Below are positions 1-64,000 of a stretch of 64,000 nt of DNA, one piece after another. The position numbers were made by a program, and so were the translations under genes. Where the stretch lies: assembly GCA_963701095.1 (NCBI GenBank), contig OY969564.1, positions 2,336,001-2,400,000 of the forward strand, in the 5' to 3' direction. How positions within the stretch are numbered: the first letter of the stretch is position 1; every line of letters begins with the position of its first letter. The notes under the pieces are model-generated. The model made no database searches. It was not told where the DNA came from and worked only from the letters and a program-made list of their open reading frames with translations. Source of the DNA: an uncultured Methanoregulaceae archaeon. GTDB taxonomy: Archaea; Halobacteriota; Methanomicrobia; Methanomicrobiales; Methanospirillaceae.

Positions 1-392
1 ATCCGGGCCGGGATACTCCAGCTGTATTTTCCGGTAAATGCGGAACAATCCGTGGTAAAGAAAATATCATATTCCGATAATGCCGAACTTCCCGGGGGGT
101 CAGCGACCGTTCTTCCGGGTATGTGTAATATGTTGCCGGAAATAAACGTTCCCCCGGCGGATCCATGGCCGATATCGCCCATAACGGCAGTTCCCTGGTT
201 AAACTGGATAGTTACCGGGCTCTGTGTGGTAGTAGCTCCCCCATTACAGCCGGAATCGTCTTCCGTTACCGTCACCTGCCATTGGGTTGACCCGCTGTAG
301 GAACTCCAGTTCCAGGGTTGGGGCGTAGTGTCAGCGAGAACAGGCACAACAACCAGCATGACCAGGATACATCCTAAAACATTCCTGAGCAT
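1..392 (-). CDS. Secreted hypothetical protein, runs off the window start (partial)
   Basis: Read manually from ATG at 392: MLRNVLGCILVMLVVVPVLA-DTTPQPWNWSSYSGSTQWQVTV..., signal-peptide-like N-terminus; absent from the ORF track because it has no stop in the window. Confidence 0.75.
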   Translation of the reverse strand, partial: MLRNVLGCILVMLVVVPVLADTTPQPWNWSSYSGSTQWQVTVTEDDSGCNGGATTTQSPVTIQFNQGTAVMGDIGHGSAGGTFISGNILHIPGRTVADPPGSSALSEYDIFFTTDCSAFTGKYSWSIPAR

Positions 393-517
393 ATACAGCC
401 CTTTTTCAAATCCATGGGATATATCGGTATCTTTTTGGGTGCCCGGATGACGTTTCCGTGTAATTCATCAAAAATAATATAAACGAATCGTCCGATACAA
501 CTCCGCCAGAGGAGACT

Positions 518-1291
518 ATGCCCATAAGCGGATTCAACCTGCTTTCCGGCATCGGCATGATAGCTGTCGGTGCCAGTGCAATGGTATACTGGCACCTGAA
601 ATACCATACCGGCCTCAAGTACTTTTTAATCGGGGGCATTCTCTGGGCGATTGCGATTGGGATCAAGCTCGCCATGGACCTGACTATCACCCAGCCAATC
701 CAGTCGGCGTTGCTTGCAGATTTTCCGGTTTTCACCGTTGTTGTGATAATGTCGTTATACCTGGGCCTGCGAACCGGGTTCCTGGAAAGCGGTATCACGT
801 ACCTCGTTGTAAAACATACGTCCCTGGCCCATTCCGGGTTTAAGGAAGCAGTTGCTTTAGGTATCGGGTTTGGCGGTACCGAAGCCATTGTGCTCGGGAT
901 CTCTTCGTTCGCAAGTGTTCTGGCGCTTCTCCTTTCTCCTTCATTGCAGGGTACCCTGACCCCGGCAGTCCTTGCCCAGTTCGCTCCGGCATTTATCCCG
1001 CTTCCGGTGATCGAACGCGTTTTTACCCTTTTTATCCATGTATTTGCCGTGGTCCTGGTGGTCTATGCAGACAGGTGCCGGAAACTCCGCTGGCTCTGGC
1101 TGTCGGTTTTCCTGAAAACGATCACCGACGGTGCGCTACCCCTGTTCGCCTATTCTTTCACCGGCCCGGGGATACGATCCGTTCTCCCCGTCGAGGGATA
1201 TATTGCGGTACTGGGGATCATCTCCCTTGCCGGTCTATACCTGATTCAGGAGCGGTTCAACGAACTGCCGGTTATACCAGAACTTGAATAG
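518..1291 (+). CDS. YhfC/PrsW-like intramembrane glutamic/metalloprotease
   Basis: Multi-TM; motifs GFLESG, GIGFGGTEA, IERVFTLFIH; GGAG SD upstream. Confidence 0.8.
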   Translation: MPISGFNLLSGIGMIAVGASAMVYWHLKYHTGLKYFLIGGILWAIAIGIKLAMDLTITQPIQSALLADFPVFTVVVIMSLYLGLRTGFLESGITYLVVKHTSLAHSGFKEAVALGIGFGGTEAIVLGISSFASVLALLLSPSLQGTLTPAVLAQFAPAFIPLPVIERVFTLFIHVFAVVLVVYADRCRKLRWLWLSVFLKTITDGALPLFAYSFTGPGIRSVLPVEGYIAVLGIISLAGLYLIQERFNELPVIPELE

Positions 1292-1356
1292 GAAGCAGAA
1301 GAACATGAACCCTGACAGGTATATCCTGTTACCGGGCTTTACGTTAGGAAGAAGAA

Positions 1357-1387
1357 GATCTTCGGGGCTTCCCTCCCCTGGCCGCGT
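1357..1387 (+). repeat. Degenerate copy (E) of the dispersed hairpin repeat
   Basis: CGGGGCTTCCCTCCCCTGGCCGCGT matches the core of copies at 6507, 8049, 11097, 23695. Confidence 0.55.
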
Positions 1388-1601
1388 ATTCTGACGCCGG
1401 ATTTTCAGTTTTTTATAGAGAAAAACGTCTCTGGTGCCTTCATCAGATCATTACCTGAACATTACCACTTCGAAGAAAAGTAACACGGTGTACCTTAACA
1501 GAACGTAGCAGGAAATTAAGTAAATTCGTTGGTTGTTGCAAAAAAAAGACGTTGCAAAAATTGATAATTGAGATAACTTTTATTATTCGTCATAGTGGAG
1601 G

Positions 1602-1823
1602 ATGATACCTATGCCATACACATGGAAAACAAAAATTGATGTCGATGAAACCATTGTTGTGATCATGAGTGTTCTTGACAAGCACCCGGACCTTCCGAAC
1701 TGGCTGATTGTCACGATAATTGGCTCAATTGCCGGTTCAGATAAAAAAATGGTCAAGTATTTCTTCAACGAAGTGGAAAAACACGCCCCGTCTGCCCTGA
1801 AATATTTCGAATCAACCCAGTAG
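1602..1823 (+). CDS. Small hypothetical protein
   Basis: 73 aa ORF, GGAGGA SD. Confidence 0.65.
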   Translation: MIPMPYTWKTKIDVDETIVVIMSVLDKHPDLPNWLIVTIIGSIAGSDKKMVKYFFNEVEKHAPSALKYFESTQ

Positions 1824-1840
1824 AAGGATGAAGATTAATC

Positions 1841-2110
1841 ATGGATGTATTGGGTTCTCTTGTCGGTATCATCCTCGCAATTATCGTGGTAGTTATCATC
1901 TTTTTGCTCCTGAAAGACGTAGTAGCCCTGGTTATCAACGCAATCGTAGGTGTCATCGCCCTTTTTCTTTTAAACCTGTTTCACATAATGAGCCTTTTTG
2001 GTGCTACCGATCTTCCGATCGACTGGATTACTATCCTGATCTCTGCAATTGGTGGACTGCTCGGTGTGGTTATCGTCATCGTCCTGCATCTGGTAGGAGT
2101 TGCGTTATAG
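1841..2110 (+). CDS. BofA-family (pro-sigmaK processing inhibitor-like) small membrane protein
   Basis: Pattern INAIVGVIALFLLN...LPIDWITILISAIGGLLGV. Confidence 0.75.
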   Translation: MDVLGSLVGIILAIIVVVIIFLLLKDVVALVINAIVGVIALFLLNLFHIMSLFGATDLPIDWITILISAIGGLLGVVIVIVLHLVGVAL

Positions 2111-2224
2111 GTCATTCAACAGAGCGGATAGGACTACATTTTCGGGAGGAGCAGGTATCGAACACCTTGAGTAATGCTCCATCCGCAAGATTCTTTCATC
2201 ACCTGATAAGGATCTGTTTTTGCC

Positions 2225-2392
2225 TTACGTTGATTTGGATTTGGACATGAGGACTACGACGCCTGCCGCAATTGCAACCAGTCCCGCCAGAACGACTACT
2301 ATTTTTACCAATACGATCGTGAAAACAATGAGTACTGCAAATGCGACTAACAACAATCCAACAATAATCGCAGCCAAACCAAGCCAGTTCAT
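2225..2392 (-). CDS. Small 2-TM membrane protein (55 aa), not in ORF track
   Basis: MNWLGLAAIIVGLLLVAFAVLIVFTIVLVKIVVVLAGLVAIAAGVVVLMSKSKST*, CAGGAGAGGA SD upstream. Confidence 0.7.
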   Translation of the reverse strand: MNWLGLAAIIVGLLLVAFAVLIVFTIVLVKIVVVLAGLVAIAAGVVVLMSKSKST

Positions 2393-2813
2393 GAATCAAT
2401 TCCTCTCCTGTTCTGATTGATGAATGAATACATCACATCTGATATTTAGGGATTGCGTGGGCGGCAGGGCGGACAGTAATATATTGCCATATGATCCCCT
2501 GGTATGCTGGGAAAGGTGTTATACTGCGATTTGCGACGCGATTGTGATACATGCTGGTTCTGGTGCCTTGTCGGGACGTTTGTCCCGCGTGCAGAACTGC
2601 CAGACCCCCGGTGCGCCAATGCCAATGGAGCTCCCTGGTTCGGACTGAAGATTTGTCCCCCAGAAAGAACGGGTACATTCTCCGGGTGTCTTCGGTTCCG
2701 AAGGCGGACTAAAAAAAGTCTTTTATTTTACCTTTTTTCACAATTAACAAAGCGTTATTTAAAAAATTATGATGATTTAGTTTAATTAAATACAAACATG
2801 GAGTTGAAGGATT

Positions 2814-3484
2814 GTGGAGATAGTACCTGGAATTCACCAAGTCGATGGTGTAAATGGTAATTGTTTTATTATTGTTCGGGACGAGCTAACACTTATCGAT
2901 ACGGGAATGCCCGGAAACAGGGCAAAAATAGTAAAATATATTCAGGATGTTCTTAAACGTGAACCTTCAGAAATCAAAACTATCGTCCTGACACACTTTC
3001 ATGTTGATCACGTGGGTGACGCTTTCGATCTCAAAGAACTGAGCGGTGCGAAGGTGGCCATTCATGAAGCGGATGCGGACTATGTTTCCGGGAGAAAAAC
3101 CCAGCCTGTACCGAGAGGTGGTATAGGAATGATCCTTAAATTCCTCATGCCCCTGTTTTTCAGATCAAAGCCTGTTGAACCGGATATAAAGCTCGGCGAC
3201 GGTGACACAATCGCTGGTCTCACCACAATTCATACACCAGGACATACACCGGGAAGTATTTGTCTTTTTGATCCGGCATCAAAAATTCTGTTTGCAGGGG
3301 ATCTATTGAGGTTTGACGGCATTAACATCAAAACAGGGCCATTAACCTTATACCCGGTGAGGTAAAAAAATCAATCAATAAAATCGCCGCAATTGATTTT
3401 GATATCATGCTGTCGGGACACGGGATACCTCTTAGACCCGATGCGTCGGTAAAGGTCCGGGAGTTTGCAAAATCATTACCCTGA
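2814..3484 (+). CDS. MBL-fold metallo-hydrolase, frameshifted near 3345
   Basis: THFHVDH, HTPGHTPG, AGD motifs; C-terminus continues in another frame (...FDIMLSGHG...KSLP*) to 3484. Confidence 0.88.
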
Positions 3485-3585
3485 GTTCTCAGAGATGCAA
3501 TCTGGGAATTTCATTCCATTCGATTTTTCGATTAACAGTTCGTTATCGGTTATTTAAATAACCTCAAAGGACATCCAGATCTGAA

Positions 3586-4269
3586 CTAGGATGCAGTACC
3601 GGCGCTCTCATAAACCCGGGTTAGGTACCTCGCATAGAATATGGTAAGGATTGGCAGAACAAAAGCGAAGAGCACGGCTGCAATGACCACTCCTGGCATG
3701 AGCAGTTTAATTATCAGCACAGCACAGACAGCCTCAAGGATGAGCCCGGGTATCAGGACAACAATAATACCGATTATCAGTGCCAGGATATAGGATAACC
3801 AGCCAATCTTTTTTATCGTTGCAATAATTTCCCCGAAATTAAAAGCTTCGCCGAATTTTGCAGTGCGTGCGAAACGGATCAAGCCCATTGGCTGAATAAG
3901 GGTAATAATAATGACGACGATGGCCAGAAGACCTATGAGGACTGGACTAACCATACCTGATATCATTCCCGCCGGAGTGTTTTTGAGTGAGGGAAAAGCC
4001 AGACCAACTACGAGGAACCAGAGGATAATTGCAGGTATTGCATACACTAAACTGACGATAATGAAACGTATGCCGTCAACGATGAGTTTAGGCCAGTTCT
4101 CTACTTCGGGAGCAGGTGTTGTTCCCCGGTATACACCCATGATGTATCCCATCAGGGGGATAACGAGAATAAGTGTGGCAATAACCAGGAGCAGCCACGT
4201 CTTCATCTTGTCAATGACACCTTCCTTTACATAGGTAAAGGAGTTCCCGATAAGCGTTCCATAATCCAT
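3586..4269 (-). CDS. DUF4013-family membrane protein
   Basis: MDYG..IGNSF.Y, PLMGY, PEVENW, RFART.KFGEAFNF patterns. Confidence 0.8.
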   Translation of the reverse strand: MDYGTLIGNSFTYVKEGVIDKMKTWLLLVIATLILVIPLMGYIMGVYRGTTPAPEVENWPKLIVDGIRFIIVSLVYAIPAIILWFLVVGLAFPSLKNTPAGMISGMVSPVLIGLLAIVVIIITLIQPMGLIRFARTAKFGEAFNFGEIIATIKKIGWLSYILALIIGIIVVLIPGLILEAVCAVLIIKLLMPGVVIAAVLFAFVLPILTIFYARYLTRVYESAGTAS

Positions 4270-4448
4270 TTTATTTCACCTGAAGGATATGCTCCAATGT
4301 GATTGTTGATGTAATAATTACCCGGTTTCGCATATTCTCCGTGATCGATTCTGTTCCTACACGATAATTATTGCCCTTCAGATGCGTTCCTCTCCCACGA
4401 AGGATTTATCATACATACGTGAACTACTACAACCGGGGAGGAGTCACT

Positions 4449-4685
4449 ATGGACGAAACAAAAGACAAACTTGGTATATTTATTCCGGCAACATTCGCGA
4501 AGAGAATGATCCTGTATATAGTCATAGATCTGCTTCTGATTAACCTGATAGTGTTTTACTGGCATGAAAACATGCCATTACCTGTGGTTCTCGGTGTAAT
4601 TCTCATAGAGGTGATAGCTCTTGCTGCCGCCTTTGCATTCTGGATCCCGCAGTATCAGCGAGCAGGCGCTCATGTAAGGTGGTAA
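4449..4685 (+). CDS. Small membrane protein upstream of the ABC transporter
   Basis: GGAGGAG SD before MDETKDK; two hydrophobic segments. Confidence 0.65.
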   Translation: MDETKDKLGIFIPATFAKRMILYIVIDLLLINLIVFYWHENMPLPVVLGVILIEVIALAAAFAFWIPQYQRAGAHVRW

Positions 4686-4746
4686 ACATGAGTTTTCCGA
4701 CACGAAATCTCTCGGAAACTCCCGTCACAGTATTGGGTGCAGCGGC

Positions 4747-5667
4747 ATGATCGATGCAATAAACCTCACGAAAAAATTCGGGGACCTTACCGGGGTCGAC
4801 AGCCTGACGTTCCATGTCAGTGAAGGCGAGGTCTTCGGTTTCCTCGGCCCCAATGGTGCCGGAAAAACGACCACGGTCCGCATGCTCTGCTGCCTTATCT
4901 CAAAGACCAGCGGGGAGGCAAAGATCGCCGGGTATGATACCACAAACGACGCCGATTCCCTGAAGATCCGCAGGATCATTGGTTTTATGCCGGAAAATGT
5001 CGGCCTTTACAGCGAACTAAGCGCCTACCAGAATCTCGATTTTTACGCCAAGCTGTATGATCGTACCGAACAACAAAGAAAAGAGAGTATCGAACGCCTG
5101 CTCAGGCTGCTCGGGCTCTGGGAAAAGAAAGACGTAGCCGTGGGAACATTCTCCAAAGGCATGAAACAGAAAGTGGCCATTGCCCGTGCGCTGGTGCACG
5201 ATCCGGAGATCCTGTTTCTGGATGAACCAACGGCCAACCTGGACCCAGAAGCGGCCAAAACGGTCCGGGACTTTATCACGGAACTGAAAAAAGAGAAGAA
5301 GACCATCTTCCTCAACACGCACAACCTCGACGAGGCACAGAAACTCTGCGACCGCATCGGTATTCTCAAAACACATCTGCTCCGCATAGGGACTCCGGAA
5401 GAGCTGAAAGAGTCGCTCTGGGGTAGTAAAACGGTTATCCAGCTTGAAGAGGTCGACGACAGGATAGTTTCGGCAGTCAGACAACACACTTCAGGAAAGG
5501 TGGTGGTCGAAGACCATCGGTTGGTAATCGATGTAAAGAACGCCGGAAAAGAAAATCCCGGTCTGGTCCAGGCCATCGTGGCCGCGGGGGGCCGGGTCCA
5601 GTTCGTCCAGGGACTCAATCCCACCCTTGAAGACGTATACCTGAAGACCGTGAGGGAAACGCTATGA
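4747..5667 (+). CDS. ABC-2 type transporter ATP-binding protein
   Basis: Walker A GPNGAGKTT, signature FSKGMKQK, Walker B LFLDEP. Confidence 0.95.
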   Translation: MIDAINLTKKFGDLTGVDSLTFHVSEGEVFGFLGPNGAGKTTTVRMLCCLISKTSGEAKIAGYDTTNDADSLKIRRIIGFMPENVGLYSELSAYQNLDFYAKLYDRTEQQRKESIERLLRLLGLWEKKDVAVGTFSKGMKQKVAIARALVHDPEILFLDEPTANLDPEAAKTVRDFITELKKEKKTIFLNTHNLDEAQKLCDRIGILKTHLLRIGTPEELKESLWGSKTVIQLEEVDDRIVSAVRQHTSGKVVVEDHRLVIDVKNAGKENPGLVQAIVAAGGRVQFVQGLNPTLEDVYLKTVRETL

Positions 5668-6410
5668 GATTTTCAAAAGCATGGATCATCGCGTCGAAAG
5701 ATATCGACATCTTCCGGAAAAAGAAGAGTATCTTCTACAGCGTGATCCTTCTTCCTCTCTTTGTATCCGTCGGTCTGCCCCTGATGATCTTCTTTCTTTC
5801 AGCAGGATCCGGCAGTAGCATTTCAGATGTCCAGTCAGGCCTGCCCCCTGTCATAAATGCATTCTCGTTTGTGTTCCTGATCGGTGCTGCAAGCCTCCCG
5901 ACCGTGATCGCATCCTACAGTATTGTGGGTGAAAAACAGGAACAGAGCCTGGAGCCCCTGCTCGCCACCCCCACCACCGACAGCGAGATCCTCCTGGGAA
6001 AAAGCATCGGGGCACTCCTTCCCCCCCTGGTTGCCATCTGGATCGGTGGGGTGATCTTCATGTGCATGATCGACGCCGTCACCTCTGGTCTGCTTGGCTA
6101 CCTCTATTATCCCAACGGAATGATAGCGGTCATCATGCTGCTCCTGGTGCCCCTGGCAGCTATCACGGCGGTGGAAGTGAGCGTGATTTTCTCGGCCCGG
6201 ATAAACGATGTACGGACCGCACAGCAGCTCGGGTCCCTGATCGTGATCCCCTTTGCGGTGATCTACCTGCTCGGGGAGATAAACGTGTACCCGCTTACGA
6301 TACCCTATCTCCTCATCATCTCGGTAATCATTCTTGTCGCCGACGTAGGGCTTTTCTCTCTTGCTGTGTCTACATTCCGGAGAGACGAGATCCTCACAAA
6401 GTGGAAATGA
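5664..6410 (+). CDS. ABC-2 type transporter permease
   Basis: SIVGEKQEQSLEPLLATP motif, ~6 TM, ATGA overlap with ATPase. Confidence 0.92.
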   Translation: MRFSKAWIIASKDIDIFRKKKSIFYSVILLPLFVSVGLPLMIFFLSAGSGSSISDVQSGLPPVINAFSFVFLIGAASLPTVIASYSIVGEKQEQSLEPLLATPTTDSEILLGKSIGALLPPLVAIWIGGVIFMCMIDAVTSGLLGYLYYPNGMIAVIMLLLVPLAAITAVEVSVIFSARINDVRTAQQLGSLIVIPFAVIYLLGEINVYPLTIPYLLIISVIILVADVGLFSLAVSTFRRDEILTKWK

Positions 6411-6414
6411 AATC

Positions 6415-6490
6415 CTGCATGTGCCAATAAGATCCCTGGTACGCTGGGTGTGTCCGTGATGACACGAGGCGGGATGCGGAGGGTTATTGA
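6415..6490 (+). pseudogene. Eroded remnant of a HIT gene 3' end
   Basis: GATCCCTGGTACGCTGGGTGTGTCCG...CACGAGGCGGGATGCGG...TATTGA aligns by eye to the 3' ends of the HIT genes (GATCCCCCGGTATGCCGGGGATGTCCGG...CACGGGGTGGGATACG...TATTGA). Confidence 0.6.
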
Positions 6491-6506
6491 GGGAATTTTT
6501 TCAGAA

Positions 6507-6546
6507 GACGCATCACCGGGGCTTTTCGCCCCTAGCCGCGTGGGCT
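6507..6546 (+). repeat. Dispersed hairpin repeat copy A
   Basis: GACGCATCACCGGGGCTTTTCGCCCCTAGCCGCGTGGGCT. Confidence 0.8.
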
Positions 6547-6724
6547 AACTCCCGGAGGTTTAGTCATTGACGAGTATTTTTCCTTAACCTCTCATTACAA
6601 AAACCAATTACTCCGGTATCCTTATTGTTGCTCTCCACGCTGGGAAATTTCTGAAGTATTGGGAAAAACGTACGAGATGGACAAAGTAACAGGATGAACT
6701 TTGTATCAAACCGGTTTCTGAACG

Positions 6725-6763
6725 TTAATGCACATAATGTGCATTAAGCGCTAAATGTGCATT
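6725..6763. promoter_or_regulatory. Perfect 23 bp palindrome plus third half-site; putative protein-binding site
   Basis: TTAATGCACAT-A-ATGTGCATTAA (6725-6747), extra AATGTGCATT at 6754-6763. Confidence 0.45.
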
Positions 6764-6776
6764 CGCTGACCGGGAA

Positions 6777-7248
6777 CTATGGAAGAACTGCCTGCCGCCA
6801 TTGATCGGCTGGTGTTTTTTTTGCATCGAGCCAATCGAAAAGGTTCATGGTAGGGCTGTCTTTGTGGAAGTATTCCGGGTTCACACAATCGGTGCCAACG
6901 GCCGACCAGGAGCCCCCCTCCATAAAATCAATTCGGACGTGTTCATCTTTTGTATTCACAAATATGATCTTGATGTTGGCATATTGCGTCCATTCTTTGG
7001 CTATATCCATGACTTTAGCCCGTTGCAAATCCTTACCGCCGATAAAGCGGCACTTCAACTCAAAACCCGCTGGCCACATTTTATTGTTTTGGATAGCCAT
7101 CAGCGGGACCGCAATACCCATCTTCGGGTTAACAGTACCGCTTAGTGCCATGCAGCGCTGCGGCGATATATGCCTGATGCTTCTTCGAATTTGCCACTTC
7201 TTTAGGAATGATACGATCGAAACAGATTTTAAGATTAGATTTCTTCAT
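6777..7248 (-). pseudogene. Truncated astacin/M12A-like zinc metallopeptidase
   Basis: N-terminus MKKSNLKICFDRIIP, then frameshift; W..G..L.CRFIGG, AKEWTQYANI, GSWSAVGTD, PTMN; stops at VLP* where VLHEFGH would be expected. Confidence 0.7.
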
Positions 7249-7434
7249 ACCGGTGGTCCTCCTTTTTCGATAACGAATTCCTGAGAAGAAACCCTGAGGT
7301 TCCTCCATAACATCTCCCTTTTTGGGTACCGAGAATATAATTATTAATAATATAATAACTAGCTCATGTTTGTACCGGATTTTCAGTTATTATAGAGAAA
7401 AAGCAATAATTCCTGAACTGATATATCTGGTTAT

Positions 7435-7665
7435 ATGGGATCGTTTGATCTCGAAAATTTCAAAACGATCAATACGATTATTGAGCGTGACAGCAAGGAC
7501 GCGACCTACAAGTTTGCCCTGTTACGCGGTGTCATCGAGATTTCGCAGGAATACCAGCAACTGGTAAAAGAATCCGGGGATCGTGTTTCGCTTCCTCTCG
7601 GTCTTCTCATTGAGAAATGCGCATATCTTATTGATGTCCGGGGGTTTGATGCATGGCGCCGGTGA
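7435..7665 (+). pseudogene. Internally deleted copy of the HNH nuclease gene (N- and C-termini only)
   Basis: Near-identical to 9560..10714 ends; 924 bp in-frame deletion at TGAGAAATG/TGAAAAATG. Confidence 0.9.
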
Positions 7666-8030
7666 AATGCCCGTTCTGTAATCCGCTGGCTGAAGATATT
7701 ATTGCACGGAACGATCTCTGTTATGCCCGCTGGGACCGGTTCCCGGTGAGTAAGGGGCATTTATTGATTATTCCGTTCCGGCATGTACCGGATTTCTTTT
7801 CAATGACTGTTGAAGAGAAACAGGCGATGGTTGGCCTGATTGATGCGTGCAAAGGTGTCATTGAGGAAAATTTCCAACCGGCCGGCTATAACCTCGGGAT
7901 CAACGTTGGCGCAGCGGCCGGGCAGACGGTGATGCACTGCCATTGCCATATGATCCCCCGGTATGCCGGGGATGTCCGGAACCCGAGAGGCGGTGTACGG
8001 GGGATTGTCCCGGGGAAGAAGGAGTATTGA
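7653..8030 (+). CDS. HIT family nucleotide hydrolase (copy 1)
   Basis: CPFC, PVSKGHLLIIP, histidine triad GQTVMHCHCHMIPR. Confidence 0.95.
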   Translation: MAPVKCPFCNPLAEDIIARNDLCYARWDRFPVSKGHLLIIPFRHVPDFFSMTVEEKQAMVGLIDACKGVIEENFQPAGYNLGINVGAAAGQTVMHCHCHMIPRYAGDVRNPRGGVRGIVPGKKEY

Positions 8031-8048
8031 TGGGGGATTTTTCTAGCG

Positions 8049-8087
8049 GACGCTCACCGGGGCTTACCGCCCCTTGACGCGTGGGCT
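8049..8087 (+). repeat. Dispersed hairpin repeat copy B
   Basis: GACGCTCACCGGGGCTTACCGCCCCTTGACGCGTGGGCT. Confidence 0.8.
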
Positions 8088-8157
8088 TTCCCCAAAGGGA
8101 TGGCAATGACGTGAAAAAAGATCCTCGAATGACAGTGCATCATAAAACCGGAAAAAC

Positions 8158-8235
8158 GATACACAACAGCTCTTGTGTATCACTGGTGAGACACAAGACT
8201 GCTTTGTGTCTCACGTTTGTATGATTATGATACAC
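8158..8235. repeat. Tandem inverted repeats built from a GA(T/G)ACACAA half-site
   Basis: GATACACAA-n6-TTGTGTATC; GTGAGACACAA-n7-TTGTGTCTCAC; extra TGATACAC at 8228. Confidence 0.7.
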
Positions 8236-8261
8236 TACGGTCCCGGACGATTATGGAAAAA

Positions 8262-9368
8262 TTACCAGCTGCTGCTCTCAGTGATGGCGATCAGCCGGGA
8301 GAATCGGTAAATCGTCGGGCTCGTTCCTTTCCCTTCCCGGGTTACCGTGAGGATATTCCCCGCTGTCAGCCCCTTCAGGACCCGGTGGGCGCTCGGCTTG
8401 GGAATTCCCGATTCCGCAATGAAATCGTAACTCTTGAAAATCGGGCGTGAGAAGAGCGTATCAATCGCCTTTATGGTATACTGCGAATGCGTTACCTCAG
8501 GGACTTCCTTTTTCATCTCTTCATAAAGCTCAATAATCGCCGTAGCTTTCTGGTTGTTCTCGGTCGCCTGTTCGATGAGCGCATGGAGGAAGAACCCTAT
8601 CCAGCCGTTCCAGTCGTTCTCACGGGAGATGGCAAGCAGCCTTTCGTAATATTCATCCCGGTGATGCTCGAGGTAAGCACTGATGTAGAACATCGGCGTT
8701 GAAAGGATCTTTTTGTTATAGAGGATGATGGGAACCAGCATCCGCCCGATTCTTCCATTCCCGTCGCGGAACGGATGGATGAGCTCAAACTGCGCTTTGA
8801 GTACCGCAAGCTGAACGAGCGGGTCCCGCTCTTCATTGTGCAGGTAATTCTCCCAGTTTGTGAGGGCATCCATAATGAGGTTCGGCGGGGGAGGAATGAA
8901 CGTGGCTCGTTCGATTGGCGTACCGTAAGGAGCGATGTAGTTCTGGATGCGGCGGATCTCCCCGGGCTCCCGGTCACGCCCCCGGACACTGGTCAGCAGG
9001 ATGCGGTGGAGATCGCGAATCATGTTTGTACAGATCGGCCGTTTTCCCAGATCCTCAACCGCAGCCCGCATTGCGGTCCGGTAATTGATGATCTCCTGGA
9101 TATCCAACCGTTTCTCCGGAGTAATCTTGTGTGCCTGGTCCGCTTCAAACTGCAGGACCTCTTCGAGGGATGCCTGAGTACCTTCTATCCGTGACGAGAG
9201 GACTGCTTCCCGGATGGCGAGCGGCGAAAGAAGGATCTCAGGATTGACAATGCCCTGGAGCAGGCCGTCATACCGGGCAAGGGCCGCATTCGCTTTACCG
9301 ATAAGGGGAATGTGTGCCATCCAGTCGATGTCATCGAGCGGGAGGGTCCGGGGCGTGTACGGCTCCAT
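8262..9368 (-). CDS. fic: Fic family protein (AMP transferase) with C-terminal wHTH
   Basis: Canonical HPFRDGNGRIGR; inhibitory motif SSRIEG; C-terminal HTH-like segment. Confidence 0.93.
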   Translation of the reverse strand: MEPYTPRTLPLDDIDWMAHIPLIGKANAALARYDGLLQGIVNPEILLSPLAIREAVLSSRIEGTQASLEEVLQFEADQAHKITPEKRLDIQEIINYRTAMRAAVEDLGKRPICTNMIRDLHRILLTSVRGRDREPGEIRRIQNYIAPYGTPIERATFIPPPPNLIMDALTNWENYLHNEERDPLVQLAVLKAQFELIHPFRDGNGRIGRMLVPIILYNKKILSTPMFYISAYLEHHRDEYYERLLAISRENDWNGWIGFFLHALIEQATENNQKATAIIELYEEMKKEVPEVTHSQYTIKAIDTLFSRPIFKSYDFIAESGIPKPSAHRVLKGLTAGNILTVTREGKGTSPTIYRFSRLIAITESSSW

Positions 9369-9559
9369 TTCTGACTTCAGTATAGTGTCTGGGAGAATAT
9401 TAGGTTTGGCAGAGGATTTACGAGGTTTTTCGACATTTCATTTGATGTGTGCTTCGTATCCTTATTGAAACCCGGGAATTTTACCCGTCGCTTATTCACG
9501 CTTTTATCCGGTTATTATAGAGGAAAAAGCAATAATTCCTGACAGATAAATCAGTTACT

Positions 9560-10714
9560 ATGGGATCATTCGATCTCGAAAATTTAAAGACTATCAATAC
9601 GATTATTGAGCGGGATAGCAAGGACACGACCTATAAGTTTGCCCTGTTACGCGGTGTTATCGAGATCTCGCAGGAATACCAGCACCTGGTAAAGGAATCC
9701 GGGGATAGTGTTTCGCTTCCTCTTGGTCTTCTCATTGAGAAATGGCTTTTGTACTATTATCCTGTCATTGAAAGCCAGGCATTTTTACCCCAACTGCATG
9801 GCGAGAAACCGGATTCTTTCCACAAGAGGATATCCTTCCGGCCGCTGTTCAGGGAAGTGACGGATTATTATGCAGGAAAGGGCGGCTTTTCGGCCTTCTA
9901 TAATGACTATGTGAATGGGTCCCTTGCTCCTGAAATTTCACCGGCTGTTTATGCATTGATTGCAAAAATCAGGACAACGATAACCACTATGCCTATGAAA
10001 CATCTCGGCCGCTCGCAGGGACACCGGGATTACTCTGTTTTTTCGTACAACAGGGATGCCCGCCGGATTCCCGCCGGGATGCCTGTTGGCCAGGAATCGG
10101 TTGTGCAATATTCCGGGACATTTTCTTTCCGGAAGGACCTTTTCCTGGTATTCCAGTACCTGGGCAGTTTCATCTCCGGTGATGATTCGCTGGTATACCA
10201 ATGGGCTGAGTTTACGCGTAAGGCAAGCGGGGGCACCCTTGCTGTTGCTGCGGTTATGGAAACATTGCGGACTATGCCGGAAACCGAAAGGGCGGTGAGC
10301 GAGGCCCGGCAGGTCTATACCCAGTTGTACCAGAACTATCACCATCTTGCATGCGTGTGGTCCGGGAAGCCGATCACGGATATGGGGCTGCTTCATGTGG
10401 ACCATATGATCCCGTTCTCGGTCTGGAAGAACAACAATCTCTGGAATTTGATGCCAGCATATGAGAGTATTAATGCAAAAAAACGGGATATGATTCCTTC
10501 ACCGGAATTTATTGAAAAAAGAGCGGATGCCATTGTCACGAACTGGAACAGTATGTACAAGGTCTATCCCAAACGGTTCTTGCGGGAGATTAATCTCGCC
10601 CTGGTCGGTTTGCCGGAGCAATCTTCTGGCTGGCAGGATGTAGCTTTGGAACGGCTCGGTGAAAAATGCGCATATCTGATTGATGTCCGGGGGTTTGATG
10701 CATGGCGCCTGTGA
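9560..10714 (+). CDS. HNH endonuclease domain protein with TYKFALL N-terminal domain
   Basis: CVWSG...HVDHMIPFS..KNNNLWNLMPA..SINAKKRD HNH motif. Confidence 0.85.
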   Translation: MGSFDLENLKTINTIIERDSKDTTYKFALLRGVIEISQEYQHLVKESGDSVSLPLGLLIEKWLLYYYPVIESQAFLPQLHGEKPDSFHKRISFRPLFREVTDYYAGKGGFSAFYNDYVNGSLAPEISPAVYALIAKIRTTITTMPMKHLGRSQGHRDYSVFSYNRDARRIPAGMPVGQESVVQYSGTFSFRKDLFLVFQYLGSFISGDDSLVYQWAEFTRKASGGTLAVAAVMETLRTMPETERAVSEARQVYTQLYQNYHHLACVWSGKPITDMGLLHVDHMIPFSVWKNNNLWNLMPAYESINAKKRDMIPSPEFIEKRADAIVTNWNSMYKVYPKRFLREINLALVGLPEQSSGWQDVALERLGEKCAYLIDVRGFDAWRL

Positions 10715-11079
10715 AATGTCCTTTCTGTAATCCGCTGGCTGAAGATATTGTCGCACGTAACGATCTCTGCTATGTCCGCTGGGACATATTCCCGGTGAGT
10801 AAGGGGCATTTACTGATTATTCCGTTCCGGCATGTACCGGATTTCTTTTTATTAACTATTGAAGAGAAACAGGCGATGGTTGCTTTGGTTGATGTGTGCA
10901 AGGGTGTTATCGAGGAAAATTTCCAACCGGCTGGGTACAACATCGGGATAAATATTGGCGCAGCAGCCGGGCAGACCGTGATGCACTGCCATTGCCATAT
11001 GATCCCCCGGTATGCCGGGGATGTCCGGAATGCACGGGGTGGGATACGTGGAGTTGTGCCGGGGAAGAGGGAGTATTGA
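10702..11079 (+). CDS. HIT family nucleotide hydrolase (copy 2)
   Basis: HCHCH triad; near-identical to 7653..8030; overlaps HNH stop. Confidence 0.95.
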   Translation: MAPVKCPFCNPLAEDIVARNDLCYVRWDIFPVSKGHLLIIPFRHVPDFFLLTIEEKQAMVALVDVCKGVIEENFQPAGYNIGINIGAAAGQTVMHCHCHMIPRYAGDVRNARGGIRGVVPGKREY

Positions 11080-11096
11080 GGGGGATTTTTTTAGAG

Positions 11097-11133
11097 GACG
11101 CTCATCGGGGCTCCGTCCCTTGCCGCGTGGGCT
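11097..11133 (+). repeat. Dispersed hairpin repeat copy C
   Basis: GACGCTCATCGGGGCTCCGTCCCTTGCCGCGTGGGCT. Confidence 0.8.
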
Positions 11134-11191
11134 AATTCGGGAGAATAAAAATTAGATAATTATTAACGGCTCTAACTTGTGATATTAAATA

Positions 11192-11605
11192 ATGACTGAT
11201 GTCTTGACCAAAGAGCAGCGGACATTTAATATGTCAAAGATCCGGGGAAAAAATACCGGACCTGAGATCAAATTAAGAAAAATGCTCTGGTCACAGGGCA
11301 TCCGAGGCTATCGCATCCACTATATACTGCTAGGCAAACCCGATATCGTCTTCACAAAAAAGAAAATCGCAATTTTTGTTGATGGCTGCTTCTGGCACAA
11401 GTGTCCAGTCTGCTTTCAGGCTCCTGAAACCCGAAAAGAATTCTGGATGAAAAAGATCCAGTCAAATGTCGACCGCGATAAAAAAATTAATGATAAGTTA
11501 CAGATTGACGGATGGACCGTAATTAGAATATGGGAGCATGAAATCCGGAAAGAACCTGAAATAGTGATTAAAAAATTAATCAAGAAAATGTCGATATCAG
11601 CTTGA
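11192..11605 (+). CDS. vsr: Very short patch repair endonuclease
   Basis: MSKIRGKNTGPE, GKPDIVF, FVDGCFWH, FW..KI..NV.RD, IWEHE. Confidence 0.95.
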   Translation: MTDVLTKEQRTFNMSKIRGKNTGPEIKLRKMLWSQGIRGYRIHYILLGKPDIVFTKKKIAIFVDGCFWHKCPVCFQAPETRKEFWMKKIQSNVDRDKKINDKLQIDGWTVIRIWEHEIRKEPEIVIKKLIKKMSISA

Positions 11606-11629
11606 CATGATTAATTATACCTTTAATCT

Positions 11630-13594
11630 TTAAATTTCCTCATCGCTATCATCGCCGCCGGACTTGCAAATATCGAGGTCTTCTCCTTGAGTTTTATCAT
11701 TTTCTAGGACAGTATCCTCTTCAAGAAGATATTTAATGTCCGGAATTATTGGATTTCCTGCTTTTCCAAAATATTCATCCCGTGTTTTAACAGATTCTTC
11801 ACTGATTAGCTCTTTTTTTAATGATTCCGGGATATCTATCCGGATTTTTTGGACCGATTTCCAGCATTCTTTCTTTTTACACCATTCGGAAATATTTCTT
11901 GATCCCGAAGGACCTTCGGTAATTGTGTTTCTGACTTCCGATGCCAGCTGACCAATAAATTTCTGAAGGGCAGGTGACAGATCCTGCTCCTTCCAGATTT
12001 TTTCAAGATCAATTCGTTTATTGGTCAATTTTGAAAGAATTGCAATAGTATAGGTCACATAATTTCCCTTGTATGGCCCGAAGTCCAGTTTCTTAATAAT
12101 TCCATCCGTTTTTTTGAACAAAATCGCTTTGGCTACAAGAAGCGAGAAGTAATACTTGTCGGGAATCTGAAGCGGACCTTTTTTTTGCTTTAATACAAAG
12201 GCACGGAAATTTTTCTGACTCCCAAGACTGACTATGTCAGGCATCTGATCCCACGAATTTTCATATTTTGCCAGATCTGTTTTTGTAAATCTCTGATGTG
12301 TCGGATTTTTGTCAGAAAAAATTGCTTTCAACTTCGGGGTCCTTTCTCTTTCTTTATCCACCTGATATTGCCCCCGTGCACGTTCATAGTACCAGTGCGT
12401 GTCCTGCTGACTCCCCTTTTTTGCAGGAGCCAAGACAGAACGGGACATTTTCTGGATTTCAATATGGAATTCTTCATTGGATACAAAATCCGATTCAGAG
12501 ATCCTATTCTGACTGTTAGCATATTGAGTGATTTTCGGGACGATAAATTTCATGTCGTTCTGATTTTTCAGAACTGTTAATTTGACCTGAACGAGAACTT
12601 CAGATATGTCACATTTTTCCTTAAAATAGGTATAGTGAATTGCTGCAGTAGTCTGACCGCCATTAACAATCTGAAAATCCCTGATCCAAGAAATGCCGGG
12701 AATACCGCAACTATTCTTTTCCAGTTTGACACACTCAGCAGTTGTCGAAATTCCGTTATTATATGCAAGGAACATGCAAGGTTCATTATGGATAGTTTCG
12801 CGGATTCCTTTGTTCACCTTTCCCTTCATTTGCAGGAATACCCGGATATTCCTTTCAAGAAGCTTTGGCCCGTATTTTCCATATAATTCGGCAACCATTT
12901 TTCCCGGCATTATTGCCAAGTATGATGTGTACCGGGGATTCTCGTTAGGCATTTCAAGACAGGTAAGAGGCGCCCCAAAATCCTTTATAAAATCTATCTC
13001 TATTGGTTCGGGCCGATTTCCTGAACTAGCAAGCCCGAACAATCGCTTTAAATCCCATATCTGATAAGAAATTCTGATTCCGTCTTCATTATCATCAGGA
13101 ATGGGCTCCGGTTTTACAATCCCATCTGTAATGATAAACAGATTTACACCAACGATATTTTCCCTGTTATTATAGATTGTATCGGCAAGATCAAATGCCG
13201 GATTTGATTCTTCAATTTTACCATATTTTTTATTAAGTGCGTTGGAAAGAAAGGTCCTGATCTTTTTGATATATGAATTGATATCAGATTTTGTTACCGG
13301 AATCCGGGAATATTCATTTGTGTAAACTGAAATGAAGAGATCAAAAAAAATCCCCTCTTTGTCACCATTGTTTTGAGTATTAAGGTTACTGTTATACGCA
13401 TTAATTTTGAAGCCTTTTCCTTCTAGGCGGCACAGAATATAATCTTCAATCACTGCAATATCTGTAAGATAATCAAGAAACTTTTCTGTGAACTGCTCTT
13501 CCATGAATGCTTCTGATTCGGGATCTTGGGCTGCATCAATAACATCCCGCTGAAAATTCTCGGCAAATTGTTCAAAATCACTCTCGTTGGTCAC
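11630..13594 (-). CDS. AIPR family protein
   Basis: LLERNIRVFL, FLAYNNGI, QIVNGGQT, ANSQN, WYYERARGQY. Confidence 0.92.
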   Translation of the reverse strand: MTNESDFEQFAENFQRDVIDAAQDPESEAFMEEQFTEKFLDYLTDIAVIEDYILCRLEGKGFKINAYNSNLNTQNNGDKEGIFFDLFISVYTNEYSRIPVTKSDINSYIKKIRTFLSNALNKKYGKIEESNPAFDLADTIYNNRENIVGVNLFIITDGIVKPEPIPDDNEDGIRISYQIWDLKRLFGLASSGNRPEPIEIDFIKDFGAPLTCLEMPNENPRYTSYLAIMPGKMVAELYGKYGPKLLERNIRVFLQMKGKVNKGIRETIHNEPCMFLAYNNGISTTAECVKLEKNSCGIPGISWIRDFQIVNGGQTTAAIHYTYFKEKCDISEVLVQVKLTVLKNQNDMKFIVPKITQYANSQNRISESDFVSNEEFHIEIQKMSRSVLAPAKKGSQQDTHWYYERARGQYQVDKERERTPKLKAIFSDKNPTHQRFTKTDLAKYENSWDQMPDIVSLGSQKNFRAFVLKQKKGPLQIPDKYYFSLLVAKAILFKKTDGIIKKLDFGPYKGNYVTYTIAILSKLTNKRIDLEKIWKEQDLSPALQKFIGQLASEVRNTITEGPSGSRNISEWCKKKECWKSVQKIRIDIPESLKKELISEESVKTRDEYFGKAGNPIIPDIKYLLEEDTVLENDKTQGEDLDICKSGGDDSDEEI

Positions 13595-14612
13595 ACAGAT
13601 CCCTCCCTAAACCTGACAAAAAATCTGCCTCGCTCACTCTAAATGGAATACACGAAGACAAATCAATGGTATAATGCACATCTCCCACTCCATTTCTCAA
13701 ATCATTTTCAATAATCCGGGGAAACTCATTTTTAACCAGAAAAATATGGATATCCCTGTCAACATAACCACGGGAATCATATTTTATCCTCTGTTTGTCG
13801 ATATATCCGGCTTTAAACAATTGCATCTCAAATTCGTGAACCGGACCTTTTTGTAAAGCAATCTGATTTCGGATTTGATCAATAATTGCAGGAAGTGTTT
13901 CCCCGGTTTCATTTACTTCATGAAGAGAAAGATGATAGATATAGAGTACATTTAATCCTGTATCATCCAGTTGCTGTTCACTGGCAATGGGAATTTTCTG
14001 GTGTTGTTTGGCAATATTTGTTTTCACTTCAACACCTATGCCGGATATCAGGAAATCCTGATTTCCTTTTGAAGGACCTTTCCATGCACGAATGGCTTTT
14101 TCAATTCCAATTCTCGGAAAAAGAATGTCCCGTAAAAACCTCATTTCCCCGTACAGACCCCGCTGATATTCGGGGCTTAAACCCTGCGATCCGAAAACAT
14201 CAAGAAAATGATGCCACATCAACAGACGTTCTATTATTCCTCGGACCATTTGCTTCTGATTCTTTTCCGAATTTGCTGTTTGATAAATATCTTCACAAAG
14301 CGTTGAAAAAATATCGGTAAAGGTCGGATCATTCAGAATAAAACCAACAATTAATGATCCTGGATTGTCATCGTGAAAATTCACGGGGGAAATATCAAAA
14401 CCCCGTAATTGAGGTAACGACCGGAATTCAGCGTAATTATGTTTTTCAACCCGAATGAGGAGCATTCTACGGTTTGCAGGTTTTTCATAACCAAGAAAAA
14501 TGTCATGAGATATATCGGGTGATATTCTTCGGATAATTATCCCATTTTCATCTTCGTTCGCGGATGACTCTTCCAGAATTTTCCAGATTGGATCAAATTT
14601 TTCAGCTGTCAA
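13578..14612 (-). CDS. PD-(D/E)XK motif protein (DUF4420 type)
   Basis: QRGLYGEM, WKGP...QDF...VEVKT, IASEQQLD. Confidence 0.88.
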   Translation of the reverse strand: MTAEKFDPIWKILEESSANEDENGIIIRRISPDISHDIFLGYEKPANRRMLLIRVEKHNYAEFRSLPQLRGFDISPVNFHDDNPGSLIVGFILNDPTFTDIFSTLCEDIYQTANSEKNQKQMVRGIIERLLMWHHFLDVFGSQGLSPEYQRGLYGEMRFLRDILFPRIGIEKAIRAWKGPSKGNQDFLISGIGVEVKTNIAKQHQKIPIASEQQLDDTGLNVLYIYHLSLHEVNETGETLPAIIDQIRNQIALQKGPVHEFEMQLFKAGYIDKQRIKYDSRGYVDRDIHIFLVKNEFPRIIENDLRNGVGDVHYTIDLSSCIPFRVSEADFLSGLGRDLCDQRE

Positions 14613-17346
14613 ATTCCTGCTCCCAATAAATGTTATTTACTTTATATGTGATTTTGACTGCTTTTTTGCTATCCGGGAAACTGAATGCAAGACCTATTAC
14701 AGGAATTTTTACATCAACTTTCAGCGGTTTTGGATCCAATGGATAAATTAGCAGAAGACCTCTTGTCGGGGGCCGTGCCGCTCGAATATAAGGTCCGCTT
14801 GGAATTGTTTTTTCATTAAATTCTTTATCGGTTCTATCTGGATCATTTTTCATCAACTCCAAGGCGAGTTTGTATTCCTCGTTTGTTAAATCAATAGATT
14901 CATGCCGTGGGCTGATGATTTGCGCCTTTTGCAGTATATAATTTTCATCTCTTTCGGTCAGACCTATAGTGTGACAATTGAAGTTGTATACATTTGCAGC
15001 TTTTTGTCGGCTAATCAGTGCAATAGTCCAAGATTTCAGTTCTCCAACTTCATTTTGCTTCTGAATATACTGGCGTATTAAATCCGGCCGTATTGTTTTC
15101 GAAAAAAACTGATACTCGTCAAGAATCTGAAAAATAATTTCTGAATTTATACCACTCCAGATTGGCGTATCACCCTTCATTGTTGAAGTGGTTCCCATTT
15201 TTTTAACAATATTTTCGATGCAGTTCAGATTATTCTCCAGAGTCATTGGGTCTTTGCTGAAAGATGTGGTCTGGGGTTTTGAATTCGAAAATGTACACTG
15301 CATTTCAGTACCGGATCTCATTTTGTTCACCGCAGTGATTTTCAGACCTTCCGGATGAGTTCTCACTCGGAGCCCATAATCCGCGGGGGTCGCTTTCAGG
15401 GATGCCATATAATCGAATTCATTTCGTAAGTCTTCCGAGGCCATGTTGATAAATGAATACCATTCAACAAGTTCATGTGAGGTATAGAGCCGGCATAAAT
15501 CAATATATCCCGGCCTGAATCCGAACCATCGTCCCATCTGCATCAAGGTATCGTACATTCGTGAAGCACGGAGATAGTAACTAACTGTGAGCCCTTCGAG
15601 TGTGAGACCGCGGGATAATTTATCTCCCCCGATTGCAATGATACTGATACCGTCCGGATTATCCTTGTAATCAAGGGCATCTTTAGCCGTTCCGTTAATT
15701 ATTTTTATTCGGATTTTTGCAGCAGCTGCATAAAGATTTGATTTTACTGAAGCCCAGTCAACATTCGTGAGAAGTGGATCATCTATGCGCCGGGTGATAT
15801 CCGCTGTTGTTGGTACATAGTCTTCCCGCCAGAGGTTTTCCATCTCCCGGTAAATGCTTGTTTCTGAGTCCGGGTTCTCATATTCTAACCGGCGTCTTTG
15901 GGCTGTAAGTTCAACACTAATGAGAGCTGCAAGTTTGTCCTGTACGGATATGTATCGTGTAACATGCACAAGCATAGAGTTATGACATCTTGTCTCGCCA
16001 CGAGATTTTCTAGCAGCACATGAAATAATGAACGCATTAATCGCTCTCTTTAGAGATTCTGGTAATTCTTCTGGATTGAAAAATTTTGTGTGTTTATCCG
16101 GTATTAATGTCTCATAATCTCGGATAATACGGATAATGGGTAACCCCGCTTCTTTTTCGGAATCCGGGTCATCGTCCTGTGTAAAGCCAAAAATTTGTGA
16201 AGGCCCCACATAATTAGGAGGAGGAGGAAGGTTGATTATAAAATCTCTTGGGAAAAGATCCTCACCATGCGTTGTTGTCTCTCCATCAGGATAAATAAAA
16301 ATATTTGCGAACGGCGTTGCCGTATATCCAACATAAGCACTTTTTTCGAAATGATGCAATAGCTCACGGATTTTTCCGTTGATTGCGCTGACATCATAAT
16401 CGGGGAGAGGACGATCGTTTTCATCACGTGGGATAGGATTCGTATTCACTGACGCATTATCTGCTTCATCATCAATAACAAGCAAAGGGATATTCCGGAC
16501 AACAATTTTATCTGTGTTCGGATCTCTCTGACCTTTGACACTAATCGCCCATTTGATAAGATTTGCTAAAACCGATTTCTGTTTTTTTACAACAAGGATT
16601 ACTGGATCAGTACCCCCCGGCAATACTCCGACTTGTTGAGCCACTCTTTTATTAAAATCTCCATTATCTTCACTACTGGTGAGAGAACTGACTGCAAATA
16701 ATTCCTCGCCGGGCAGTTTTCCGACCCCTGTTCGCAGATTTTCCGTATCGAATTTTCTCCCACGTCTTGTATCAAATCCCAAAAAACCTTCGTCAAGACG
16801 AAGCTGGGTTTGGCTTCTGAGGCTTTTATGCATCCCTGCAAGGACAATAACAAGTTTATATCCTGCATCCGCAGCTTTGCAAATCAGACCCGTGTAGTTG
16901 GAAGTTTTTCCGGACTGAACCTGCCCGACTACCATCCCCCTACGATCCCATTCACCTTCACGGAGTGGATACTCGAGGAGTTCAAGAACCTTGTCAGTGA
17001 GTTCATCGATACGGATAATTGATGATTCATGAATCCCCTTTTCTTCCATCAGATAGCGCTGGTATCTATTCCAGAATTTCCATTTTATCTGACTTTTTCT
17101 GTCAGGGAGCCAAGCAATATGGGTTTTCTGATTATCTTCAAGAATCGTTGCCCGGCCTTTCCAAATTTCACAGCGGGATTCAATGTCCCGGATCAGATAT
17201 TCGATATCAAACGGCTCAAAATTTTTTTCCTCCTTGATCATTGAAAGGACACGTTCACATTTTTGCCGGATAATCTCTACTGTCGGTGTTTGCTCACTCT
17301 TGAGCATTATGAGAACGTGCTGTCTTGCTTGATCAATTGAAGACAT
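14602..17346 (-). CDS. Z1-domain SF2 helicase-like protein/endonuclease
   Basis: GQVQSGKT, IDDEADNAS, YVGYTATPFAN, GGDKLSRGLTLEGL, DTLMQMGRWFGFR. Confidence 0.93.
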   Translation of the reverse strand: MSSIDQARQHVLIMLKSEQTPTVEIIRQKCERVLSMIKEEKNFEPFDIEYLIRDIESRCEIWKGRATILEDNQKTHIAWLPDRKSQIKWKFWNRYQRYLMEEKGIHESSIIRIDELTDKVLELLEYPLREGEWDRRGMVVGQVQSGKTSNYTGLICKAADAGYKLVIVLAGMHKSLRSQTQLRLDEGFLGFDTRRGRKFDTENLRTGVGKLPGEELFAVSSLTSSEDNGDFNKRVAQQVGVLPGGTDPVILVVKKQKSVLANLIKWAISVKGQRDPNTDKIVVRNIPLLVIDDEADNASVNTNPIPRDENDRPLPDYDVSAINGKIRELLHHFEKSAYVGYTATPFANIFIYPDGETTTHGEDLFPRDFIINLPPPPNYVGPSQIFGFTQDDDPDSEKEAGLPIIRIIRDYETLIPDKHTKFFNPEELPESLKRAINAFIISCAARKSRGETRCHNSMLVHVTRYISVQDKLAALISVELTAQRRRLEYENPDSETSIYREMENLWREDYVPTTADITRRIDDPLLTNVDWASVKSNLYAAAAKIRIKIINGTAKDALDYKDNPDGISIIAIGGDKLSRGLTLEGLTVSYYLRASRMYDTLMQMGRWFGFRPGYIDLCRLYTSHELVEWYSFINMASEDLRNEFDYMASLKATPADYGLRVRTHPEGLKITAVNKMRSGTEMQCTFSNSKPQTTSFSKDPMTLENNLNCIENIVKKMGTTSTMKGDTPIWSGINSEIIFQILDEYQFFSKTIRPDLIRQYIQKQNEVGELKSWTIALISRQKAANVYNFNCHTIGLTERDENYILQKAQIISPRHESIDLTNEEYKLALELMKNDPDRTDKEFNEKTIPSGPYIRAARPPTRGLLLIYPLDPKPLKVDVKIPVIGLAFSFPDSKKAVKITYKVNNIYWEQEFDS

Positions 17347-18874
17347 TAAGTGGCCTCACTTTCTTTAAACTGCATGAATTCTGTCACATATTTGGGATAA
17401 TCGGAAAACGGTTCCATATGAATCAGCCGCAATTTTGCATTTTCCGGGGATATCCCCGTGTTAATCATCGAACTCCAGATCTCTTCCAAAACACTTTTCA
17501 ATTCATCAGAGGGAGCACCTTCAAATGGTCGCTGGATTTTATCCGGATTATTCGAGCCATTCATGATTATCAGAGGGACCGGGACTGTTTCCTCGATAAT
17601 CCGAAGCATTGCCTGGATTTTTTTTCTTGACACTCCGGAATTTTGGAGGATATCAGAAACTAATGGATGATCCCGGTTAATGGAATAATGATAGTTTCCA
17701 TGTAGGACTAATGTAGACCAAGGGAATGTGATAGAAGATTCACTGGTTCGTTCTGCAACTTTTCCTCGAAAACGGAACACAGATATCGCTTTATCAATCG
17801 TAAGACGGGAGATGCGCTGAAAATCATCCCTGATAAGATTCGGAGGTCTGGCAACGGACTTCTTGACATCAATTTTCCAGTCGCCATCAAGCGAATTGGG
17901 AATATCAACCATTATACGGGCTAATTTGGTAAATTGTTCTTTTCTGATTGGCTGTCCCTTCATGGATTCCAAACCCAGCCAGTCCCCCGGAACGATCAGA
18001 CGTTCATTGCGATAAATATAGAAACCCTGACGTTCGTTCCATCCCCCGGACCCCCGGCTAGTTCATAAGTCTCGTCATCAAGTTTTGAACGATGAGGTAA
18101 AACAAAGGGTTGGATAGTGATTTTTTTACTATTATAGAGAATATTCTCATGGGGCAGATGTTGCGTTGACGGGTGATTCGTCAGAAACGGATCCCAAGGC
18201 TTTATTTCCCTGCCGTTAAGAATGATTTTCAAACTACGGGGTTTGACAAGAAATCGATGAAAAACCATTTCGAGGTGCTTTTTCATGATGTCAAGCTGCG
18301 CTAAAAAATGATCCTTGTGTTTTTTATTCGTAGAATCTGTCCCTTTCGTTATTCTGTCCATCTTTTCCCATAGGACAATTGTTCCACATTTCATATCATC
18401 AAGAACAGAAAAAACCGGGGGAATATTTTCTTTATTAGGTTTAACGAGACGCCACTCCCCACATAAATTTACGTAATCCAGATCCCAGAAACGGATAACC
18501 GTTTCATTCCCTTCGGATTTTGATCCCACAGTAAGTTTCCGACATTGTGAAAACGATGCTGTTTTCAATCCAAGACCAAATCTCCCGAGGTCTTTGGCAT
18601 CTCTTTCTTGGAGGGGATTTTTGCTCCCGGGTCGCATCGCATTTTTCAGAGCATTTTCGGTCATTCCATGACCATCATCTCTGATAGAAATCGTGGAATT
18701 CTCCCCATCCCATGTACAATCAATCCAGATATTCTGTGCCTCGGCATAAATGCTGTTATCAATTACATCTGCAACGGAAGTCTCAAGATGATACCCATAT
18801 GCCCGAAGTGTTTCAATCATCGCACCGGCGTCAGGGGATACAATATCATAAAAATCGGAAAGGGTTGTATCCAT
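17346..18874 (-). CDS. MORC/MutL-like GHKL ATPase, split by a 1-nt frameshift near 18045
   Basis: DVIDNS, DDGHGM, GRFGLGLKTASFS; adding one G to the G run gives GGPGGWNERQGFYIYRNERLI, joining ORFs 17996..18874 and 17346..17972. Confidence 0.9.
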
Positions 18875-18951
18875 TCAGATCATCACTATCGAGAGAGATT
18901 TTTTGTATATTGATAATTATAGTATGATCTGTATTATCTATTGTGTTTTAA

Positions 18952-20223
18952 TTATTCGGATGAGTTTAGCATTTTATATATTTTTTGGGCAATCCCCTCT
19001 GCCATCAATGGTGGAACAGCATTCCCTATCTGAACATATTTTGCAGATCGTGGTCCTTCAAAGAGATAATCATCAGGGAAAGACTGGATTCGTGCCGCTT
19101 CCCTTACCGTTAGTGATCGTGCTTGGGTTATATCGGGATGAATAAAATAATGACCATCTTTCGCTAGATGAGCAAGAATAGCATGAGAAACAGAATTTTT
19201 GTCTACCACCTTATATCGATCAAGAAATGCACCACGGTTTCGATGGGTTTTGAGTTCTTCCGGAAGATCATTATAATTTAATCTTTGACCGGATTTATCC
19301 CATTTTTTTATTACGATGCGATAAATTTCCCGATCTCTCTCGTTATGCCACCTTGCCTGATGATGGCGGACTTTACCGATTTCAGTTCTCATTTCTTTAT
19401 CGATTAGATATTTTGATTGGCGGCCTGTTCTGTAAGATTGTATACCATCATTGCCCTCACCGGCTTGGAGTCGGGGCAGATCAATGAGAAGATCTTTCAC
19501 TGTACCGGTATGTCTTTTACATGGAAATTCCGGATAACTGAAATCATCCTCTTTCCTCCAGCCAATGAAAATTATTCGCTGTCTGTCCTGCATCACTTCA
19601 AAATTTGATGCATTGAGAACATGAGCAGTTTTATCCAGATGATATCCGAGTCGGGAACATCCATTTATTACATCATTGAAAATAGTTCCTTTTTTCGCGC
19701 TGATGAGGCCGGGAACATTTTCAAAAATGAAAAGCCGTGGCTGAAACTCCTTTAAAAACTGATGATAATGCCGGTAAAGGTAATTTCTTGGATCATTCTC
19801 TGATTTCTTCCCGTTTTTTCCCCGACCAGCAAGAGAATAGGATTGACAGGGAGGCCCCCCGATAATGACATCAACATCAGATCGGTGATAACAGTTTTTC
19901 AGTGTCGATTTAAGATCTGCAATAATGGAATTATTTGCAGAATCTGATAACATTCTATTTATGACCCGTGGGGATTCGAACCCCTCCTCTTCTGACATTT
20001 GAATAAATTGCTCACGGTCAATTTCTCCCCGATAATATTGATTATAAAGAGCCGTTTTTCCGGCATCTTTGAGATTGTGATACAATATCCGAGTTTCCAG
20101 TGTATCGGCAGCATTTTTATCCATCTCGATGTGGCCTAGGAAATCAAAAGAATGCCGAACAAATCCTTCAGTTAGTCCCCCGCCTCCGGAGAACATATCG
20201 AGAACAAGAAACTTTGAAGGCAT
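18952..20223 (-). CDS. dcm: DNA (cytosine-5)-methyltransferase
   Basis: DMFSGGGG, GGPPCQ, FENVPG, QDRQR, REAARIQSFPD, QIGNAVPP. Confidence 0.96.
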   Translation of the reverse strand: MPSKFLVLDMFSGGGGLTEGFVRHSFDFLGHIEMDKNAADTLETRILYHNLKDAGKTALYNQYYRGEIDREQFIQMSEEEGFESPRVINRMLSDSANNSIIADLKSTLKNCYHRSDVDVIIGGPPCQSYSLAGRGKNGKKSENDPRNYLYRHYHQFLKEFQPRLFIFENVPGLISAKKGTIFNDVINGCSRLGYHLDKTAHVLNASNFEVMQDRQRIIFIGWRKEDDFSYPEFPCKRHTGTVKDLLIDLPRLQAGEGNDGIQSYRTGRQSKYLIDKEMRTEIGKVRHHQARWHNERDREIYRIVIKKWDKSGQRLNYNDLPEELKTHRNRGAFLDRYKVVDKNSVSHAILAHLAKDGHYFIHPDITQARSLTVREAARIQSFPDDYLFEGPRSAKYVQIGNAVPPLMAEGIAQKIYKMLNSSE

Positions 20224-20507
20224 TGTCTAGTTGTTTTTGCCAGGATTGATATTAATTGTGACTGTTTAAATTAATGGAAAAATCACTAACTGTGTTGTTA
20301 ATGTTCAGTGAAAGAGGATAATATTTGGTCATCCCAGCCACCCTATCAGGCACGCCATATATTTCCCGGACTAAGTTAGGAAAACAAAAACATTCCTTCT
20401 GCTTTCTCCCGGATGATCAGTTTGTTTTGTTCCAGTTTCGACAAGATGGTCTTGTCGAGTTTCATTAGCTGCCTGCTCTGGACGCCGCGTTTTTTCTCTC
20501 ACTCAAC

Positions 20508-20741
20508 TTAAGAGAATAACGTCTCGAACCCTTGCACATGCTGGTCCCGGAGAACTTCAAAGATATCTTTAGTTCTCATTGGTTTATCCTTCTTGTATAG
20601 GAACATGAGGATATACTTCCCATTTTCACCGGGCTGCATAAATGCAAAGTTAACTACCTCATTCACATCAGGAGTCTGGCAGATACTGCACCCGTGAAGG
20701 TTGACCTCTTCTCGGTCCGGCAAAATCCTTTGCCATAACAC
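20508..20741 (-). CDS. Hypothetical protein downstream of terminase, possibly a broken wHTH gene extending to ~20375
   Basis: ILMFLYKKDKPMRTKDIFEVL resembles wHTH helices; a downstream fragment reads MKLDKTILSKLEQNKLIIREK. Confidence 0.35.
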   Translation of the reverse strand: MLWQRILPDREEVNLHGCSICQTPDVNEVVNFAFMQPGENGKYILMFLYKKDKPMRTKDIFEVLRDQHVQGFETLFS

Positions 20742-20800
20742 AGTAAAGGTTAACGTCGTGCGACATCGCAGCCATCGTCATTCCCCCGCCTTCTGTCCTA

Positions 20801-22837
20801 TCAATGCGCTTGTCCTGGGAGGATGAAGGTTAAGGCATTCCTGTCTTCGGAAAAATCATCGTCCCATTCAGAATGTCGCCAGTAGTCATCGAGATCCCGG
20901 GTCTTCAGGTACGAAGAGTAGATCTTGTACGCAAGGTTAGCGATCATGTCTGGTCCCTCGCTGTTCGTCACCAGCCCGCTGCCCGGGTGACTGAATGTGA
21001 ATTTGTCGCCGGTCCACCGCTTCTGCAGCGCTTTCATTTCCGCAAGCAGCCGTTCATCGGCGGGGTACTTGATCTGCCCTTCGCGCATACGCTCCTCAAG
21101 GTTTTCGTATATCTGCATCTTGTGTTCCGGCGTGTACGGGGTTTCCTTCAGCCCGAAATCAAGGGCAAAGCGCTGCCTGACTATGCCGGTCGCATGCTCA
21201 TCATGAACTAGGGTTTGGACGCGGTATCCTTCGCACAGGAGATTGATATCGTACAGTGCCTTTTTCCAGTTGAGCTGGTTATCCTCCGGCAGCCAGTACC
21301 GGACCAGGTCAATAATGACCGAATCGCCTTCCATGTGACCGATGCAGAACCAAAGGACATCTCTGCGCCGGCTCGTACCAAGGGCTCCCTGATACTTGTC
21401 TGAGTACGTAAACGAAAACCACGATTCCTGCTGGCTGTTGCGGTCGACGAGTCCCGGGGAAAACATTGCATTCCGATCAGCGTTGTTTACCCCGAACGTC
21501 AGCATTAACGCATCAGCTCTATCAGGGCTGGACAAGCCCCGGCGTTTCATATCGTCTTTACTCTCGATCAGGATCTGTCCCCGGCTGTTGACCTTGTACC
21601 GGATGCCGGCCAGCTGGGTAACCAGAGCCTCATCATCAGGGATAGTGATATCACCAGACTCAAACCGGGACCGGAGAGCAAACCACCATTCAGCCCGGGC
21701 GTTCCCATACCGTTCCTTATTCTGGGCCGCAGAGCCGCTCTGCATCTCCACGACTGAAATCTTCTGCTCGTTAAGCCGGTCGAAGACACCGGCACCGACA
21801 CCAACACTATCGATCTTTGCAATGGTCGACCCCGTCTCACGCATGGCAAAAATAATCTCCCCGGCAGTGGTCATGGTATCGGACATCGGCAGCACCTTCC
21901 AGATCCGGGCCGCAGATCCCTGCCGGAGCATGATAACAGTCTCATCTCCACCGAACCGGGCAACATCAACACCGAGCTCCACCGGCTCCGTTGCATCAAG
22001 ATTCCGGTCAACCGCAGCCTCAATCCAGTGCAGAGGGATCAGGGTATTATCGCCAGAAGACGGGAACTGTGCAAGCACCTTGGAATGATACAGTGGTGAA
22101 TCGGTACCCCACTGCTTCACGCGGTCAGATACCCAGCCCGGCGAAACCAGGTACGGGGCTGGAAGACTGCCGGTAACCTTAGTCCCCCACGTACCGCTAA
22201 TGATATCCTGTTCCGTAATACCAAACCTGGTAAAGTTCGGGGTATCGTACGCCGATATCGTGATCTTCGATGCATGGGAGTTAGATGAAAACTCTTTGTA
22301 AAACCGGCCCGATGGGTTCAGCGGGTTACCTATCATCAGGAGACGAGATTCATCCGAGGTGAGCACACCATCAATTGCATCGAAAATATCTTCCGAGACA
22401 CCGCTGGACTCATCAGCGACTACGAGGATAAACGGTGCATGGAATCCCTGGAACTTATCACCGGCATGTTCCGGAGAGGTGAATCCCATCGCAAACCAGT
22501 CGTTACTGATCTTAAGTTCCTGCATCAGGCATTCCCCGTCTAACGGCACTTTTGCCCGCTGGAAACCAGCCCGGATCTCTTTCCAGAGGATCCCGGCAAC
22601 TTGGCGGTCGGTCGGGGCGGTCGTGATGACGATCGATTGAGGATGGTTGTACAAAAACCACAGCGAAGCATCGGCGGCAACGAAGGATTTCCCTGCAGCA
22701 TGACAACTTTTTACCGCAGTCACTTTATGATCCCGGATGCTTTCGAGGATTTGCACCTGCTTTTCCCATGGAGTATGGCCGAGCACTTCGCGTACCCAGA
22801 GCCCGGGGTCGAGAAGGTACCGGATTGCGCTTGTCAA
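20801..22837 (-). CDS. terL: Terminase large subunit with an additional C-terminal RNase H-like domain
   Basis: Walker A SCHAAGKS, Walker B ILVVADES, MIGNP, nuclease GVDVARFGGDE...SPDRADAL; likely TTG start at 22837 after GGAGGTG. Confidence 0.88.
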   Translation of the reverse strand: MTSAIRYLLDPGLWVREVLGHTPWEKQVQILESIRDHKVTAVKSCHAAGKSFVAADASLWFLYNHPQSIVITTAPTDRQVAGILWKEIRAGFQRAKVPLDGECLMQELKISNDWFAMGFTSPEHAGDKFQGFHAPFILVVADESSGVSEDIFDAIDGVLTSDESRLLMIGNPLNPSGRFYKEFSSNSHASKITISAYDTPNFTRFGITEQDIISGTWGTKVTGSLPAPYLVSPGWVSDRVKQWGTDSPLYHSKVLAQFPSSGDNTLIPLHWIEAAVDRNLDATEPVELGVDVARFGGDETVIMLRQGSAARIWKVLPMSDTMTTAGEIIFAMRETGSTIAKIDSVGVGAGVFDRLNEQKISVVEMQSGSAAQNKERYGNARAEWWFALRSRFESGDITIPDDEALVTQLAGIRYKVNSRGQILIESKDDMKRRGLSSPDRADALMLTFGVNNADRNAMFSPGLVDRNSQQESWFSFTYSDKYQGALGTSRRRDVLWFCIGHMEGDSVIIDLVRYWLPEDNQLNWKKALYDINLLCEGYRVQTLVHDEHATGIVRQRFALDFGLKETPYTPEHKMQIYENLEERMREGQIKYPADERLLAEMKALQKRWTGDKFTFSHPGSGLVTNSEGPDMIANLAYKIYSSYLKTRDLDDYWRHSEWDDDFSEDRNALTFILPGQAH

Positions 22838-22874
22838 AGCATGCACCTCCGGAACACCAAAAAATGCCCCGACA

Positions 22875-23369
22875 TCATATCCCCGCCTCCTCAAGCGCGG
22901 CCAAAAGTTCAGCATGGATTTCGGGATGTTTCGATAAAATACGCATGAGAACCGGCCACTCCGGGGACGTTGTAATAGTCTGGACGCCGACATTTACTTG
23001 GACGGCAGTCTGGTTTCTGGCATTCAGCTCCCCGGTAACCTGTCCCAGCAGCTCTACACAACCCCGGGCTTCCCGGATCGCACTTATTGCTGTCCGCAGG
23101 TCGCCGGCTGTCTCTGCCTTGTTCATGTACGAGATCGATTTGCTGAGGAGACCTTTTGTCCACTTTAGGAGATCCTCTCCATTGGCGATCTGTCGTGCCT
23201 CTTCAGCTTTTGCGACAGATGCCGAAATGTGACCAGCTTTTTGATGATCGTAGAGGCTGCTTTTCGTGGCACCGAATTGTTTAGCGATAGTCCGGAGGGA
23301 TGTACCTCTGATAATTTCCTGATCAATTTCTGTGCGACTTTTGTGTGCACAAATACAACATTTTTTCAT
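22875..23369 (-). CDS. Putative terminase small subunit (Cys/His + HTH N-terminus, helical C-terminus)
   Basis: CCICAH..R.EID..I..G.SLR.IAKQFG..KSSL..H; sits immediately upstream of terL. Confidence 0.65.
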   Translation of the reverse strand: MKKCCICAHKSRTEIDQEIIRGTSLRTIAKQFGATKSSLYDHQKAGHISASVAKAEEARQIANGEDLLKWTKGLLSKSISYMNKAETAGDLRTAISAIREARGCVELLGQVTGELNARNQTAVQVNVGVQTITTSPEWPVLMRILSKHPEIHAELLAALEEAGI

Positions 23370-23694
23370 TAAATCAACTCTTTTACAAAACACCCGGATT
23401 GCAAGTTGTAATCATACGAATACTATCAGGATCATTTTCCCGCGCATTGCCCGTCGAATGGAAAGTTCAGGTCGAAATACAAGAGCCTGAACTTCAAGGA
23501 AAAAGATGAGAAAAGCGCCTTTGTAATCGACAATGTCAAGCTGAAAACCGGGCATCGAATACGTTGGCGTTCCAGAAAATTATAAAGGTAAAATGAAATT
23601 CGGCAAAAACAAAAAAAAAGAGAAGAATCGATAAAAGAGGAATATATCAGGTTTTTTGCGGATTGCTCAAAATGCTCAACTATATTTCAGGGTA

Positions 23695-23734
23695 AGCCCA
23701 CGCGGCACAGGGCAGCGAGCCCCGTTTGAGCGTC
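23695..23734 (-). repeat. Dispersed hairpin repeat copy D (inverted orientation)
   Basis: Reverse complement GACGCTCAAACGGGGCTCGCTGCCCTGTGCCGCGTGGGCT. Confidence 0.8.
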
Positions 23735-23933
23735 TCCTGCCTCTAAAATACCGGCCGGCCCCCATTATTCCTCAATGTGCGACAATGAATAAACAGGATT
23801 CATATTTCATGGCTGGCTTTTCCCTGAAGTAATCTTTTAACCACACGTAACGTGCAAACACCGGATTTTAGATGCAGAATGTATTGATTTCAATTTTGGT
23901 ATATAAAAAAATAAATGATAAAACTGTGATTAA

Positions 23934-24572
23934 GTGAATTGTATGGTACCAGATAAGAACAGTGGCAATCAGGGGTCGGAGAAACCAGGGGACCACATCT
24001 TATTCGCATACTTGTGTAACCGACAAAAACAAATGAGTGATGATTTTAATGCAATGGATCAGAAATTCGCACAAATTATTGCCTTTAACGGCGTAATATT
24101 GGCGGTTCTCATTATTGGGATAGATCCAGCGAAAGCGGCACATTTTCCCGTTTGCCTGGGAGGAATAGTAATAATTTTCGCAAGTGCGTTTCTTTCAGGA
24201 ATTGTGTACTCCCCTAAAAAATATGACGATGGTCTTGAAAATTTCTGGACAGGATGGAATGATAGTAAAAATGATTCCCGGGGGGATACGCCACGCCCGA
24301 ACAAATTAATGAGACTGTTCTTTCCAAAAAAACGAAATGTTAATGAAAGACAGAAGTTTCCTGTTTATTCATTAGATGAGATATACAGGCCGGAAGAGAA
24401 CAACGAGGTTGTTCCACAACCAGAATTGGGAGAGATAGATACCTATAACAAATTGTTATTAAACTCAATCATCAACAATTCAAACCTGAATGATGACAAA
24501 GCCGATATTTTTGGAGTTGTTTTACTGCTCCTTTTCGTGGGTTTGGCTTTTGTGATACTAGGGTATTATTAA
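23934..24572 (+). CDS. Hypothetical membrane protein (3 TM)
   Basis: 212 aa ORF; two N-terminal and one C-terminal hydrophobic segments. Confidence 0.7.
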   Translation: MNCMVPDKNSGNQGSEKPGDHILFAYLCNRQKQMSDDFNAMDQKFAQIIAFNGVILAVLIIGIDPAKAAHFPVCLGGIVIIFASAFLSGIVYSPKKYDDGLENFWTGWNDSKNDSRGDTPRPNKLMRLFFPKKRNVNERQKFPVYSLDEIYRPEENNEVVPQPELGEIDTYNKLLLNSIINNSNLNDDKADIFGVVLLLLFVGLAFVILGYY

Positions 24573-24655
24573 CATTTTAATGAAGGATGAACTTTGGTCC
24601 AGTCAACTGGCTTTGCCATTTCGGCAAAATCAAAAAGGAAAAGAGTGGGATTGGA

Positions 24656-25743
24656 TTAACGGGTTTTTGGGATACCGAACAGGGTAAAACATCCCAGTTT
24701 CTGGCAGGTGGTAAACAAATCCATGCCCGGGGCTACCAGACCCGGCAAACCAAACATACCGATTATATAATACGCGGCTGCAAGACAAACGATGCCAAAA
24801 CCTGCACCCAGTACCATCCCGGCCGCCGAATACGGGCGATAAGGAATAACCTGGTCGTTTGTCTTTCGAGCCGCTGAGTACGCGTAATACACGCCGTAGA
24901 GCCAGATAAGGATGCCAGGGACAACGGAGAACATCAGTCCCACACCGGTGCCAGAGCTATTACCATGCCCTCATCGGATCGTCCGTTGTATGCCTGGCCA
25001 AGCCCCGGGATAACCAGCGAGAGGACAGCAGCATTCTGCGGGTTTTTGTAATAAGAGTCAGTGTCCGGGGTTTCCTGCAGGGATTGTTCCCGTATATACG
25101 TACTGAGTTTTGCGATGATCTGCTCGTTCTGGCCGGTGTCAATCCCTATCCATCTGCGACGTGGTCGGAACAGGTATTGTGAAAGGGATCCGTTGTTTGG
25201 AACATGAACACTGGTGTAAACGCTCTGAATTTGTATCAGGCTTGAGTTCATGCCTTTCTTCTCAATGGTGAACCTTACCATGCTGATCCCACCATTGAGC
25301 GTTTCAGTAGTGGCATGAACCGTGCCGGTATCAGGATTCGCATTAATAATTTTTGCAGAAGGAAGTAACGGGACCGCGAGTTTGCAGAGAAGAAATGCCC
25401 GTTCAAACGGGACAGCGATTTCCAGGTCACTTTCCCGCAGGAAATATTTGTCGCCCAGGGACTGCCAGTCATTGACCTGGTGCTGTCTGTTCTCTGCATA
25501 TTTTGTACGATTGTAGTAAAAGTATACGAGGAGACAGACGAAGATAAGGAAGCAGCCAGTGACAACCTCTGTATTCAGAATTGGAGGAAGTTCCGGGCCA
25601 GAAAAAGAACTCAGGCCAATCCTGTGGTAGTAATTCAGGCTAATCAGGATAGAAATTAAATAGATGACTATACCGCAGATGATGAGGAGGAAAAAAGCAA
25701 TTATTATTTTTCGTTTTGAGGATTCCTGCACTGCTGTACTCAT
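24656..25743 (-). CDS. Membrane protein with C-terminal TM2-like domain, frameshift near 24945
   Basis: KNPQNAAVLSLVIPGLGQAYNG continues in another frame as ILIWLYGVYYAY. Confidence 0.65.
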
Positions 25744-25915
25744 AATATAACCAAAGAATTTTTAATCGGATATTATATAAAAAGACTTGATTTTTGAAAG
25801 AGATCAGCACATGAATCCGGCAACAATAAAAAGAGAGGAATTTGAAAAAAGGCTTAGGATAAAAGGGTTTATGAAGGATGTACTATCTCGATTTCAGGTG
25901 ATATTGCCGGATTAA

Positions 25916-26440
25916 TTATTCCGTCGTATCTATCTTATTAATATCAACCACCATCTGTATTGTGTCGGAATTTTCAGTTATTCTTATAAATCCCCCATAT
26001 TTTTTATAGAACCGGATCGTTTTCGAATCTTTCTTTGCATCAACTTTAACGAAACGACATCCAATCCGTTCAGTCAGTCTGAATGCAAGGGCGAAAACCC
26101 GTTTAAGCATTTCACGTCCTACCCCCTGACTACGCATCCCGTCTTTTATTGCCATTCTGGCTAAAAGTAAAGCTGGATATTTATTGGGTGGATCCTCAAT
26201 TTCCAGCGATAATTTTTTCACCGAGTCTGATGTGATGCATCCCATAGAAAGTGAGAAAAACCCTACAAGATCGCTATCTGCATAGACAAGGTAGGTAGTG
26301 CTGATTTTTTCACGCTGCATGGTTTTTGCATCGCTTCGTAAAAAATCTTCCAGATCCCTGGAATCTGAACATGAAAATCCTGAAACGTCGGAATCATCGG
26401 ATAATTTTGAAAAAACGAGTGAATTAAGATCGATTGTCAT
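25916..26440 (-). CDS. GNAT acetyltransferase, toxin-like
   Basis: FSCS..DLEDFL, LVGFFSL, YPALLLARMAI, SQGVG, GCRFVKVDA, FYKKYG. Confidence 0.85.
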   Translation of the reverse strand: MTIDLNSLVFSKLSDDSDVSGFSCSDSRDLEDFLRSDAKTMQREKISTTYLVYADSDLVGFFSLSMGCITSDSVKKLSLEIEDPPNKYPALLLARMAIKDGMRSQGVGREMLKRVFALAFRLTERIGCRFVKVDAKKDSKTIRFYKKYGGFIRITENSDTIQMVVDINKIDTTE

Positions 26441-26447
26441 TTTGCAG

Positions 26448-26597
26448 TTACGGCCATTCTTTTGAGAGCTTGCGGGCTTCCCTGAAAACCGCCTGGCTCT
26501 GCGGGGTAAACTTTTGCTTTGGCGCACTGACGTACTTGTTGAACGCACATGCTTCTTCCCCCCGTAAAACTGTCTCTAATTCAATCTGTTTTGCCAT
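26448..26597 (-). CDS. Putative antitoxin (49 aa), not in ORF track
   Basis: MAKQIELETVLRGEEACAFNKYVSAPKQKFTPQSQAVFREARKLSKEWP*, ends 7 nt before the GNAT start. Confidence 0.6.
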   Translation of the reverse strand: MAKQIELETVLRGEEACAFNKYVSAPKQKFTPQSQAVFREARKLSKEWP

Positions 26598-26885
26598 AAC
26601 TGGTAACCTTTATACACGATTTATACACCCAATCAGATAAACCTACAGCATAGTAACATAGTTGAACCCCGGAAAAAGATTCATTTCCGTTCCTCCAGTA
26701 CAGGAAGATCGCACTGTATAAGCCGATTACTCCCATAGATGATCCGAATTTATCACGGTGATCGGAATGCGGTTCGCTGGAGAAAACCTGGCATTGGATA
26801 TATTAGTGTTTTATTGGGTTACGTCGGAGAATGAATTCGGCAAAATCGAGAGTAAAACGGATGGATTGGAAAAAGGGGTTGGAAT

Positions 26886-28403
26886 TCAGGGTTTCTTTTC
26901 CATTATAAGGTAAAGAGCAGCAAGGATAACGATAACAGCAATGGCGCCCGCGGTCACCACGGGTTCTCCTGGTGCTTCTGCCGGAGTTGGTGCAATTAAC
27001 GGGGAAAGGACAATAAGTTCCGGCGCATTTGAGACCGTCACGTGATAATTTCCCTGTGCGTCCGCATACATCACCGTTGTCTCGTTGAGCGCATACATGC
27101 CCGGTGCGGATGCATGGAGCGTGTACGAAAGACTGTAGGTCTCATGCGGTAAAAGGCCGGGGATCGTCCCTTCCGTCATTCCGCCAACAACCGGTAAAAT
27201 CGGCAGGGTCCCGTCTGCGATCTCGATATCGGAAACCGGCTCCGGTCCGGCATTGAACAGGGTTATCGTCACATTCGAATCCATTCCCTGTTTAATCGAC
27301 CATGGCGAAACTGATTTGTTTACCAGCACCTGGCTCCCGGCCGGATTGGTAACGACGGAAAGCGTGGTTCCCGTACCTGGTGATACCGTACCCAAATCCT
27401 TTGAATACCAGACACTGTTTCCCTGGTCTCCGTCAATAACCCACAACCGGTTATCAAAGAATACAGTGGAATAACCGTTTGCTTCTGCAAATGTAGCATT
27501 GTCCGTTACTTTTGTCCAGGTGACACCATCCGGTGAATACCAGACATCATCGTAGTAGGGATCGCCACTGTTCATATAATCTTTCAAGCCGCCGATCAAC
27601 CACATCCCGTTACCGGCAGTAACAAGGCCGAAATATCTGCGTTCCGGAAATGCCGCCGCTGGAGTGGCTGGTGTCCACGTAACACCATCTGTTGTTTCCC
27701 AGACATCATTGAAGTCGTTTCTCCAGTCAAAGCCCCCGGTCAACCATAATGTATTATTGAACGCAACCGTTTCAGGGTTCATGCGAGGAGAAAATGCAGC
27801 CGCTGCAGTTGCCTCTGTCCACGTAACGCCGTCCGGTGAATACCAGACGTCGTTATGGGTAATCCCGTCCTGGGTGCCACCAACTACCCAGATGTTGCCG
27901 TTGTATACCGCAATACCAAAATCCCACCGGCAGGCAAAGGGAGCGTTCGCGGTCGCCTCAGTCCAGGTGATCCCGTCAGAAGAATACCAGACATCGTTTA
28001 AGGGGTTCCTGCTTTGGGCATCTCTTCCGCCGATCACCCAGATTTTGTTGTCAAAGACAACGGAACCCTGGCCGTACCGTTTGCCAAACTGTGCGTTTGC
28101 GGTTACCTGTTTCCAGTTGGTGCCATCAGGAGAAGACCAGACATCGCTATAGTATACGGTGCTGTCCGGGTTCTCGCCTCCCATTACCCAGAGTGCATTG
28201 TTAAAAGTGACGGCAGACTGCGCAATCCTTGCAGAAAACGGGGTATGTGCAGTTGCCTCGGTCCATGCCAATGAGGGTGTACCCGCTGCTGATGCGACAG
28301 GGACAAAAGCACCCAGGAGAACAACAAACAGGCAACCGCAGAAAAGACTCATGCATTTTCTTTTGATGCGATCGTTATTTTTTATCAGTTTCAAAGAAGG
28401 CAT
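26886..28403 (-). CDS. Surface Kelch-like beta-propeller protein with Ig-like domain and C-terminal TM anchor
   Basis: ~6 repeats of F..R......F...IWV.GG......NDVW.S.DG..W; signal peptide; C-terminal TM. Confidence 0.85.
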   Translation of the reverse strand: MPSLKLIKNNDRIKRKCMSLFCGCLFVVLLGAFVPVASAAGTPSLAWTEATAHTPFSARIAQSAVTFNNALWVMGGENPDSTVYYSDVWSSPDGTNWKQVTANAQFGKRYGQGSVVFDNKIWVIGGRDAQSRNPLNDVWYSSDGITWTEATANAPFACRWDFGIAVYNGNIWVVGGTQDGITHNDVWYSPDGVTWTEATAAAAFSPRMNPETVAFNNTLWLTGGFDWRNDFNDVWETTDGVTWTPATPAAAFPERRYFGLVTAGNGMWLIGGLKDYMNSGDPYYDDVWYSPDGVTWTKVTDNATFAEANGYSTVFFDNRLWVIDGDQGNSVWYSKDLGTVSPGTGTTLSVVTNPAGSQVLVNKSVSPWSIKQGMDSNVTITLFNAGPEPVSDIEIADGTLPILPVVGGMTEGTIPGLLPHETYSLSYTLHASAPGMYALNETTVMYADAQGNYHVTVSNAPELIVLSPLIAPTPAEAPGEPVVTAGAIAVIVILAALYLIMEKKP

Positions 28404-28643
28404 GGTACCTCCAGGATCCTGTTTGTACTATTTCAGGAGCGGGCAGGATAAAGCTGGCGATCAACGCCTGAATTGAGGTGCTGAGGCGCAGGACCAACTC
28501 CATACGTATAGTGAGAAAACTGATGAACCGGAACGACGCATATACGTCCATGAAATTCAGGGTCCAGGTGGTGCCTGAGGAATGGGGAAGGTTTCTCCGT
28601 CTTTGTCCCTGGACTTTCATTCGTGAGGTGACCGATCCCTCCC

Positions 28644-30702
28644 ATGGCGCCCGGTACTGACCAGTCAAATGAATTTTACGTAAAACACCTCCGGGTCACC
28701 TGCCACCACATCGACAGCCTTCTTGGCGAGATCGAAGGTATCCTCTACGAGTCCTCATCGAAAACCGCATTTCCGGAGTATGTCATGGACCTTACCCCGG
28801 CGCAACAGAAGACGATCGAGGATTATATCACCCGAATCCGGGCCCGTCTCGTCCAGGTAATGGAAGGGCAGGGGATTGGCAGCAGCAAGCCCGGCATTCC
28901 CGTCTCGCGGGCTGTTCATGCCAGGCTGTATACCATCGATATTGCGGCCGAAGAACTAAAACCGCAATACATGATGGGGTTCGGTAATATCCCCGACAGC
29001 ACCGCAACAGAACTCAATGGCATTGCGGGGGAGTTGCAGGCACTTGTTTCACGCCTCGGCCAGTATCTTAACCAGGGAACCGGGCAGGATTTCCGGGAAC
29101 GGCTGCAGCGGCTGGAAGGGGCAGGTAATGACCTTTCCCTCCTCGCCCGGATCGAACAGGTTGTCGCGAAACGGGGACTGGTGGAATTCCGGGGGACGAT
29201 CGATGCGATCCTCGACCGTGCCGAGGACCGGAGTTTTGAGATCGCGGTCTTCGGGCGTGTCAGCTCCGGCAAGTCGTCTCTCCTCAACGCCGTCATCGGG
29301 ACTGACATCCTGCCGGTGGGAGTGACCCCGGTTACGGCCGTCCCCACGCGTATTATCTACGGGGAAAAACCATCACTTTCGGTATCGTTTGCCGATGCAC
29401 CGGCAAGGACGTTTCCGATCGAACAGCTCGGGGAGTTCGCTACCGAACAGCACAACCCCAATAACGCAAAGCATGTGACCGGGGTCACTGTGACCATCCC
29501 GGTATCGAGCCTCTCCCAGGGGGTTTCCTTTGTTGATACGCCGGGTCTCGGTTCACTTGCCACAGGAGGTGCTGCCGAGACCCTTGCGTACCTGCCCCGG
29601 TGCGATCTCGGGTGGTCCTGATCGATGCAGGATCCACGCTGACCGAAGAAGACGTCCGGACCATCCGTGCGTTGCAGGAAGCTGCCATTCCCGCACATAT
29701 CCTGCTCAGTAAAGCAGATCTCCTCGACCGGCCTGACTGCGAAAAGACCATCGGGTACATCACGCAGCACATAGCATCAGGGACCGGCCTTTCCCTGCCG
29801 GTCCATCCGGTCAGTGTCCACCCCTCGCACCGGAAGCTGCTCGACCGGTGGTTAGGAGAAGAGATCCTCCCGGTCATGAGCCATTCGCAGGACCTCCGGA
29901 CAGCGTCGTTACAGAGAAAGATTGGTGCATTACAGGAATCCCTGGTGTATTCCCTGCAGAACCAGATCCGGCGGAACCGGCACACACCTGCGGGAAATGC
30001 AGAAACCTTCAAGGCGGTCGAAATCCGTCTGCGAAGGGCAACCGGTCTTATCGTGGAGACCACAAAAGCATGCAGGGAAAAGGCCGATGCCATGGACGGG
30101 AAGGTTTTTGAAACCTGGATCGCCGCTGCTGCAGGTGCCACAAACAACAGGCCGGGGGACGCTGACAGAAAGATTCCTGCGGAAGATGCGATCCGCACCG
30201 CTCTCCTCCAGACCGTGCAGGGTGGGATACAGGATATCCGGGAACAGATCGAAACCCTTGCCAGGAGCCTGCAGGACGAGCTCGTAAAAAGTGCGGCAGA
30301 CCTCGTCATTACCGATGTGCCCGGAGATAATGAATTCCTCTTGCTGGTCCGGGATATGCCGGCCTTCGATCCCGGAACGATCCAGGTCACGGTGCCCGCA
30401 TACCTATTCACCGCGTTGCGGCAGAACAGGCTGGGAAAAAGCTGCTGGAACGCAGGATACGCCGGCAGTTTTCCGAATCTACCGGACTGGTCTTTGCCAG
30501 TTACTTCAGGATCCTCAAGGAATGGACAAGCCAGGTGACGGGCCGGATGGGCCAGAAATTCGAGACCTATGCCGAACGATACCGGGCACAGGCAGAACAA
30601 TCACCCCCGGGGCAGGAGCTGACAACGGATGAGGTGGGCGCTATCGAGGAGGATCTTAAAATGCTCGGTGACGCTGCAAAAGACAAAGAAAGGCCCGGTT
30701 AA
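28644..30702 (+). CDS. Dynamin-like GTPase (two 1-nt frameshifts, ~29610 and ~30438)
   Basis: G1 GRVSSGKSS, G2 PVT, G3 DTPG, G4 SKAD; frames rejoin by restoring one base in G and A runs; stop at 30702. Confidence 0.85.
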
Positions 30703-30776
30703 CGTGGTGGAAGATACTCAATTTTTCCATGCCTGAAAAAAGATATACTATCCCTCAACAAGGTAAGAGAATCTTT

Positions 30777-31526
30777 TTAAATTGACAGTGACCGGTGCAA
30801 CTCCCCTATCGTAATCATTGTCTTGTAGCCTTTGTCTGTAATGATGTAATCCCCCCGCTCATGGCGCTGGAGGATCATGCCGGATTCCGTCAGCTTCCTG
30901 ATATGGAAGAGGAGGTTACCTCCCTTCAGGCCGGTCAACTGGGAGATCTCCGAGAACGTCCTGGTCCCGGTTGCAAGCGCCTTTACGATCTGGAACCGCT
31001 GGGCGTTCGCCACAGGTTCAAGGAGATCTTTTACCACGGCTTCATCAGGTATTTCGGCAACCCCATCGGTAGTTTTGGTATCCTTCCGGTATATGCCGAG
31101 GGTCTGCATCAGGCTGACCTGTTTCTCGAACAGCTGGCCGACCTCGGTAAAACAGGTACCACACTGATCGTACGGACCTTTCTTCCTGAGCACCTTCATC
31201 CGGTCCCGGTACGATTGAATGAGTTCGTCAGAAACCTCGCCATCCCTTATATGCTGGGCGGAATTTTCTAAAAATTCCATAAATACCCCATAACAGGTCT
31301 TCCGCATAGCACAATCCTCCACCATATGGGCTGACAGATCGGTCTTCGCAGTACCAACCTGGTGATCAGCAAACAGCCCGGCATACTCCTTCTTTATATC
31401 TGCCAGTACCACATCCACGTGCTGCTGGTTTGCCCGTTCGATGAACCGCTTCAGGTCGGTCCTTAAGCCGGTGATCTCCGTCTTCAGTTCGCGGATCTCG
31501 GTCATTGTCCCTAACGCTGCTCCCAT
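30777..31526 (-). CDS. ArsR-like winged-helix regulator with Cys-containing N-terminal domain
   Basis: EPVANAQRFQI, TFSEISQLTGLKGGNLLFHI, GDYIITDKG. Confidence 0.85.
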   Translation of the reverse strand: MGAALGTMTEIRELKTEITGLRTDLKRFIERANQQHVDVVLADIKKEYAGLFADHQVGTAKTDLSAHMVEDCAMRKTCYGVFMEFLENSAQHIRDGEVSDELIQSYRDRMKVLRKKGPYDQCGTCFTEVGQLFEKQVSLMQTLGIYRKDTKTTDGVAEIPDEAVVKDLLEPVANAQRFQIVKALATGTRTFSEISQLTGLKGGNLLFHIRKLTESGMILQRHERGDYIITDKGYKTMITIGELHRSLSI

Positions 31527-31651
31527 GTTCCTAACCTTTTGTGTTGAATTGTTGTCCTTATGACTGTGCGGGTCATTTTTCTATACTGAAAATGTATTGT
31601 ATATTTTTATGACCCGTGTATATATATCTATGACCCAACAATGGTTAGCCG

Positions 31652-31906
31652 GTGAAAAACATGACCAAATCAGTGAAGGAACAAATCCATGCACAGATTA
31701 CCGGTGCACTTAAGGGAGCAAAATTCCCGGTCGCAACGCCAAAAGATCTAATTGCAGCATTCCCGGACGGCGCAAACACAACCTGCCAGGTGGGAGACCT
31801 GAAGATGACCGCCGGCGAGGCAGGAAAACTCCTGAAGGCCTCGGACTTCCCGTTTAAGAGTGCAAAGGCTGTGGCTGACGTCATTGTTGAGCGGGCAGGA
31901 CTGTAA
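31652..31906 (+). CDS. MTH865-family protein
   Basis: AKFPVATPKDLIAAFPDGANTTC...DFPFKSA. Confidence 0.85.
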   Translation: MKNMTKSVKEQIHAQITGALKGAKFPVATPKDLIAAFPDGANTTCQVGDLKMTAGEAGKLLKASDFPFKSAKAVADVIVERAGL

Positions 31907-31941
31907 TTCTTCGGACATAGTTCATTACCGGTGAATGTACC

Positions 31942-32346
31942 ATGGCAAAACTAACTGCAGAGATGAAAGAAGCGTTTGGCAAGATGAAGATCTTCCCGGT
32001 TGCGACCGCCTCAAAAGACGGCACACCAAACGTGGTCCCTATCGGGGTTGTCGAACTCGTCAGCGACGATACGATCTGGATCACGGACAATTTCATGAAC
32101 AAATCGCTTGAAAATCTCAAGACCAACCCGAAGATTGCCCTCTATATCTGGGGCCCGGAGATCAAGGGCTGCTTCCAGATCAAGGGTCAGGCGACGGTTA
32201 AGACCAGCGGCAAGGAATTCGATGAGATGAAGGTAAAGATCAACGCGAAGAACCCGGCCATGCCTGCACGTTCTCTTGTCATCGTAAAGATTACCGAGGT
32301 CTTCGAATGCCAGCCGGGCGCTAACGCCGGCAGTAAAATCCTTTAA
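31942..32346 (+). CDS. Pyridoxamine 5'-phosphate oxidase family (FMN-binding) protein
   Basis: VATASKDGTPNVVP, DNFMNKSLENLKTNP, QIKG. Confidence 0.9.
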   Translation: MAKLTAEMKEAFGKMKIFPVATASKDGTPNVVPIGVVELVSDDTIWITDNFMNKSLENLKTNPKIALYIWGPEIKGCFQIKGQATVKTSGKEFDEMKVKINAKNPAMPARSLVIVKITEVFECQPGANAGSKIL

Positions 32347-32510
32347 CTTTTTTCACGTTCCGGTTCGTGAAGAAATCCGGGAAATTCCACGAGAGAAAAA
32401 CGGAGAATCCACACGTATTGTACCTTGGGTCCGGATCAGGGCGTATTTGCAGAAAGAACAAAATCCTTATTGTACCGGGTCACCAAACACCTTCCAAAGA
32501 AAGTGGATAT

Positions 32511-32833
32511 ATGCCCGGTATAGCGATACTGCACAAGCGAAAAAGTCCGGTAATAAAAAAACTTGAAACTTCAGTCCCGGCTATCCGTTCCCGGTTCGGG
32601 GTGACCCGGATCGGTATCTTCGGCTCGTTTGCCCGGGGTGAACAGACCCGGACGAGCGACGTTGACGTGCTGGTGGTTTTGCCAGCGGGTATGCAAACCT
32701 GAAGAATTTTATCGGGCTTTCCGATTATCTCGAAGCACTGTTCCGGCGCAAAGTCGACCTCCTGACAGAACCCTCTATTTCTGATCTGATAAGGCCCTAT
32801 ATCGAAAAGGATGTGATTTGGGTTGAAGGATGA
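32511..32833 (+). CDS. Minimal nucleotidyltransferase (MNT), frameshift near 32678
   Basis: IFGSFARGEQ..TSDVDVLV; continues ...YLEALFRRKVDLLT...IRPYIEKDVIWVEG*. Confidence 0.85.
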
Positions 32834-32855
32834 CCGACTCCTTTTAATCCAGTGA
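32823..32855 (+). pseudogene. Probable N-terminal stub of a HEPN (DUF86-type) partner
   Basis: TTG-started MKDDRLLLIQ* overlapping the MNT stop. Confidence 0.45.
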
Positions 32856-32987
32856 CCATAATCATCGGATTAACAGGAACGGTTTTCTCCATCTGCCGCA
32901 CCAGAGAAAACGAACCTTTTTAATCCCGCTGTAGCTGTCCACAGGCTTGCAGATACTATTAATTCCCGACGACTCAATAAAATTGAT

Positions 32988-33659
32988 ATGAAAAAGATCA
33001 ATTTTTTTCTGATTTTTATTTGTATTATCGTTATCTTATTTTCCGGGTGTACCAGCACCCCGAATAATGTGCCACCAGGTACTCCGGTGGTACCAACAAC
33101 AACCATGATTACGGTGGTTCCAGCACCTACCATCATGCCGGTACCTCCAGTACCGAATGGAACACCGGTAATTCAGGCCGCGGCAGTCATTACCACACCT
33201 GTTCCAGCGGTCAACATATCATCCGGAGTCAATACAACGGACCCGATACTCCACCGGTGGATCCGTGTCGAGGGCTCCCCGACGTCGGCTGATTCAACAG
33301 GTTACCAATACAAGTTCTTTCCCGAGGGAACCGTTGATTTCATTTCAGGCAATACAAGGATGGTGTCGGGCAATATTTTTATAGACCTCACGCAACCTTT
33401 TGTTGAATATTCAGGGACGTGGACCTATATCGGGAATGCAACCTACCTGGTTAAGTTACTCCCGAACGGATTGAGCGGTGTGACAATCCTCCGGGAATAT
33501 ACGCTGGTCCCGGCCCACATCGATCCAAGTTATCCGGGAATAACAATCCCGGCACACATCCAGAGTTCGTACGAGACGCAGCTTATTGGGTATGGAAGTA
33601 ACCGGGAAAGTCCGAATGAAGATCTTATGTACTACCCCGAGCAAGCATCGGTCGATTAA
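32988..33659 (+). CDS. Lipoprotein with Pro/Thr-rich linker
   Basis: Lipobox LFSGC. Confidence 0.8.
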   Translation: MKKINFFLIFICIIVILFSGCTSTPNNVPPGTPVVPTTTMITVVPAPTIMPVPPVPNGTPVIQAAAVITTPVPAVNISSGVNTTDPILHRWIRVEGSPTSADSTGYQYKFFPEGTVDFISGNTRMVSGNIFIDLTQPFVEYSGTWTYIGNATYLVKLLPNGLSGVTILREYTLVPAHIDPSYPGITIPAHIQSSYETQLIGYGSNRESPNEDLMYYPEQASVD

Positions 33660-33780
33660 CTCTTTTTGATAAAGTGGACAATTGACAAAATCCTGTATTT
33701 TTTTCTGTGAACCCGACCCGGTCCTTTCTTTAAAAACAATTTTTAGTTACTTGATTCTCTCACTATCCGTTTTTGCAAAC

Positions 33781-33963
33781 ATGCAACGGGTTTTATGTAG
33801 TATCCGCGAAAGGAGAGATTAAAATCGTTTGAGTGAGCGGAGTTGAACCTGACATGGATAAAAAACCGAGAGTGAAGCCCGGGGAATCAGTTACCAAAGT
33901 TGACGCTGGAGACTTACGGACGAACAGGGAAAAAGCACGGGATGGCATGTCCACGGAGGATAT
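33781..33963 (+). repeat. 183 bp direct repeat, copy 1
   Basis: Colinear with 36201..36383. Confidence 0.9.
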
Positions 33964-34003
33964 CCGCACAGCTGACTGGGGCAAGAAAAAACGTTCCCCC
34001 TGA
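33854..34003 (+). CDS. Small hypothetical protein (49 aa)
   Basis: MDKKPRVKPGESVTKVDAGDLRTNREKARDGMSTEDIRTADWGKKKRSP*; paralogous ORF at 36273. Confidence 0.55.
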   Translation: MDKKPRVKPGESVTKVDAGDLRTNREKARDGMSTEDIRTADWGKKKRSP

Positions 34004-34217
34004 TCCCAAAGGCAGCCAACAGCAACACTACGTTTTAAGGATCGGATGTATGGCGTTGGTGCAGGCACGGCTATTCGTGAATTTTTCAACCCGAAAGATT
34101 TTGCATTTCAGCCGCAGGCGCAAACAGGATCTCCAGCGGGTCTTCGTGAGATAGCATACATCTTCATCCTTACCCGTTTTCCGGACAATCAACGCAGGCT
34201 GACAGGGAGATTCCGTA

Positions 34218-36038
34218 TCATGGAGATTTTTGTTTCCGGCACGCTGCCAGATAATCTGCCTGAACGTAGGTCCTCAAAATATCAGATCGCGTAAGAAAAC
34301 CAGATAGGATATCCGGTGTTTCCGGTCGGACAACCGGCATGTGATCGAAGTTGTGGCCGACCATGAACACGAGAGCGTCCTCAAGGGTATCATCCGGGTG
34401 GATAACCACGGGAGGAGACGTCATGGCTTCGCGTATACTTGGATAGGTCTTGTCTGCTACGCGGATGGTGCTCACGTCACGGTTTGTAACGATCCCGACA
34501 AGCCGGCCGTTCTCAACGACGGGAAAACCGGTGTGCCCGGTCTTTGCCATAAGGTCGATAATTTTTGCCGGTTCGTCTGAGGGGGAGAGCGTAATAACGG
34601 ACTCCCCCGGGATCATGGCATCCCGGACAAAGATCCCTTCGAGTGTCTCATGATCGTATTCCCCGCGATGGGCACCGGATTGTGCTTTTGTCGGTACCTG
34701 GTCCCTGAATATCGTATTTTCCCCGGTCAACAAATGGGAAACTGCGACTGCGGCCATGGCCGGTATCAGGATCGTAACGCTCCCCACCATCTCGACAACC
34801 ATGATCAGCACAGCAATGGGCGCATTTGCCACCGCACCGAACAGGGAGATCATGCCGACGACAATAAACACGGGGATCGTTTCCAGAGGTACATATGCCG
34901 GGAAAAACAGGTGCAGGATGATACCAAACCCCGCCCCGACAGAAGCACCGATAGTAAGCCCCGGGCCAAACACACCACCACTCCCTCCTGAGCCAAGCGT
35001 GAGGGACGTTGCGAGGATCTTGAGAAACGGCAGCAGCAGGATCACGGCAAGCGGGAGCAGGGAATACAACATGAGCTGGTCAAAACCGTAACCGGAACCA
35101 AGAGCGGAAAGACCGAGTGTTTCTGCCTCGGGAGAGATGAGTGCAAGTGCAGTGACAAGAATACCGAGAATAAGCGCTCCCGAAACCGGCTTTAAGTACA
35201 TAGGGAGGTTATACCGTTTGAACGCGGCCGTAAACCAGTCGCGGCTCCCGTAAAAAAGAAAGATGTAGAGGAGCCCGAACGCTGCACATAAAACGCCGAG
35301 CAGGAGAAAAAGGGGGATCTGCCACAGTGTCCACGAGAGAGGGGTAAGTGAGAAGACGGGCGCGTATCCTTCAAAAAGCCCGAAGATAGCATAACCAATC
35401 ACGGAGGCAAGAAATGCCGGAATAATGGCGTCGGATTCGAAATCCCGGGTGTAGAGGACTTCTGCTGCAAGCACTGCTCCGCCGAGAGGTGCCTTGAATA
35501 TAGTCCCGATACCCGCTCCTATGCCGGTCGTAAGCGCTATTCTTCTCTCTTTTGGGGAGAGGCCGAGCATATCGGCCACAACGGATCCGAAACCTGCCGA
35601 GATCTGGGCCGCAGGGCCTTCTCTCCCTGCGCTCCCACCGGTTGATATGGTAAGAATTGCCGTTACGGCTTTTAAGACCGGGACCCTCTTCCGTATCCTG
35701 CCGGTTCCATGGAATGCCTTTATTGCTGCGTCTGTACCATGACCTTCGGTTTCCGGGGCAAACCGGGTGATGAGGAGTCCGGTCAGGAGACTGCCGAATA
35801 TGAGAATTGGGATCAGGAGGAAGAGCGAATGGGGCTCGGACCACTGGCTGATCACCGCAACGCTCTGGCCTTCCTGAGGGTAAACATACTGCAGGATATA
35901 CCCCATGAAAAATGCAATGCCCCATTTGAGCCCTTCATAAAAAAGGAGAGATCCGAAACCAGCAATAACACCGACTACTATTGCGATGATGATGGTCCGT
36001 TTTGTCGGCGTAATTCCGGGAGGGAGAGAAAAATCCAT
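34218..36038 (-). CDS. CLC chloride channel/antiporter with CBS pair
   Basis: GHGTD, GSAGREGP, FKAPLGG, GSGGVFGP; C-terminal CBS domains. Confidence 0.93.
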   Translation of the reverse strand: MDFSLPPGITPTKRTIIIAIVVGVIAGFGSLLFYEGLKWGIAFFMGYILQYVYPQEGQSVAVISQWSEPHSLFLLIPILIFGSLLTGLLITRFAPETEGHGTDAAIKAFHGTGRIRKRVPVLKAVTAILTISTGGSAGREGPAAQISAGFGSVVADMLGLSPKERRIALTTGIGAGIGTIFKAPLGGAVLAAEVLYTRDFESDAIIPAFLASVIGYAIFGLFEGYAPVFSLTPLSWTLWQIPLFLLLGVLCAAFGLLYIFLFYGSRDWFTAAFKRYNLPMYLKPVSGALILGILVTALALISPEAETLGLSALGSGYGFDQLMLYSLLPLAVILLLPFLKILATSLTLGSGGSGGVFGPGLTIGASVGAGFGIILHLFFPAYVPLETIPVFIVVGMISLFGAVANAPIAVLIMVVEMVGSVTILIPAMAAVAVSHLLTGENTIFRDQVPTKAQSGAHRGEYDHETLEGIFVRDAMIPGESVITLSPSDEPAKIIDLMAKTGHTGFPVVENGRLVGIVTNRDVSTIRVADKTYPSIREAMTSPPVVIHPDDTLEDALVFMVGHNFDHMPVVRPETPDILSGFLTRSDILRTYVQADYLAACRKQKSP

Positions 36039-36200
36039 GTATCCAGTGGTTTTTTACTTTTTTCCCGATTGTATTTCAGGGTTCTTATTCACGGTTCTGA
36101 TGCGTCTTCGGGACGTTTAAATACGGACCAGAGCAGAATCACGACCGATTGAATCTCGTTACATCCCGCGGAACCAGAACCTCAACTATCAGTCCCAACT

Positions 36201-36383
36201 ATGCAACGGGATTTATGTAGTATCCTCGACAGGAGAGAATAAAATTGTTTGAATGAACGGAGTTGAACTTAACATGGATAAAAAACCGATAGTGAAGCCT
36301 GGGGAATCAGTTACCAGGGTTGACGCTGGAGACTTACAGACGAACAGGGAAAAGATATGGGACGGCTTGGCCACGGAGGATAT
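36201..36383 (+). repeat. 183 bp direct repeat, copy 2
   Basis: Colinear with 33781..33963. Confidence 0.9.
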
Positions 36384-36446
36384 AGTTCCCTTACAAGCAG
36401 TACTAAGAAAAAATTATTATACGATCGACAATACAGGGGGACATTT

Positions 36447-36812
36447 ATGATAGAAAAAAAAGCAGCACGGGGAAATATCCAGTGGTTCCACGTAACAGGA
36501 AAGCTTACAGAAGAAGATTATACCAATAATCTCATCCCGGAACTGGAAAGAGCGCTCGAGCAGTACAAAAAGATACGCCTGCTTATCCAGGTCGAATATT
36601 TTGGCGGCTGGACTGAAGGAGGTGCCTGGGAAGAACTGAAAGGATGGAAGCAGTTCTCAAAAGTCGAACGTATTGCCATTGTCGCTGACGATTCCTGGGA
36701 TGAATGGGTGACATGGATGGTAAAGATCACCGGAATAATTACCGGCACCTCAGTCAGGTTTTTTAAAGCAGGAAGGATTGAGGAAGCCTGGGACTGGCTT
36801 GAATCTATGTAG
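36447..36812 (+). CDS. SpoIIAA-like (STAS/SEC14) protein
   Basis: TGKLTEEDY, KIRLL, FGGW, VERIAIV, EEAWDWL. Confidence 0.85.
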   Translation: MIEKKAARGNIQWFHVTGKLTEEDYTNNLIPELERALEQYKKIRLLIQVEYFGGWTEGGAWEELKGWKQFSKVERIAIVADDSWDEWVTWMVKITGIITGTSVRFFKAGRIEEAWDWLESM

Positions 36813-36937
36813 ACCTTTTTTCGCTGTCGTTTTGTTAAAAGCAAAGTCGATTCCCGGTTCTGGTCCGGGAGTTCTCTTGTCCCTTCGGATTCTAAGAACA
36901 GGAGTGGATTAACTCAACAAAGTGCAACAGATTGTTC

Positions 36938-37084
36938 TCACACCATCATGACAATCCCGATAACGACTAAGATTATGCCAATAATAATCACTACTGTACC
37001 AATCGGTGCAAACAGGGGCATCCCCAGGAGAAGTATCCCCAGAATTATCAGAAGTAACCCGGTTATAGCGAAGTGTGCAACCAT
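36938..37084 (-). CDS. Small 2-TM membrane protein
   Basis: MVAHFAITGLLLIILG...; GGGAGG upstream. Confidence 0.6.
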   Translation of the reverse strand: MVAHFAITGLLLIILGILLLGMPLFAPIGTVVIIIGIILVVIGIVMMV

Positions 37085-37223
37085 CCTGTTTCCCTCCCAT
37101 GTAGTGAATAGTGATCCCCTTTTCTTCAAGGTTATGGTGTGTACCACCGATGCTTCGACCGGTTTTGATGACGACGAGGTCTTTTTTCACGTCTCGTGTG
37201 TTGAAAGGGAATAAAAAAAGGTT

Positions 37224-37883
37224 TTAGACCATCACAGCATGGATGATCGTCACGTTCTGGAGGGGGCGGTTATTTGCATCGGTAGGCACATTGCCGATTG
37301 CATCGACAACGTCCATACCGGAGACAACGGTCCCGAAGACCGGGTAATGGCTGTCAAAACCGGGCTGGAGGGCACTGTTGTTCACGAGATTGATAAAGAA
37401 CTGGGAACCACCGCTGTCGGGTTGCCCGGTATTTGCCATGGCCACCGCTCCGGGACTATTCGTTTCGTTGGTTGGTTCGTCCGGTATCGTGTAGCCCGGT
37501 CCTCCCATACCGGTACCGGTGGGGTCACCACCCTGGATCATAAAACCGCTGATAACCCTGTGGAAGACGGTATTATCATAGAAGCCTTTCTGCACGAGGG
37601 TCGCGAAGTTCCCCGCCGTTACCGGCATTTTTGGATCGAGAGCGATGGTAATGTTACCCATGGTCGTCTCCAGCAGCACCTCCTTACCGGCCAGTGCAGA
37701 AGGAGCAGCCATGTTCGTTGTCGTGGCTGTTATCGTGTTGGATTGGGGTTCCGGCGTGGGAGCCACCGGGGTTGTAGCTGGGGGAATGGTGGTCCCTGCC
37801 GGTGCTGGCTGGGTACATCCTGCACAGAACACCAGTGCTGCTGCAAGAAGAACAAAAATACACAATTTCCACGGTAAAGACAT
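37224..37883 (-). CDS. Cyclophilin-type peptidyl-prolyl isomerase, lipoprotein
   Basis: FHRVISGFMIQGGDP, AMAN, GSQFFI; lipobox CAGC. Confidence 0.95.
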   Translation of the reverse strand: MSLPWKLCIFVLLAAALVFCAGCTQPAPAGTTIPPATTPVAPTPEPQSNTITATTTNMAAPSALAGKEVLLETTMGNITIALDPKMPVTAGNFATLVQKGFYDNTVFHRVISGFMIQGGDPTGTGMGGPGYTIPDEPTNETNSPGAVAMANTGQPDSGGSQFFINLVNNSALQPGFDSHYPVFGTVVSGMDVVDAIGNVPTDANNRPLQNVTIIHAVMV

Positions 37884-38004
37884 GACTCCTTTTTTGTGCG
37901 TCACAGGAAAAATAGGTTGCGGGGACCCTGTCAAATTTTAAAACGGGATGGCGGTACCGTCCCCTGAGGCCCCCGCGGACTTCAAAGATGCAACCACAAA
38001 AAGA

Positions 38005-40419
38005 TCATGAATATGGGTGGATCTTCCTGAACAACAATACCTTAACCTGGTCGTTAATCACAAACCACGCCAATGCATAGCCCCAGACGATAAGAGCAAG
38101 CGGCCACCCGATGGGTGTCATAACGTAAACACCAAATATAGCGATAAGTGTTGCGGCCAGCTGGGTTATTTCTGCGGTGCCAAAGAGAGAGAGGGCTGGC
38201 AAAGGCCGTTCCCAGAAGTGCTGCTGGCCGGTACGGGCAAGGTAAATCGTGAGGTGACCGGCAACTGCCAGTTTGAGGAATACGAGTGTCTGTATCACGC
38301 CGGCATCAAGATGGAAATATTCCCGGGCTACCCAGAGGAGGATAAAACTTGACACAACACCGAGAACCCCGAGAATCGAAGCGAGAGTCAGGATGCGGTT
38401 CATCTGCCAGCGTACGGGCTTCGCTGCGACCGGTGCATTATCAAAGGCGATCATCATAATAGGAAGGTCGTTGAGGATGGCGAGCACGACCAGCATCAGC
38501 GCGGTAACCGGGTAAAAATCAAGGAGCACAATACACAGGGTCAGGAATATCAGGACCCGTACCGTCTCGGCGATCCGGTAGACTGCGTAATTTTCCATCC
38601 GCCGGAATATCTCCCGGCTCCGCTCGATCGCATCGATGATAACCGAGAGCCCGGGTTTTGTCAGGACGATATCGGCAGCAGATTTTGCAGCATCGGTTGC
38701 ACCGGCGACCGCAATACCGGCATCTGCCTCCCGGAGTGCCGGTGCATCATTCACGCCGTCCCCGGTCATCCCGACAATATGGTTTCCAGCCTGGAGGATT
38801 TTCACAATACGGAACTTGTCTTCCGGGAGGACCTGGGCAAACCCGTCGGCTGCCTCCATTTGTTTCCGGGACTCATCCCCGTCACCGGCTGTGAGTGCCG
38901 TCCGGGGAAGGATGTTTGGGCCAAGGCCAACTTTTCCGGCGATCTCCTGTGCAATGGCGACATGGTCCCCGGTGACCATTTTCACGTTCACGCCATGTTT
39001 TTGCGCCTCGGCGATCGTGGCCGCAGCATCCTCCCGGGGCGGGTCGAAAAGCCCGATCAGGCCAAGATACTGCCATGTACCGTCCGGTCGTGTCCGGCCG
39101 ACACCAAGTGCCCGGTACCCTTTTTCCGCAAACGCTGTTACCCAGCCGTCCAGCGTCGAAGCGAGTACCGTTTCCGTCCCGGCAAGGGAGGCAATTGCCT
39201 GGGGAGCGCCCTTTGCCACTTCCATGACCGTACCGCCGGCGTTCCTGACCTTTGCCTTTGCATACTTTGAGTCGGGATCGAACGGCACAAAATCGATAAC
39301 CTCGTACCCCTGGGTACCGGGCTCTCCGGAAAGAGACTCGGCTTTTTTGATGATCGCCATATCGATGGGATCATTGCTCTCTTTTTTTGACGCCAGCGCC
39401 GCCGCGATAATGACATCCTGCTCGGAAACCCCCGGGAATGTCCTGATCTCGCCGATGCTGATGGAGTTCTGGGTGATTGTCCCGGTCTTATCGGAGCAGA
39501 GGATATCCATGCCTGCCATCTCTTCAATGGCGGAAAGCCGGCTGACAATCGCCTCCTTTTTTGCGAGCGACACGGCCCCGACGGCAAGGGTAACCGTCAT
39601 CACAGCGGGTAGTGCCGCGGGAATTGCTGCTACGACAAGGATAAGGGCGAACTGAAGGGTGTCTACAAAGGATTCAGACCGTATGAGCGCAACGATAAAA
39701 ATGAAGCTGACCAGCACAACGGCGAGAATAATAAGATAATTCCCGATCCGTTCGATGGCTGCCTGGAAATGGCTTCGCGGGGATTTTACCTGGACAAGCC
39801 GGGCTGTCCTGCCAAAAAAAGTGTTTCCTCCTGTTGTCGTGACTTTTGCATCCATCTCGCCCTGGCGGACGATGGATCCTGAGTAAACCGTGTCCCCTGG
39901 TTTCTTTTCGACCGGGAGGGATTCCCCGGTCAGCGCCGATTCATCGAGCAGGAGGTATTTCCCGTTTCCCAAAAGGGCATCTGCCGGCACAATATCCCCG
40001 AGCCGGATATGGACGGTATCCCCGGGCACGAGTTCACGGGCCGGGATCTCCTGCCAGGTCCCGTCACGGAGCACACGGGCATTGGGCGCGAGCTGTTTTT
40101 TTAAGAGTTCAATCGCGTTTTCCGCTTTTCTCTCCTGGAGAAATCCGACAACCGCATTGGTCATGAGAAGGAGCAGAATGACGGCAAAATCTTCCCAGTT
40201 CGCAATTGCTGCCGACAGAATAGCGGCTGCTTCGATCATCCATGGGATAGGGCCCCAGAAATAGGAAAGGAATTTGAGCACCGGGTGTTTCTTTTCTACG
40301 GGAAGATCGTTGAAGCCGAACTGTTGCCGGAGGCCGGTTACTTCCGGAGCGGTAAGTCCGTTCGACGATCCCTGATCCGGTGCTACTGTAGTATCCGGGA
40401 TGATCGGATCACCAGTCAT
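38005..40419 (-). CDS. P-type proton-efflux ATPase (P3A)
   Basis: TGES, CSDKTGT, KGAPQ, DPPR, GDGVNDAP, AILNDLP. Confidence 0.93.
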   Translation of the reverse strand: MTGDPIIPDTTVAPDQGSSNGLTAPEVTGLRQQFGFNDLPVEKKHPVLKFLSYFWGPIPWMIEAAAILSAAIANWEDFAVILLLLMTNAVVGFLQERKAENAIELLKKQLAPNARVLRDGTWQEIPARELVPGDTVHIRLGDIVPADALLGNGKYLLLDESALTGESLPVEKKPGDTVYSGSIVRQGEMDAKVTTTGGNTFFGRTARLVQVKSPRSHFQAAIERIGNYLIILAVVLVSFIFIVALIRSESFVDTLQFALILVVAAIPAALPAVMTVTLAVGAVSLAKKEAIVSRLSAIEEMAGMDILCSDKTGTITQNSISIGEIRTFPGVSEQDVIIAAALASKKESNDPIDMAIIKKAESLSGEPGTQGYEVIDFVPFDPDSKYAKAKVRNAGGTVMEVAKGAPQAIASLAGTETVLASTLDGWVTAFAEKGYRALGVGRTRPDGTWQYLGLIGLFDPPREDAAATIAEAQKHGVNVKMVTGDHVAIAQEIAGKVGLGPNILPRTALTAGDGDESRKQMEAADGFAQVLPEDKFRIVKILQAGNHIVGMTGDGVNDAPALREADAGIAVAGATDAAKSAADIVLTKPGLSVIIDAIERSREIFRRMENYAVYRIAETVRVLIFLTLCIVLLDFYPVTALMLVVLAILNDLPIMMIAFDNAPVAAKPVRWQMNRILTLASILGVLGVVSSFILLWVAREYFHLDAGVIQTLVFLKLAVAGHLTIYLARTGQQHFWERPLPALSLFGTAEITQLAATLIAIFGVYVMTPIGWPLALIVWGYALAWFVINDQVKVLLFRKIHPYS

Positions 40420-40825
40420 TAAAATCGATTCCCTGTTCTCTCTCACAATAATATAAGGATACTGATAGGACTGTTTTCGGCAGGAGATTTTTTTTGAAAT
40501 TACAACGTGGAGCTGTTTTTGCGTTTTTGGGGAACTCAACGAAAATAATCCCTCCGATGCTCCGGGTAACGATGTAAATGCGACTGCTTAACAGAACTGT
40601 CATAAATCTTTGATAAAGGCATGGCAGGGCTCGTTCTTTGAATCGCCACGCACCGGAAGTCCTGTTCGTCAGATATACATCCCAAATCAGTCCATTTTCG
40701 GCAAAAATCGTTGTGAATGGCGATAAATTTACCAAAATAAATCATTTTTACTGCTATTTTTATTTGAAAAACTATAAATACAACTCTGATATAATATCAA
40801 TGTAAGGATGGAGGTGAAGGTTTAG

Positions 40826-40960
40826 ATGTGCATGAATCAGATGTACCGGGATCCTGACATTCCGGACGAGGATTTCAGGGATCATATTATGGAAAAAATG
40901 CCCGGCGACGACCCGGTTTCCTCCGTCACGTCGAGCACATACATTTCCCCCAAACGGTAA
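40826..40960 (+). CDS. Small hypothetical protein (44 aa), not in ORF track
   Basis: GGAGGTGA SD; MCMNQMYRDPDIPDEDFRDHIMEKMPGDDPVSSVTSSTYISPKR*. Confidence 0.45.
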   Translation: MCMNQMYRDPDIPDEDFRDHIMEKMPGDDPVSSVTSSTYISPKR

Positions 40961-41097
40961 TAATACCATACTCCGGGCCGCCCTTTCGCTTCCGGGACCG
41001 TCAGTGGCCGAAACAATATATCCCCGACCCGGGTAACCGGGAAGATTCCGGTCTCTTTTCAAAATGTTTATCAATCCCGTGAACGGATTTTGTCCTG

Positions 41098-41475
41098 ATG
41101 AATACAGTACAAAAACGGGAGCATGTTCACCCGCGGTACTGGAGTTATTTTTTTGTCATCGCAAGTGTACTCATCGGTTTCGGTGCCGGTCTGCTCACCG
41201 GTTATCCGGGGTCGGGGACGTTCATCGGCCTGGGACTGGGGATTCTCGGCTCCACGTTCATGCACCGGGTGGAGCATGTAGACGGGGTTGTCGTTGTGCA
41301 GCCGCGCAAATCAAACTGGCCTCTTGTGTTCCTTGGCATAGTGTTTATCGTCTTTGGTATGGGTATCGTGCTCGCCCTGTGGCCGTATATTATCGCCTTT
41401 CTCTTCATCGTTCTGGGGATCTGGGTCCTCGTCCATGGTTATGTAAAACCCTACTACATTTTAATGCGAAAATGA
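41098..41475 (+). CDS. 4-TM membrane protein
   Basis: Gly-rich TM segments; similar to 60007..60595. Confidence 0.75.
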   Translation: MNTVQKREHVHPRYWSYFFVIASVLIGFGAGLLTGYPGSGTFIGLGLGILGSTFMHRVEHVDGVVVVQPRKSNWPLVFLGIVFIVFGMGIVLALWPYIIAFLFIVLGIWVLVHGYVKPYYILMRK

Positions 41476-41575
41476 ATAAACCCGTAAAAGGTGTCCGATA
41501 TGTATTGCTGTTTTATTACAGTGCCGGATGTAAACATGCGTATATAGATTCAAAAGAAAAGTATACGGTATACCC

Positions 41576-42073
41576 ATGAAGAGTTCATATCTCATTATCG
41601 GATGCATTCTCCTCCTGGCAGGTGCGGTTATGCCGGCACAGGCATTCTCGGTACAATCCCTTGCCATCAATATCGATGCAAACGGCAATGCACAAGCACA
41701 TTTCACCTATGGGCTCTCGTTCACCGAACAGATCGCAGTATTTGCCAATATTACAAACCCGGCAAGTGAACTCCTGTCAGCTTTTGAAAACAGCCTCAAC
41801 CGGCATGCCACCGTCGTCAACGCAGACAGTTCCTCAGCCGATGTCGTCATTCCAGCCTTTGCCACAATAAGCCAGGCCAACGGGACAGAGACTATGATCA
41901 CACCGGCATTTTCATTGAGCAACGTCCAGAATGAGATCAGACAGAACTGGTGGGCCCCGCTCGTTTCCGTGGACATGTCGCCACAGGTAACAACCATCAC
42001 CTTCCCTGACGGGTACCAGACCATTTATTACAACCAGATCAGCATCCCCGCCGTCTCCCACCGGATTGAATAA
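41576..42073 (+). CDS. Secreted hypothetical protein
   Basis: Signal peptide ending AQA. Confidence 0.75.
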   Translation: MKSSYLIIGCILLLAGAVMPAQAFSVQSLAINIDANGNAQAHFTYGLSFTEQIAVFANITNPASELLSAFENSLNRHATVVNADSSSADVVIPAFATISQANGTETMITPAFSLSNVQNEIRQNWWAPLVSVDMSPQVTTITFPDGYQTIYYNQISIPAVSHRIE

Positions 42074-42134
42074 CTTCGTTTTCCGGCAGGAGACCTTTTT
42101 TCGAATTGCCCGGAGGTTGTGACACGTGGATTCA

Positions 42135-42740
42135 TTAACTGTTTCGTGCACGCTGCGGGAACTCGTTTGGAGTAATAGTGTTCGCGTCCTCCATCCCGGG
42201 GGATATCCAGAATTCATAGGTTGAAAACCGGAAATAAGTATTTTCCGGGTTCGTGCTGGAGAAGGTCCTGAAATTAAGAATGTCAGAATATCGCAGGTAA
42301 TGAGTATCTGTCATGAAGTGTTCCGTACCGGGATCCCAGTCTGAACCAAACACAAGATACAGGATGTATATGCCATCATCAATTGACGCGAAGCTGTATT
42401 TTTCGCCATGCCGGATATAGACAGAGACTGTTGGAGTATCCAGTCCCGGAACAAGCAGTACGGCAACAGCATCGAGAGATGTATCATTATTATGGAGAAT
42501 GAGATCCCCCACACCTTCCTCGGGAATTTCCCCGGCAAGGACAGTCCCGGTAAGAGGTCGTGAACTCACCGGAGTACTTGTTACCTGGGGAACGGTCGGC
42601 GACGGTAGAGTAGTTATCGTAGGTAGCGGCGATATTTCAACCGGTGTCTGGATTCCCGGTGACGTTTTACTTATGCAAAGACTGACGCCCATACCTGTAA
42701 CGAGCAGTATAATTGCAAGAACCACAAACACCCGGTTCAT
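42135..42740 (-). CDS. Secreted/membrane-anchored hypothetical protein
   Basis: N-terminal TM, P/T linker, beta-rich domain. Confidence 0.7.
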   Translation of the reverse strand: MNRVFVVLAIILLVTGMGVSLCISKTSPGIQTPVEISPLPTITTLPSPTVPQVTSTPVSSRPLTGTVLAGEIPEEGVGDLILHNNDTSLDAVAVLLVPGLDTPTVSVYIRHGEKYSFASIDDGIYILYLVFGSDWDPGTEHFMTDTHYLRYSDILNFRTFSSTNPENTYFRFSTYEFWISPGMEDANTITPNEFPQRARNS

Positions 42741-43046
42741 TTCCTGCTTCCCGAAAGTGAATGCATTGGTGAATTATTTAAATCATTTTGGGCTAGGAAA
42801 AATCATTTTTTGGAAACTGACCTGCCTTTGGCGGTTGCTGAGGTATTTTTACCAGGGTGAAAGATCGATTACCTGCTGAGAACGTATCAGGACCTGCAAC
42901 CATTGCCAACGAAACCGGCTTTGGGTTCTGTTTTGCGTCTTTGTTCATGAAAATGCCCCGTTCCCCTGAGATGCAACAGTACCCGGCCGGTGGATCTATC
43001 CGAGACCTTTGTAGCTGGACGGGAAGAATGCCTCTCCGGTGCAGTC

Positions 43047-43433
43047 ATGAAAGATGAACGTGAAACGAACCGCAGGATAGTCGAGGAGTTCTACAATCTT
43101 TCCTTAAATCTGGGGAGACCGGAAGAGGCCGCGAAAAAGTACCTGGGACCTTACTACCGGCAGCACAATCCCGGGGCGGCAGACGGCGCAGAGGCTTTCA
43201 TTGGATTTGTCCGGGAGTTCCGGCATGCATTTCCCGGTCTCCGGTTTGATTTCCGGAGATTCATTGCCAAGGACGACATGGTCGTAGTCCACAGTCACCT
43301 GGTGAGGGAGCCCGGGGACAGGGGCGTTGCCGTCATGGATATCTTCCGGATCGAGAATAACCGGATAGTCGAGCACTGGGATGTCCTCCAGGAGGTCCCG
43401 GAAAAGGCTGCCAACAGCAACACGATGTTTTAA
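43047..43433 (+). CDS. SnoaL-like (NTF2 family) protein
   Basis: YRQHNP...DG, DMVVVH, MDIFR...IVEHWDV. Confidence 0.9.
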   Translation: MKDERETNRRIVEEFYNLSLNLGRPEEAAKKYLGPYYRQHNPGAADGAEAFIGFVREFRHAFPGLRFDFRRFIAKDDMVVVHSHLVREPGDRGVAVMDIFRIENNRIVEHWDVLQEVPEKAANSNTMF

Positions 43434-43550
43434 GGATCGGATGTAAGGTGATGTTGTATCTTCGGCGATGGGGAATTTTTCATCCGGATGAATTTCCCTT
43501 TCAACCGCAGACGCGACGGAACCTTTATGCTAAATCGTATTGGTTTTTTT

Positions 43551-44450
43551 TTAACGGTGTTTCCCGCTGGGAATGTAGATTTCAAACCGTGCCCCTTTCC
43601 CGGGTATGCCTGTCTCTTTTATGGTGATCTGGGTGGCAGCAAGGACTTCCTTGATAAAAAAGAGGCCGTAACCGCCATGCCTGACATACGTCTCCGGAAA
43701 CAGGGATGCACGTTTTTCTGAGGGAATACCAACGCCGTCATCCTCACAGACAATAATGAGCATCTTATCCAGCTTGTGAGCCGAAAACCGGATCCAGGAG
43801 AGGTTTTCACCGCCGTGTTTCAGTGCATTATCGATTAAGTAATAAAATGCTTTTTCGAGAAGACTATCGGCAAAGATCTCCACATTGTTCAAATCGACGT
43901 CGATGGTGACTTTTCCCGGGTTTACGGCGACCCGGGCCCGCATGATGATATCGGGAACATGCTGCCACTCCGGCGGATTCGTCCCGATATCCTGGTATTC
44001 TTTGATGAATTTGATCTGCCGGTCGATCCGGGCAATCGCCGCCTTTACCTTATCCATGTCGATGCTCCGGCCATCGCGTTCAAGGTCGCCGGAGAGTTCC
44101 GTCACCTGGTTAAGAATGTCCTGGTTCGTAATGCCGTTGAGAAATGCAAGTTTCGTCGTGGCTTGGTTGAGATGCGTTTCCATGATTTCCAGATCATGTT
44201 TCTCCTTTTCCAGTTCCCGCCACAACTGGACTATCAGTGCAACAAAGGCAAAGACAAGAAATATACTGACGATGAAGAGTTCGTTGAGGTGCAGATTCGG
44301 GAAGTGCTGGAGAAAAGTAAAAATCATTTCTGCCAGGTCCAGTGCGCTTGAAATGACAAACAGCATCACCGCGAAGATAAGGATCACAAGAACATAGAAA
44401 ATTATCAGAAAATAGGGCATCCCCTGTTTCTTTGCCGAATCCCCGTTCAT
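43551..44450 (-). CDS. Membrane sensor histidine kinase-like protein
   Basis: LIDNALKHG, EDDGVGI, GYGLF, GARFEI; H-box reads ITNQDI. Confidence 0.85.
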   Translation of the reverse strand: MNGDSAKKQGMPYFLIIFYVLVILIFAVMLFVISSALDLAEMIFTFLQHFPNLHLNELFIVSIFLVFAFVALIVQLWRELEKEKHDLEIMETHLNQATTKLAFLNGITNQDILNQVTELSGDLERDGRSIDMDKVKAAIARIDRQIKFIKEYQDIGTNPPEWQHVPDIIMRARVAVNPGKVTIDVDLNNVEIFADSLLEKAFYYLIDNALKHGGENLSWIRFSAHKLDKMLIIVCEDDGVGIPSEKRASLFPETYVRHGGYGLFFIKEVLAATQITIKETGIPGKGARFEIYIPSGKHR

Positions 44451-44701
44451 ATTTTCCCTCACTCACCAGTTTATATGTTCTGATGGAAATGAAGATTGCG
44501 GCTGAACAGATCCGGGATTTCACGGAATATCAGGGATGGCATACTTTTTCCCAAGATCCCGGCAATCCATGTCATAGAACCAGGGCATTCTTGAAATTCG
44601 GCAAAATCGGGATTAAAACGGAGGAATTAAGAAACAGAGGTGTATTAACGGGTTTGTGAATCCGGTATTATCACCGCAACCTCTGAAATACCCGACAGAT
44701 A

Positions 44702-45268
44702 TCACGTCCTTTTTATCAATCCTTTACCGGTGTTCCAGGCCTCGCCTACGGTGCTTCCCAGATGGTGGTAGGTATTGTCCGGCATGGTCAGGATCAGGGG
44801 ATCGATCGCTTCGAAGTCGGGCCGGTTATCCTTTATGATATGGGCATCCGCATATGCCCCGCATATCTCACCAACAAAGAGGAAATTAGTCGGAAGCTCC
44901 AGGGTGTGCACAAGGCGGCATTCAAGGGTAACCGGGCAAGCCCGGATCATCGGCGCATTATCAAGTATGCCGTGGAAAACTTCGAAGACTTCTGTCTTAT
45001 CGACCCGTTCGCCGGAAACAAGACCGCAGTAATCAGTCTTCTCGACCAGGGAGGCTGACGGAAGATTGACGGAAAACGTGCCGTTCTCTACGATACCCTC
45101 GGGAGTATAATTCATCCTGTTTATCCCGCATACTATCATGGGCGGGTCTGAGTTGGCCCGGGTGCACCATGCGACGGTCATAAAATTCACCTTTCCCTTA
45201 ACCTGTGTCCCGACAAGTACAACCGGCATCGGGACAGAGAAATCGAATCCAATCTCGATCTTATCCAT
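44702..45268 (-). CDS. Flavin reductase family protein
   Basis: NFMTVAW, FSVNLP, DYCGLVSG, APMI..CP..LEC. Confidence 0.9.
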   Translation of the reverse strand: MDKIEIGFDFSVPMPVVLVGTQVKGKVNFMTVAWCTRANSDPPMIVCGINRMNYTPEGIVENGTFSVNLPSASLVEKTDYCGLVSGERVDKTEVFEVFHGILDNAPMIRACPVTLECRLVHTLELPTNFLFVGEICGAYADAHIIKDNRPDFEAIDPLILTMPDNTYHHLGSTVGEAWNTGKGLIKRT

Positions 45269-45550
45269 TTCGAATCCCCTTTTCTATTGCGTCTGGGTAG
45301 TGTAGTGCTATTAATGTTCGTTTTGGTGCTACATTCATGGTGTGATCCGGATACTTTCGAGGATCCGGCAACTATTAAAAAACCTGACGGAAAACAGATC
45401 GTTTCCATCAGTTTTTATCGGGTTATTGCCGGCTGCTGTTTAGACAAAATCGTAAAACTGATAGATTGAGAAAAGAGGCTGGATTAATGTTTTTCAGACC
45501 GGACTGTTTCACCATATATGCTGGTCGATAAGTTCCGGTACTGCATTATT

Positions 45551-45741
45551 TCAGTCATCGAATCGTCTGAACACGCCCTTCTTGAGCTTTGAGACCCCGC
45601 ATCCCGGGCAACACCAGGCATGGGGGAGCTCCTCAAAAGGTACCCGGGAGGGATGCCTCCTTTCGGGTCTCCCCCGGCAGGATCATAGATATAATGACAT
45701 TCAAGGCACATCCACCGGTAAAGTCTGGCGTTCTGTGGCAT
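45551..45741 (-). CDS. Rubredoxin, 1-nt frameshift near 45645
   Basis: CLECHYIYDP..GDP..GIPPG; restoring one G gives VPFEELPHAWCCPGCG. Confidence 0.85.
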
Positions 45742-45838
45742 AACCAACGGCTCCCTGTTTTAGGTGTACGGTGCCATGAATAAAGTCATTTTGTCCTCAT
45801 GAGGGGACCAAAAGAAAAATAATATGGTCAAAGATTTT

Positions 45839-46405
45839 TCATTTAAAAATTTTCACAAACAGGGTCTTTTCCGAAACCGATGACGTGTATTTCGCGCCGC
45901 AGGAATTAAAGATGTTCTCGATCATTATCAAAAGGTACCTTGACCCATTGAGACCAAAATTATGGTATATCCAGAGCGTATAATGATCGCCTTCATCTGA
46001 ATACGTATACCTGTTAAACCAGTTGCCGGTTTTGGAAAGGAAAACGAGTCCGTCAAGGATTTCCCGGAGACTCAGTTCCTTGAACGGTTTTTGGTATAAT
46101 AATTCGAGGCCAAAGGCCATATACATTTTATTTGCGTTAAACCAAGCCTCATTCTCTTTCAAATCTGCAGTTTTAATGAGCACGGAAAATAGTTCTTTAT
46201 CGATCATACAGCCCACTTTTTCCTTCCAGACCCGCAAAATAAATACTTCTTCCGGGGATAAGGTTGGCTCAGGGGATGCTTTCCTGTCAAATGTTTCCAG
46301 AGCAAGTTCGAGCACCTTCTGCTGCGTTCCGTGCTCTTTTGCATGTTTTTTCAGGATTGCGGCGTGTTTTGGAGATATGGTTGTCGAAATACGGGTATTA
46401 TACAT
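45839..46405 (-). CDS. Hypothetical protein with ribbon-helix-helix-like N-terminus
   Basis: RISTTISPKHAAILKK...QQKVLELALE. Confidence 0.65.
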   Translation of the reverse strand: MYNTRISTTISPKHAAILKKHAKEHGTQQKVLELALETFDRKASPEPTLSPEEVFILRVWKEKVGCMIDKELFSVLIKTADLKENEAWFNANKMYMAFGLELLYQKPFKELSLREILDGLVFLSKTGNWFNRYTYSDEGDHYTLWIYHNFGLNGSRYLLIMIENIFNSCGAKYTSSVSEKTLFVKIFK

Positions 46406-46554
46406 GGATCAACCCCCTGTGGTATCCTTATCGAAAGTATGTGTACGCATGCGTTTATAAGCGTATTTCATCCGGATTACTATTTTATAAATGCGCATAA
46501 TTATCGTACAATTGCGAGTTTGATCTTTTCCGGGTAACGCCGGAATTTTCTAAA

Positions 46555-46779
46555 TTGCTTGACCTGAAGAGAACGCATTCTGCTCCAGAAAAGGGGGGGA
46601 TCATGATAAGGAAATTTAAAACCGGTATGCAGGGTCCGGTAATGGTCTACCGGCTTTCAACACCTGTCGATACGATCATCGAGAGCATCGAAACAGAAAG
46701 AAAGAACTTAAAAGCGTACCAGGTTGCAACTATCCGGAAATTACGGAGTTACCTGCACGCATCCCCTACGTTAACGTAA
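46555..46779 (+). pseudogene. Possible C-terminal fragment of an archaeal wHTH regulator
   Basis: GP..VYRLSTPVDTIIESIETERK resembles wing plus coiled-coil ends; no N-terminal HTH. Confidence 0.35.
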
Positions 46780-47118
46780 TTATGAGGGGTGGATAAAATA
46801 GAGGGTGCCGGTGAGTTGTCGGGGTGTTTAAAAAAATCAAGAGTACGTAGAACGACGATATCCTTTTCTCAAGTCCCGTTAACGTGACAGTACCGTTTTT
46901 CAATCCAGGAGACCAATGTCTATAATGCTTGAAAGAGATCCTATAAGAATAAACCCGATAATTTTTTCCCGGTTAAGGAAGGCCAGGACTTTACTCCCGG
47001 CCGTTTCCTCTGAAAAATAGTTCATACACCGGCGATCCATCTTAGCCTGGTGGTTTTTTCGTCAAGAATCTCCTGGGAGTTGACGCCGGTCTCAAACTCC
47101 ATGGGGAAGTAGTATGAA

Positions 47119-47784
47119 TTAGGTTGAAGATCCCTGCCCCTGGGCCGGGATACCTGAGTTCGATAAAGTCCTGTTTCCGAAACCCGCGTGGTGAGACCGG
47201 AGCGAGCCTCCCTGGTGACTCAGGGTGCTGTTGCTGCCGTTCCCGTAGTGAGTCCAGGCGCCATGCTGCCCTGAGTGTGTGCCCGGGTGTGCTGTATGAT
47301 ACGCCGCCATCCACTGCATCGCTGCACTGACATTGCCTGCCGTAAGGTCAGCCTGTGGCTGGCTTACATCCACGCCCTTGCTGCCGAGTTTCGTTAGGAA
47401 CAACTGGATCCGGGCAGACTGCTGGGTGCTGTTAAACGCATGCTGGGTGTTGAACGCACGCTGTTTGAAACCACCTATTACCGTACTCGGGTTTGCCTGG
47501 TGATATGCCATGAGCCACTGGAACGCTGCTGTTACATTGCCCGCGGTAATGTCGGCCTGTGCCTGGCTTACGTCCACTCCCTGCTGGGTGAGGTTCGTAA
47601 GAACGGTTTGTAGTCGTCCTGTCATCTGGGTGCTGTTAAACACATGGTGATAGGCTGAGGTGCCTTGTGAGCCTCCCGGTGGGGAGAATGCAGCCGCGCT
47701 GACCGGGATCATGATGAGCCCAATCGCCGATAATACTATCGCGATAAGAGCGACTGACTTGTAATTTATGGTAGGTAATTTCAT
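47119..47784 (-). CDS. Secreted protein with an internal ~55 aa duplication
   Basis: Signal peptide; two FNSTQ...GVDVSQ.QAD.TAGNV.AA.QW..AYH.A.P repeats. Confidence 0.8.
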   Translation of the reverse strand: MKLPTINYKSVALIAIVLSAIGLIMIPVSAAAFSPPGGSQGTSAYHHVFNSTQMTGRLQTVLTNLTQQGVDVSQAQADITAGNVTAAFQWLMAYHQANPSTVIGGFKQRAFNTQHAFNSTQQSARIQLFLTKLGSKGVDVSQPQADLTAGNVSAAMQWMAAYHTAHPGTHSGQHGAWTHYGNGSNSTLSHQGGSLRSHHAGFGNRTLSNSGIPAQGQGSST

Positions 47785-48038
47785 GCTGTATCATCCCTGT
47801 TGAGAGACATCGTACGTGGGTCTGGGAAATCCCACATATTGTAATGTATATTTTACATTTTGTCATATATACTTTATGTTTAAGGAAGGACTCGTCCCAC
47901 CGGTAAATGCAAATACGTCGCAGGATTTTCCAGGTTCCCATAATCTGGCATGGGATGGTATCTGCGGGAAAAACAACCGGATTGGGTAATGAATCTGTTT
48001 AAAACCGGATTCTCCCATTTCTTATTTTACGACTTTCT

Positions 48039-48542
48039 TTAATCGTAATGCCGGTAGTTGATATTGGCAATTCTTACTTCATAGGTTCCGGTTTCCCCGA
48101 ACATGCATCCGTCAATGACATGAATATCAAAGGTGCTTGTGCCCATCGGGTCGATAGCAACGGAATCATATCCGGAATTCCGCTCATTGCCATAATCATC
48201 GTACCCGATGCCTACGATCTCGACGTAGAGCTCATGATTGACATTACTCCTGACTGTACCCGTAATACGTAACAAGCCGTTAATTTGACAGGTTACCATT
48301 TTTGTGGTAATTTCCGCTGCCGGCATTTCTGATGCGCCTGGTAACCCGGTATATCCATTTTCCGGGGAAAAAACGTTTGAGGCACTTCCTGTGTTTGTAC
48401 CATTTTGCCCAATGAAGCCGGCTGCGATAAAAATGATCAAAAATGCCGTAAGCAGGATAATCCCTATAATTGCAAGTATAACTTGGTGATGCAGGGTATT
48501 TTTTATTGGTTTTTCCGGTATTGAACCGGGAGGAGGTGTCAT
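48039..48542 (-). CDS. Membrane-anchored Ig-like (FxLYD-like) protein
   Basis: N-terminal TM; ITGTVRSN...GIGYD. Confidence 0.6.
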   Translation of the reverse strand: MTPPPGSIPEKPIKNTLHHQVILAIIGIILLTAFLIIFIAAGFIGQNGTNTGSASNVFSPENGYTGLPGASEMPAAEITTKMVTCQINGLLRITGTVRSNVNHELYVEIVGIGYDDYGNERNSGYDSVAIDPMGTSTFDIHVIDGCMFGETGTYEVRIANINYRHYD

Positions 48543-48961
48543 GCGCCCTCTTTACGAGCATTGACAAAATTATGCGGATATCCTGCCTCCTGCTGCTCCT
48601 TTCCGGTTGACCGGGCTGTCTCCGGTGTGGATCTTTTCGCTGATAAAGAAACGACAGGAATGAATAATGACATCAAACTTACAGCTGCACTATCGATACC
48701 AAGGGTACATTTTTCTTTTTCTGTTTTGTACTGCGGCAGAAAGAACAATGTATAGCCAATTTTACATTTTGTTATTTAAACTTTATCAATTATTCCACAT
48801 TTTCGCACTACTTAAAAAATCAGGGATGTTTTCAAAATGTGTTTCATGCACTGATTTTCAGAAGAGATCTTTAATGTTTCTTTTATGTACCAGAAGACGT
48901 GTACCATCCTTGTTCTGATACATGGAGAGGATGATATGAGTAAAAAAGGAGTTGAAATTGT

Positions 48962-49312
48962 ATGCAAGATTGCAAAAAGCCAGAAACTCTCAAAAAACCC
49001 GGTACCGCCTCATCGGATCCGTCAGAAAAAATGGTTGATAAATTAATACAGGATTTGAAACAGGGCGAAAATGAAATTGTACGTTCATCTGCCGCTGGGG
49101 CACTTGGGCAACTCAAAGCGAAAAAAGCCATAGACCCCCTCATCAAAGCCCTCAAAGATACCCACGTATATGTCCGGCATGGAGCTGCCTGGGCTCTTGG
49201 CGAAATCAAATCAGAAAAAGCGGTTACGGCACTCAAACAGGCATTAAACGACGCTGATGAAATAACCCGTGCAAAAGCAGCCGAGGCTCTTGCGAAAATC
49301 AAGGGAAACTGA
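48962..49312 (+). CDS. HEAT (PBS lyase-type) repeat protein
   Basis: VR.SAA.ALG / VRHGAAWALG / TRAKAAEALA. Confidence 0.9.
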   Translation: MQDCKKPETLKKPGTASSDPSEKMVDKLIQDLKQGENEIVRSSAAGALGQLKAKKAIDPLIKALKDTHVYVRHGAAWALGEIKSEKAVTALKQALNDADEITRAKAAEALAKIKGN

Positions 49313-49454
49313 AATACTAAGAACCTCCGGGAATCGTTGATATCTGGCTATAGTACTGGAGGGATTGTATGATGGTACTGAACAAAGCGTATCAAAATCG
49401 AGAAGAAAATAAAAGAGGTTCGGTTGGATTAATGAAAAGAGGAAGAGATTCGGT

Positions 49455-49772
49455 CTAATCCAGCTGTTCCCACCTGATATCTCCGATGAGATCCAGGTTG
49501 GTATTTAAGACCACTTTTGCCTGCCATGCAACAGCACCCATTTTGGCCGCCCGTGATTTTACCTGCCGCTGCTCTTCAGCGGATAAATCTGCAGGAACAT
49601 CCGTAACAGCCGATTTTACCTTGATGAGCATTTTGCCTTTTTTGTCATGCGCCTCGATGTCCGCCAGACCTGATGTATGGGTATCCCCTGTATCAATAGT
49701 ATAGCCTCTTCCTTTCAAATGCTCGACGACATATCCCTCGCCGGCATTTCCTATTTCATGTAGTGTTGGCAT
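49455..49772 (-). CDS. Small PD-(D/E)XK-fold (YraN/Hjc-like) protein
   Basis: GNAGE.YV..HLKGRGYTI...ADIEA...LIKVKS. Confidence 0.6.
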   Translation of the reverse strand: MPTLHEIGNAGEGYVVEHLKGRGYTIDTGDTHTSGLADIEAHDKKGKMLIKVKSAVTDVPADLSAEEQRQVKSRAAKMGAVAWQAKVVLNTNLDLIGDIRWEQLD

Positions 49773-49902
49773 ATATCCTCCCGATCCTTGAGATTTACTT
49801 AAACGGCAACCATCTATAAATGATTTACCACAATAATGCCATATCAAAAACGCTTCTCCCATCCATTTTTCGCCGTGATTTTGTTTATTAATGGTCCGGT
49901 GA

Positions 49903-51039
49903 TCAAACCCTTTTGAGCTCGGCCACTTTCAGGATATCAGACCGGGTTACAATGCCAATGATCTTTCCCTCCTGAACTATCGGAATCCTCCCGATGTTAC
50001 GGGCTGACATGATTTTCAGGGCGTCCATGACTGGTGCAGAATGGGGAAGGGTAATCGGGTTGCGGGTCATGATGTCGCGGACCAGCTTTACTTCGCGATC
50101 TGTTTGTGGAATGCGGTTCACATCTTTGAGGGTAATCATACCGACCAGTGTATCATGTTCGACGACCGGGAAGCCAAGGTGTTTGGTTGAGAGCATCATC
50201 TCCATCACCTTTGCAACCGAAAGCGTTGGTGTCACAAAGGTCACCGGAGAACTCATCGTGGCGCCGATAGTGATATCATGCAACAGGTATGTGAACGTGT
50301 CCATGGTTGCTTCCGAGCTTGCCCCGAGATAGACAAAAAGGGCGATAAGGATCAGGAACGGGTTGAAGAACAAAAGGCCGACGATACCAAAAATAATGGC
50401 AAATCCCTTACCCACGTCGGCGGCGATACGGGTCGCCTTGTGGACGGGCATCCGTTGTGCAAGCGCTGCCCTGAGCACTCTTCCGCCGTCCATGGGAAAT
50501 GCAGGAATCAGGTTAAATGCAAAGAGGATGACGTTGAGCAGGGCGAGGTACCCGAAGATAAAAATAAGGACACCTGCGATCGGGGAATCCTTGATCATTA
50601 CCGGTACAAGGTAGACCAGACCGGCGCAGACAAGACCGAAGAGGAGGCTTGTGAGCGGACCGACAAATGCCATCGGGAGCTCGATTTTCGGATCCGGTAC
50701 GTCTTCTTCTTCCATCTGGGAGACGCCACCAAAAATAAGCAGGGTGATATTCCGGATCTTTACCCCTTTTTTCCTGGCTACTATACAATGGGCGATTTCG
50801 TGGACAAGGACACCTAAAAAGAGCCCGAGTGCGACAATAGTGCCAAGGATCCAGGGCATAAAACCCGCAGTTATCAGGGATGAGTCTATGGGAACCTGGA
50901 AAAGATCCTGGAGAGTGGTTGTTGTAAGGGAAATCTGGCTGCCGATGATCCAGGCTAAAAGAGGGATCACGATCAGAAACGAGAAATGGATGAGAATAGG
51001 AATGCCAAACAATCGTCCTATTTGGTATGACCCTTTCAT
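49903..51039 (-). CDS. Site-2 protease (M50) with CBS pair
   Basis: HEIAH, FNLIPAFPMDGGR, two CBS domains. Confidence 0.93.
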   Translation of the reverse strand: MKGSYQIGRLFGIPILIHFSFLIVIPLLAWIIGSQISLTTTTLQDLFQVPIDSSLITAGFMPWILGTIVALGLFLGVLVHEIAHCIVARKKGVKIRNITLLIFGGVSQMEEEDVPDPKIELPMAFVGPLTSLLFGLVCAGLVYLVPVMIKDSPIAGVLIFIFGYLALLNVILFAFNLIPAFPMDGGRVLRAALAQRMPVHKATRIAADVGKGFAIIFGIVGLLFFNPFLILIALFVYLGASSEATMDTFTYLLHDITIGATMSSPVTFVTPTLSVAKVMEMMLSTKHLGFPVVEHDTLVGMITLKDVNRIPQTDREVKLVRDIMTRNPITLPHSAPVMDALKIMSARNIGRIPIVQEGKIIGIVTRSDILKVAELKRV

Positions 51040-51350
51040 GTAGTATGGATAATCACTTACGCAGGTAATACTTTCGGAACTGCAGTCTTTTTGAGGGATA
51101 CGCCGCAACTTCCCGGTCTACCCTAAATGCCTTTCCCGGTCAAAACCAAAAATGTCAGAAACGGCGGCTTTTTGACCGATAAAAACTGGATTTTTTGCTA
51201 AAAAGGATATAGTATATGGGAAATTATTCCCCGAAGAGACCTGGGCCGCCATCCTTCCCTTGGTATATCGTGAAGAGGTTGTTTTTGAGAAACTACAGCA
51301 TCTGACCATAGATATGGTTATTACCCCTTCCCACTAAGCCCTCATTAACA

Positions 51351-52313
51351 ATGGATTCAACACCTTCCCTCCCGGGATACCATCTGCCGGACACTCTTCA
51401 GATATCGCAAAACGATCTTGTCCGGTTCTGGGTGATCGCATCAATTACTGCCTCTATCATAGGGGTTACCTACATTTCCATGGCAGCGGGATATGGTTCG
51501 ATAGTCCCGCAGCTTTTCTATTTCCCGATCCTTTATGCCACGTATTTCTATCCCTCCCGCGGGATTTATGTTGCCGGGAGCTGTTCAGTTGCCTACCTTC
51601 TGGTGTCGGTATATTTTCTCACACCAAATGTGTTTGTCGTAGGCGGTGTAGTCTTTCAGGCACTTTTGTTTATCGGTATCGCTGTTGTTTCTTCCTACGT
51701 CGTCAAACAACGGGACCCCCTCCAAATTACCATGCCCGGGGATGATGCCGTTGCGGTCCGGATGATGATCGCTACAGGGGAAAGCGAACGGGTTGAATTC
51801 AAGTTCAAAGCTCTCTGGAGCACGAGGCTTTCCAAAGAGGAGGCGGACGCCAGTGAATCGGCGGAAGTGCGAAAATACCGGACAAACGCCTCAAAATTTA
51901 TTATCGCAAGGTCAATTGCAGGGTTCCTGAATTCCAGTGGCGGGGATGTCATCATTGGCATAGAAGAAGACCGGGTAAAAAATGTGATCCAGGTGGTGGG
52001 GATCGATGACGATTATTCCCGGCTGCTGGAAAAAGACCGTAACCCGGATGGGTACCGGCGGATGTTGATTGACTCGGTAATCCGGCGATATATTCCCGAG
52101 ATCTATGAAACAGCGAGCCAGTATATCCGCATCACATTCCCGGTTATCTCGGAAAAAACGTTATGCCATGTCCATATAATTCCTGCTGAAAAGCCGGTTT
52201 TTGTTGATACAGGGAGTGAAGAGTTTTTCTTTATCCGGGTTGATGCATCAACCCGCAATATCAGTGGAAAGACCCTGACGAACTATATCCTTACCCGCTT
52301 CAAGAAATCCTAA
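51351..52313 (+). CDS. Membrane-anchored Schlafen/AlbA_2 domain protein
   Basis: 4 N-terminal TM; GESERVEFK, IAGFLNSSGGDVIIGIEED, FFIRVDASTR. Confidence 0.82.
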   Translation: MDSTPSLPGYHLPDTLQISQNDLVRFWVIASITASIIGVTYISMAAGYGSIVPQLFYFPILYATYFYPSRGIYVAGSCSVAYLLVSVYFLTPNVFVVGGVVFQALLFIGIAVVSSYVVKQRDPLQITMPGDDAVAVRMMIATGESERVEFKFKALWSTRLSKEEADASESAEVRKYRTNASKFIIARSIAGFLNSSGGDVIIGIEEDRVKNVIQVVGIDDDYSRLLEKDRNPDGYRRMLIDSVIRRYIPEIYETASQYIRITFPVISEKTLCHVHIIPAEKPVFVDTGSEEFFFIRVDASTRNISGKTLTNYILTRFKKS

Positions 52314-52374
52314 CGGATACATCATCCTGATTTCTCGTTAAAATGTGCGTGCTATCGTGTCCCCCAGATCTGAG

Positions 52375-53199
52375 TCAAAATTCATAACGGAGATGACGTA
52401 CCATCTTCTTCGCAGCAGGAATATGGCTCATCAGGTGGTAATACATTCTCCCGATTCTTGATGGCGATACTCGTTCGATGAGTTCGGGCAGGTCTAGAAA
52501 GGAAATTTCATTGACAAGCCTTAACCGGGGAACATGTTTTTCGAACGCCCGAGCGTCACCCAAACCCCAGAGAAGGGATACCTTTGATCGTTTGGCGGCA
52601 GGTGAGAGCATGACAAACTGTATCATCAGCTCACTATGAGCATCAAAAATAATCTGGCCATACGGAAATTTTCCGGTGATTCTCCTGAAGAGTGCATACA
52701 CCTCTTCTTCTGGTATATATTGCACTAGTCCCTCAGCGACGACGATTACGGGCTTATCTGCCGGTATTTCGTCTAGCCATCCAGGATCGGTTACGGAAGA
52801 ACCAATCATAATGTAATTGTGACGATCTGGATACAATTTCTTTCTCAGCTCGATCACCTCCGGAAAGTCCACGTCATACCAGCGGACAGTAGCTGGTGGG
52901 TCGATGCGGAACACGCGACTGTCAAGGCCACTTCCCAGGTGCAGCACGGTCGCGTCAGGATTGGCAGCGAGAAATTCCCGGGTCCAGCCATCAATATGTT
53001 TGGCCCTCACCGGGAGAGAAACTGAGGCTCCTTTCGGGCTTTTCAGCTTTTCAAAATCAAAATCTATTCGTCTGACCGCTTCATCAGCAAATTTGTCGTC
53101 CAGGATCGGGTTTTTCGTACGGTAATCGAGGGCTTTTCCGTATAAAGTTATGAGATACGTTTCGTTATCTTTGTCAAGGTGAATCTTTTCGGCGTCCAT
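52375..53199 (-). CDS. Class I SAM methyltransferase (LCM/TcmP-like)
   Basis: TLYGKA, VLHLGSGLDSR, WYDVDFPEVI, AEGL. Confidence 0.9.
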   Translation of the reverse strand: MDAEKIHLDKDNETYLITLYGKALDYRTKNPILDDKFADEAVRRIDFDFEKLKSPKGASVSLPVRAKHIDGWTREFLAANPDATVLHLGSGLDSRVFRIDPPATVRWYDVDFPEVIELRKKLYPDRHNYIMIGSSVTDPGWLDEIPADKPVIVVAEGLVQYIPEEEVYALFRRITGKFPYGQIIFDAHSELMIQFVMLSPAAKRSKVSLLWGLGDARAFEKHVPRLRLVNEISFLDLPELIERVSPSRIGRMYYHLMSHIPAAKKMVRHLRYEF

Positions 53200-53404
53200 A
53201 TGATCAGACCTTTGAGAGCTGGCCCGGAATTTATAGACCATTTGAATGTTTATTTATCAAAGGTGGATATTGATCTTTAAAATGCAATTCTTTTATGCTC
53301 TGACGAATTTACTTTCCAGAGTGAATAAAAAGCGAAATACATTTACCCGAAATCAACCATACTTTGTGACGAATAGGTTCTCCTGTCTCCGGTGACGACA
53401 TTAC

Positions 53405-53638
53405 ATGACCGAGGAATTCTGGAATTTTCTTTACCGCTTAGCAGAAAGTCTCTCTTGTATTGCCATAGGCGTACTTCTCATTGTTTTTAGCGGATTAAAT
53501 GTAACATTCGATTATACAGGTCCGGCGTCCCACTTAATGATCCTCATTTCCTTATTTGGTGGGTTTTTTTTCCTTGGTTTAGGTATTTTTCTTATTATCG
53601 ATTGCGGGAGAAAAGGATTCCCGAGTTTGAAACAATAA
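53405..53638 (+). CDS. Small membrane protein
   Basis: Two hydrophobic segments. Confidence 0.6.
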   Translation: MTEEFWNFLYRLAESLSCIAIGVLLIVFSGLNVTFDYTGPASHLMILISLFGGFFFLGLGIFLIIDCGRKGFPSLKQ

Positions 53639-53815
53639 CATATTTGCTCTCTGATCAATCCACTCTTGCCGGATTTCTCAACCGTTTTTTTCGTCCATCG
53701 TTTAACCTCTCGGTTCTGGGAACCTACCCGGGATATTTTTTGAATATATATATCATTCAGGTGAACTTTTGATTGCAAGCCCGAACCTCGGGTCACTAAT
53801 CAGGAGAGAAAAACC

Positions 53816-54456
53816 ATGAAACCCAGCATACTTGTCATAACCTGCATTTGCGCCGTGCTCATCATTGCACTGGTGCTCCCCGTGAGTGCAGACGACGCCT
53901 CACAGGTAACCGTAACGCCCACTGCCACTATCACCGGTACCCGGCCCCGGGTTTTGACCCGCTTGGTTCACTGGAGAGCATCCTTGGGCTGCGGCATGAT
54001 GACCGGAACCTCACTCAGAATATCAGTGCAAATGACAAGGACATAGACCAGAACTGGTGGGACAACCTGGATATTTTCCAGGATATTCTTGGGAACCGGG
54101 CAACGGTACGGGACGACCAGTCTGCTGATCTTGCGAACCGGTCCACAAACATCGGGTACCGCGAGGATATCCACACCGATCGGCAGGATATAAGGAACGA
54201 TTCCGGCAACCGGACAGCTGAAGAGCAGCAGATCGCGGCAGACCGGGGCGACATCCACCAGGACTGGCAGGGCAATGCTGCAATCCACCAGGATATCCAT
54301 AACGAACGGAATGCAAGCGAGCAGGACTGGACCCAGATCAATGCAAACTGGCAACAGGACGCCTCCCTCCGGCAGAATAACAGTGCCGACCGGGAACAGA
54401 TACAAGACAACCGGCAGCAGATCCGTGATGACCGCGGGAATAGCGGTTCATCTTAA
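53816..54456 (+). CDS. Secreted heptad-repeat (D/N/Q/R-rich) protein, frameshift near 53942
   Basis: Signal peptide ending VSA in one frame; repeats DIHTDRQ/DIRNDSG/DIHQDWQ/QIRDDRG in the next. Confidence 0.75.
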
Positions 54457-54593
54457 AACCTTTTTAAGGCTCTTTCAAAACGGCAATCGTCCGGATACAT
54501 CCCGCACGACCAGGAGATATCCCTCATAAAATATAGGACGGATACGAACTTTTTTTGGTGTCCGGGTATAACTAACCCGCGAAGGAAAACCTC

Positions 54594-55520
54594 ATGAAGG
54601 CTGTGCGAATCCATGCATTCGGCAATTCCGGGGTATTGAAATACGAAGACGCTCCCCTACCGGAGACAGGACCCGACGAAGTATTGGTCAAGGTGCACGC
54701 GTGCGGCGTGAACCCCGTGGACTGGAAAATCCGCGAAGGGTTCATGGAGCCAATGGTCCATCATACCCTTCCCCTCACCCTGGGCTGGGATGTCGCCGGT
54801 ACCGTAGAAAAGACGGGAAACCTCGTGAAACGTTTTAAGAAAGGTGATCCCGTGTTCTGCCGGCCCGATACTTTAAGAAACGGGGGCTATGCGGAATATA
54901 TTACCGTAAAGACCATTGATCTTGCATCGGCGCCACGGAATATTCCCTTTGACCAGGCGGCCGGCATACCGCTTGCATCTCAGGCAGCCTGGATGGCATT
55001 GTTTGAGGTTGCCGGTCTCAGGGAAGGCCAGAAGGTCCTTATCCATGGTGCATCGGGCGGGGTTGGCACGTTTGCGGTTCAGCTTGCAAAGATTGCCGGT
55101 GCGTATGTTATCGGGACCGCATCAACGAAAAATATTGCGATGGTTCAATCGCTCGGTGCTGATGAGGTAATCGATCATACGGCTGAAGATTTCAGCAAAA
55201 AACTCAGCGGGATGGATGTGGTTTTTGATACGATCGGTGGGGAGACTCAGGCAAAATCATGGGGTGTGCTCCGTAAGGGCGGTGTGTTGGTATCTTCTGT
55301 GGGCGCTGATGAAAAAGCGGCTGCGGCACACGGTGTTGCCGGCAGATCGTTTATGCTTATCTCAAACGGTGCCCGACTCCAGGAAATTGCCACTCTGGTT
55401 GATAACGGAAAACTCCGCGTTTTCATCGAGAAAGTATTCCCTCTTGCTGAAGCAAAGGCTGCACAGGATTTGAGCCAGACCGGCCATGTACGGGGAAAAA
55501 TAATCCTTAAAGTAATCTGA
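54594..55520 (+). CDS. NADP-dependent (quinone) oxidoreductase, MDR family
   Basis: GVNPVDWK, GWDVAG, HGASGGVG, RGKII. Confidence 0.93.
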   Translation: MKAVRIHAFGNSGVLKYEDAPLPETGPDEVLVKVHACGVNPVDWKIREGFMEPMVHHTLPLTLGWDVAGTVEKTGNLVKRFKKGDPVFCRPDTLRNGGYAEYITVKTIDLASAPRNIPFDQAAGIPLASQAAWMALFEVAGLREGQKVLIHGASGGVGTFAVQLAKIAGAYVIGTASTKNIAMVQSLGADEVIDHTAEDFSKKLSGMDVVFDTIGGETQAKSWGVLRKGGVLVSSVGADEKAAAAHGVAGRSFMLISNGARLQEIATLVDNGKLRVFIEKVFPLAEAKAAQDLSQTGHVRGKIILKVI

Positions 55521-55562
55521 TCCTTTTTTTTAAGTCCGGCGACCCTGAATGATCTAAGAAAA

Positions 55563-56186
55563 ATGACTCACTATCTCATAGATATCCGCCTCATGGGTTC
55601 AGTGAGGCAGCAGATCCGGGATTTAAGCACTCATTTACACCAGAAATTTAATCTTGGGGACAAAGGAGTCATTCCTCACATTTCTCTCGTGGGGCCTTTT
55701 TTCACGCACGATGAAGAAAAACTTGTCGAAGATTTTACCCGGATAAGTGCAAGCCAGGCGGAGATTCCCAAATATACGGTAGGCGGGTATGGATTTTTTG
55801 ACGATTCCCGGGTTGTTTTTGTCACAATTACCCCGGATGCAACCTTAAAACAATTCCGCCACCAGCTCTCCCTTGCACTTTCTCCGTACTGTTCCTTGCG
55901 AAAATATGACCGGGATGGCGAGGATGAATTCAGGTTTCATGCAACCCTGGCCATGAAACTTGACTGGCTTACCTTCCAGCGAATAAAATGGTATTTCAGA
56001 AGGCAAGAGCCTATCCTGTACCGGCACCATCCAATACGGGTAACGCTGCTCCGGAACACCAGAATCCTCTGTGAATACGATTTTATTCAGCAAAGGATGC
56101 TGAGCCGGTCACAGGCACTGAGCAGGGCAACATGGAAGCGGGATGTTGATATGCTCAAAGCGTGGGATTATGGAATCTGGGAATAA
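55563..56186 (+). CDS. 2H phosphoesterase (2'-5' RNA ligase family)
   Basis: Two HxT/S motifs: PHISL and FHATL. Confidence 0.85.
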   Translation: MTHYLIDIRLMGSVRQQIRDLSTHLHQKFNLGDKGVIPHISLVGPFFTHDEEKLVEDFTRISASQAEIPKYTVGGYGFFDDSRVVFVTITPDATLKQFRHQLSLALSPYCSLRKYDRDGEDEFRFHATLAMKLDWLTFQRIKWYFRRQEPILYRHHPIRVTLLRNTRILCEYDFIQQRMLSRSQALSRATWKRDVDMLKAWDYGIWE

Positions 56187-56287
56187 GAAGAATCGTTCAG
56201 TAATACCGACGTTCCCCAATCTCTAAAAATTTTATATCTTTGTCACCGTCTGGAACTTGATATAGATTCAACACAAAAATCAGCTCT

Positions 56288-56701
56288 GTGAAGTTCGATA
56301 AACGGTACTGGATTTTTATAGTAGCGGCGATGTTTTTTGCAACCGTTGCCTCCCTCTGCACCCTTTACCTGAACAGTATCCGGGTGCATTTTCTGGAATG
56401 CGACTCGGTGGCGGCAACCTGTTTTACATCCATAGGGATGGTCCCCAGTATGGCGCTGGGGATCCTGGTATTATTGCCGCTTATGGTTGCGATACCCTAC
56501 ATCTTCCGGCAGAACGAGAGACTGGGTCTCCTGTCGGCGCTTGTGCTCGGGTTTATTGTTTCCTATACTATCTTTGATGCATTCAACGACGTGTCGGTAA
56601 TTATGGGGTATCATAACGTGTACCTTGTTGCCCATTCGCTCCTCGATACAACGAATAATGTCACCGGATCTCTTATTGGTACCGGATCTTCTATGTGTTA
56701 G
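56288..56701 (+). CDS. Hypothetical membrane protein
   Basis: Three hydrophobic segments. Confidence 0.65.
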   Translation: MKFDKRYWIFIVAAMFFATVASLCTLYLNSIRVHFLECDSVAATCFTSIGMVPSMALGILVLLPLMVAIPYIFRQNERLGLLSALVLGFIVSYTIFDAFNDVSVIMGYHNVYLVAHSLLDTTNNVTGSLIGTGSSMC

Positions 56702-56810
56702 GGGACGTCAAAACGGGATTTCATCATGGGCTGGTTCAACAATACAGGAATATTTTAAGAAGGAAAAAAACCAAACAGAATGAGCCAAAAGCGCTAAAAG
56801 AGGTAATTAA

Positions 56811-56948
56811 ATGCCAACAAGTAAGAAAATGATGACGAAGCTGAACCAGGTGAAGAAGGTCAAGGCAGAAGAGCTCTCGAAGCAGGCGGCTGCGGGGAGC
56901 GAGAGCGCCAAGAAGAAGCTCAAAAAGCTCGAGAAGAAACTCAAGTAA
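56811..56948 (+). CDS. Small lysine-rich protein (45 aa), not in ORF track
   Basis: GAGGT SD; MPTSKKMMTKLNQVKKVKAEELSKQAAAGSESAKKKLKKLEKKLK*; T-rich tract downstream. Confidence 0.75.
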   Translation: MPTSKKMMTKLNQVKKVKAEELSKQAAAGSESAKKKLKKLEKKLK

Positions 56949-57173
56949 TCTGCTGGGAATTTCCCGCCAGGCTTATTTTCTTTTTTCAAAGCCATTATAA
57001 ACGAATAGATCATGCAAGTGACTCACGGGAATGTGCACACCAGTCGGCCCTACTGCCGTGACTCACCTGACACGTAAGAATTGAGTTGGATCGTTCGATC
57101 TTGACCGTGGGTTAGGTACGGTCACAAACACTTTATCCCGGATAAAAGAATCATCCATTCAGAGGGATATGCT

Positions 57174-57623
57174 GTGCCTGAAGTAAGTGTCGCCATGCTC
57201 GACGTGGATCACCACATCCACCTGATTCCGGTAAAAAGGGTAATAATGCTCAGTATCGAGCATTCTGCTCTCAAGAAAGGGGAAATCAAGAACTATGAAA
57301 TTTCCTGCATGATCAGGCTTTCTGCTGAAGGGGGGTCACACCAGTTCGAGGATATCATTCGTCTTTCTTTTGCGGCAGCCCAGATGCCTGGTCAGCAGTT
57401 TATGACAGAGCTGACCTTTATCCAGAACCATATTATAAAAACTGTATTTGACCAGGTATTATCCGGTGTACCGACCTGCTGTTATCCAAACGATCCTCTT
57501 GCAAAAGAAACAGGGGTTTCACTGGGTTCTGTTATCATAACTCAGATGGTTGCCTCTAAACCACTCAAAGAGGTACTGGCCAAATACGGCGCCCTGCCGG
57601 AGTCTATGGTATTCACTCACTAG
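57174..57623 (+). CDS. Hypothetical protein
   Basis: 149 aa ORF, GAGGG SD. Confidence 0.6.
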   Translation: MPEVSVAMLDVDHHIHLIPVKRVIMLSIEHSALKKGEIKNYEISCMIRLSAEGGSHQFEDIIRLSFAAAQMPGQQFMTELTFIQNHIIKTVFDQVLSGVPTCCYPNDPLAKETGVSLGSVIITQMVASKPLKEVLAKYGALPESMVFTH

Positions 57624-57832
57624 GTACGATTGAAACCGACATTTTCACAAGAGATCCCGTGTTTACATCCGGATGGGATTTCGATGAAAAGGAAAAAGGC
57701 GTAGCTGTCAAAAGTATCCAGACAAGGTACAGCGCCCCGGATCAGGATCCTGCAGCTTACCCGGACCTAAAATGTACCGGGACATACACTTTTATCCAAA
57801 ACCGGCATTACGCTCATTACTGAGGTTATCGT

Positions 57833-58564
57833 ATGACTGGAAAATGTGCGGTATTCCTTTTGCTTATCGTTCTCCTTCTCGCCTTTGTTATCCCACCCGC
57901 TGGCGCACAAGGGGAAGGTTCGGTAACCCGGAGCCAGACATTCACTGTGACTATAGCGGGAACACCCTACGCGACCTATTACGTCTGGCTGAAAGGGACT
58001 TTTTCCCTGAGTGGTGAACCGGGAGACCAGCCCCCAGTCGTCGTCGCAAACCAGGAAAATGTCGTGCAGGACCAGCCGGGCGGGCCCTATACGATTGGCT
58101 CCTACCAGTATTACAATGGCGGCGGTCGCACAATTCTCGATGATGTCGCCCCATCAACGGCAACGGTTTCCGATACCAGTTATTATGCAGCGGTCACTAC
58201 GGATCAGAATGGCATTGGGACTATTGCATTCCAGACTTCGCGGGCAACAGCCGCACAATCATTCTCGATAGATGCACAGAACCCGGCAAATCCCGGCCAG
58301 AATGTGGCTATTTCTCTTGGAACACCAACCCAGGTTCCGGCAGTGACAGCAACGCCATTCCTTACAAGTGTCCCTCTAACGACTTTACCGACGACGACTA
58401 TGACAACCGTACCTGTAATGAATACAACAGCAGTGGTGACGCCGACGCTCGCCCTGACGACTGAGCCGGTAACAACACCGACAACGAAGAGTCCGCTTGG
58501 TGATGTATCAGTCATAACAGCGGTGGGGATTGCGTTTCTTGTGACAGGCTGGAAGAGGCGATAA
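57833..58564 (+). CDS. Cell-surface protein with Thr-rich stalk and archaeosortase-like C-terminal sorting signal
   Basis: Signal peptide; TTPTTKSPLG + TM + KRR. Confidence 0.75.
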   Translation: MTGKCAVFLLLIVLLLAFVIPPAGAQGEGSVTRSQTFTVTIAGTPYATYYVWLKGTFSLSGEPGDQPPVVVANQENVVQDQPGGPYTIGSYQYYNGGGRTILDDVAPSTATVSDTSYYAAVTTDQNGIGTIAFQTSRATAAQSFSIDAQNPANPGQNVAISLGTPTQVPAVTATPFLTSVPLTTLPTTTMTTVPVMNTTAVVTPTLALTTEPVTTPTTKSPLGDVSVITAVGIAFLVTGWKRR

Positions 58565-58697
58565 TTCATGCACATGTCTGGATCCGTGAGTGGCTGGAAT
58601 TATGAAAGAACATCAGTTATCGGCTACTGATTGCAGACGCATCAGAACTCCTCTTACACAGAGAAATACTGATAACTTCCTATGGATGTCGTGAACT

Positions 58698-59276
58698 ATG
58701 GATTTCTTTGATGAATCATACGAGAATACACCCCCCTGGGATATCGGGCATCCGCAGAAAGAGTTTATCGGACTTGCCAGGAACGGGGAGATAAAAGGAT
58801 CAGTCCTTGACCTTGGCTGCGGAACCGGGGAGAATGCTCTCTTCTATGCAGAGGAAGGTCACGAGGTGTATGGTATTGATTCAGCCCCTCTTGCAATCCA
58901 TAAGGCGCAGGAAAAATCCATCCAGAGAGGGGTCCATGTCCATTTTATTGTATTGGACGCGCTGGACCTCAAAAAGCTTAACCGGACCTTTGACACCGCC
59001 ACCGATTCCGGGCTCTTTCATACCCTAACTGACGAAGACCGCCCGATCTTTGCGGAAAATCTTGCAGCCGTCCTGCACCCCGGTGGAACCTATTTTATGC
59101 TCTGCTTTTCCGAGCTGGAGCCCGGCAGCTACGGCCCAAGAAGAGTGACAAAAAAGGAGATACAGGACAGCTTCAGTGAAGGATGGATTATCAATTACAT
59201 CAGGCCGGCGGTTTTTGAGAGCCGCACCTGGAAAAACGGACCCCGTGCCTGGCTCTCGTCAATAACTAAAAAATAA
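58698..59276 (+). CDS. Class I SAM methyltransferase
   Basis: PPWDIG, VLDLGCGTG, DSGLFH. Confidence 0.92.
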   Translation: MDFFDESYENTPPWDIGHPQKEFIGLARNGEIKGSVLDLGCGTGENALFYAEEGHEVYGIDSAPLAIHKAQEKSIQRGVHVHFIVLDALDLKKLNRTFDTATDSGLFHTLTDEDRPIFAENLAAVLHPGGTYFMLCFSELEPGSYGPRRVTKKEIQDSFSEGWIINYIRPAVFESRTWKNGPRAWLSSITKK

Positions 59277-59322
59277 CGAAGGTCCGATTCCTGAAAGATT
59301 TCACCAGAATTCCCGGGAGTAG

Positions 59323-59928
59323 CTACTTGCGGATGCCGACAGTCACAAAAGACCTTCCCAGGAAGGATCGGCGTTGTGTTACGACATCCAGGCCAGCCTG
59401 TTCGAATATTTCATGGACTTCTTCAGGGTTTTTGAACGTTCCGTGGTGAATAAATTTCACGAGGAACCGGGGGACCATCATATCCGAGAGAATGAACCGG
59501 CCGCCCGGTCTCAAAATCCGCCGGATCTCACGGATTCCCTGAGCCTGGTCCTGCCAGTGATGAAACGAGGTGGTGCTAAACACGAGATCCACTGATGCAT
59601 CAGGAAGAGGAATCGATTCTGCCGGGCTCACGATAAACACAGTGTCCGGCATCAGGATCCGTGCCTTTTTCACCATGCCTTCCGCCGGATCGATGCCTGT
59701 CAGGCTCGCGTGAGGCCAGCGCTCCCGGGCTTTTCGCAGCAATCTCCCGGTCCCACAACCTACATCGACAATAGTAGCCGGGGTATACCCGGCATCAACC
59801 AGGTTGAGAACCCGTTTATGGATACGGTCGAAATACAGGTGCTGCATCCATGACTCGTCGTAGCTTTTAGACCAGTGGTTGAAATGCTCGACATCACTTG
59901 TGACTTTTATTTCCATCATTGCTATCAC
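59323..59928 (-). CDS. Class I SAM methyltransferase
   Basis: VDVGCGTG, SFHHW, RILRPGG. Confidence 0.92.
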   Translation of the reverse strand: MIAMMEIKVTSDVEHFNHWSKSYDESWMQHLYFDRIHKRVLNLVDAGYTPATIVDVGCGTGRLLRKARERWPHASLTGIDPAEGMVKKARILMPDTVFIVSPAESIPLPDASVDLVFSTTSFHHWQDQAQGIREIRRILRPGGRFILSDMMVPRFLVKFIHHGTFKNPEEVHEIFEQAGLDVVTQRRSFLGRSFVTVGIRK

Positions 59929-60006
59929 AAAACCTTTCTTTATTCACTAGGGTTTTTCCGCAAAACGATTCGAAGAGATGCCGTTCCTTTTTACAAAAAA
60001 AATATT

Positions 60007-60595
60007 CTAATGCCAGTACTCCCCGTGGTGGAGGAAACCGTGGACAAGGATCCCGACTCCGAGCAGTATGAGGAAGGCTGCACCGATATACGGCCAGAGA
60101 AGAACCGGGGCCCAGACGATCATGATACCAAAAACGATAAAGAAGATACCGATAAAAGCAAGGCCGAAGCCATGCTTGTGTGATGATGCCATTCTTTTCA
60201 GCTGCCACCTCGCTCATATCTTCATTGTATCCGTGTTCTTTCATCCAGGTTTTTACGTGGTCCGGTGAAACGGTATCATCATCCATACGCGAGGTGGCGT
60301 TCACGATCGCAGACACCAGGAATCCAAGACCAAGGCCTATTAACCCGGCCGCTACAATGTGGCCAATGAGCAAGCCGATACCAAGACCAATGAGGAGCCC
60401 GGCGGGGATTAAGGAATGCATACCTCGTCGTCTCCGGTGATAAGATCTCCACGATCTGGCATCCCCGCCACCTGGCGGCTCATTCTGAACCGGCGCCGGG
60501 GGGATGGTTGTGTTTGTCTGGACATTCTGGAACATCTGGACATTGGGACACCAGCCAAGCCAGGTATTAACCATTTCAGAGAATCGTGTCATCAT
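60007..60595 (-). CDS. DUF1673-like N-terminus membrane protein, frameshift near 60195
   Basis: WLGWCPN motif; TM segments continue in ORF 60007..60192. Confidence 0.7.
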
Positions 60596-61038
60596 ACGAT
60601 CGCCTTTACCTTAGCAAATAATTCCTCTGCCATTTTTGTCGGGTCAGCAGTCTTTTCGATTTTAATACCGAGTTCTGTAGCATAATCCCAAAGGAGCTCG
60701 ATGCATCCGGTATACCGTGTACAAGAGCCACAATCTCCGTCATGCTCATACCAGACCTGTATCCCGTGTTTTTCCGAAACAAAGATAATTGCCGGGGCCT
60801 GGAAAGGGATTGACCTCCCTAAAAGGACACCCCGTTCGGTGTTAATCGATTCAGGCTCGATCTGGTTTGCATGGGCCATCTCCCGCAAGGTCGATTCAAT
60901 TTTGCCATCCATGAGCTGGAGCGCCCGGGATACCGCCTGCCGGGAGATGCCCAGACTGTGCGCTATTGTGATATTTGGCACACCGTTGCGCCGCATCTTC
61001 CAGAACGCGAACTGCTTCTCGTTCGTTTGCAGAAGCAT
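60592..61038 (-). CDS. HTH DNA-binding protein with C-terminal Cys cluster
   Basis: IAHSLGISRQAVSRAL; WYEHDGDCGSC...C; ATGA overlap with downstream gene. Confidence 0.8.
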   Translation of the reverse strand: MLLQTNEKQFAFWKMRRNGVPNITIAHSLGISRQAVSRALQLMDGKIESTLREMAHANQIEPESINTERGVLLGRSIPFQAPAIIFVSEKHGIQVWYEHDGDCGSCTRYTGCIELLWDYATELGIKIEKTADPTKMAEELFAKVKAIV

Positions 61039-61109
61039 ATGTCAACGTTTGCATATTGACTATATATGTATTTGCGTGAGAAGAGGAATTTTATGGGAGA
61101 AAAATACAA

Positions 61110-61934
61110 TTACCGGTTTTTCAGTGCCGATAGATCGGGTTTCCTTCCGTGTTGTGCCATCATATCTCTTACCATAACGTCCGGGTGATGGTAGCGCCCA
61201 TGATCTTTTGATTTTTCCCCTAGTTGGATGGATTTTGTCGGGCAGAAGTTTATGCAGGCAAAACACATCTCACAGTTGTGATGCCAGACCGGTCGCTTTT
61301 TTTCTATCGTAATATTTCCTACCGGGCATACTTTCTCACAGGTTGTGCACCCGGTACAGCTGGTGAGGACGGTGAATTTTCGGTCCTCACTTGCGCTTAA
61401 CCAGGCAAAGACCGGGTGGGCAAACCGGAGGATCCCAACCTTTCGGTCGTTCTCTCTATCCCGAATCGTTTTACGTTCCCGGATCGCTGCTGCGATTGCC
61501 GTTACTTTCAGTGATGCGTTCCGGAACATGTCCTGCATTGCCGCGGTTTCCGGGCCTTCCGGGCCAAATACGTAGTTCTGGGGCATGAGGACACCAAACG
61601 CAGCATCAAGCGTTTTACGTTTTCGTTTCAGGATTTTTTCCAGTTCCCGGAATGCCCCGGAAATGCCGCTTTCCGCGAACGTGCAGGTACAGAAAAGGTA
61701 AGTAGCATCTGAAAGATCGACTTGTTTAGCGAACCGGGCCACTATTTTCGGAAGTCCCATGACGTATACCGGAAAGACAAAGCCAACTGCTCCAACAGGA
61801 GCCCGGACCGGCACATCGCCGTTCATTACTTTCGGGATTGGGACAAGATCGGTGTCTCCCAGATCCGCGGCAAGTTGTCGTGCTACGGCAAGTGAGTTTC
61901 CCGTTCCGGTGAAATAATAAATAGTGGTCGGCAT
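61110..61934 (-). CDS. EFR1-type flavodoxin-ferredoxin fusion
   Basis: YFTGTGNS; CTGCTTCEKVCP and CEMCFACINFCP. Confidence 0.92.
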   Translation of the reverse strand: MPTTIYYFTGTGNSLAVARQLAADLGDTDLVPIPKVMNGDVPVRAPVGAVGFVFPVYVMGLPKIVARFAKQVDLSDATYLFCTCTFAESGISGAFRELEKILKRKRKTLDAAFGVLMPQNYVFGPEGPETAAMQDMFRNASLKVTAIAAAIRERKTIRDRENDRKVGILRFAHPVFAWLSASEDRKFTVLTSCTGCTTCEKVCPVGNITIEKKRPVWHHNCEMCFACINFCPTKSIQLGEKSKDHGRYHHPDVMVRDMMAQHGRKPDLSALKNR

Positions 61935-62047
61935 TGACGGATCGCTTCTCGAAAGAAAAATAGAACGTAGGGGATTAATAAGGAAACCTGTGGCTCCTTT
62001 TTGTCTTCGCTCTGATCTGACTGAAAAAGGATGTTTTTCCCCGGTCT

Positions 62048-62647
62048 CTAGAACACCAGCTCATCTAGGGCGTACCGGATCTTAGGCTTTGATGTATCTG
62101 CCGCATAGCCGATCGGGCAGAGCATCACCGGGGTGAGGTTTATCGGAATCTTCAGGATCTGGGAATAAGCAGCCGGGTTAAATCCACCCATCGGGCAGGA
62201 ATCAAAGCCAAGCGATTTTGCACCGTTGAGGGCATTACCGAGCGCAAGATAGGTTTGTGCCTGTGACCAGGCTTTGCGCTGCTCCAGAGACATCCCGGCA
62301 ACAAAACCGGTCGCCATTTCGGTTATCATCGTTACCATATCCATCGGCACGTGGTTCTTTTTCATGAGGTCACCAAGCCGTTTGATCAGGCTTTCATAAT
62401 CTGCGTCCGCACAGAAAACCAGCAGATGCGAACAGGTTGTTATCTGCTCCTGGTCGTTTGAGGCTTGACGCAGCGATTCTTTGGTTTTTTTATCGGTGAC
62501 AATCTTGATCTTCCAAGGCTGGAGGTTCAGGGCAGATGGTGCATACCGCACCAGCTCCAGTAATTCATTCACTTTCGCATCAGGGATTGTCCGGCCGTCA
62601 AATTTCTTGGTCGCGTACCGTTGCATAACGCATTCTTTAAACTGCAT
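62048..62647 (-). CDS. Nitroreductase
   Basis: RYATKKFD, APSALNLQPW, DSCPMGGF. Confidence 0.93.
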   Translation of the reverse strand: MQFKECVMQRYATKKFDGRTIPDAKVNELLELVRYAPSALNLQPWKIKIVTDKKTKESLRQASNDQEQITTCSHLLVFCADADYESLIKRLGDLMKKNHVPMDMVTMITEMATGFVAGMSLEQRKAWSQAQTYLALGNALNGAKSLGFDSCPMGGFNPAAYSQILKIPINLTPVMLCPIGYAADTSKPKIRYALDELVF

Positions 62648-62823
62648 TCTTTTCACCAGATGCGATCATCAGCTCCCTCACGTAAAGGGTTTGTTATGAG
62701 GCCAACTTTTTTCAGCTAGGTTTATGGCGAAAGTCAATATGATCGCACTGGCAATCTGTCCTAAGTGTAACTGTAATTTCACCGTCCGGTTTATGAAAGA
62801 CCAGGGCGTGAGGAGATGAAGCA

Positions 62824-64000
62824 ATGAGCGATAGTGTAAAAAAAGTATCGGTGGTCCGGTGCGATGACTATGACCGTGAGAAAACATGTGCTGCTGTCCT
62901 GCGAGCAATTGACCTTGTCGGGGGTTTGGGCACATTTGTCCAGCCGGAGCAGAAGGTTTTCGTGAAGTTTAACCTCTTGCAGGGATCGATGCCTGAAACG
63001 TGCGTGACCACGAACCCGGAAGTTGTGTATGCCGTGGCAAAGCTTCTGAGAGACTATGGCTGTGAGGTGCTCCTGGGAGACAGCCCGGCTCCGGATCACG
63101 CTATACTGAAAACAATCTCCGGAAAGCGTACGCGGTGTGCGGGTATGATAAAATCGCACAAGATCTCGGGATCGCCCTGAATTATGACGTAGGATTCCAG
63201 GAAGTTTCTGCCCCCGAGAGCCGTACAATCAAACGGTTTCCGATCATCAATCCTGCGCTGGACTGCGATGCCGTGGTCGTTGTCTCCAAGGCAAAGACCC
63301 ATATGCTGACGTACCTTTCCGGCGGGGCGAAAAACATATTTGGTGTCATTCCAGGTCTCGATAAACCGACATATCATGCGAGACTGCCGGATCCTGCCGC
63401 GTTCGGGCGCATGATAGTCGATATTAACGATGTGGTCAAGCCAAAACTGCAGGTTATGGATGCGGTTATGGGTATGGAAGGAGAAGGCCCCCATGCCGGA
63501 ACCCCCCGGAAGATCGGAGCCGTCCTGGCCTCCGGAGACTACAGTGCCATTGACGTCGCCACCTCTCGGCTTATGGCCATTGATCCTCTCCGTGTGCCAA
63601 CTATCACCGCCGCTATCGAACGAGGATACCTGAAGGAGGATTTCAGCGATATCTCCCTCGTTGGCGATAACCTGTCGGATTTCATTGTAAAGGGATACCG
63701 GGGGCCATCTACTTTCCTTGGAGAAGACAGTACCCAAGGTAAATCCCACTTTCTCTTACGGCTCGTCTTTAAACTGGTCAACGAGTACCCGCCCCGCCGG
63801 TGATTCATGCCGATCACTGCATAAGCTGCATGAAATGCGTCCGGAGCTGCCCGGTGAAAACGATAGGAGTTGTCGACAATAAGCCACGGATTGGTTATAA
63901 GAACTGCATCAAATGCTACTGCTGCCATGAGATGTGTGATAGTCATGCGATAACCCTTGAAAGAAGCCTTACCGGCAAGGTGCTTGCAGGATTGATTACC
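62824..64000 (+). CDS. DUF362 domain protein with C-terminal 2x[4Fe-4S], frameshifted, runs off window end
   Basis: VKFNLL, TTNPE, KAKTH, GMEGEGP; tail CISCMKCVRSCP and CIKCYCCHEMC. Confidence 0.88.

Follow-up and report, generated by a model that had tools for sequence, protein, structure and literature searches.

The attC sites of integrons carry two boxes, R'' (RYYYAAC) and R' (GTTRRRY), 35-140 nt apart, and plasmids of Acinetobacter carry pdif modules, which are Xer-dependent dif modules. In archaea, integrons are rare and hotspots have barely been described. The way in which defence islands come together and are rearranged remains an open question, in this domain most of all. Clusters of attC sites without an integrase are termed CALINs, and integrons have also been described from archaea (Ghaly et al. 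2022, PMC9668308). Bacterial REP/REPIN families exceed 100 copies, and some REP classes (CGTC-tagged) are without a dedicated transposase (PMC3733652). The 64,000-nt stretch of DNA analysed here, referred to as the window, includes a variable Methanoregula chromosomal island punctuated by a genus-specific repeat, REP, which resembles each of these systems in part.

Organization of the Island

REP is a sequence-conserved, imperfect palindrome of ~53 nt that corresponds to the hairpin of a first-pass annotation of this DNA. Copies were located with covariance model R1 (Table 1). The annotation had counted three occurrences of a HIT 3' end followed by the hairpin; all three are confirmed, and a fourth copy on the minus strand (REP4), which it missed, forms together with its HIT remnant the right-hand, inward-pointing end of the island. 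The window's genome (G000) holds six REP copies at E<=1 plus a weak one, five of these in this locus.

Table 1 Features of the REP island in the window
Feature	Position	Strand	Evidence or description
Decayed REP	1348-1402	+	weak: covariance model R1, 10.7 bits, E 0.5
Decayed REP fused to HNH promoter/leader remnant (1397-1425)	1348-1425	+	"empty junction"
HIT remnant, histidine-triad motif region	2446-2514	+	tblastn over 25 aa, E 0.06-0.085
HIT 3'-end remnant (internal deletion), T-run and REP1	6415-6556	+	
REP1	6501-6556	+	covariance model R1, 56.5 bits
Passenger 1	6557-7374	-	ORF 6777-7151 and small ORF 7129-7308
Module copy 1	7375-8097	+	leader, truncated HNH, intact HIT (7653-8030), REP2
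HNH copy 1	7435-7665	+	76 aa; in-frame internal deletion, HNH domain lost
REP2	8043-8097	+	covariance model R1, 61 bits
Passenger 2, SoFic (Fic/DOC) defence gene	8262-9368	-	Pfam Fic_N and Fic
Module copy 2	9511-11143	+	leader, HNH, HIT, REP3
HNH copy 2	9560-10714	+	intact, 384 aa
HIT copy 2	10702-11079	+	in module copy 2
REP3	11091-11143	+	covariance model R1, 62 bits
Vsr	11192-11605	+	first gene after REP3; Pfam, PADLOC
MzaE	11630-13594	-	PADLOC 1e-99
MzaD	13578-14612	-	PADLOC 1.8e-20
MzaC	14602-17346	-	PADLOC 4.3e-207
MzaB, two ORFs	17346-17972 and 17996-18874	-	PADLOC 5.2e-39 and 9.9e-64
Dcm-type methylase	18952-20223	-	after REP3
Cargo ORF, 730 aa	20801-22993	-	unannotated
Cargo ORF, 172 aa	22875-23393	-	unannotated
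REP4	23685-23740	-	covariance model R1, 57 bits
HIT 3' remnant	~23741-23777	-	precedes REP4 on the minus strand

The larger ORF of passenger 1 is a candidate astacin/M12-like peptidase fragment, a lead that comes from an Atlas match (score 0.94, TM 0.65-0.70); Pfam returned no match for it. Passenger 2 encodes a full-length SoFic protein with both domains (PADLOC E 1.8e-114 over residues 2-363). Beyond REP3, homologues of MzaB, MzaC, MzaD and MzaE lie together as an Mza defence operon flanked by the Dcm-type methylase and Vsr, and the 730-aa and 172-aa ORFs match no Pfam, PADLOC or NCBIfam family. The original description of the cargo as defence genes fits SoFic and Mza but not an ABC transporter, a metallo-beta-lactamase-fold protein and small membrane proteins, which lie between decayed copies.

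The HNH-HIT module occurs twice, with 90% identity between 7386-7619 and 9511-9744 and 88% between 7611-8087 and 10660-11133. As had been noticed, the HNH leader is also present twice (7386-7416 and 9511-9542, alike at 31 of 32 positions). The deletion junction in HNH copy 1 falls at a short microhomology. The first-pass annotation had taken leader, HNH, HIT and hairpin as the recurring unit and had seen a graded decay series in its copies, and neither proposal survives. With a dS of 0.47 and a dN/dS of 0.12 for HIT, the modules are paralogues of long standing rather than a recent graded series, and the unit that recurs is the 53-nt REP, which is independent of the HNH-HIT operon: it is found in 21 of 24 genus relatives, compared with 6 of 24 for HNH, and follows many other genes. 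The double module is not a mis-assembly, because an independent MAG holds the same layout at 96.8% identity and X1 and X6 contigs span REP1-passenger-HNH and HIT1-REP2-SoFic-HNH2. HIT remnants at 6395-6560, 2483-2511 and 1349-1386 each outscore 500 of 500 dinucleotide shuffles; the second is alike to both HIT copies at 27 of 29 nt (E 1.6e-4), and no REP is detectable after the remnant at 2446-2514.

The two genes HNH and HIT form a conserved operon, normally located ~50 nt 3' of a REP. HNH is found at this distance in six species, and REPs have HNH genes of three Pfam families and one GIY-YIG gene as immediate neighbours. This proximity speaks for nuclease homing, in which the REP-adjacent HNH, or another HNH or GIY-YIG enzyme, would cut REP-flank alleles lacking it and donor repair would co-convert the cargo. 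Homing is nevertheless highly improbable: this HNH is missing from most REP-bearing genomes, the REP model found nothing at the HNH-HIT loci of Bacteroidota and Ignavibacteria, and HNH copy 1 has been retained despite the loss of its nuclease domain.

Structure and Distribution of REP

REP comprises an outer ACGC/GCGT stem, an inner GGGGC/GCCCC stem and an invariant core, GCCGCGTGGGCT; the stems are invariant, and the loop ranges from 3 to 60 nt. A T-run occupies the 5' end of the repeat and therefore lies before the hairpin, not after it. The folding stability of the hairpin is ordinary (z from 0 to -1.7), and no covariation was found. Between species, REP is 92-97% identical, versus 77-80% for the neighbouring HNH-HIT. 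Its boundaries are sharp at both ends in many contexts, and it makes up the terminal 53 nt of LE-REP, a conserved ~440-nt non-coding element found at island borders in both full and partly deleted copies.

A search for the hairpin in this genome and its relatives, suggested at the outset, places REP in 74 of 108 Methanoregula genomes (E<=1e-7) at 1-13 copies each, with variable content in the gaps; the repeat is specific to this genus. REPs cluster in variable, defence-gene-rich islands, and ~22 of 28 REP loci, by hand tally, have defence or mobile-element genes within 3 kb. Seventeen of 70 REPs begin -15 to +40 nt from a co-oriented stop codon, against 2.5 expected at random. These stop codons belong to many unrelated genes, and many REPs have no co-oriented upstream gene. 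Runs of co-oriented REPs occur, and wherever a contig has REPs in both orientations they converge (18/18).

The excess near stop codons supports the leading rival explanation, in which REP would be a passive cis-acting signal at the 3' ends of genes (such as a terminator, RNA-stability element or insulator) that is recognised by a host factor and travels with genes, the array having arisen by ordinary duplication, deletion and homologous recombination. We consider this a serious competitor, if a somewhat unlikely one. The T-run at the 5' end and the retention of REP by both HIT paralogues and several other gene families speak for it, and inward-pointing REPs would suit an insulator at island borders. 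However, the T-run precedes the hairpin, the hairpin energy is unexceptional, and 53 near-invariant nucleotides are long for a terminator. REPs without a co-oriented upstream gene are also difficult to accommodate, as is the confinement of REP to variable islands rather than its spread across all operons, and a passive element leaves unexplained both the duplicated 3' flank around passengers and LE-REP at island borders.

The relationship to LE-REP suggests another reading, in which REP would be the 3' end of a non-autonomous mobile element (MITE/REPIN-like) with LE-REP as its master, inserting behind genes so that arrays are clusters of insertions. The full and partly deleted LE-REP copies, the sharp REP ends and the low-copy, dispersed, genus-confined character of the family are compatible with such an element. 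It is nonetheless improbable, since no match to the Y1/RAYT transposase (PF01797) was obtained in G000 (estimated 86% complete), a search in which control genomes gave matches. In addition, REP itself lacks a surrounding target-site duplication, no pair of orthologous flanks differing by the presence of a REP was found, the copy number is far under the >100 of REP/REPIN families, and convergent order would be unexpected for random insertion.

Empty and Filled Junctions

At the junction of the decayed REP with the leader remnant, positions 1397-1425 match 7375-7402 at 27 of 29 nt (BLAST E 0.002-0.012), and an nhmmer profile built only from the REP-to-HNH-leader junctions of six relatives matches 1349-1425 at E 0.002 over the whole genome. 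The HNH gene is absent after this junction. Both matches agree with the initial impression of an empty junction at 1357-1426. Elsewhere, the gap between REP and HNH leader is empty in G021, G007, G006, L053, L058 and L060, holds a PLD gene in G008 and YhcG in G023, and in the window is filled by the peptidase fragment or SoFic. The same REP junction bears different cargo in different genomes, which supports the proposed cassette-like organization; gene content at these gaps is not fixed among relatives.

Metagenome contigs from two other studies contain a passenger-less REP-leader allele (joint 11136->7375, X6 and X7). Further joints include 6553->7434 in X7, which is an allele without passenger 1, and 8031->11082 in one X7 contig, a single-module allele joining HIT1 to the REP3 region; the joint 11091->6513 can be another strain's layout. 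Of the circular or empty junctions that had been suggested as a check, the empty form is thus represented, and no circle or excision product was seen in the metagenome contigs. Passenger 1 is flanked by a 12-nt imperfect direct repeat, CCGGAGGTTTAG (6552-6563) and CCGGATTTTCAG (7375-7386), and passengers are flanked by duplicated REP 3'-flank sequence of 12 nt in the window and ~21 nt in G023. The window's passengers have a full REP on the left only, with no second full REP on the right. The idea of a hotspot that acquires cargo repeatedly at this junction gains support from the variable cargo and passenger-less alleles; its acquisition mechanism is something that we infer.

Exchange of Blocks between Lineages

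There is direct evidence that REP-bounded blocks move between lineages. Window positions 6478-11133 are 96.8% identical to G041, compared with 84-90% for the core genes of that genome. The shared block starts 23 nt before REP1 and ends at the last base of the REP3 core, and the cargo beyond (11192-20223) was not found in G041. A second transferred case involves L038 and L039 (97.6% against 88.9%). Across genomes, 40 of 378 distinct homology ends lie <=15 nt from a REP; random placement gave 5.8, and never more than 15 in 1000 trials. The breakpoint positions vary: they are located upstream of REP1, within the 3' end of HIT2, past ACGCT and past GGGCT. Such scatter is also compatible with homologous recombination. 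That the breakpoints do not share one fixed base also favours a passive 3'-end element, in which case their mapping to REP would reflect nothing more than its being the best-conserved part of a rapidly evolving island.

A Candidate Recombinase

No tyrosine recombinase is present among the scanned window ORFs, in keeping with the reported lack of a local integrase, but a candidate exists elsewhere in the genus. The nearest tyrosine recombinase lies 8 kb left of the window (C1:2327043-2328317), and its homologues are not REP-linked in relatives. In three other Methanoregula genomes, the end of a gene for a Xer-like tyrosine recombinase precedes a REP by 4-18 nt: REP lies within 14 nt (G042:C2) or 18 nt (G076:C397) downstream of the gene for a 395-aa enzyme, and within 4 nt of a decayed copy (G013:C24). 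A 96%-identical copy precedes a degenerate REP-like site (G083:C51). Of the two enzymes proposed for a search, a tyrosine recombinase thus adjoins REP in some genomes, and a RAYT transposase was not found in G000. Some loci are arranged in the manner of attP (int-REP-G-box), attL (core gene-REP-G-box) or attR (int-REP-other).

The REP-linked recombinase scores 52-57 bits on the integron-integrase model TIGR02249 (cut-off 265) and is far under the IntI and XerA cut-offs (92 vs 220 bits). Its subfamily was found in only ~5 of 108 genus genomes, G050, with 7 REPs, has no match to the REP-linked query at E 1e-15, and most REP arrays have no adjacent integrase gene. The absence of the linked enzyme from many REP-bearing genomes is a further point for a passive element. 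Stop codons of unrelated genes also precede REP, so integrase adjacency may simply be a further instance of this, passed on as a block.

Proposed Mechanism and Implications

Our preferred reading, to which we give about even odds, is that REP is a recombination junction and the window array an orphan; the array would be an orphan because the window contains no cognate recombinase, much like an attC cluster without its integron. The repeats and their distribution, the variable cargo, the transferred block, the breakpoint excess and the passenger-less alleles are observations; strand exchange at REP, and the identity of the enzyme acting on it, are what we infer. REP-bounded blocks would be inserted, deleted, duplicated, inverted and exchanged between lineages, with new cargo landing on the 3' side of a REP. 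As catalyst we consider the Xer-like tyrosine recombinase acting in trans most likely, and further deletions and duplications would come from ordinary homologous recombination between copies of REP or HIT. Besides these observations, we count in favour of this reading that REP is better conserved than its neighbouring genes, widespread in the genus and independent of HNH, that its 3' flank is duplicated around passengers, that a Xer-like recombinase gene adjoins it in some genomes, and that its loop varies between invariant stems. Against it count the missing recombinase in the window, the rarity of the linked subfamily, the position of REP behind stop codons of unrelated genes, the single full REP beside the window's passengers, the scattered breakpoints, the ordinary hairpin stability with no covariation, and the failure to see a circle or excision product. 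In addition, simple integration would yield direct repeats and does not predict strict convergence, and a spacer of variable length cannot be reconciled with a classical double-strand Xer-type core site. A more ambitious proposal, which we regard as unlikely, is that REP arrays constitute a previously undescribed archaeal gene-capture system, analogous to integrons. In such a system, folded ~53-nt sites of free loop length would be the substrates of a Xer-like tyrosine recombinase that carries a zinc ribbon as C-terminal extension, defence and other cargo would be loaded into two inward-facing arrays, and most genomes would keep only orphan arrays, served in trans.

REP provides a short, searchable DNA signature of variable-island borders and internal joints across a genus of peatland methanogens, and a candidate recombinase comes with it. 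Should REP prove to be a genuine site of recombination, archaeal defence systems could be found by reading the DNA between REPs, a genetic tool for methanogens might be possible, and cassette capture would have a second, independent solution. If REP is only a 3'-end element, it would still be a useful marker of recently exchanged DNA.

Comparison with Known Systems

Like bacterial REP/BIME and REPIN-RAYT sequences, Methanoregula REPs are short, GC-rich, lineage-specific palindromes downstream of genes. They differ in their 1-13 copies per genome, 53-nt length, two stem tiers, confinement to islands and archaeal host, and in that RAYT was not found in G000. Assignment to RAYT-linked REPs was rejected on the missing PF01797 in G000 and the few copies (1-13) in relatives. 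The direct repeats of a ~50-nt core and the displaced HIT 3' fragments beside REP recall serial accretion of integrative elements at an att site, as does the integrase gene that abuts REP in some genomes. Unlike in tRNA-gene genomic islands, the REP target is not a tRNA gene; unlike integrative elements, most REP units are single genes or small systems without an element backbone, and the opposite-orientation set is unexplained by such accretion.

A Xer/dif site, with two 11-nt arms and a fixed 6-8-nt spacer, was likewise rejected, as the REP spacer/loop varies from 3 to 60 nt. Small REP-bounded cargo modules would, like pdif modules, be moved by a recombinase encoded elsewhere, whereas REP is not an 11-6-11 site, has a variable spacer and does not alternate in orientation. 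Of 70 REPs, 22 contain the RYYYAAC heptamer, but both boxes at the proper distance occur in only one, which rejects an integron attC site and upholds the original statement that no attC consensus is present. In contrast to integrons, REP is conserved in sequence rather than in structure only, passengers are found in either orientation, with multi-gene systems among them, the arrays form two convergent sets, and the linked recombinase, when present, points the same way as the site and meets it with its 3' end. The resemblance to integrons and CALINs lies in an array of short imperfect palindromes with variable loops, in part directly behind ORFs and separating unrelated cargo, which in the window, as in CALINs, is without a local integrase. 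It extends to the candidate enzyme, which belongs to the Xer-like tyrosine recombinases that NCBIfam lists next to integron integrases.

Structure and distribution of the repeat

The first-pass annotation described a repeated hairpin array in the window, and this reading is both confirmed and extended: the repeat, REP, has a fourth strong copy on the minus strand, and further copies occur throughout the genus. An alignment of 15 copies, some from the window and some from relatives, defines a unit of about 53 nt, in which a short G/T-rich lead-in forms the 5' part, an outer stem (ACGC...GCGT) and an inner stem (GGGGC...GCCCC) enclose a loop variable in both sequence and length, and an invariant GCCGCGTGGGCT is followed by a C-rich tail. 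R1, a covariance model of REP, finds four strong copies and one weak match in the window and two more copies elsewhere in the 2.63-Mb single contig of the source genome. RNAalifold detects no convincing covariation in REP and single-strand folding energies are no better than those of shuffles, so neither analysis supports structure beyond the conserved stems. One relative (locus L027) carries three REPs with loop insertions of 51–60 nt that fold into extra small hairpins. A limited literature search found no published description of REP or of REP-like arrays in Methanoregula.

REP is present in 21 of 24 genus relatives and the HNH gene in 6 of the 24; at E ≤ 1e-7, REP occurs in 74 of 108 genus genomes, and outside the genus weak matches appear in only 1 of 16 relatives. 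The repeat is therefore a property of the genus and not of the HNH-HIT pair. Between species, REP is 92–97% identical vs 77–80% for adjoining HNH-HIT DNA. The gene context of about 70 REPs was mapped at 34 loci. By our own tally, defence or mobile-element genes lie within 3 kb of REP in about 22 of 28 annotated loci, including genes for YhcG, SoFic and other Fic proteins, Schlafen-like helicases, HTH-M78 peptidases, PLD-helicase-DUF3427 proteins, Eco29kI and Eco57I-like restriction-modification systems, HsdR, DndB, QueC/TGT, AbiEii, MazF, HEPN/NT and ArdC. REP loci without such neighbours adjoin core genes. In the source genome, two T4 gp19-like tail-tube genes adjoin a thermosome gene, and a REP follows the second of them by 4 nt. 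At locus L028, a single HNH_2 gene between inverted REPs looks like a minimal REP-bounded unit.

Features of the window, the source genome (G000, contig C1) and loci extracted from relatives (L numbers); window coordinates unless stated
Feature	Coordinates	Strand	Position or remark
YhfC-like protease gene	518-1291		First in gene order
Weak R1 match	1348-1402
Empty REP-leader junction	1349-1425
Small membrane ORFs			After YhfC-like protease gene
HIT-only remnant	2483-2511
Metallo-beta-lactamase-fold gene			After small membrane ORFs
DUF4013 gene			Between metallo-beta-lactamase-fold gene and ABC-2 transporter
ABC-2 transporter	4747-6410		Before HNH-HIT modules
Two HNH-HIT modules, passengers between	7375-8097; 9511-11143		After ABC-2 transporter
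REP1; REP2; REP3	6501-6556; 8043-8097; 11091-11143	+
Block shared with G041	6478-11133
HNH + HIT hydrolase pair	9560-11079		Also loci L051, L052, L055, L057
Vsr, Mza operon (MzaB in two), Dcm-type methylase, two unannotated ORFs			After modules
MzaB ORFs	17346-17972; 17996-18874	-
REP4	23685-23740	-
Internally repetitive stretches	27505-28146; 47284-47649
Repeat pair, 183 nt	33781-33963; 36201-36383		88.5% identity
Repeat pair, 114 nt	34008-34121; 43403-43514		78% identity
Tail-tube genes	C1:2320572-2321516		L023 9073-10017
REPs outside window	C1:2321521; C1:2618949
LE-REP, source genome	C1:2618564-2619000		Outside window; L024 9565-10001
LE-REP, relatives	L031 9520-9937
LE-REP, relatives	L032 8001-8435; L036 8060-8488; L026 12170-12582	-
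HNH_2 gene and inverted REPs	L028 2044-3774		G015:C82; REPs 2044-2098 (+), 3694-3747 (-)
REPs with loop insertions	L027 16373-16474; 17233-17337; 17996-18105		G019:C6

HNH-HIT modules and junctions

Gene order in the window was taken from ORF calling and family scans; searches of the window found no tRNA genes and no Rfam families, and cumulative GC skew was uninformative. One MzaB ORF corresponds to the C-terminal half of the PADLOC model and the other to its N-terminal half, so that the Mza system may be broken.

The two modules share 88–90% identity. HNH copy 1 is a 76-aa product left by an in-frame deletion whose joint lies at a short microhomology, and both HIT genes are intact. Synonymous divergence is substantial between the HIT genes (dS 0.47, dN/dS 0.12) and between the HNH N-termini (dS 0.33, dN/dS 0.09), values that identify the modules as old paralogues, both under selection, and not a fresh tandem duplication. 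HIT 3' remnants precede REP1 and the inverted REP4. The HNH-HIT pair is conserved, also occurring in contigs of Bacteroidota and Ignavibacteria, on which R1 finds no REP; its 1291 homologues are named merely HNH-domain proteins. Beyond the Cas9-type HNH domain, no significant fold match was obtained for the HNH protein, which also has no named family in NCBIfam. This 384-aa protein (HNH_4 domain) is paired with a HIT hydrolase across Methanomicrobiales, Bacteroidota and Ignavibacteria, and the two genes are an uncharacterised candidate for a defence module.

Nothing lies between REP and the HNH leader in six genomes; G008 has a PLD gene in that position, and G023 has YhcG, on whose far side about 21 nt of the 3' end of REP recur. 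In the window, the corresponding spaces contain a putative peptidase fragment and SoFic, and the first of these passengers lies between two 12-nt sequences that form an imperfect direct repeat of the 3' flank of REP. SoFic and the Fic gene of G021 were ruled out as one cassette, their identity being just 37%. The empty junction proposed earlier near the left end of the window proved real: a profile of REP-to-HNH-leader junctions, drawn exclusively from six relatives, matches it with a genome-wide E of 0.002. No HNH gene remains behind it.

Evidence of block exchange at REPs

One transferred block emerges from comparison with the relative G041. Core genes of the two genomes share 84–90% identity, and a block containing both modules is 96.8% identical over 4661 nt, starting 23 nt before REP1 and running to the final base of the REP3 core. 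On the upstream side, G041 has different cargo and additional REPs; the Mza/Dcm/Vsr cluster is absent from it. A second case involves G003 and G015, in which a REP-bearing stretch is 97.6% identical vs 88.9% for neighbouring core DNA. Of 378 distinct homology ends between genomes at the 34 loci, 40 fall within 15 nt of a REP, vs 5.8 at random, in a sample picked for REP or HNH content and with intergenic ends favoured anyway.

Metagenome contigs from four sequencing runs belonging to different studies (X1, X6, X7 and X15) were also placed on the region. Those of X1 and X6 agree with the assembled layout. An allele in X6 and X7 joins a REP core to leader 1 and HNH with two letters between and no passenger, and an X7 allele joins HIT1 to the REP3 region, yielding a single module. 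Three different continuations from the REP1 core, departing at 6546/6548, occur in contigs of X6 and X15; some of them may be other REP loci. These are contigs only: because contigs break at repeats, RNA contig ends at REPs are not readable as transcription ends, and neither a joint running back from 11091 to 6513 nor the uncovered parts can be read as circles or tandem copies. Left-flank synteny in five relatives is scattered, and therefore no clean empty site can be defined.

We give about even chances to REP being a recombination junction. On a less likely reading, it is a passive element of gene 3' ends that homologous recombination shuffles. By crude ORF calling, 17 of 70 REPs have their start between -15 and +40 nt after a co-oriented stop codon, vs 2.5 expected.

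Convergent orientation

On contigs with both REP orientations, all plus copies precede all minus copies in 18 of 18 cases among the 150 strongest genus matches listed, a count in which homologous islands are not independent, while the rule spans very different cargo. The 3' ends thus face inward, an order to which the window conforms; divergent pairs number only two, both among weak matches. This arrangement is not predicted by simple integration, integrons, dif modules or random insertion, nor by any other model considered. That REP is a MITE-like element is improbable.

A candidate recombinase

In G042 (contig C2), a REP lies 14 nt past the end of a 395-aa Xer-like tyrosine recombinase, whose best NCBIfam match is archaeal XerA (92 bits vs a cut-off of 220). 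A 79%-identical homologue in G076 (C397) has a REP 18 nt past its end, and a decayed copy adjoining a glutamyl-tRNA synthetase gene in G013 (C24) has one after 4 nt. In G083 (C51), the REP-like site after a 96%-identical copy is degenerate and carries a 24-nt insertion, and in G023 the recombinase gene is truncated by a contig end. Members of the subfamily turn up in only about 5 of the 108 genomes, and some genomes rich in REP yield no match; the tyrosine recombinases of five REP-rich genomes lie off the array contigs, except the one on C2 of G042. A local 424-aa integrase was rejected as the REP enzyme, as its homologues in relatives are not linked to REPs.

A GC-rich "G-box" follows REP in both G042 and G076. 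It also follows REPs 3' of core genes in G010 and precedes REP in LE-REP, a conserved non-coding element of about 440 nt whose last 53 nt are REP. At least five genomes, the source genome among them, have LE-REP at island borders, its REP directed towards the cargo; in G006 and G007, the REP upstream of HNH is preceded by partly deleted copies of the element. Rfam returns chance-level matches only for LE-REP, and RNAalifold no convincing covariation. The layouts of recombinase, G-box and REP can be read, by inference, as attP-, attL- and attR-like states. Site-specific action of the Xer-like recombinase at REP is the favoured, though unproven, mechanism.

Comparison with known elements

REP is excluded as a RAYT-linked repeat, no RAYT having been found in the genome; as a tRNA fragment or Rfam RNA, by the corresponding searches; and as a dif-like site, because its spacer varies between 3 and 60 nt. 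The REP pattern has 0 matches in IMG/VR viral contigs. The integron-like interpretation of the first-pass annotation holds in part: REP is not attC by motif, and the island is a member of no family tested, but it is cassette-like and REP-punctuated, and blocks have truly been gained, lost and transferred at the repeats.

Follow-up and report, generated by a model that had tools for sequence, protein, structure and literature searches.

The window, the whole stretch of 64,000 nucleotides analysed here, from an uncultured Methanoregulaceae archaeon (contig OY969564.1), encodes on its reverse strand a large terminase subunit (TerL) with two TerL-type nuclease domains. Judged by its motifs, which are intact for both ATPase and nuclease, the fused gene is a large terminase of type A, and its tail is a second nuclease domain of another TerL lineage, which by structure prediction and alignment retains the fold, has lost the β1 catalytic Asp and appears catalytically impaired. 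Type A here denotes the TerL lineage of the core of the fused protein and type B the other TerL lineage, the source of the tail. The features are as follows:

20801..22993, reverse strand: fused TerL open reading frame, longest frame 730 aa
22064..22831, reverse strand: type-A TerL ATPase domain, residues ~55–310
21494..22036, reverse strand: nuclease domain 1, residues ~320–500, acidic motifs intact
21404..21493, reverse strand: junction and linker, residues ~501–530, ...TFGVNNADRN / AMFSPGLVDRNS...
20873..21403, reverse strand: nuclease domain 2, type-B TerL fold, residues ~531–707, predicted to be catalytically impaired
20804..20872, reverse strand: acidic and aromatic C-terminal peptide, residues 708–730, EWDDDFSEDRNALTFILPGQAH, predicted disordered
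20268..21491, reverse strand: cassette of 1224 bp (tail domain, small wHTH ORF and spacer), from blastn against L115
20508..20741, reverse strand: small ORF in the cassette, 77 aa, weak winged-helix match (PF22665, E 6e-4, under the curated cut-off)
22875..23393, reverse strand: TerS-like ORF, 172 aa, Cys-x2-Cys and HTH, only a weak HTH_7 match

The probable true start of the fused gene is the GTG at 22846 (codon 50), which gives a product of ~681 aa: residues 1–50 have a pLDDT below 50 in the whole-protein model, in L115, a syntenic relative, a stop in frame at the position matching codon 47 precedes a start at the codon-50 GTG, and the homologue P0089 begins at the equivalent of residue ~52. 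The stop of the TerS-like ORF lies 29 nt upstream of this start. Residues ~58–513 match phage TerL in PHROGs (phrog_2, E 2.5e-36); tblastn against a set of 987 phage records also matched the core to phage TerL, with query coverage below 80% in every case, and the nearest relative among viruses is a Methanosarcinales virus TerL, at 44% identity. Residues 55–310 form a folded domain in the model with the features of the ASCE ATPase of TerL, the Walker A (KSCHAAGKSF, 95–104) and Walker B (ILVVADESSG, 189–198) motifs being kept in unfused relatives too. The first nuclease, which the initial annotation had described as complete (GVDVA...DRADAL), is indeed so in its motifs: LGVDVARFG (D343), AKIDSVG (D395) and SSPDRADAL (D491/D494) supply the three acidic positions and are kept in every fused and unfused relative covering them, and the domain aligns to the E217 and Sf6 TerL nucleases. 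Against Pfam, the whole protein and the tail gave 0 families and one chance-level match.

The same annotation had proposed a second RNase H-like terminase nuclease domain in the tail, and had set the fold beforehand as the point on which this could fail. AF2 predicts the tail (last ~225 residues, 20804–21478) with a pLDDT of 88.5 and a pTM of 0.82, and Foldseek with this model gave 56 PDB matches at E ≤ 1e-3, of which the top 16 comprise only TerL nucleases and whole TerLs. Ranked first is 5m1o_A (E 5e-10, TM 0.78 by target), terminase nucleases of G20c, P74-26 and HK97 are the closest structures, and the secondary-structure order is that of domain 1, so the tail takes the RNase H-like TerL nuclease fold. 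An exhaustive search with the tail found 73 proteins at E ≤ 1e-3 in a library of 1.84 billion proteins, and a word-based homologue search found only 2; PHROGs gave TerL families for all nine longer or top-ranking tail matches examined and for a 541-aa TerL of the same genome. In the tail, the β1-end Asp position is occupied by Gly539 (codon 21377–21379), the column otherwise being mostly D (63 of the 74 aligned sequences), in agreement with the Asp-to-Gly replacement first noticed, and the motif II Asp598 (21200–21202) is kept (D in 69/74). The accompanying claim that a terminal DD had become SE (S678/E679, 20957–20962) stands for S678, which departs from a less conserved column (D in 59/74), and falls for E679, a conservative change in a column of D or E in 67/74, where the genome's bona fide, functional type-B TerL has E as well. 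The catalytic triad of the tail is thus incomplete, at G539. Once fused and short rows are set aside, 65 of the 74 rows are left, and in these D occupies motif I in 62 cases and motif II in all 65, with D or E at motif IIIb in 64; in every tail, fused or stand-alone, at least one of motifs I, II and IIIb is missing. Since the β1 catalytic Asp is missing from the tail, domain 1 would be the sole complete nuclease of the protein.

It was found that the tail shares 47% identity (E 8e-61) with the C-terminal domain found in the 541-aa TerL, a type-B protein that sits in a provirus of the same genome. In the phylogeny, tails and bona fide type-B TerL nucleases (lineage members L002, P0004 and P0006) form a 12-row clade with 100/100 support, and the tail belongs to this lineage by clade and by its C-terminal ending. 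Domain 1 and the tail are not significantly similar by BLASTP (E 7.5), so their likeness lies at the level of fold and family; a recent internal duplication as the origin of the tail was rejected on the same ground, and the early suggestion of a fusion of terL genes is borne out. The junction pattern is identical across all six fused sequences aligned; unfused relatives stop 22–39 residues past DALM.FG, and the type-B inter-domain linker stands where the A-type C-terminal peptide would be. As read from these alignments, the A-type C-terminal peptide is one that recombination swapped for a whole type-B nuclease domain together with its C-terminal peptide. At the nucleotide level, blastn homology to L115 reaches 21492 and restarts at 20267, the 1224-bp cassette standing in place of 406 bp in this syntenic unfused relative. 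The fusion is real and no assembly chimera, which had been named as a risk: a contig of 728 nt from an independent peat metagenome spans 21111–21838 with 0 differences, bridging the junction, and the junction recurs in diverged homologues. An RNA-library contig of 224 nt spans 21419–21642. In all, 20 metagenome rows from 13 studies contain the tail, whole or in part. Trees were run for the tails and for the fused cores, separate phylogenies of the two nuclease domains having been advised at the outset. The tail tree has an open polytomy, by which a single fusion origin is neither backed nor ruled out. Monophyly of the fused TerL-A cores, a group chosen once a first tree had been seen, was rejected by the AU test (p-AU 0.0016).

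A homologue search for the two-domain arrangement, also advised at the outset, gave five further diverged fused homologues, each without at least one catalytic residue in the tail; two of these are at 75% and 55% identity, and the others are L032/L116, P0005 and G195. Within 189 fetched loci, the second domain occurs in only 5, which correspond to 3 distinct sequences including the window's own, and the TerL-A relatives from the first 109 loci all end 0–46 residues past the nuclease except L032, L067 and L087. L067 (217 residues past the TerL-A match) and L087 (103) carry long C-terminal extensions with no match to the tail profile. The tail also follows a different, ATPase-less nuclease-only protein (P0088), and it exists as a stand-alone protein of ~215 aa with 12 cluster members, one of them on 20 contigs. 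P0089, P0078 and P0088 come from contigs of 28.6 kb, 50.6 kb and 855 kb, respectively. A scan of viral contigs with a 5-row tail alignment returned one locus, L203, which is an ordinary type-B TerL on a contig 88–93% identical to provirus B. The best conserved part of the tail is segment 121–175 (tail numbering; 65–80% identity among closer pairs). The motif [ILM]x[GPA]GxxH, which forms the very end of the C-terminal peptide and is common to type-B TerLs, is kept in each of the 14 clade rows whose C-terminus is complete, despite tail identities down to 23–33%; in P0003, the last 50 residues are 69% identical to a type-B TerL versus 40% to the window's tail. At another locus, L219, an ATPase-only ORF is followed by three tandem nuclease-only ORFs.

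The fused genes adjoin TerS-like genes and, at three of the fetched loci, integrase or D5-like helicase genes as well. Three lineages share a syntenic order in which a TerS-like gene is followed by the fused TerL and then by protein X, a conserved protein of ~200 aa for which Pfam, PHROGs and the atlas gave no lead. Upstream of the TerS-like/fused TerL unit lies an integrase in L113 and a D5-like helicase in L218; D5_N/DUF5906 helicases occur in L218, L003 and L004 on contigs of 3–21 kb, for which L004 alone gives rough element borders. Portal and capsid matches are absent from L113, L032, L116 and L218 (3–9 kb contigs) by PHROGs and Pfam, which are poor on archaeal viruses. L003 and L004 are unfused close relatives in similar small elements, and L004 carries a tape-measure-like gene. 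The window copy is not embedded in its element; it is flanked by host-like genes and by a defence cluster (Dcm/HATPase/Z1/DUF4420/AIPR) that also adjoins the unfused L115. TerS–TerL–Dcm synteny is common to both, the window TerS-like ORF shares 77% identity with its counterpart upstream of TerL in L115, and ORFs of equal position and N-terminal motif are present in L218 and L219. Of the virion module expected around a TerL, only the TerS-like ORF upstream was found in the window; portal, capsid and tail matches are absent from the larger ORFs of its ~1–53 kb, a weak negative, as PHROGs and Pfam cover archaeal viruses poorly.

Meanwhile, the comparison of the window with L115, which shares the same orphan synteny, gave dN/dS values of 0.12 for TerL-A, 0.18 for TerS and 0.076 for Dcm, and by these ratios the window copy is still under purifying selection. 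The tail has a dN of 0.69–0.97 versus 0.13–0.24 for the core, i.e., it evolves ~4–5 times faster; for 5 of the 6 pairs the dS of the tail is saturated, and the tail frames are open across that divergence, over which several stops would be expected under neutrality by a rough estimate. L032 and L116 do not differ within the ORF and so give no information on selection, and P0003 and P0005 lie outside the DNA-level comparison.

Rather than the decoy or DNA-binding module first proposed, these observations favour an add-on module at the C-terminus in which the type-B C-terminal peptide is retained. We infer, as a possibility that falls short of an even chance, that the tail is a non-catalytic adaptor which re-targets the packaging motor to type-B proheads. 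The dead tail would be a structural part that sits next to the active nuclease, towards the prohead, in the terminase ring and would offer the type-B C-terminal docking peptide to the prohead, so that the A-type TerS/TerL pair of a small, capsid-less integrated element could load its own DNA into proheads of a type-B virus; the outcome would be capsid piracy, with a logic like that of the vestigial domain of phi29 gp16, which contacts portal and pRNA. This adaptor reading is suggested by several lines: the fusion is real, its tail has kept the fold, lost catalysis and is of type-B origin; the C-terminal motif is kept, and a TerL C-terminus binds the portal elsewhere, as PMC13595956 describes; the tail is modular, given P0088, the stand-alone forms, the non-monophyletic fused cores and the mosaic C-terminus of P0003; the small elements have a TerS-like gene and an integrase or helicase and gave no portal or capsid match; and purifying selection with open tails argues that the copy is no relic. 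A wider version, in which the dead type-B domain is a mobile prohead-docking adaptor, fused or alone, that plugs capsid-less archaeal elements into the portals of unrelated helpers, seems somewhat unlikely; if true, it would be evidence of virus satellites in methanogens.

Several findings weigh against the adaptor reading. Stand-alone forms imply that the tail can act without a covalent link; the unfused L003 and L004 share the small-element lifestyle, for which the tail would therefore be dispensable; and by the query used, a type-B TerL was not found in G195, which has a fused TerL. The last 50 residues of the window tail share only 45% identity with the co-resident provirus TerL-B. That provirus is itself probably defective, because its portal is split into ORFs of 343 aa and 248 aa relative to an intact 596-aa homologue and its packaging and head genes lie ~10 kb apart, a transposase included. 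Near the window copy, integrase, helicase and protein X were not found; the fast tail dN also fits relaxed constraint; and an extra domain ring between nuclease and portal has no solved precedent. Complex prediction of the tail with the intact type-B portal homologue (P0090 alignment) scored 0.00 in both runs and speaks neither for nor against binding.

The tail could instead act in cis, the dead domain pairing with the active nuclease or gripping DNA, as inactive paralogues do in other nuclease pairs, and thereby tuning the place and time of the cuts of domain 1, with prohead choice unaffected. We regard this as unlikely, even though in fusions the tail always directly follows a TerL-type nuclease, including P0088 without an ATPase, other multi-nuclease layouts such as that of L219 exist in the family, and the best conserved tail segment is internal (121–175) rather than C-terminal; in phi29, moreover, the C-terminal domain binds DNA after catalysis is lost (PMC7672431). 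What such tuning leaves unexplained is that the tail comes from a foreign TerL lineage and is no duplicate of its partner nuclease, that the type-B C-terminal peptide is kept even at ~25% core identity, and that the whole-protein model (pTM 0.51) predicts no confident inter-domain contact. Interference is another alternative: the host or a resident element would keep the fused protein since its dead type-B domain competes with incoming type-B terminase for portal or DNA ends and poisons the packaging of type-B viruses. The position of the window copy beside a defence cluster fits this. A decoy needs no intact ATPase or nuclease, yet these motifs are strictly kept; the defence cluster that adjoins the window copy also adjoins L115, which has no tail, and the remaining fused copies have no recognised defence genes alongside. 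Conflict would nevertheless predict the fast evolution of the tail and the C-terminus mosaic with type-B TerL, dead domains also stand alone, and TerS and TerL are under purifying selection at a locus without capsid genes. We regard interference, which is compatible with piracy, as unlikely.

It is very unlikely that the fused gene is a non-functional relic, i.e., a chance in-frame join of two decaying proviruses drifting to loss. In favour of a relic, the window locus is an orphan at which structural genes, an integrase and a helicase were looked for and not found; catalytic residues decay in differing patterns among tails, the core evolves far more slowly than the tail, and the close relative L115 is without a tail. 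Against these points stand six diverged fused lineages, P0088 and the 12-member stand-alone cluster, all with open frames, even where synonymous sites of the tail are saturated, as well as the confidently predicted tail fold, the kept C-terminal motif and the dN/dS of 0.12–0.18 for core TerL-A and TerS at the same locus.

With the TerLs of Caudoviricetes (HK97, P74-26/G20c, Sf6 gp2), the fused protein shares the ASCE ATPase, the RNase H-like nuclease and a TerS-like gene upstream, but an ordinary TerL has one nuclease domain and the fused protein has two. In the virus vir525 a portal gene follows terL, whereas the window's fused gene has no portal gene after it. A terminase with two TerL nuclease domains was not found in the literature searched, most subscription journals lying outside it. 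A dead paralogous domain kept beside an active one is also seen in the active/inactive nuclease pair FANCM-FAAP24, an analogy only, as the folds and systems differ. Phage satellites offer another comparison. SaPI and PICI satellites redirect packaging via TerS or Ppi/Rpp, and capsid-forming PICIs have their own TerS and TerL; known satellites work by TerS, TerS-binding proteins or capsid remodelling. The candidate elements described here would likewise be small and integrated, with an integrase, a primase-helicase and packaging-specificity genes and without a full virion module, and they would likewise need to fit a helper prohead; unlike these satellites, they are archaeal. In the literature searched, no report was found of a satellite TerL with a helper-type pseudo-nuclease.

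A further parallel is phi29 gp16, whose C-terminal domain has been described as a vestigial nuclease that keeps DNA binding after the loss of catalysis (PMC7672431, Mahler et al. 2020). Like the tail, this domain is of the TerL-type RNase H-like kind and is retained although the β1-end Asp and, in phi29, nuclease activity are gone (PMC7672431); the likeness lies at the level of fold and residue. In phi29 no other C-terminal domain is present and this one is structurally reduced, whereas here a full-size dead domain stands behind a complete active nuclease and comes from another TerL lineage. PMC13595956 places the phi29 vestigial domain on the portal/pRNA side of the motor in contact with both, and reports that the TerL C-terminus binds the portal in T3, lambda, SPP1 and P22 and that the nuclease domain touches the portal in phi29 and HK97.

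The TerL surface that selects the portal is still poorly resolved in the field; here it seems to have been exchanged as a module, and the tandem of active and dead domains would separate cutting from docking. If the adaptor reading is true, the family would provide a direct handle on TerL–portal specificity, a new piracy mechanism at the TerL–portal interface and, in methanogenic archaea from peat and wetland soils, candidates for satellite-like elements. Should it be false, the family is still the first case found, in the literature searched, of a terminase with two TerL nuclease domains.

RNA-library contigs from 3 metatranscriptome runs cover parts of the gene, DNA carry-over being possible in these libraries. 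In the tail of a variant contig, 5 synonymous and 2 nonsynonymous codon changes were counted on 7 of its 14 differences.

The large terminase (TerL) gene of the window combines a type-A TerL with a second nuclease domain of the type-B lineage and occupies the following frame:

20801..22993, minus strand: fused TerL ORF, 730 aa as the longest frame

Translation probably begins at codon 50, the GTG at 22846, for a product of ~681 aa, because residues 1–50 are predicted to be disordered in the structure model, the syntenic unfused relative L115 is interrupted by a stop where codon 47 would lie and uses the GTG of codon 50 as its start, and the homologue P0089 begins at the counterpart of residue ~52. 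Codons 1 to ~49 of the longest frame (22847-22993), which overlap the TerS-like ORF, are predicted to encode disorder and are probably untranslated. Residues ~58-513 form an ordinary large terminase (phrog_2, E 2.5e-36 in PHROGs); its Walker A and B motifs and its three acidic nuclease motifs differ from those of unfused relatives by conservative replacements at most, and the A-type motor and nuclease look active, as judged from the sequence. In tblastn, TerL-A matched 987 phage records, the top one, 44% identical, coming from a Methanosarcinales virus, and 0/987 covered at least 80% of the query. The complete virus genome vir525 has an unfused TerL-A homologue, whose module includes a gene with a portal annotation.

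A separate type-B TerL of the same genome has a C-terminal domain to which the last ~225 residues are 47% identical (E 8e-61):

108027-109649 of the 2.63-Mb genome: type-B TerL, 541 aa, preceded by TerS (phrog_309)

Among 1.84 billion representatives searched exhaustively, the last ~225 residues alone (the tail; nuclease domain at residues ~531-707) recovered 73 proteins at E<=1e-3, mostly ~480–600-aa proteins matched over their C-terminal third; a PHROGs scan of nine longer or top-ranking matches and the genome's 541-aa TerL gave TerL families for all. The AF2 model of the tail (74-row alignment) has a pLDDT of 88.5 and a pTM of 0.82, and Foldseek returned 56 PDB matches to it at E<=1e-3, each of the best 16 being a whole TerL or a terminase nuclease (G20c, P74-26, HK97, D6E, Sf6, E217 and the PhiV-1 terminase in the Avs3 complex). 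The second RNase H-like domain proposed in the initial annotation is thus borne out by the type-B match, the predicted fold and the structural neighbours. The full-length model (pLDDT 84.2) contains three folded domains, with equal strand/helix order in both nuclease domains; its pTM is 0.51, and the inter-domain arrangement is unreliable. BLASTP detects no similarity between the tail and domain 1, the complete type-A nuclease (E 7.5), and the tail-family profile matches domain 1 weakly (E 3e-4); therefore, the two are distant members of one superfamily, and a recent duplication of domain 1 is ruled out as the source of the tail.

Catalytic columns were scored in the 74-row alignment, with the 65 rows left after the fused and short ones were set aside as the reference. 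The β1 Asp (motif I) is present in 62/65 of these rows, the motif II Asp in 65/65, and the second Asp of the C-terminal-helix 'DD' (motif IIIb) is D or E in 64/65.

State of the catalytic positions in tail domains (motif I; motif II; motif IIIb)
Window: G539; D598 kept; E679
P0003: G; kept; E
P0005: C; N; E
L032/L116: G; G; R
L113: D or V, by alignment; P or C, by alignment; A
G195: lost; lost; not counted
P0088/P0027: lost; lost; lost
Stand-alone P0009: G; kept; A
Stand-alone P0007: G; kept; deleted

All three residues are kept in the four bona fide type-B TerLs and eight outgroup TerLs compared. The window tail carries G539 at the near-invariant β1 column, as expected from the earlier proposal that the first catalytic Asp had become Gly. 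The accompanying claim that the terminal DD had changed to SE is correct for the residues (S678 and E679) but does not hold as a loss at E679, which by itself is no defect since the genome's own type-B TerL likewise has 'DE'; the S678 column is less conserved, with D in 59/74 rows.

The fused architecture recurs and yet is rare.

Further copies of the fused architecture (identity to the window copy)
L112: metagenome contig, ~100%
P0003: 75%
P0005: fragment
P0008/P0089/L113: 55%
L032 (= L114) and L116: ORF sequence the same in all
G195: same-genus genome, 697-aa ORF, 58%

It occurs in 5/189 fetched TerL-A loci, which are 3 distinct sequences with the window's own included, in 0/150 other family genomes with the window protein (P0001) as query, and in 2/228 family genomes, this genome included, with P0088 as query. 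A 728-nt contig from an independent peat metagenome bridges the junction (21111-21838, 0 differences) and, together with the recurrence in relatives, rules out the assembly chimera that the initial annotation had named as its possible undoing. All or part of the 3-kb stretch occurs in 20 runs, which belong to 13 studies of bog, peat, wetland and soil; an RNA-library contig spans 21419-21642, which is no proof of transcription. Two TerL-A relatives, on IMGVR contig L067 (3737-7081, 1115 aa) and at L087 (9875-12697, 941 aa), have 217 and 103 residues, respectively, beyond the nuclease domain; the tail profile matches neither extension, and they may represent inteins or additions of another kind.

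The junction ...DALM.FG-x(5-7)-A[MA]FS... is common to 6/6 fused sequences in the alignment; unfused relatives have 22–39 further residues there instead, several with a terminal Trp. Window and L115 are syntenic at the DNA level, including one matching flank, with protein identities of 77% (TerS-like), 84% (TerL-A) and 79% (Dcm), and a 1224-bp window cassette (20268-21491; the tail plus a 77-aa ORF with a weak wHTH match) stands against 406 bp in L115. In the TerL-A tree, the fused cores fall as window with P0003 and as L113 with L032 and G195 within a 7-row clade, and the unfused L115 is nested with window and P0003 (support 100/99); constraining the fused cores together was rejected (p-AU 0.0016), the group having been named after the first tree was viewed. 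The tails and type-B nucleases form one clade (100/100) with an unresolved interior, and this placement, with the lack of BLASTP similarity to domain 1, supports the suggested fusion of two terL genes. The last ~50 residues of P0003 are 69% identical to the type-B TerL and 40% to the window tail. P0088 (Methanoregula sp., WP_428371873.1; 404 aa) consists of an intact TerL-like nuclease domain (phrog_27743, E 4e-34) followed by a dead tail, without an ATPase domain, and is colinear with P0001 residues 340-730. A stand-alone cluster of the tail-type domain (P0009, P0077-P0087) has 12 members of 212–216 aa, one of them on 20 contigs (longest 50.6 kb), with a degenerate type-B domain (motif I Gly, motif IIIb Ala). 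The mosaic end of P0003, the layout of P0088 and the stand-alone cluster show the tail to be a mobile, recombining C-terminal module.

Near the window copy, recognisable structural genes, an integrase and a helicase were not found; upstream are an unassigned ORF of 212 aa and the genes of a DUF5683-like protein, a GNAT acetyltransferase and a Kelch-repeat protein, with no viral match among these genes, and downstream is a defence-type cluster with an adjoining pair:

11630-20223, minus strand: Dcm C5-methylase, HATPase_c_3, Z1, DUF4420 (PD-(D/E)XK), AIPR
8262-10714: Fic/DOC protein (368 aa) and HNH_4 endonuclease-domain protein (384 aa)

The HATPase region comprises two window ORFs (292 and 208 aa) versus one 522-aa ORF in L115, no counterpart of the L115 Vsr gene was seen among the scanned ORFs of the window, and GC drops to 38–42% over 12-20 kb. 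Elsewhere, fused copies have a compact gene order, which is integrase, HNH, 321-aa ORF, TerS-like gene, fused TerL and protein X at L113, and D5_N/DUF5906 helicase, TerS-like gene, fused TerL and protein X at L218 (G195). The unfused close relatives L003 and L004 likewise have the helicase–TerS–TerL layout, and L004 is a ~14-kb island that also includes an integrase and a tape-measure-like gene.

Protein X, directly downstream of fused TerL in three lineages
L218:6326-6937
L032:1940-2686
L116:1557-2303
L113:6165-6797

Protein X (~200–250 aa; 71% identity for L218 vs L032, 33% for L218 vs L113) has a charged, coiled-coil-like C-terminus, matches no family or atlas entry and is absent from the window. 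The same genome also carries a tailed type-B provirus outside the window:

G000:C1:97038-136000 (~97-136 kb; L204-L206): integrase, ParB-like gene, TerS, TerL-B, major capsid protein, connectors, tail tube, tape measure, distal tail protein

A viral contig is 88–93% identical to part of it. This provirus is probably defective here, because its portal is encoded in two pieces, ORFs of 343 aa and 248 aa (98% and 94% identity to an intact 596-aa homologue) and ~10 kb with kinase/TPR genes, a DNA methyltransferase and a transposase lies between packaging and head genes.

Between window and L115, dN/dS (NG86) is 0.12 for TerL-A (dS 0.86), 0.18 for TerS and 0.076 for Dcm. Among fused pairs, dN is 0.69–0.97 in the tail versus 0.13–0.24 in the core, the tail dN/dS ratio being unreliable because dS is saturated in 5/6 pairs; the window–P0003 path length is 0.11 for the core and 0.73 for the tail. 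The C-terminal motif [ILM]x[GPA]GxxH is found in 14/14 clade rows with a complete C-terminus. In variant contig 1, the tail codons show 5 synonymous and 2 nonsynonymous changes (7 of 14 differences counted), the synonymous ones including L595 to E599, which span motif II; variant contig 2 has 2 synonymous and 6 mostly conservative changes (11 of 14 counted). Frames kept open at such divergence, a confidently predicted fold and the conserved C-terminal motif argue against neutral decay, and that the tail is a relic is considered very improbable.

Sequence and model together depict a foreign tail with a preserved fold, a lost β1 Asp and a retained B-type C-terminal peptide. According to PMC13595956, the C-terminus of TerL is the site of portal binding for T3, lambda, SPP1 and P22, and the nuclease domain adjoins the portal in phi29 and HK97. 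Because portal contact is placed there in published systems, the simplest reading, a tentative one, is that the tail module would re-target the A-type packaging motor to type-B proheads, which would suit capsid-less elements with their own TerS and TerL. A role of the tail as a cis DNA-handling or regulatory partner is rather unlikely, and packaging interference marginally more so. The literature searched, which covered few subscription journals, yielded no account of a second nuclease domain in a TerL or of a pseudo-nuclease add-on. The closest described case is phi29, whose vestigial nuclease, according to PMC7672431, has its β1 Asp replaced too, the same residue as lost in the window tail; phi29 has that one nuclease, whereas the window TerL has a complete nuclease and a dead second domain.

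A split terminase operon was observed in a family relative (L219, G096:C1:60001-75000, at 4967-8247), where a TerS-like ORF and an ATPase-only TerL ORF (276 aa) are followed by three tandem nuclease-only ORFs of 242, 204 and 223 aa with acidic motifs intact in 3/3; nuclease-only ORFs of this type (~200–270 aa) are present in 18/227 other family genomes searched.
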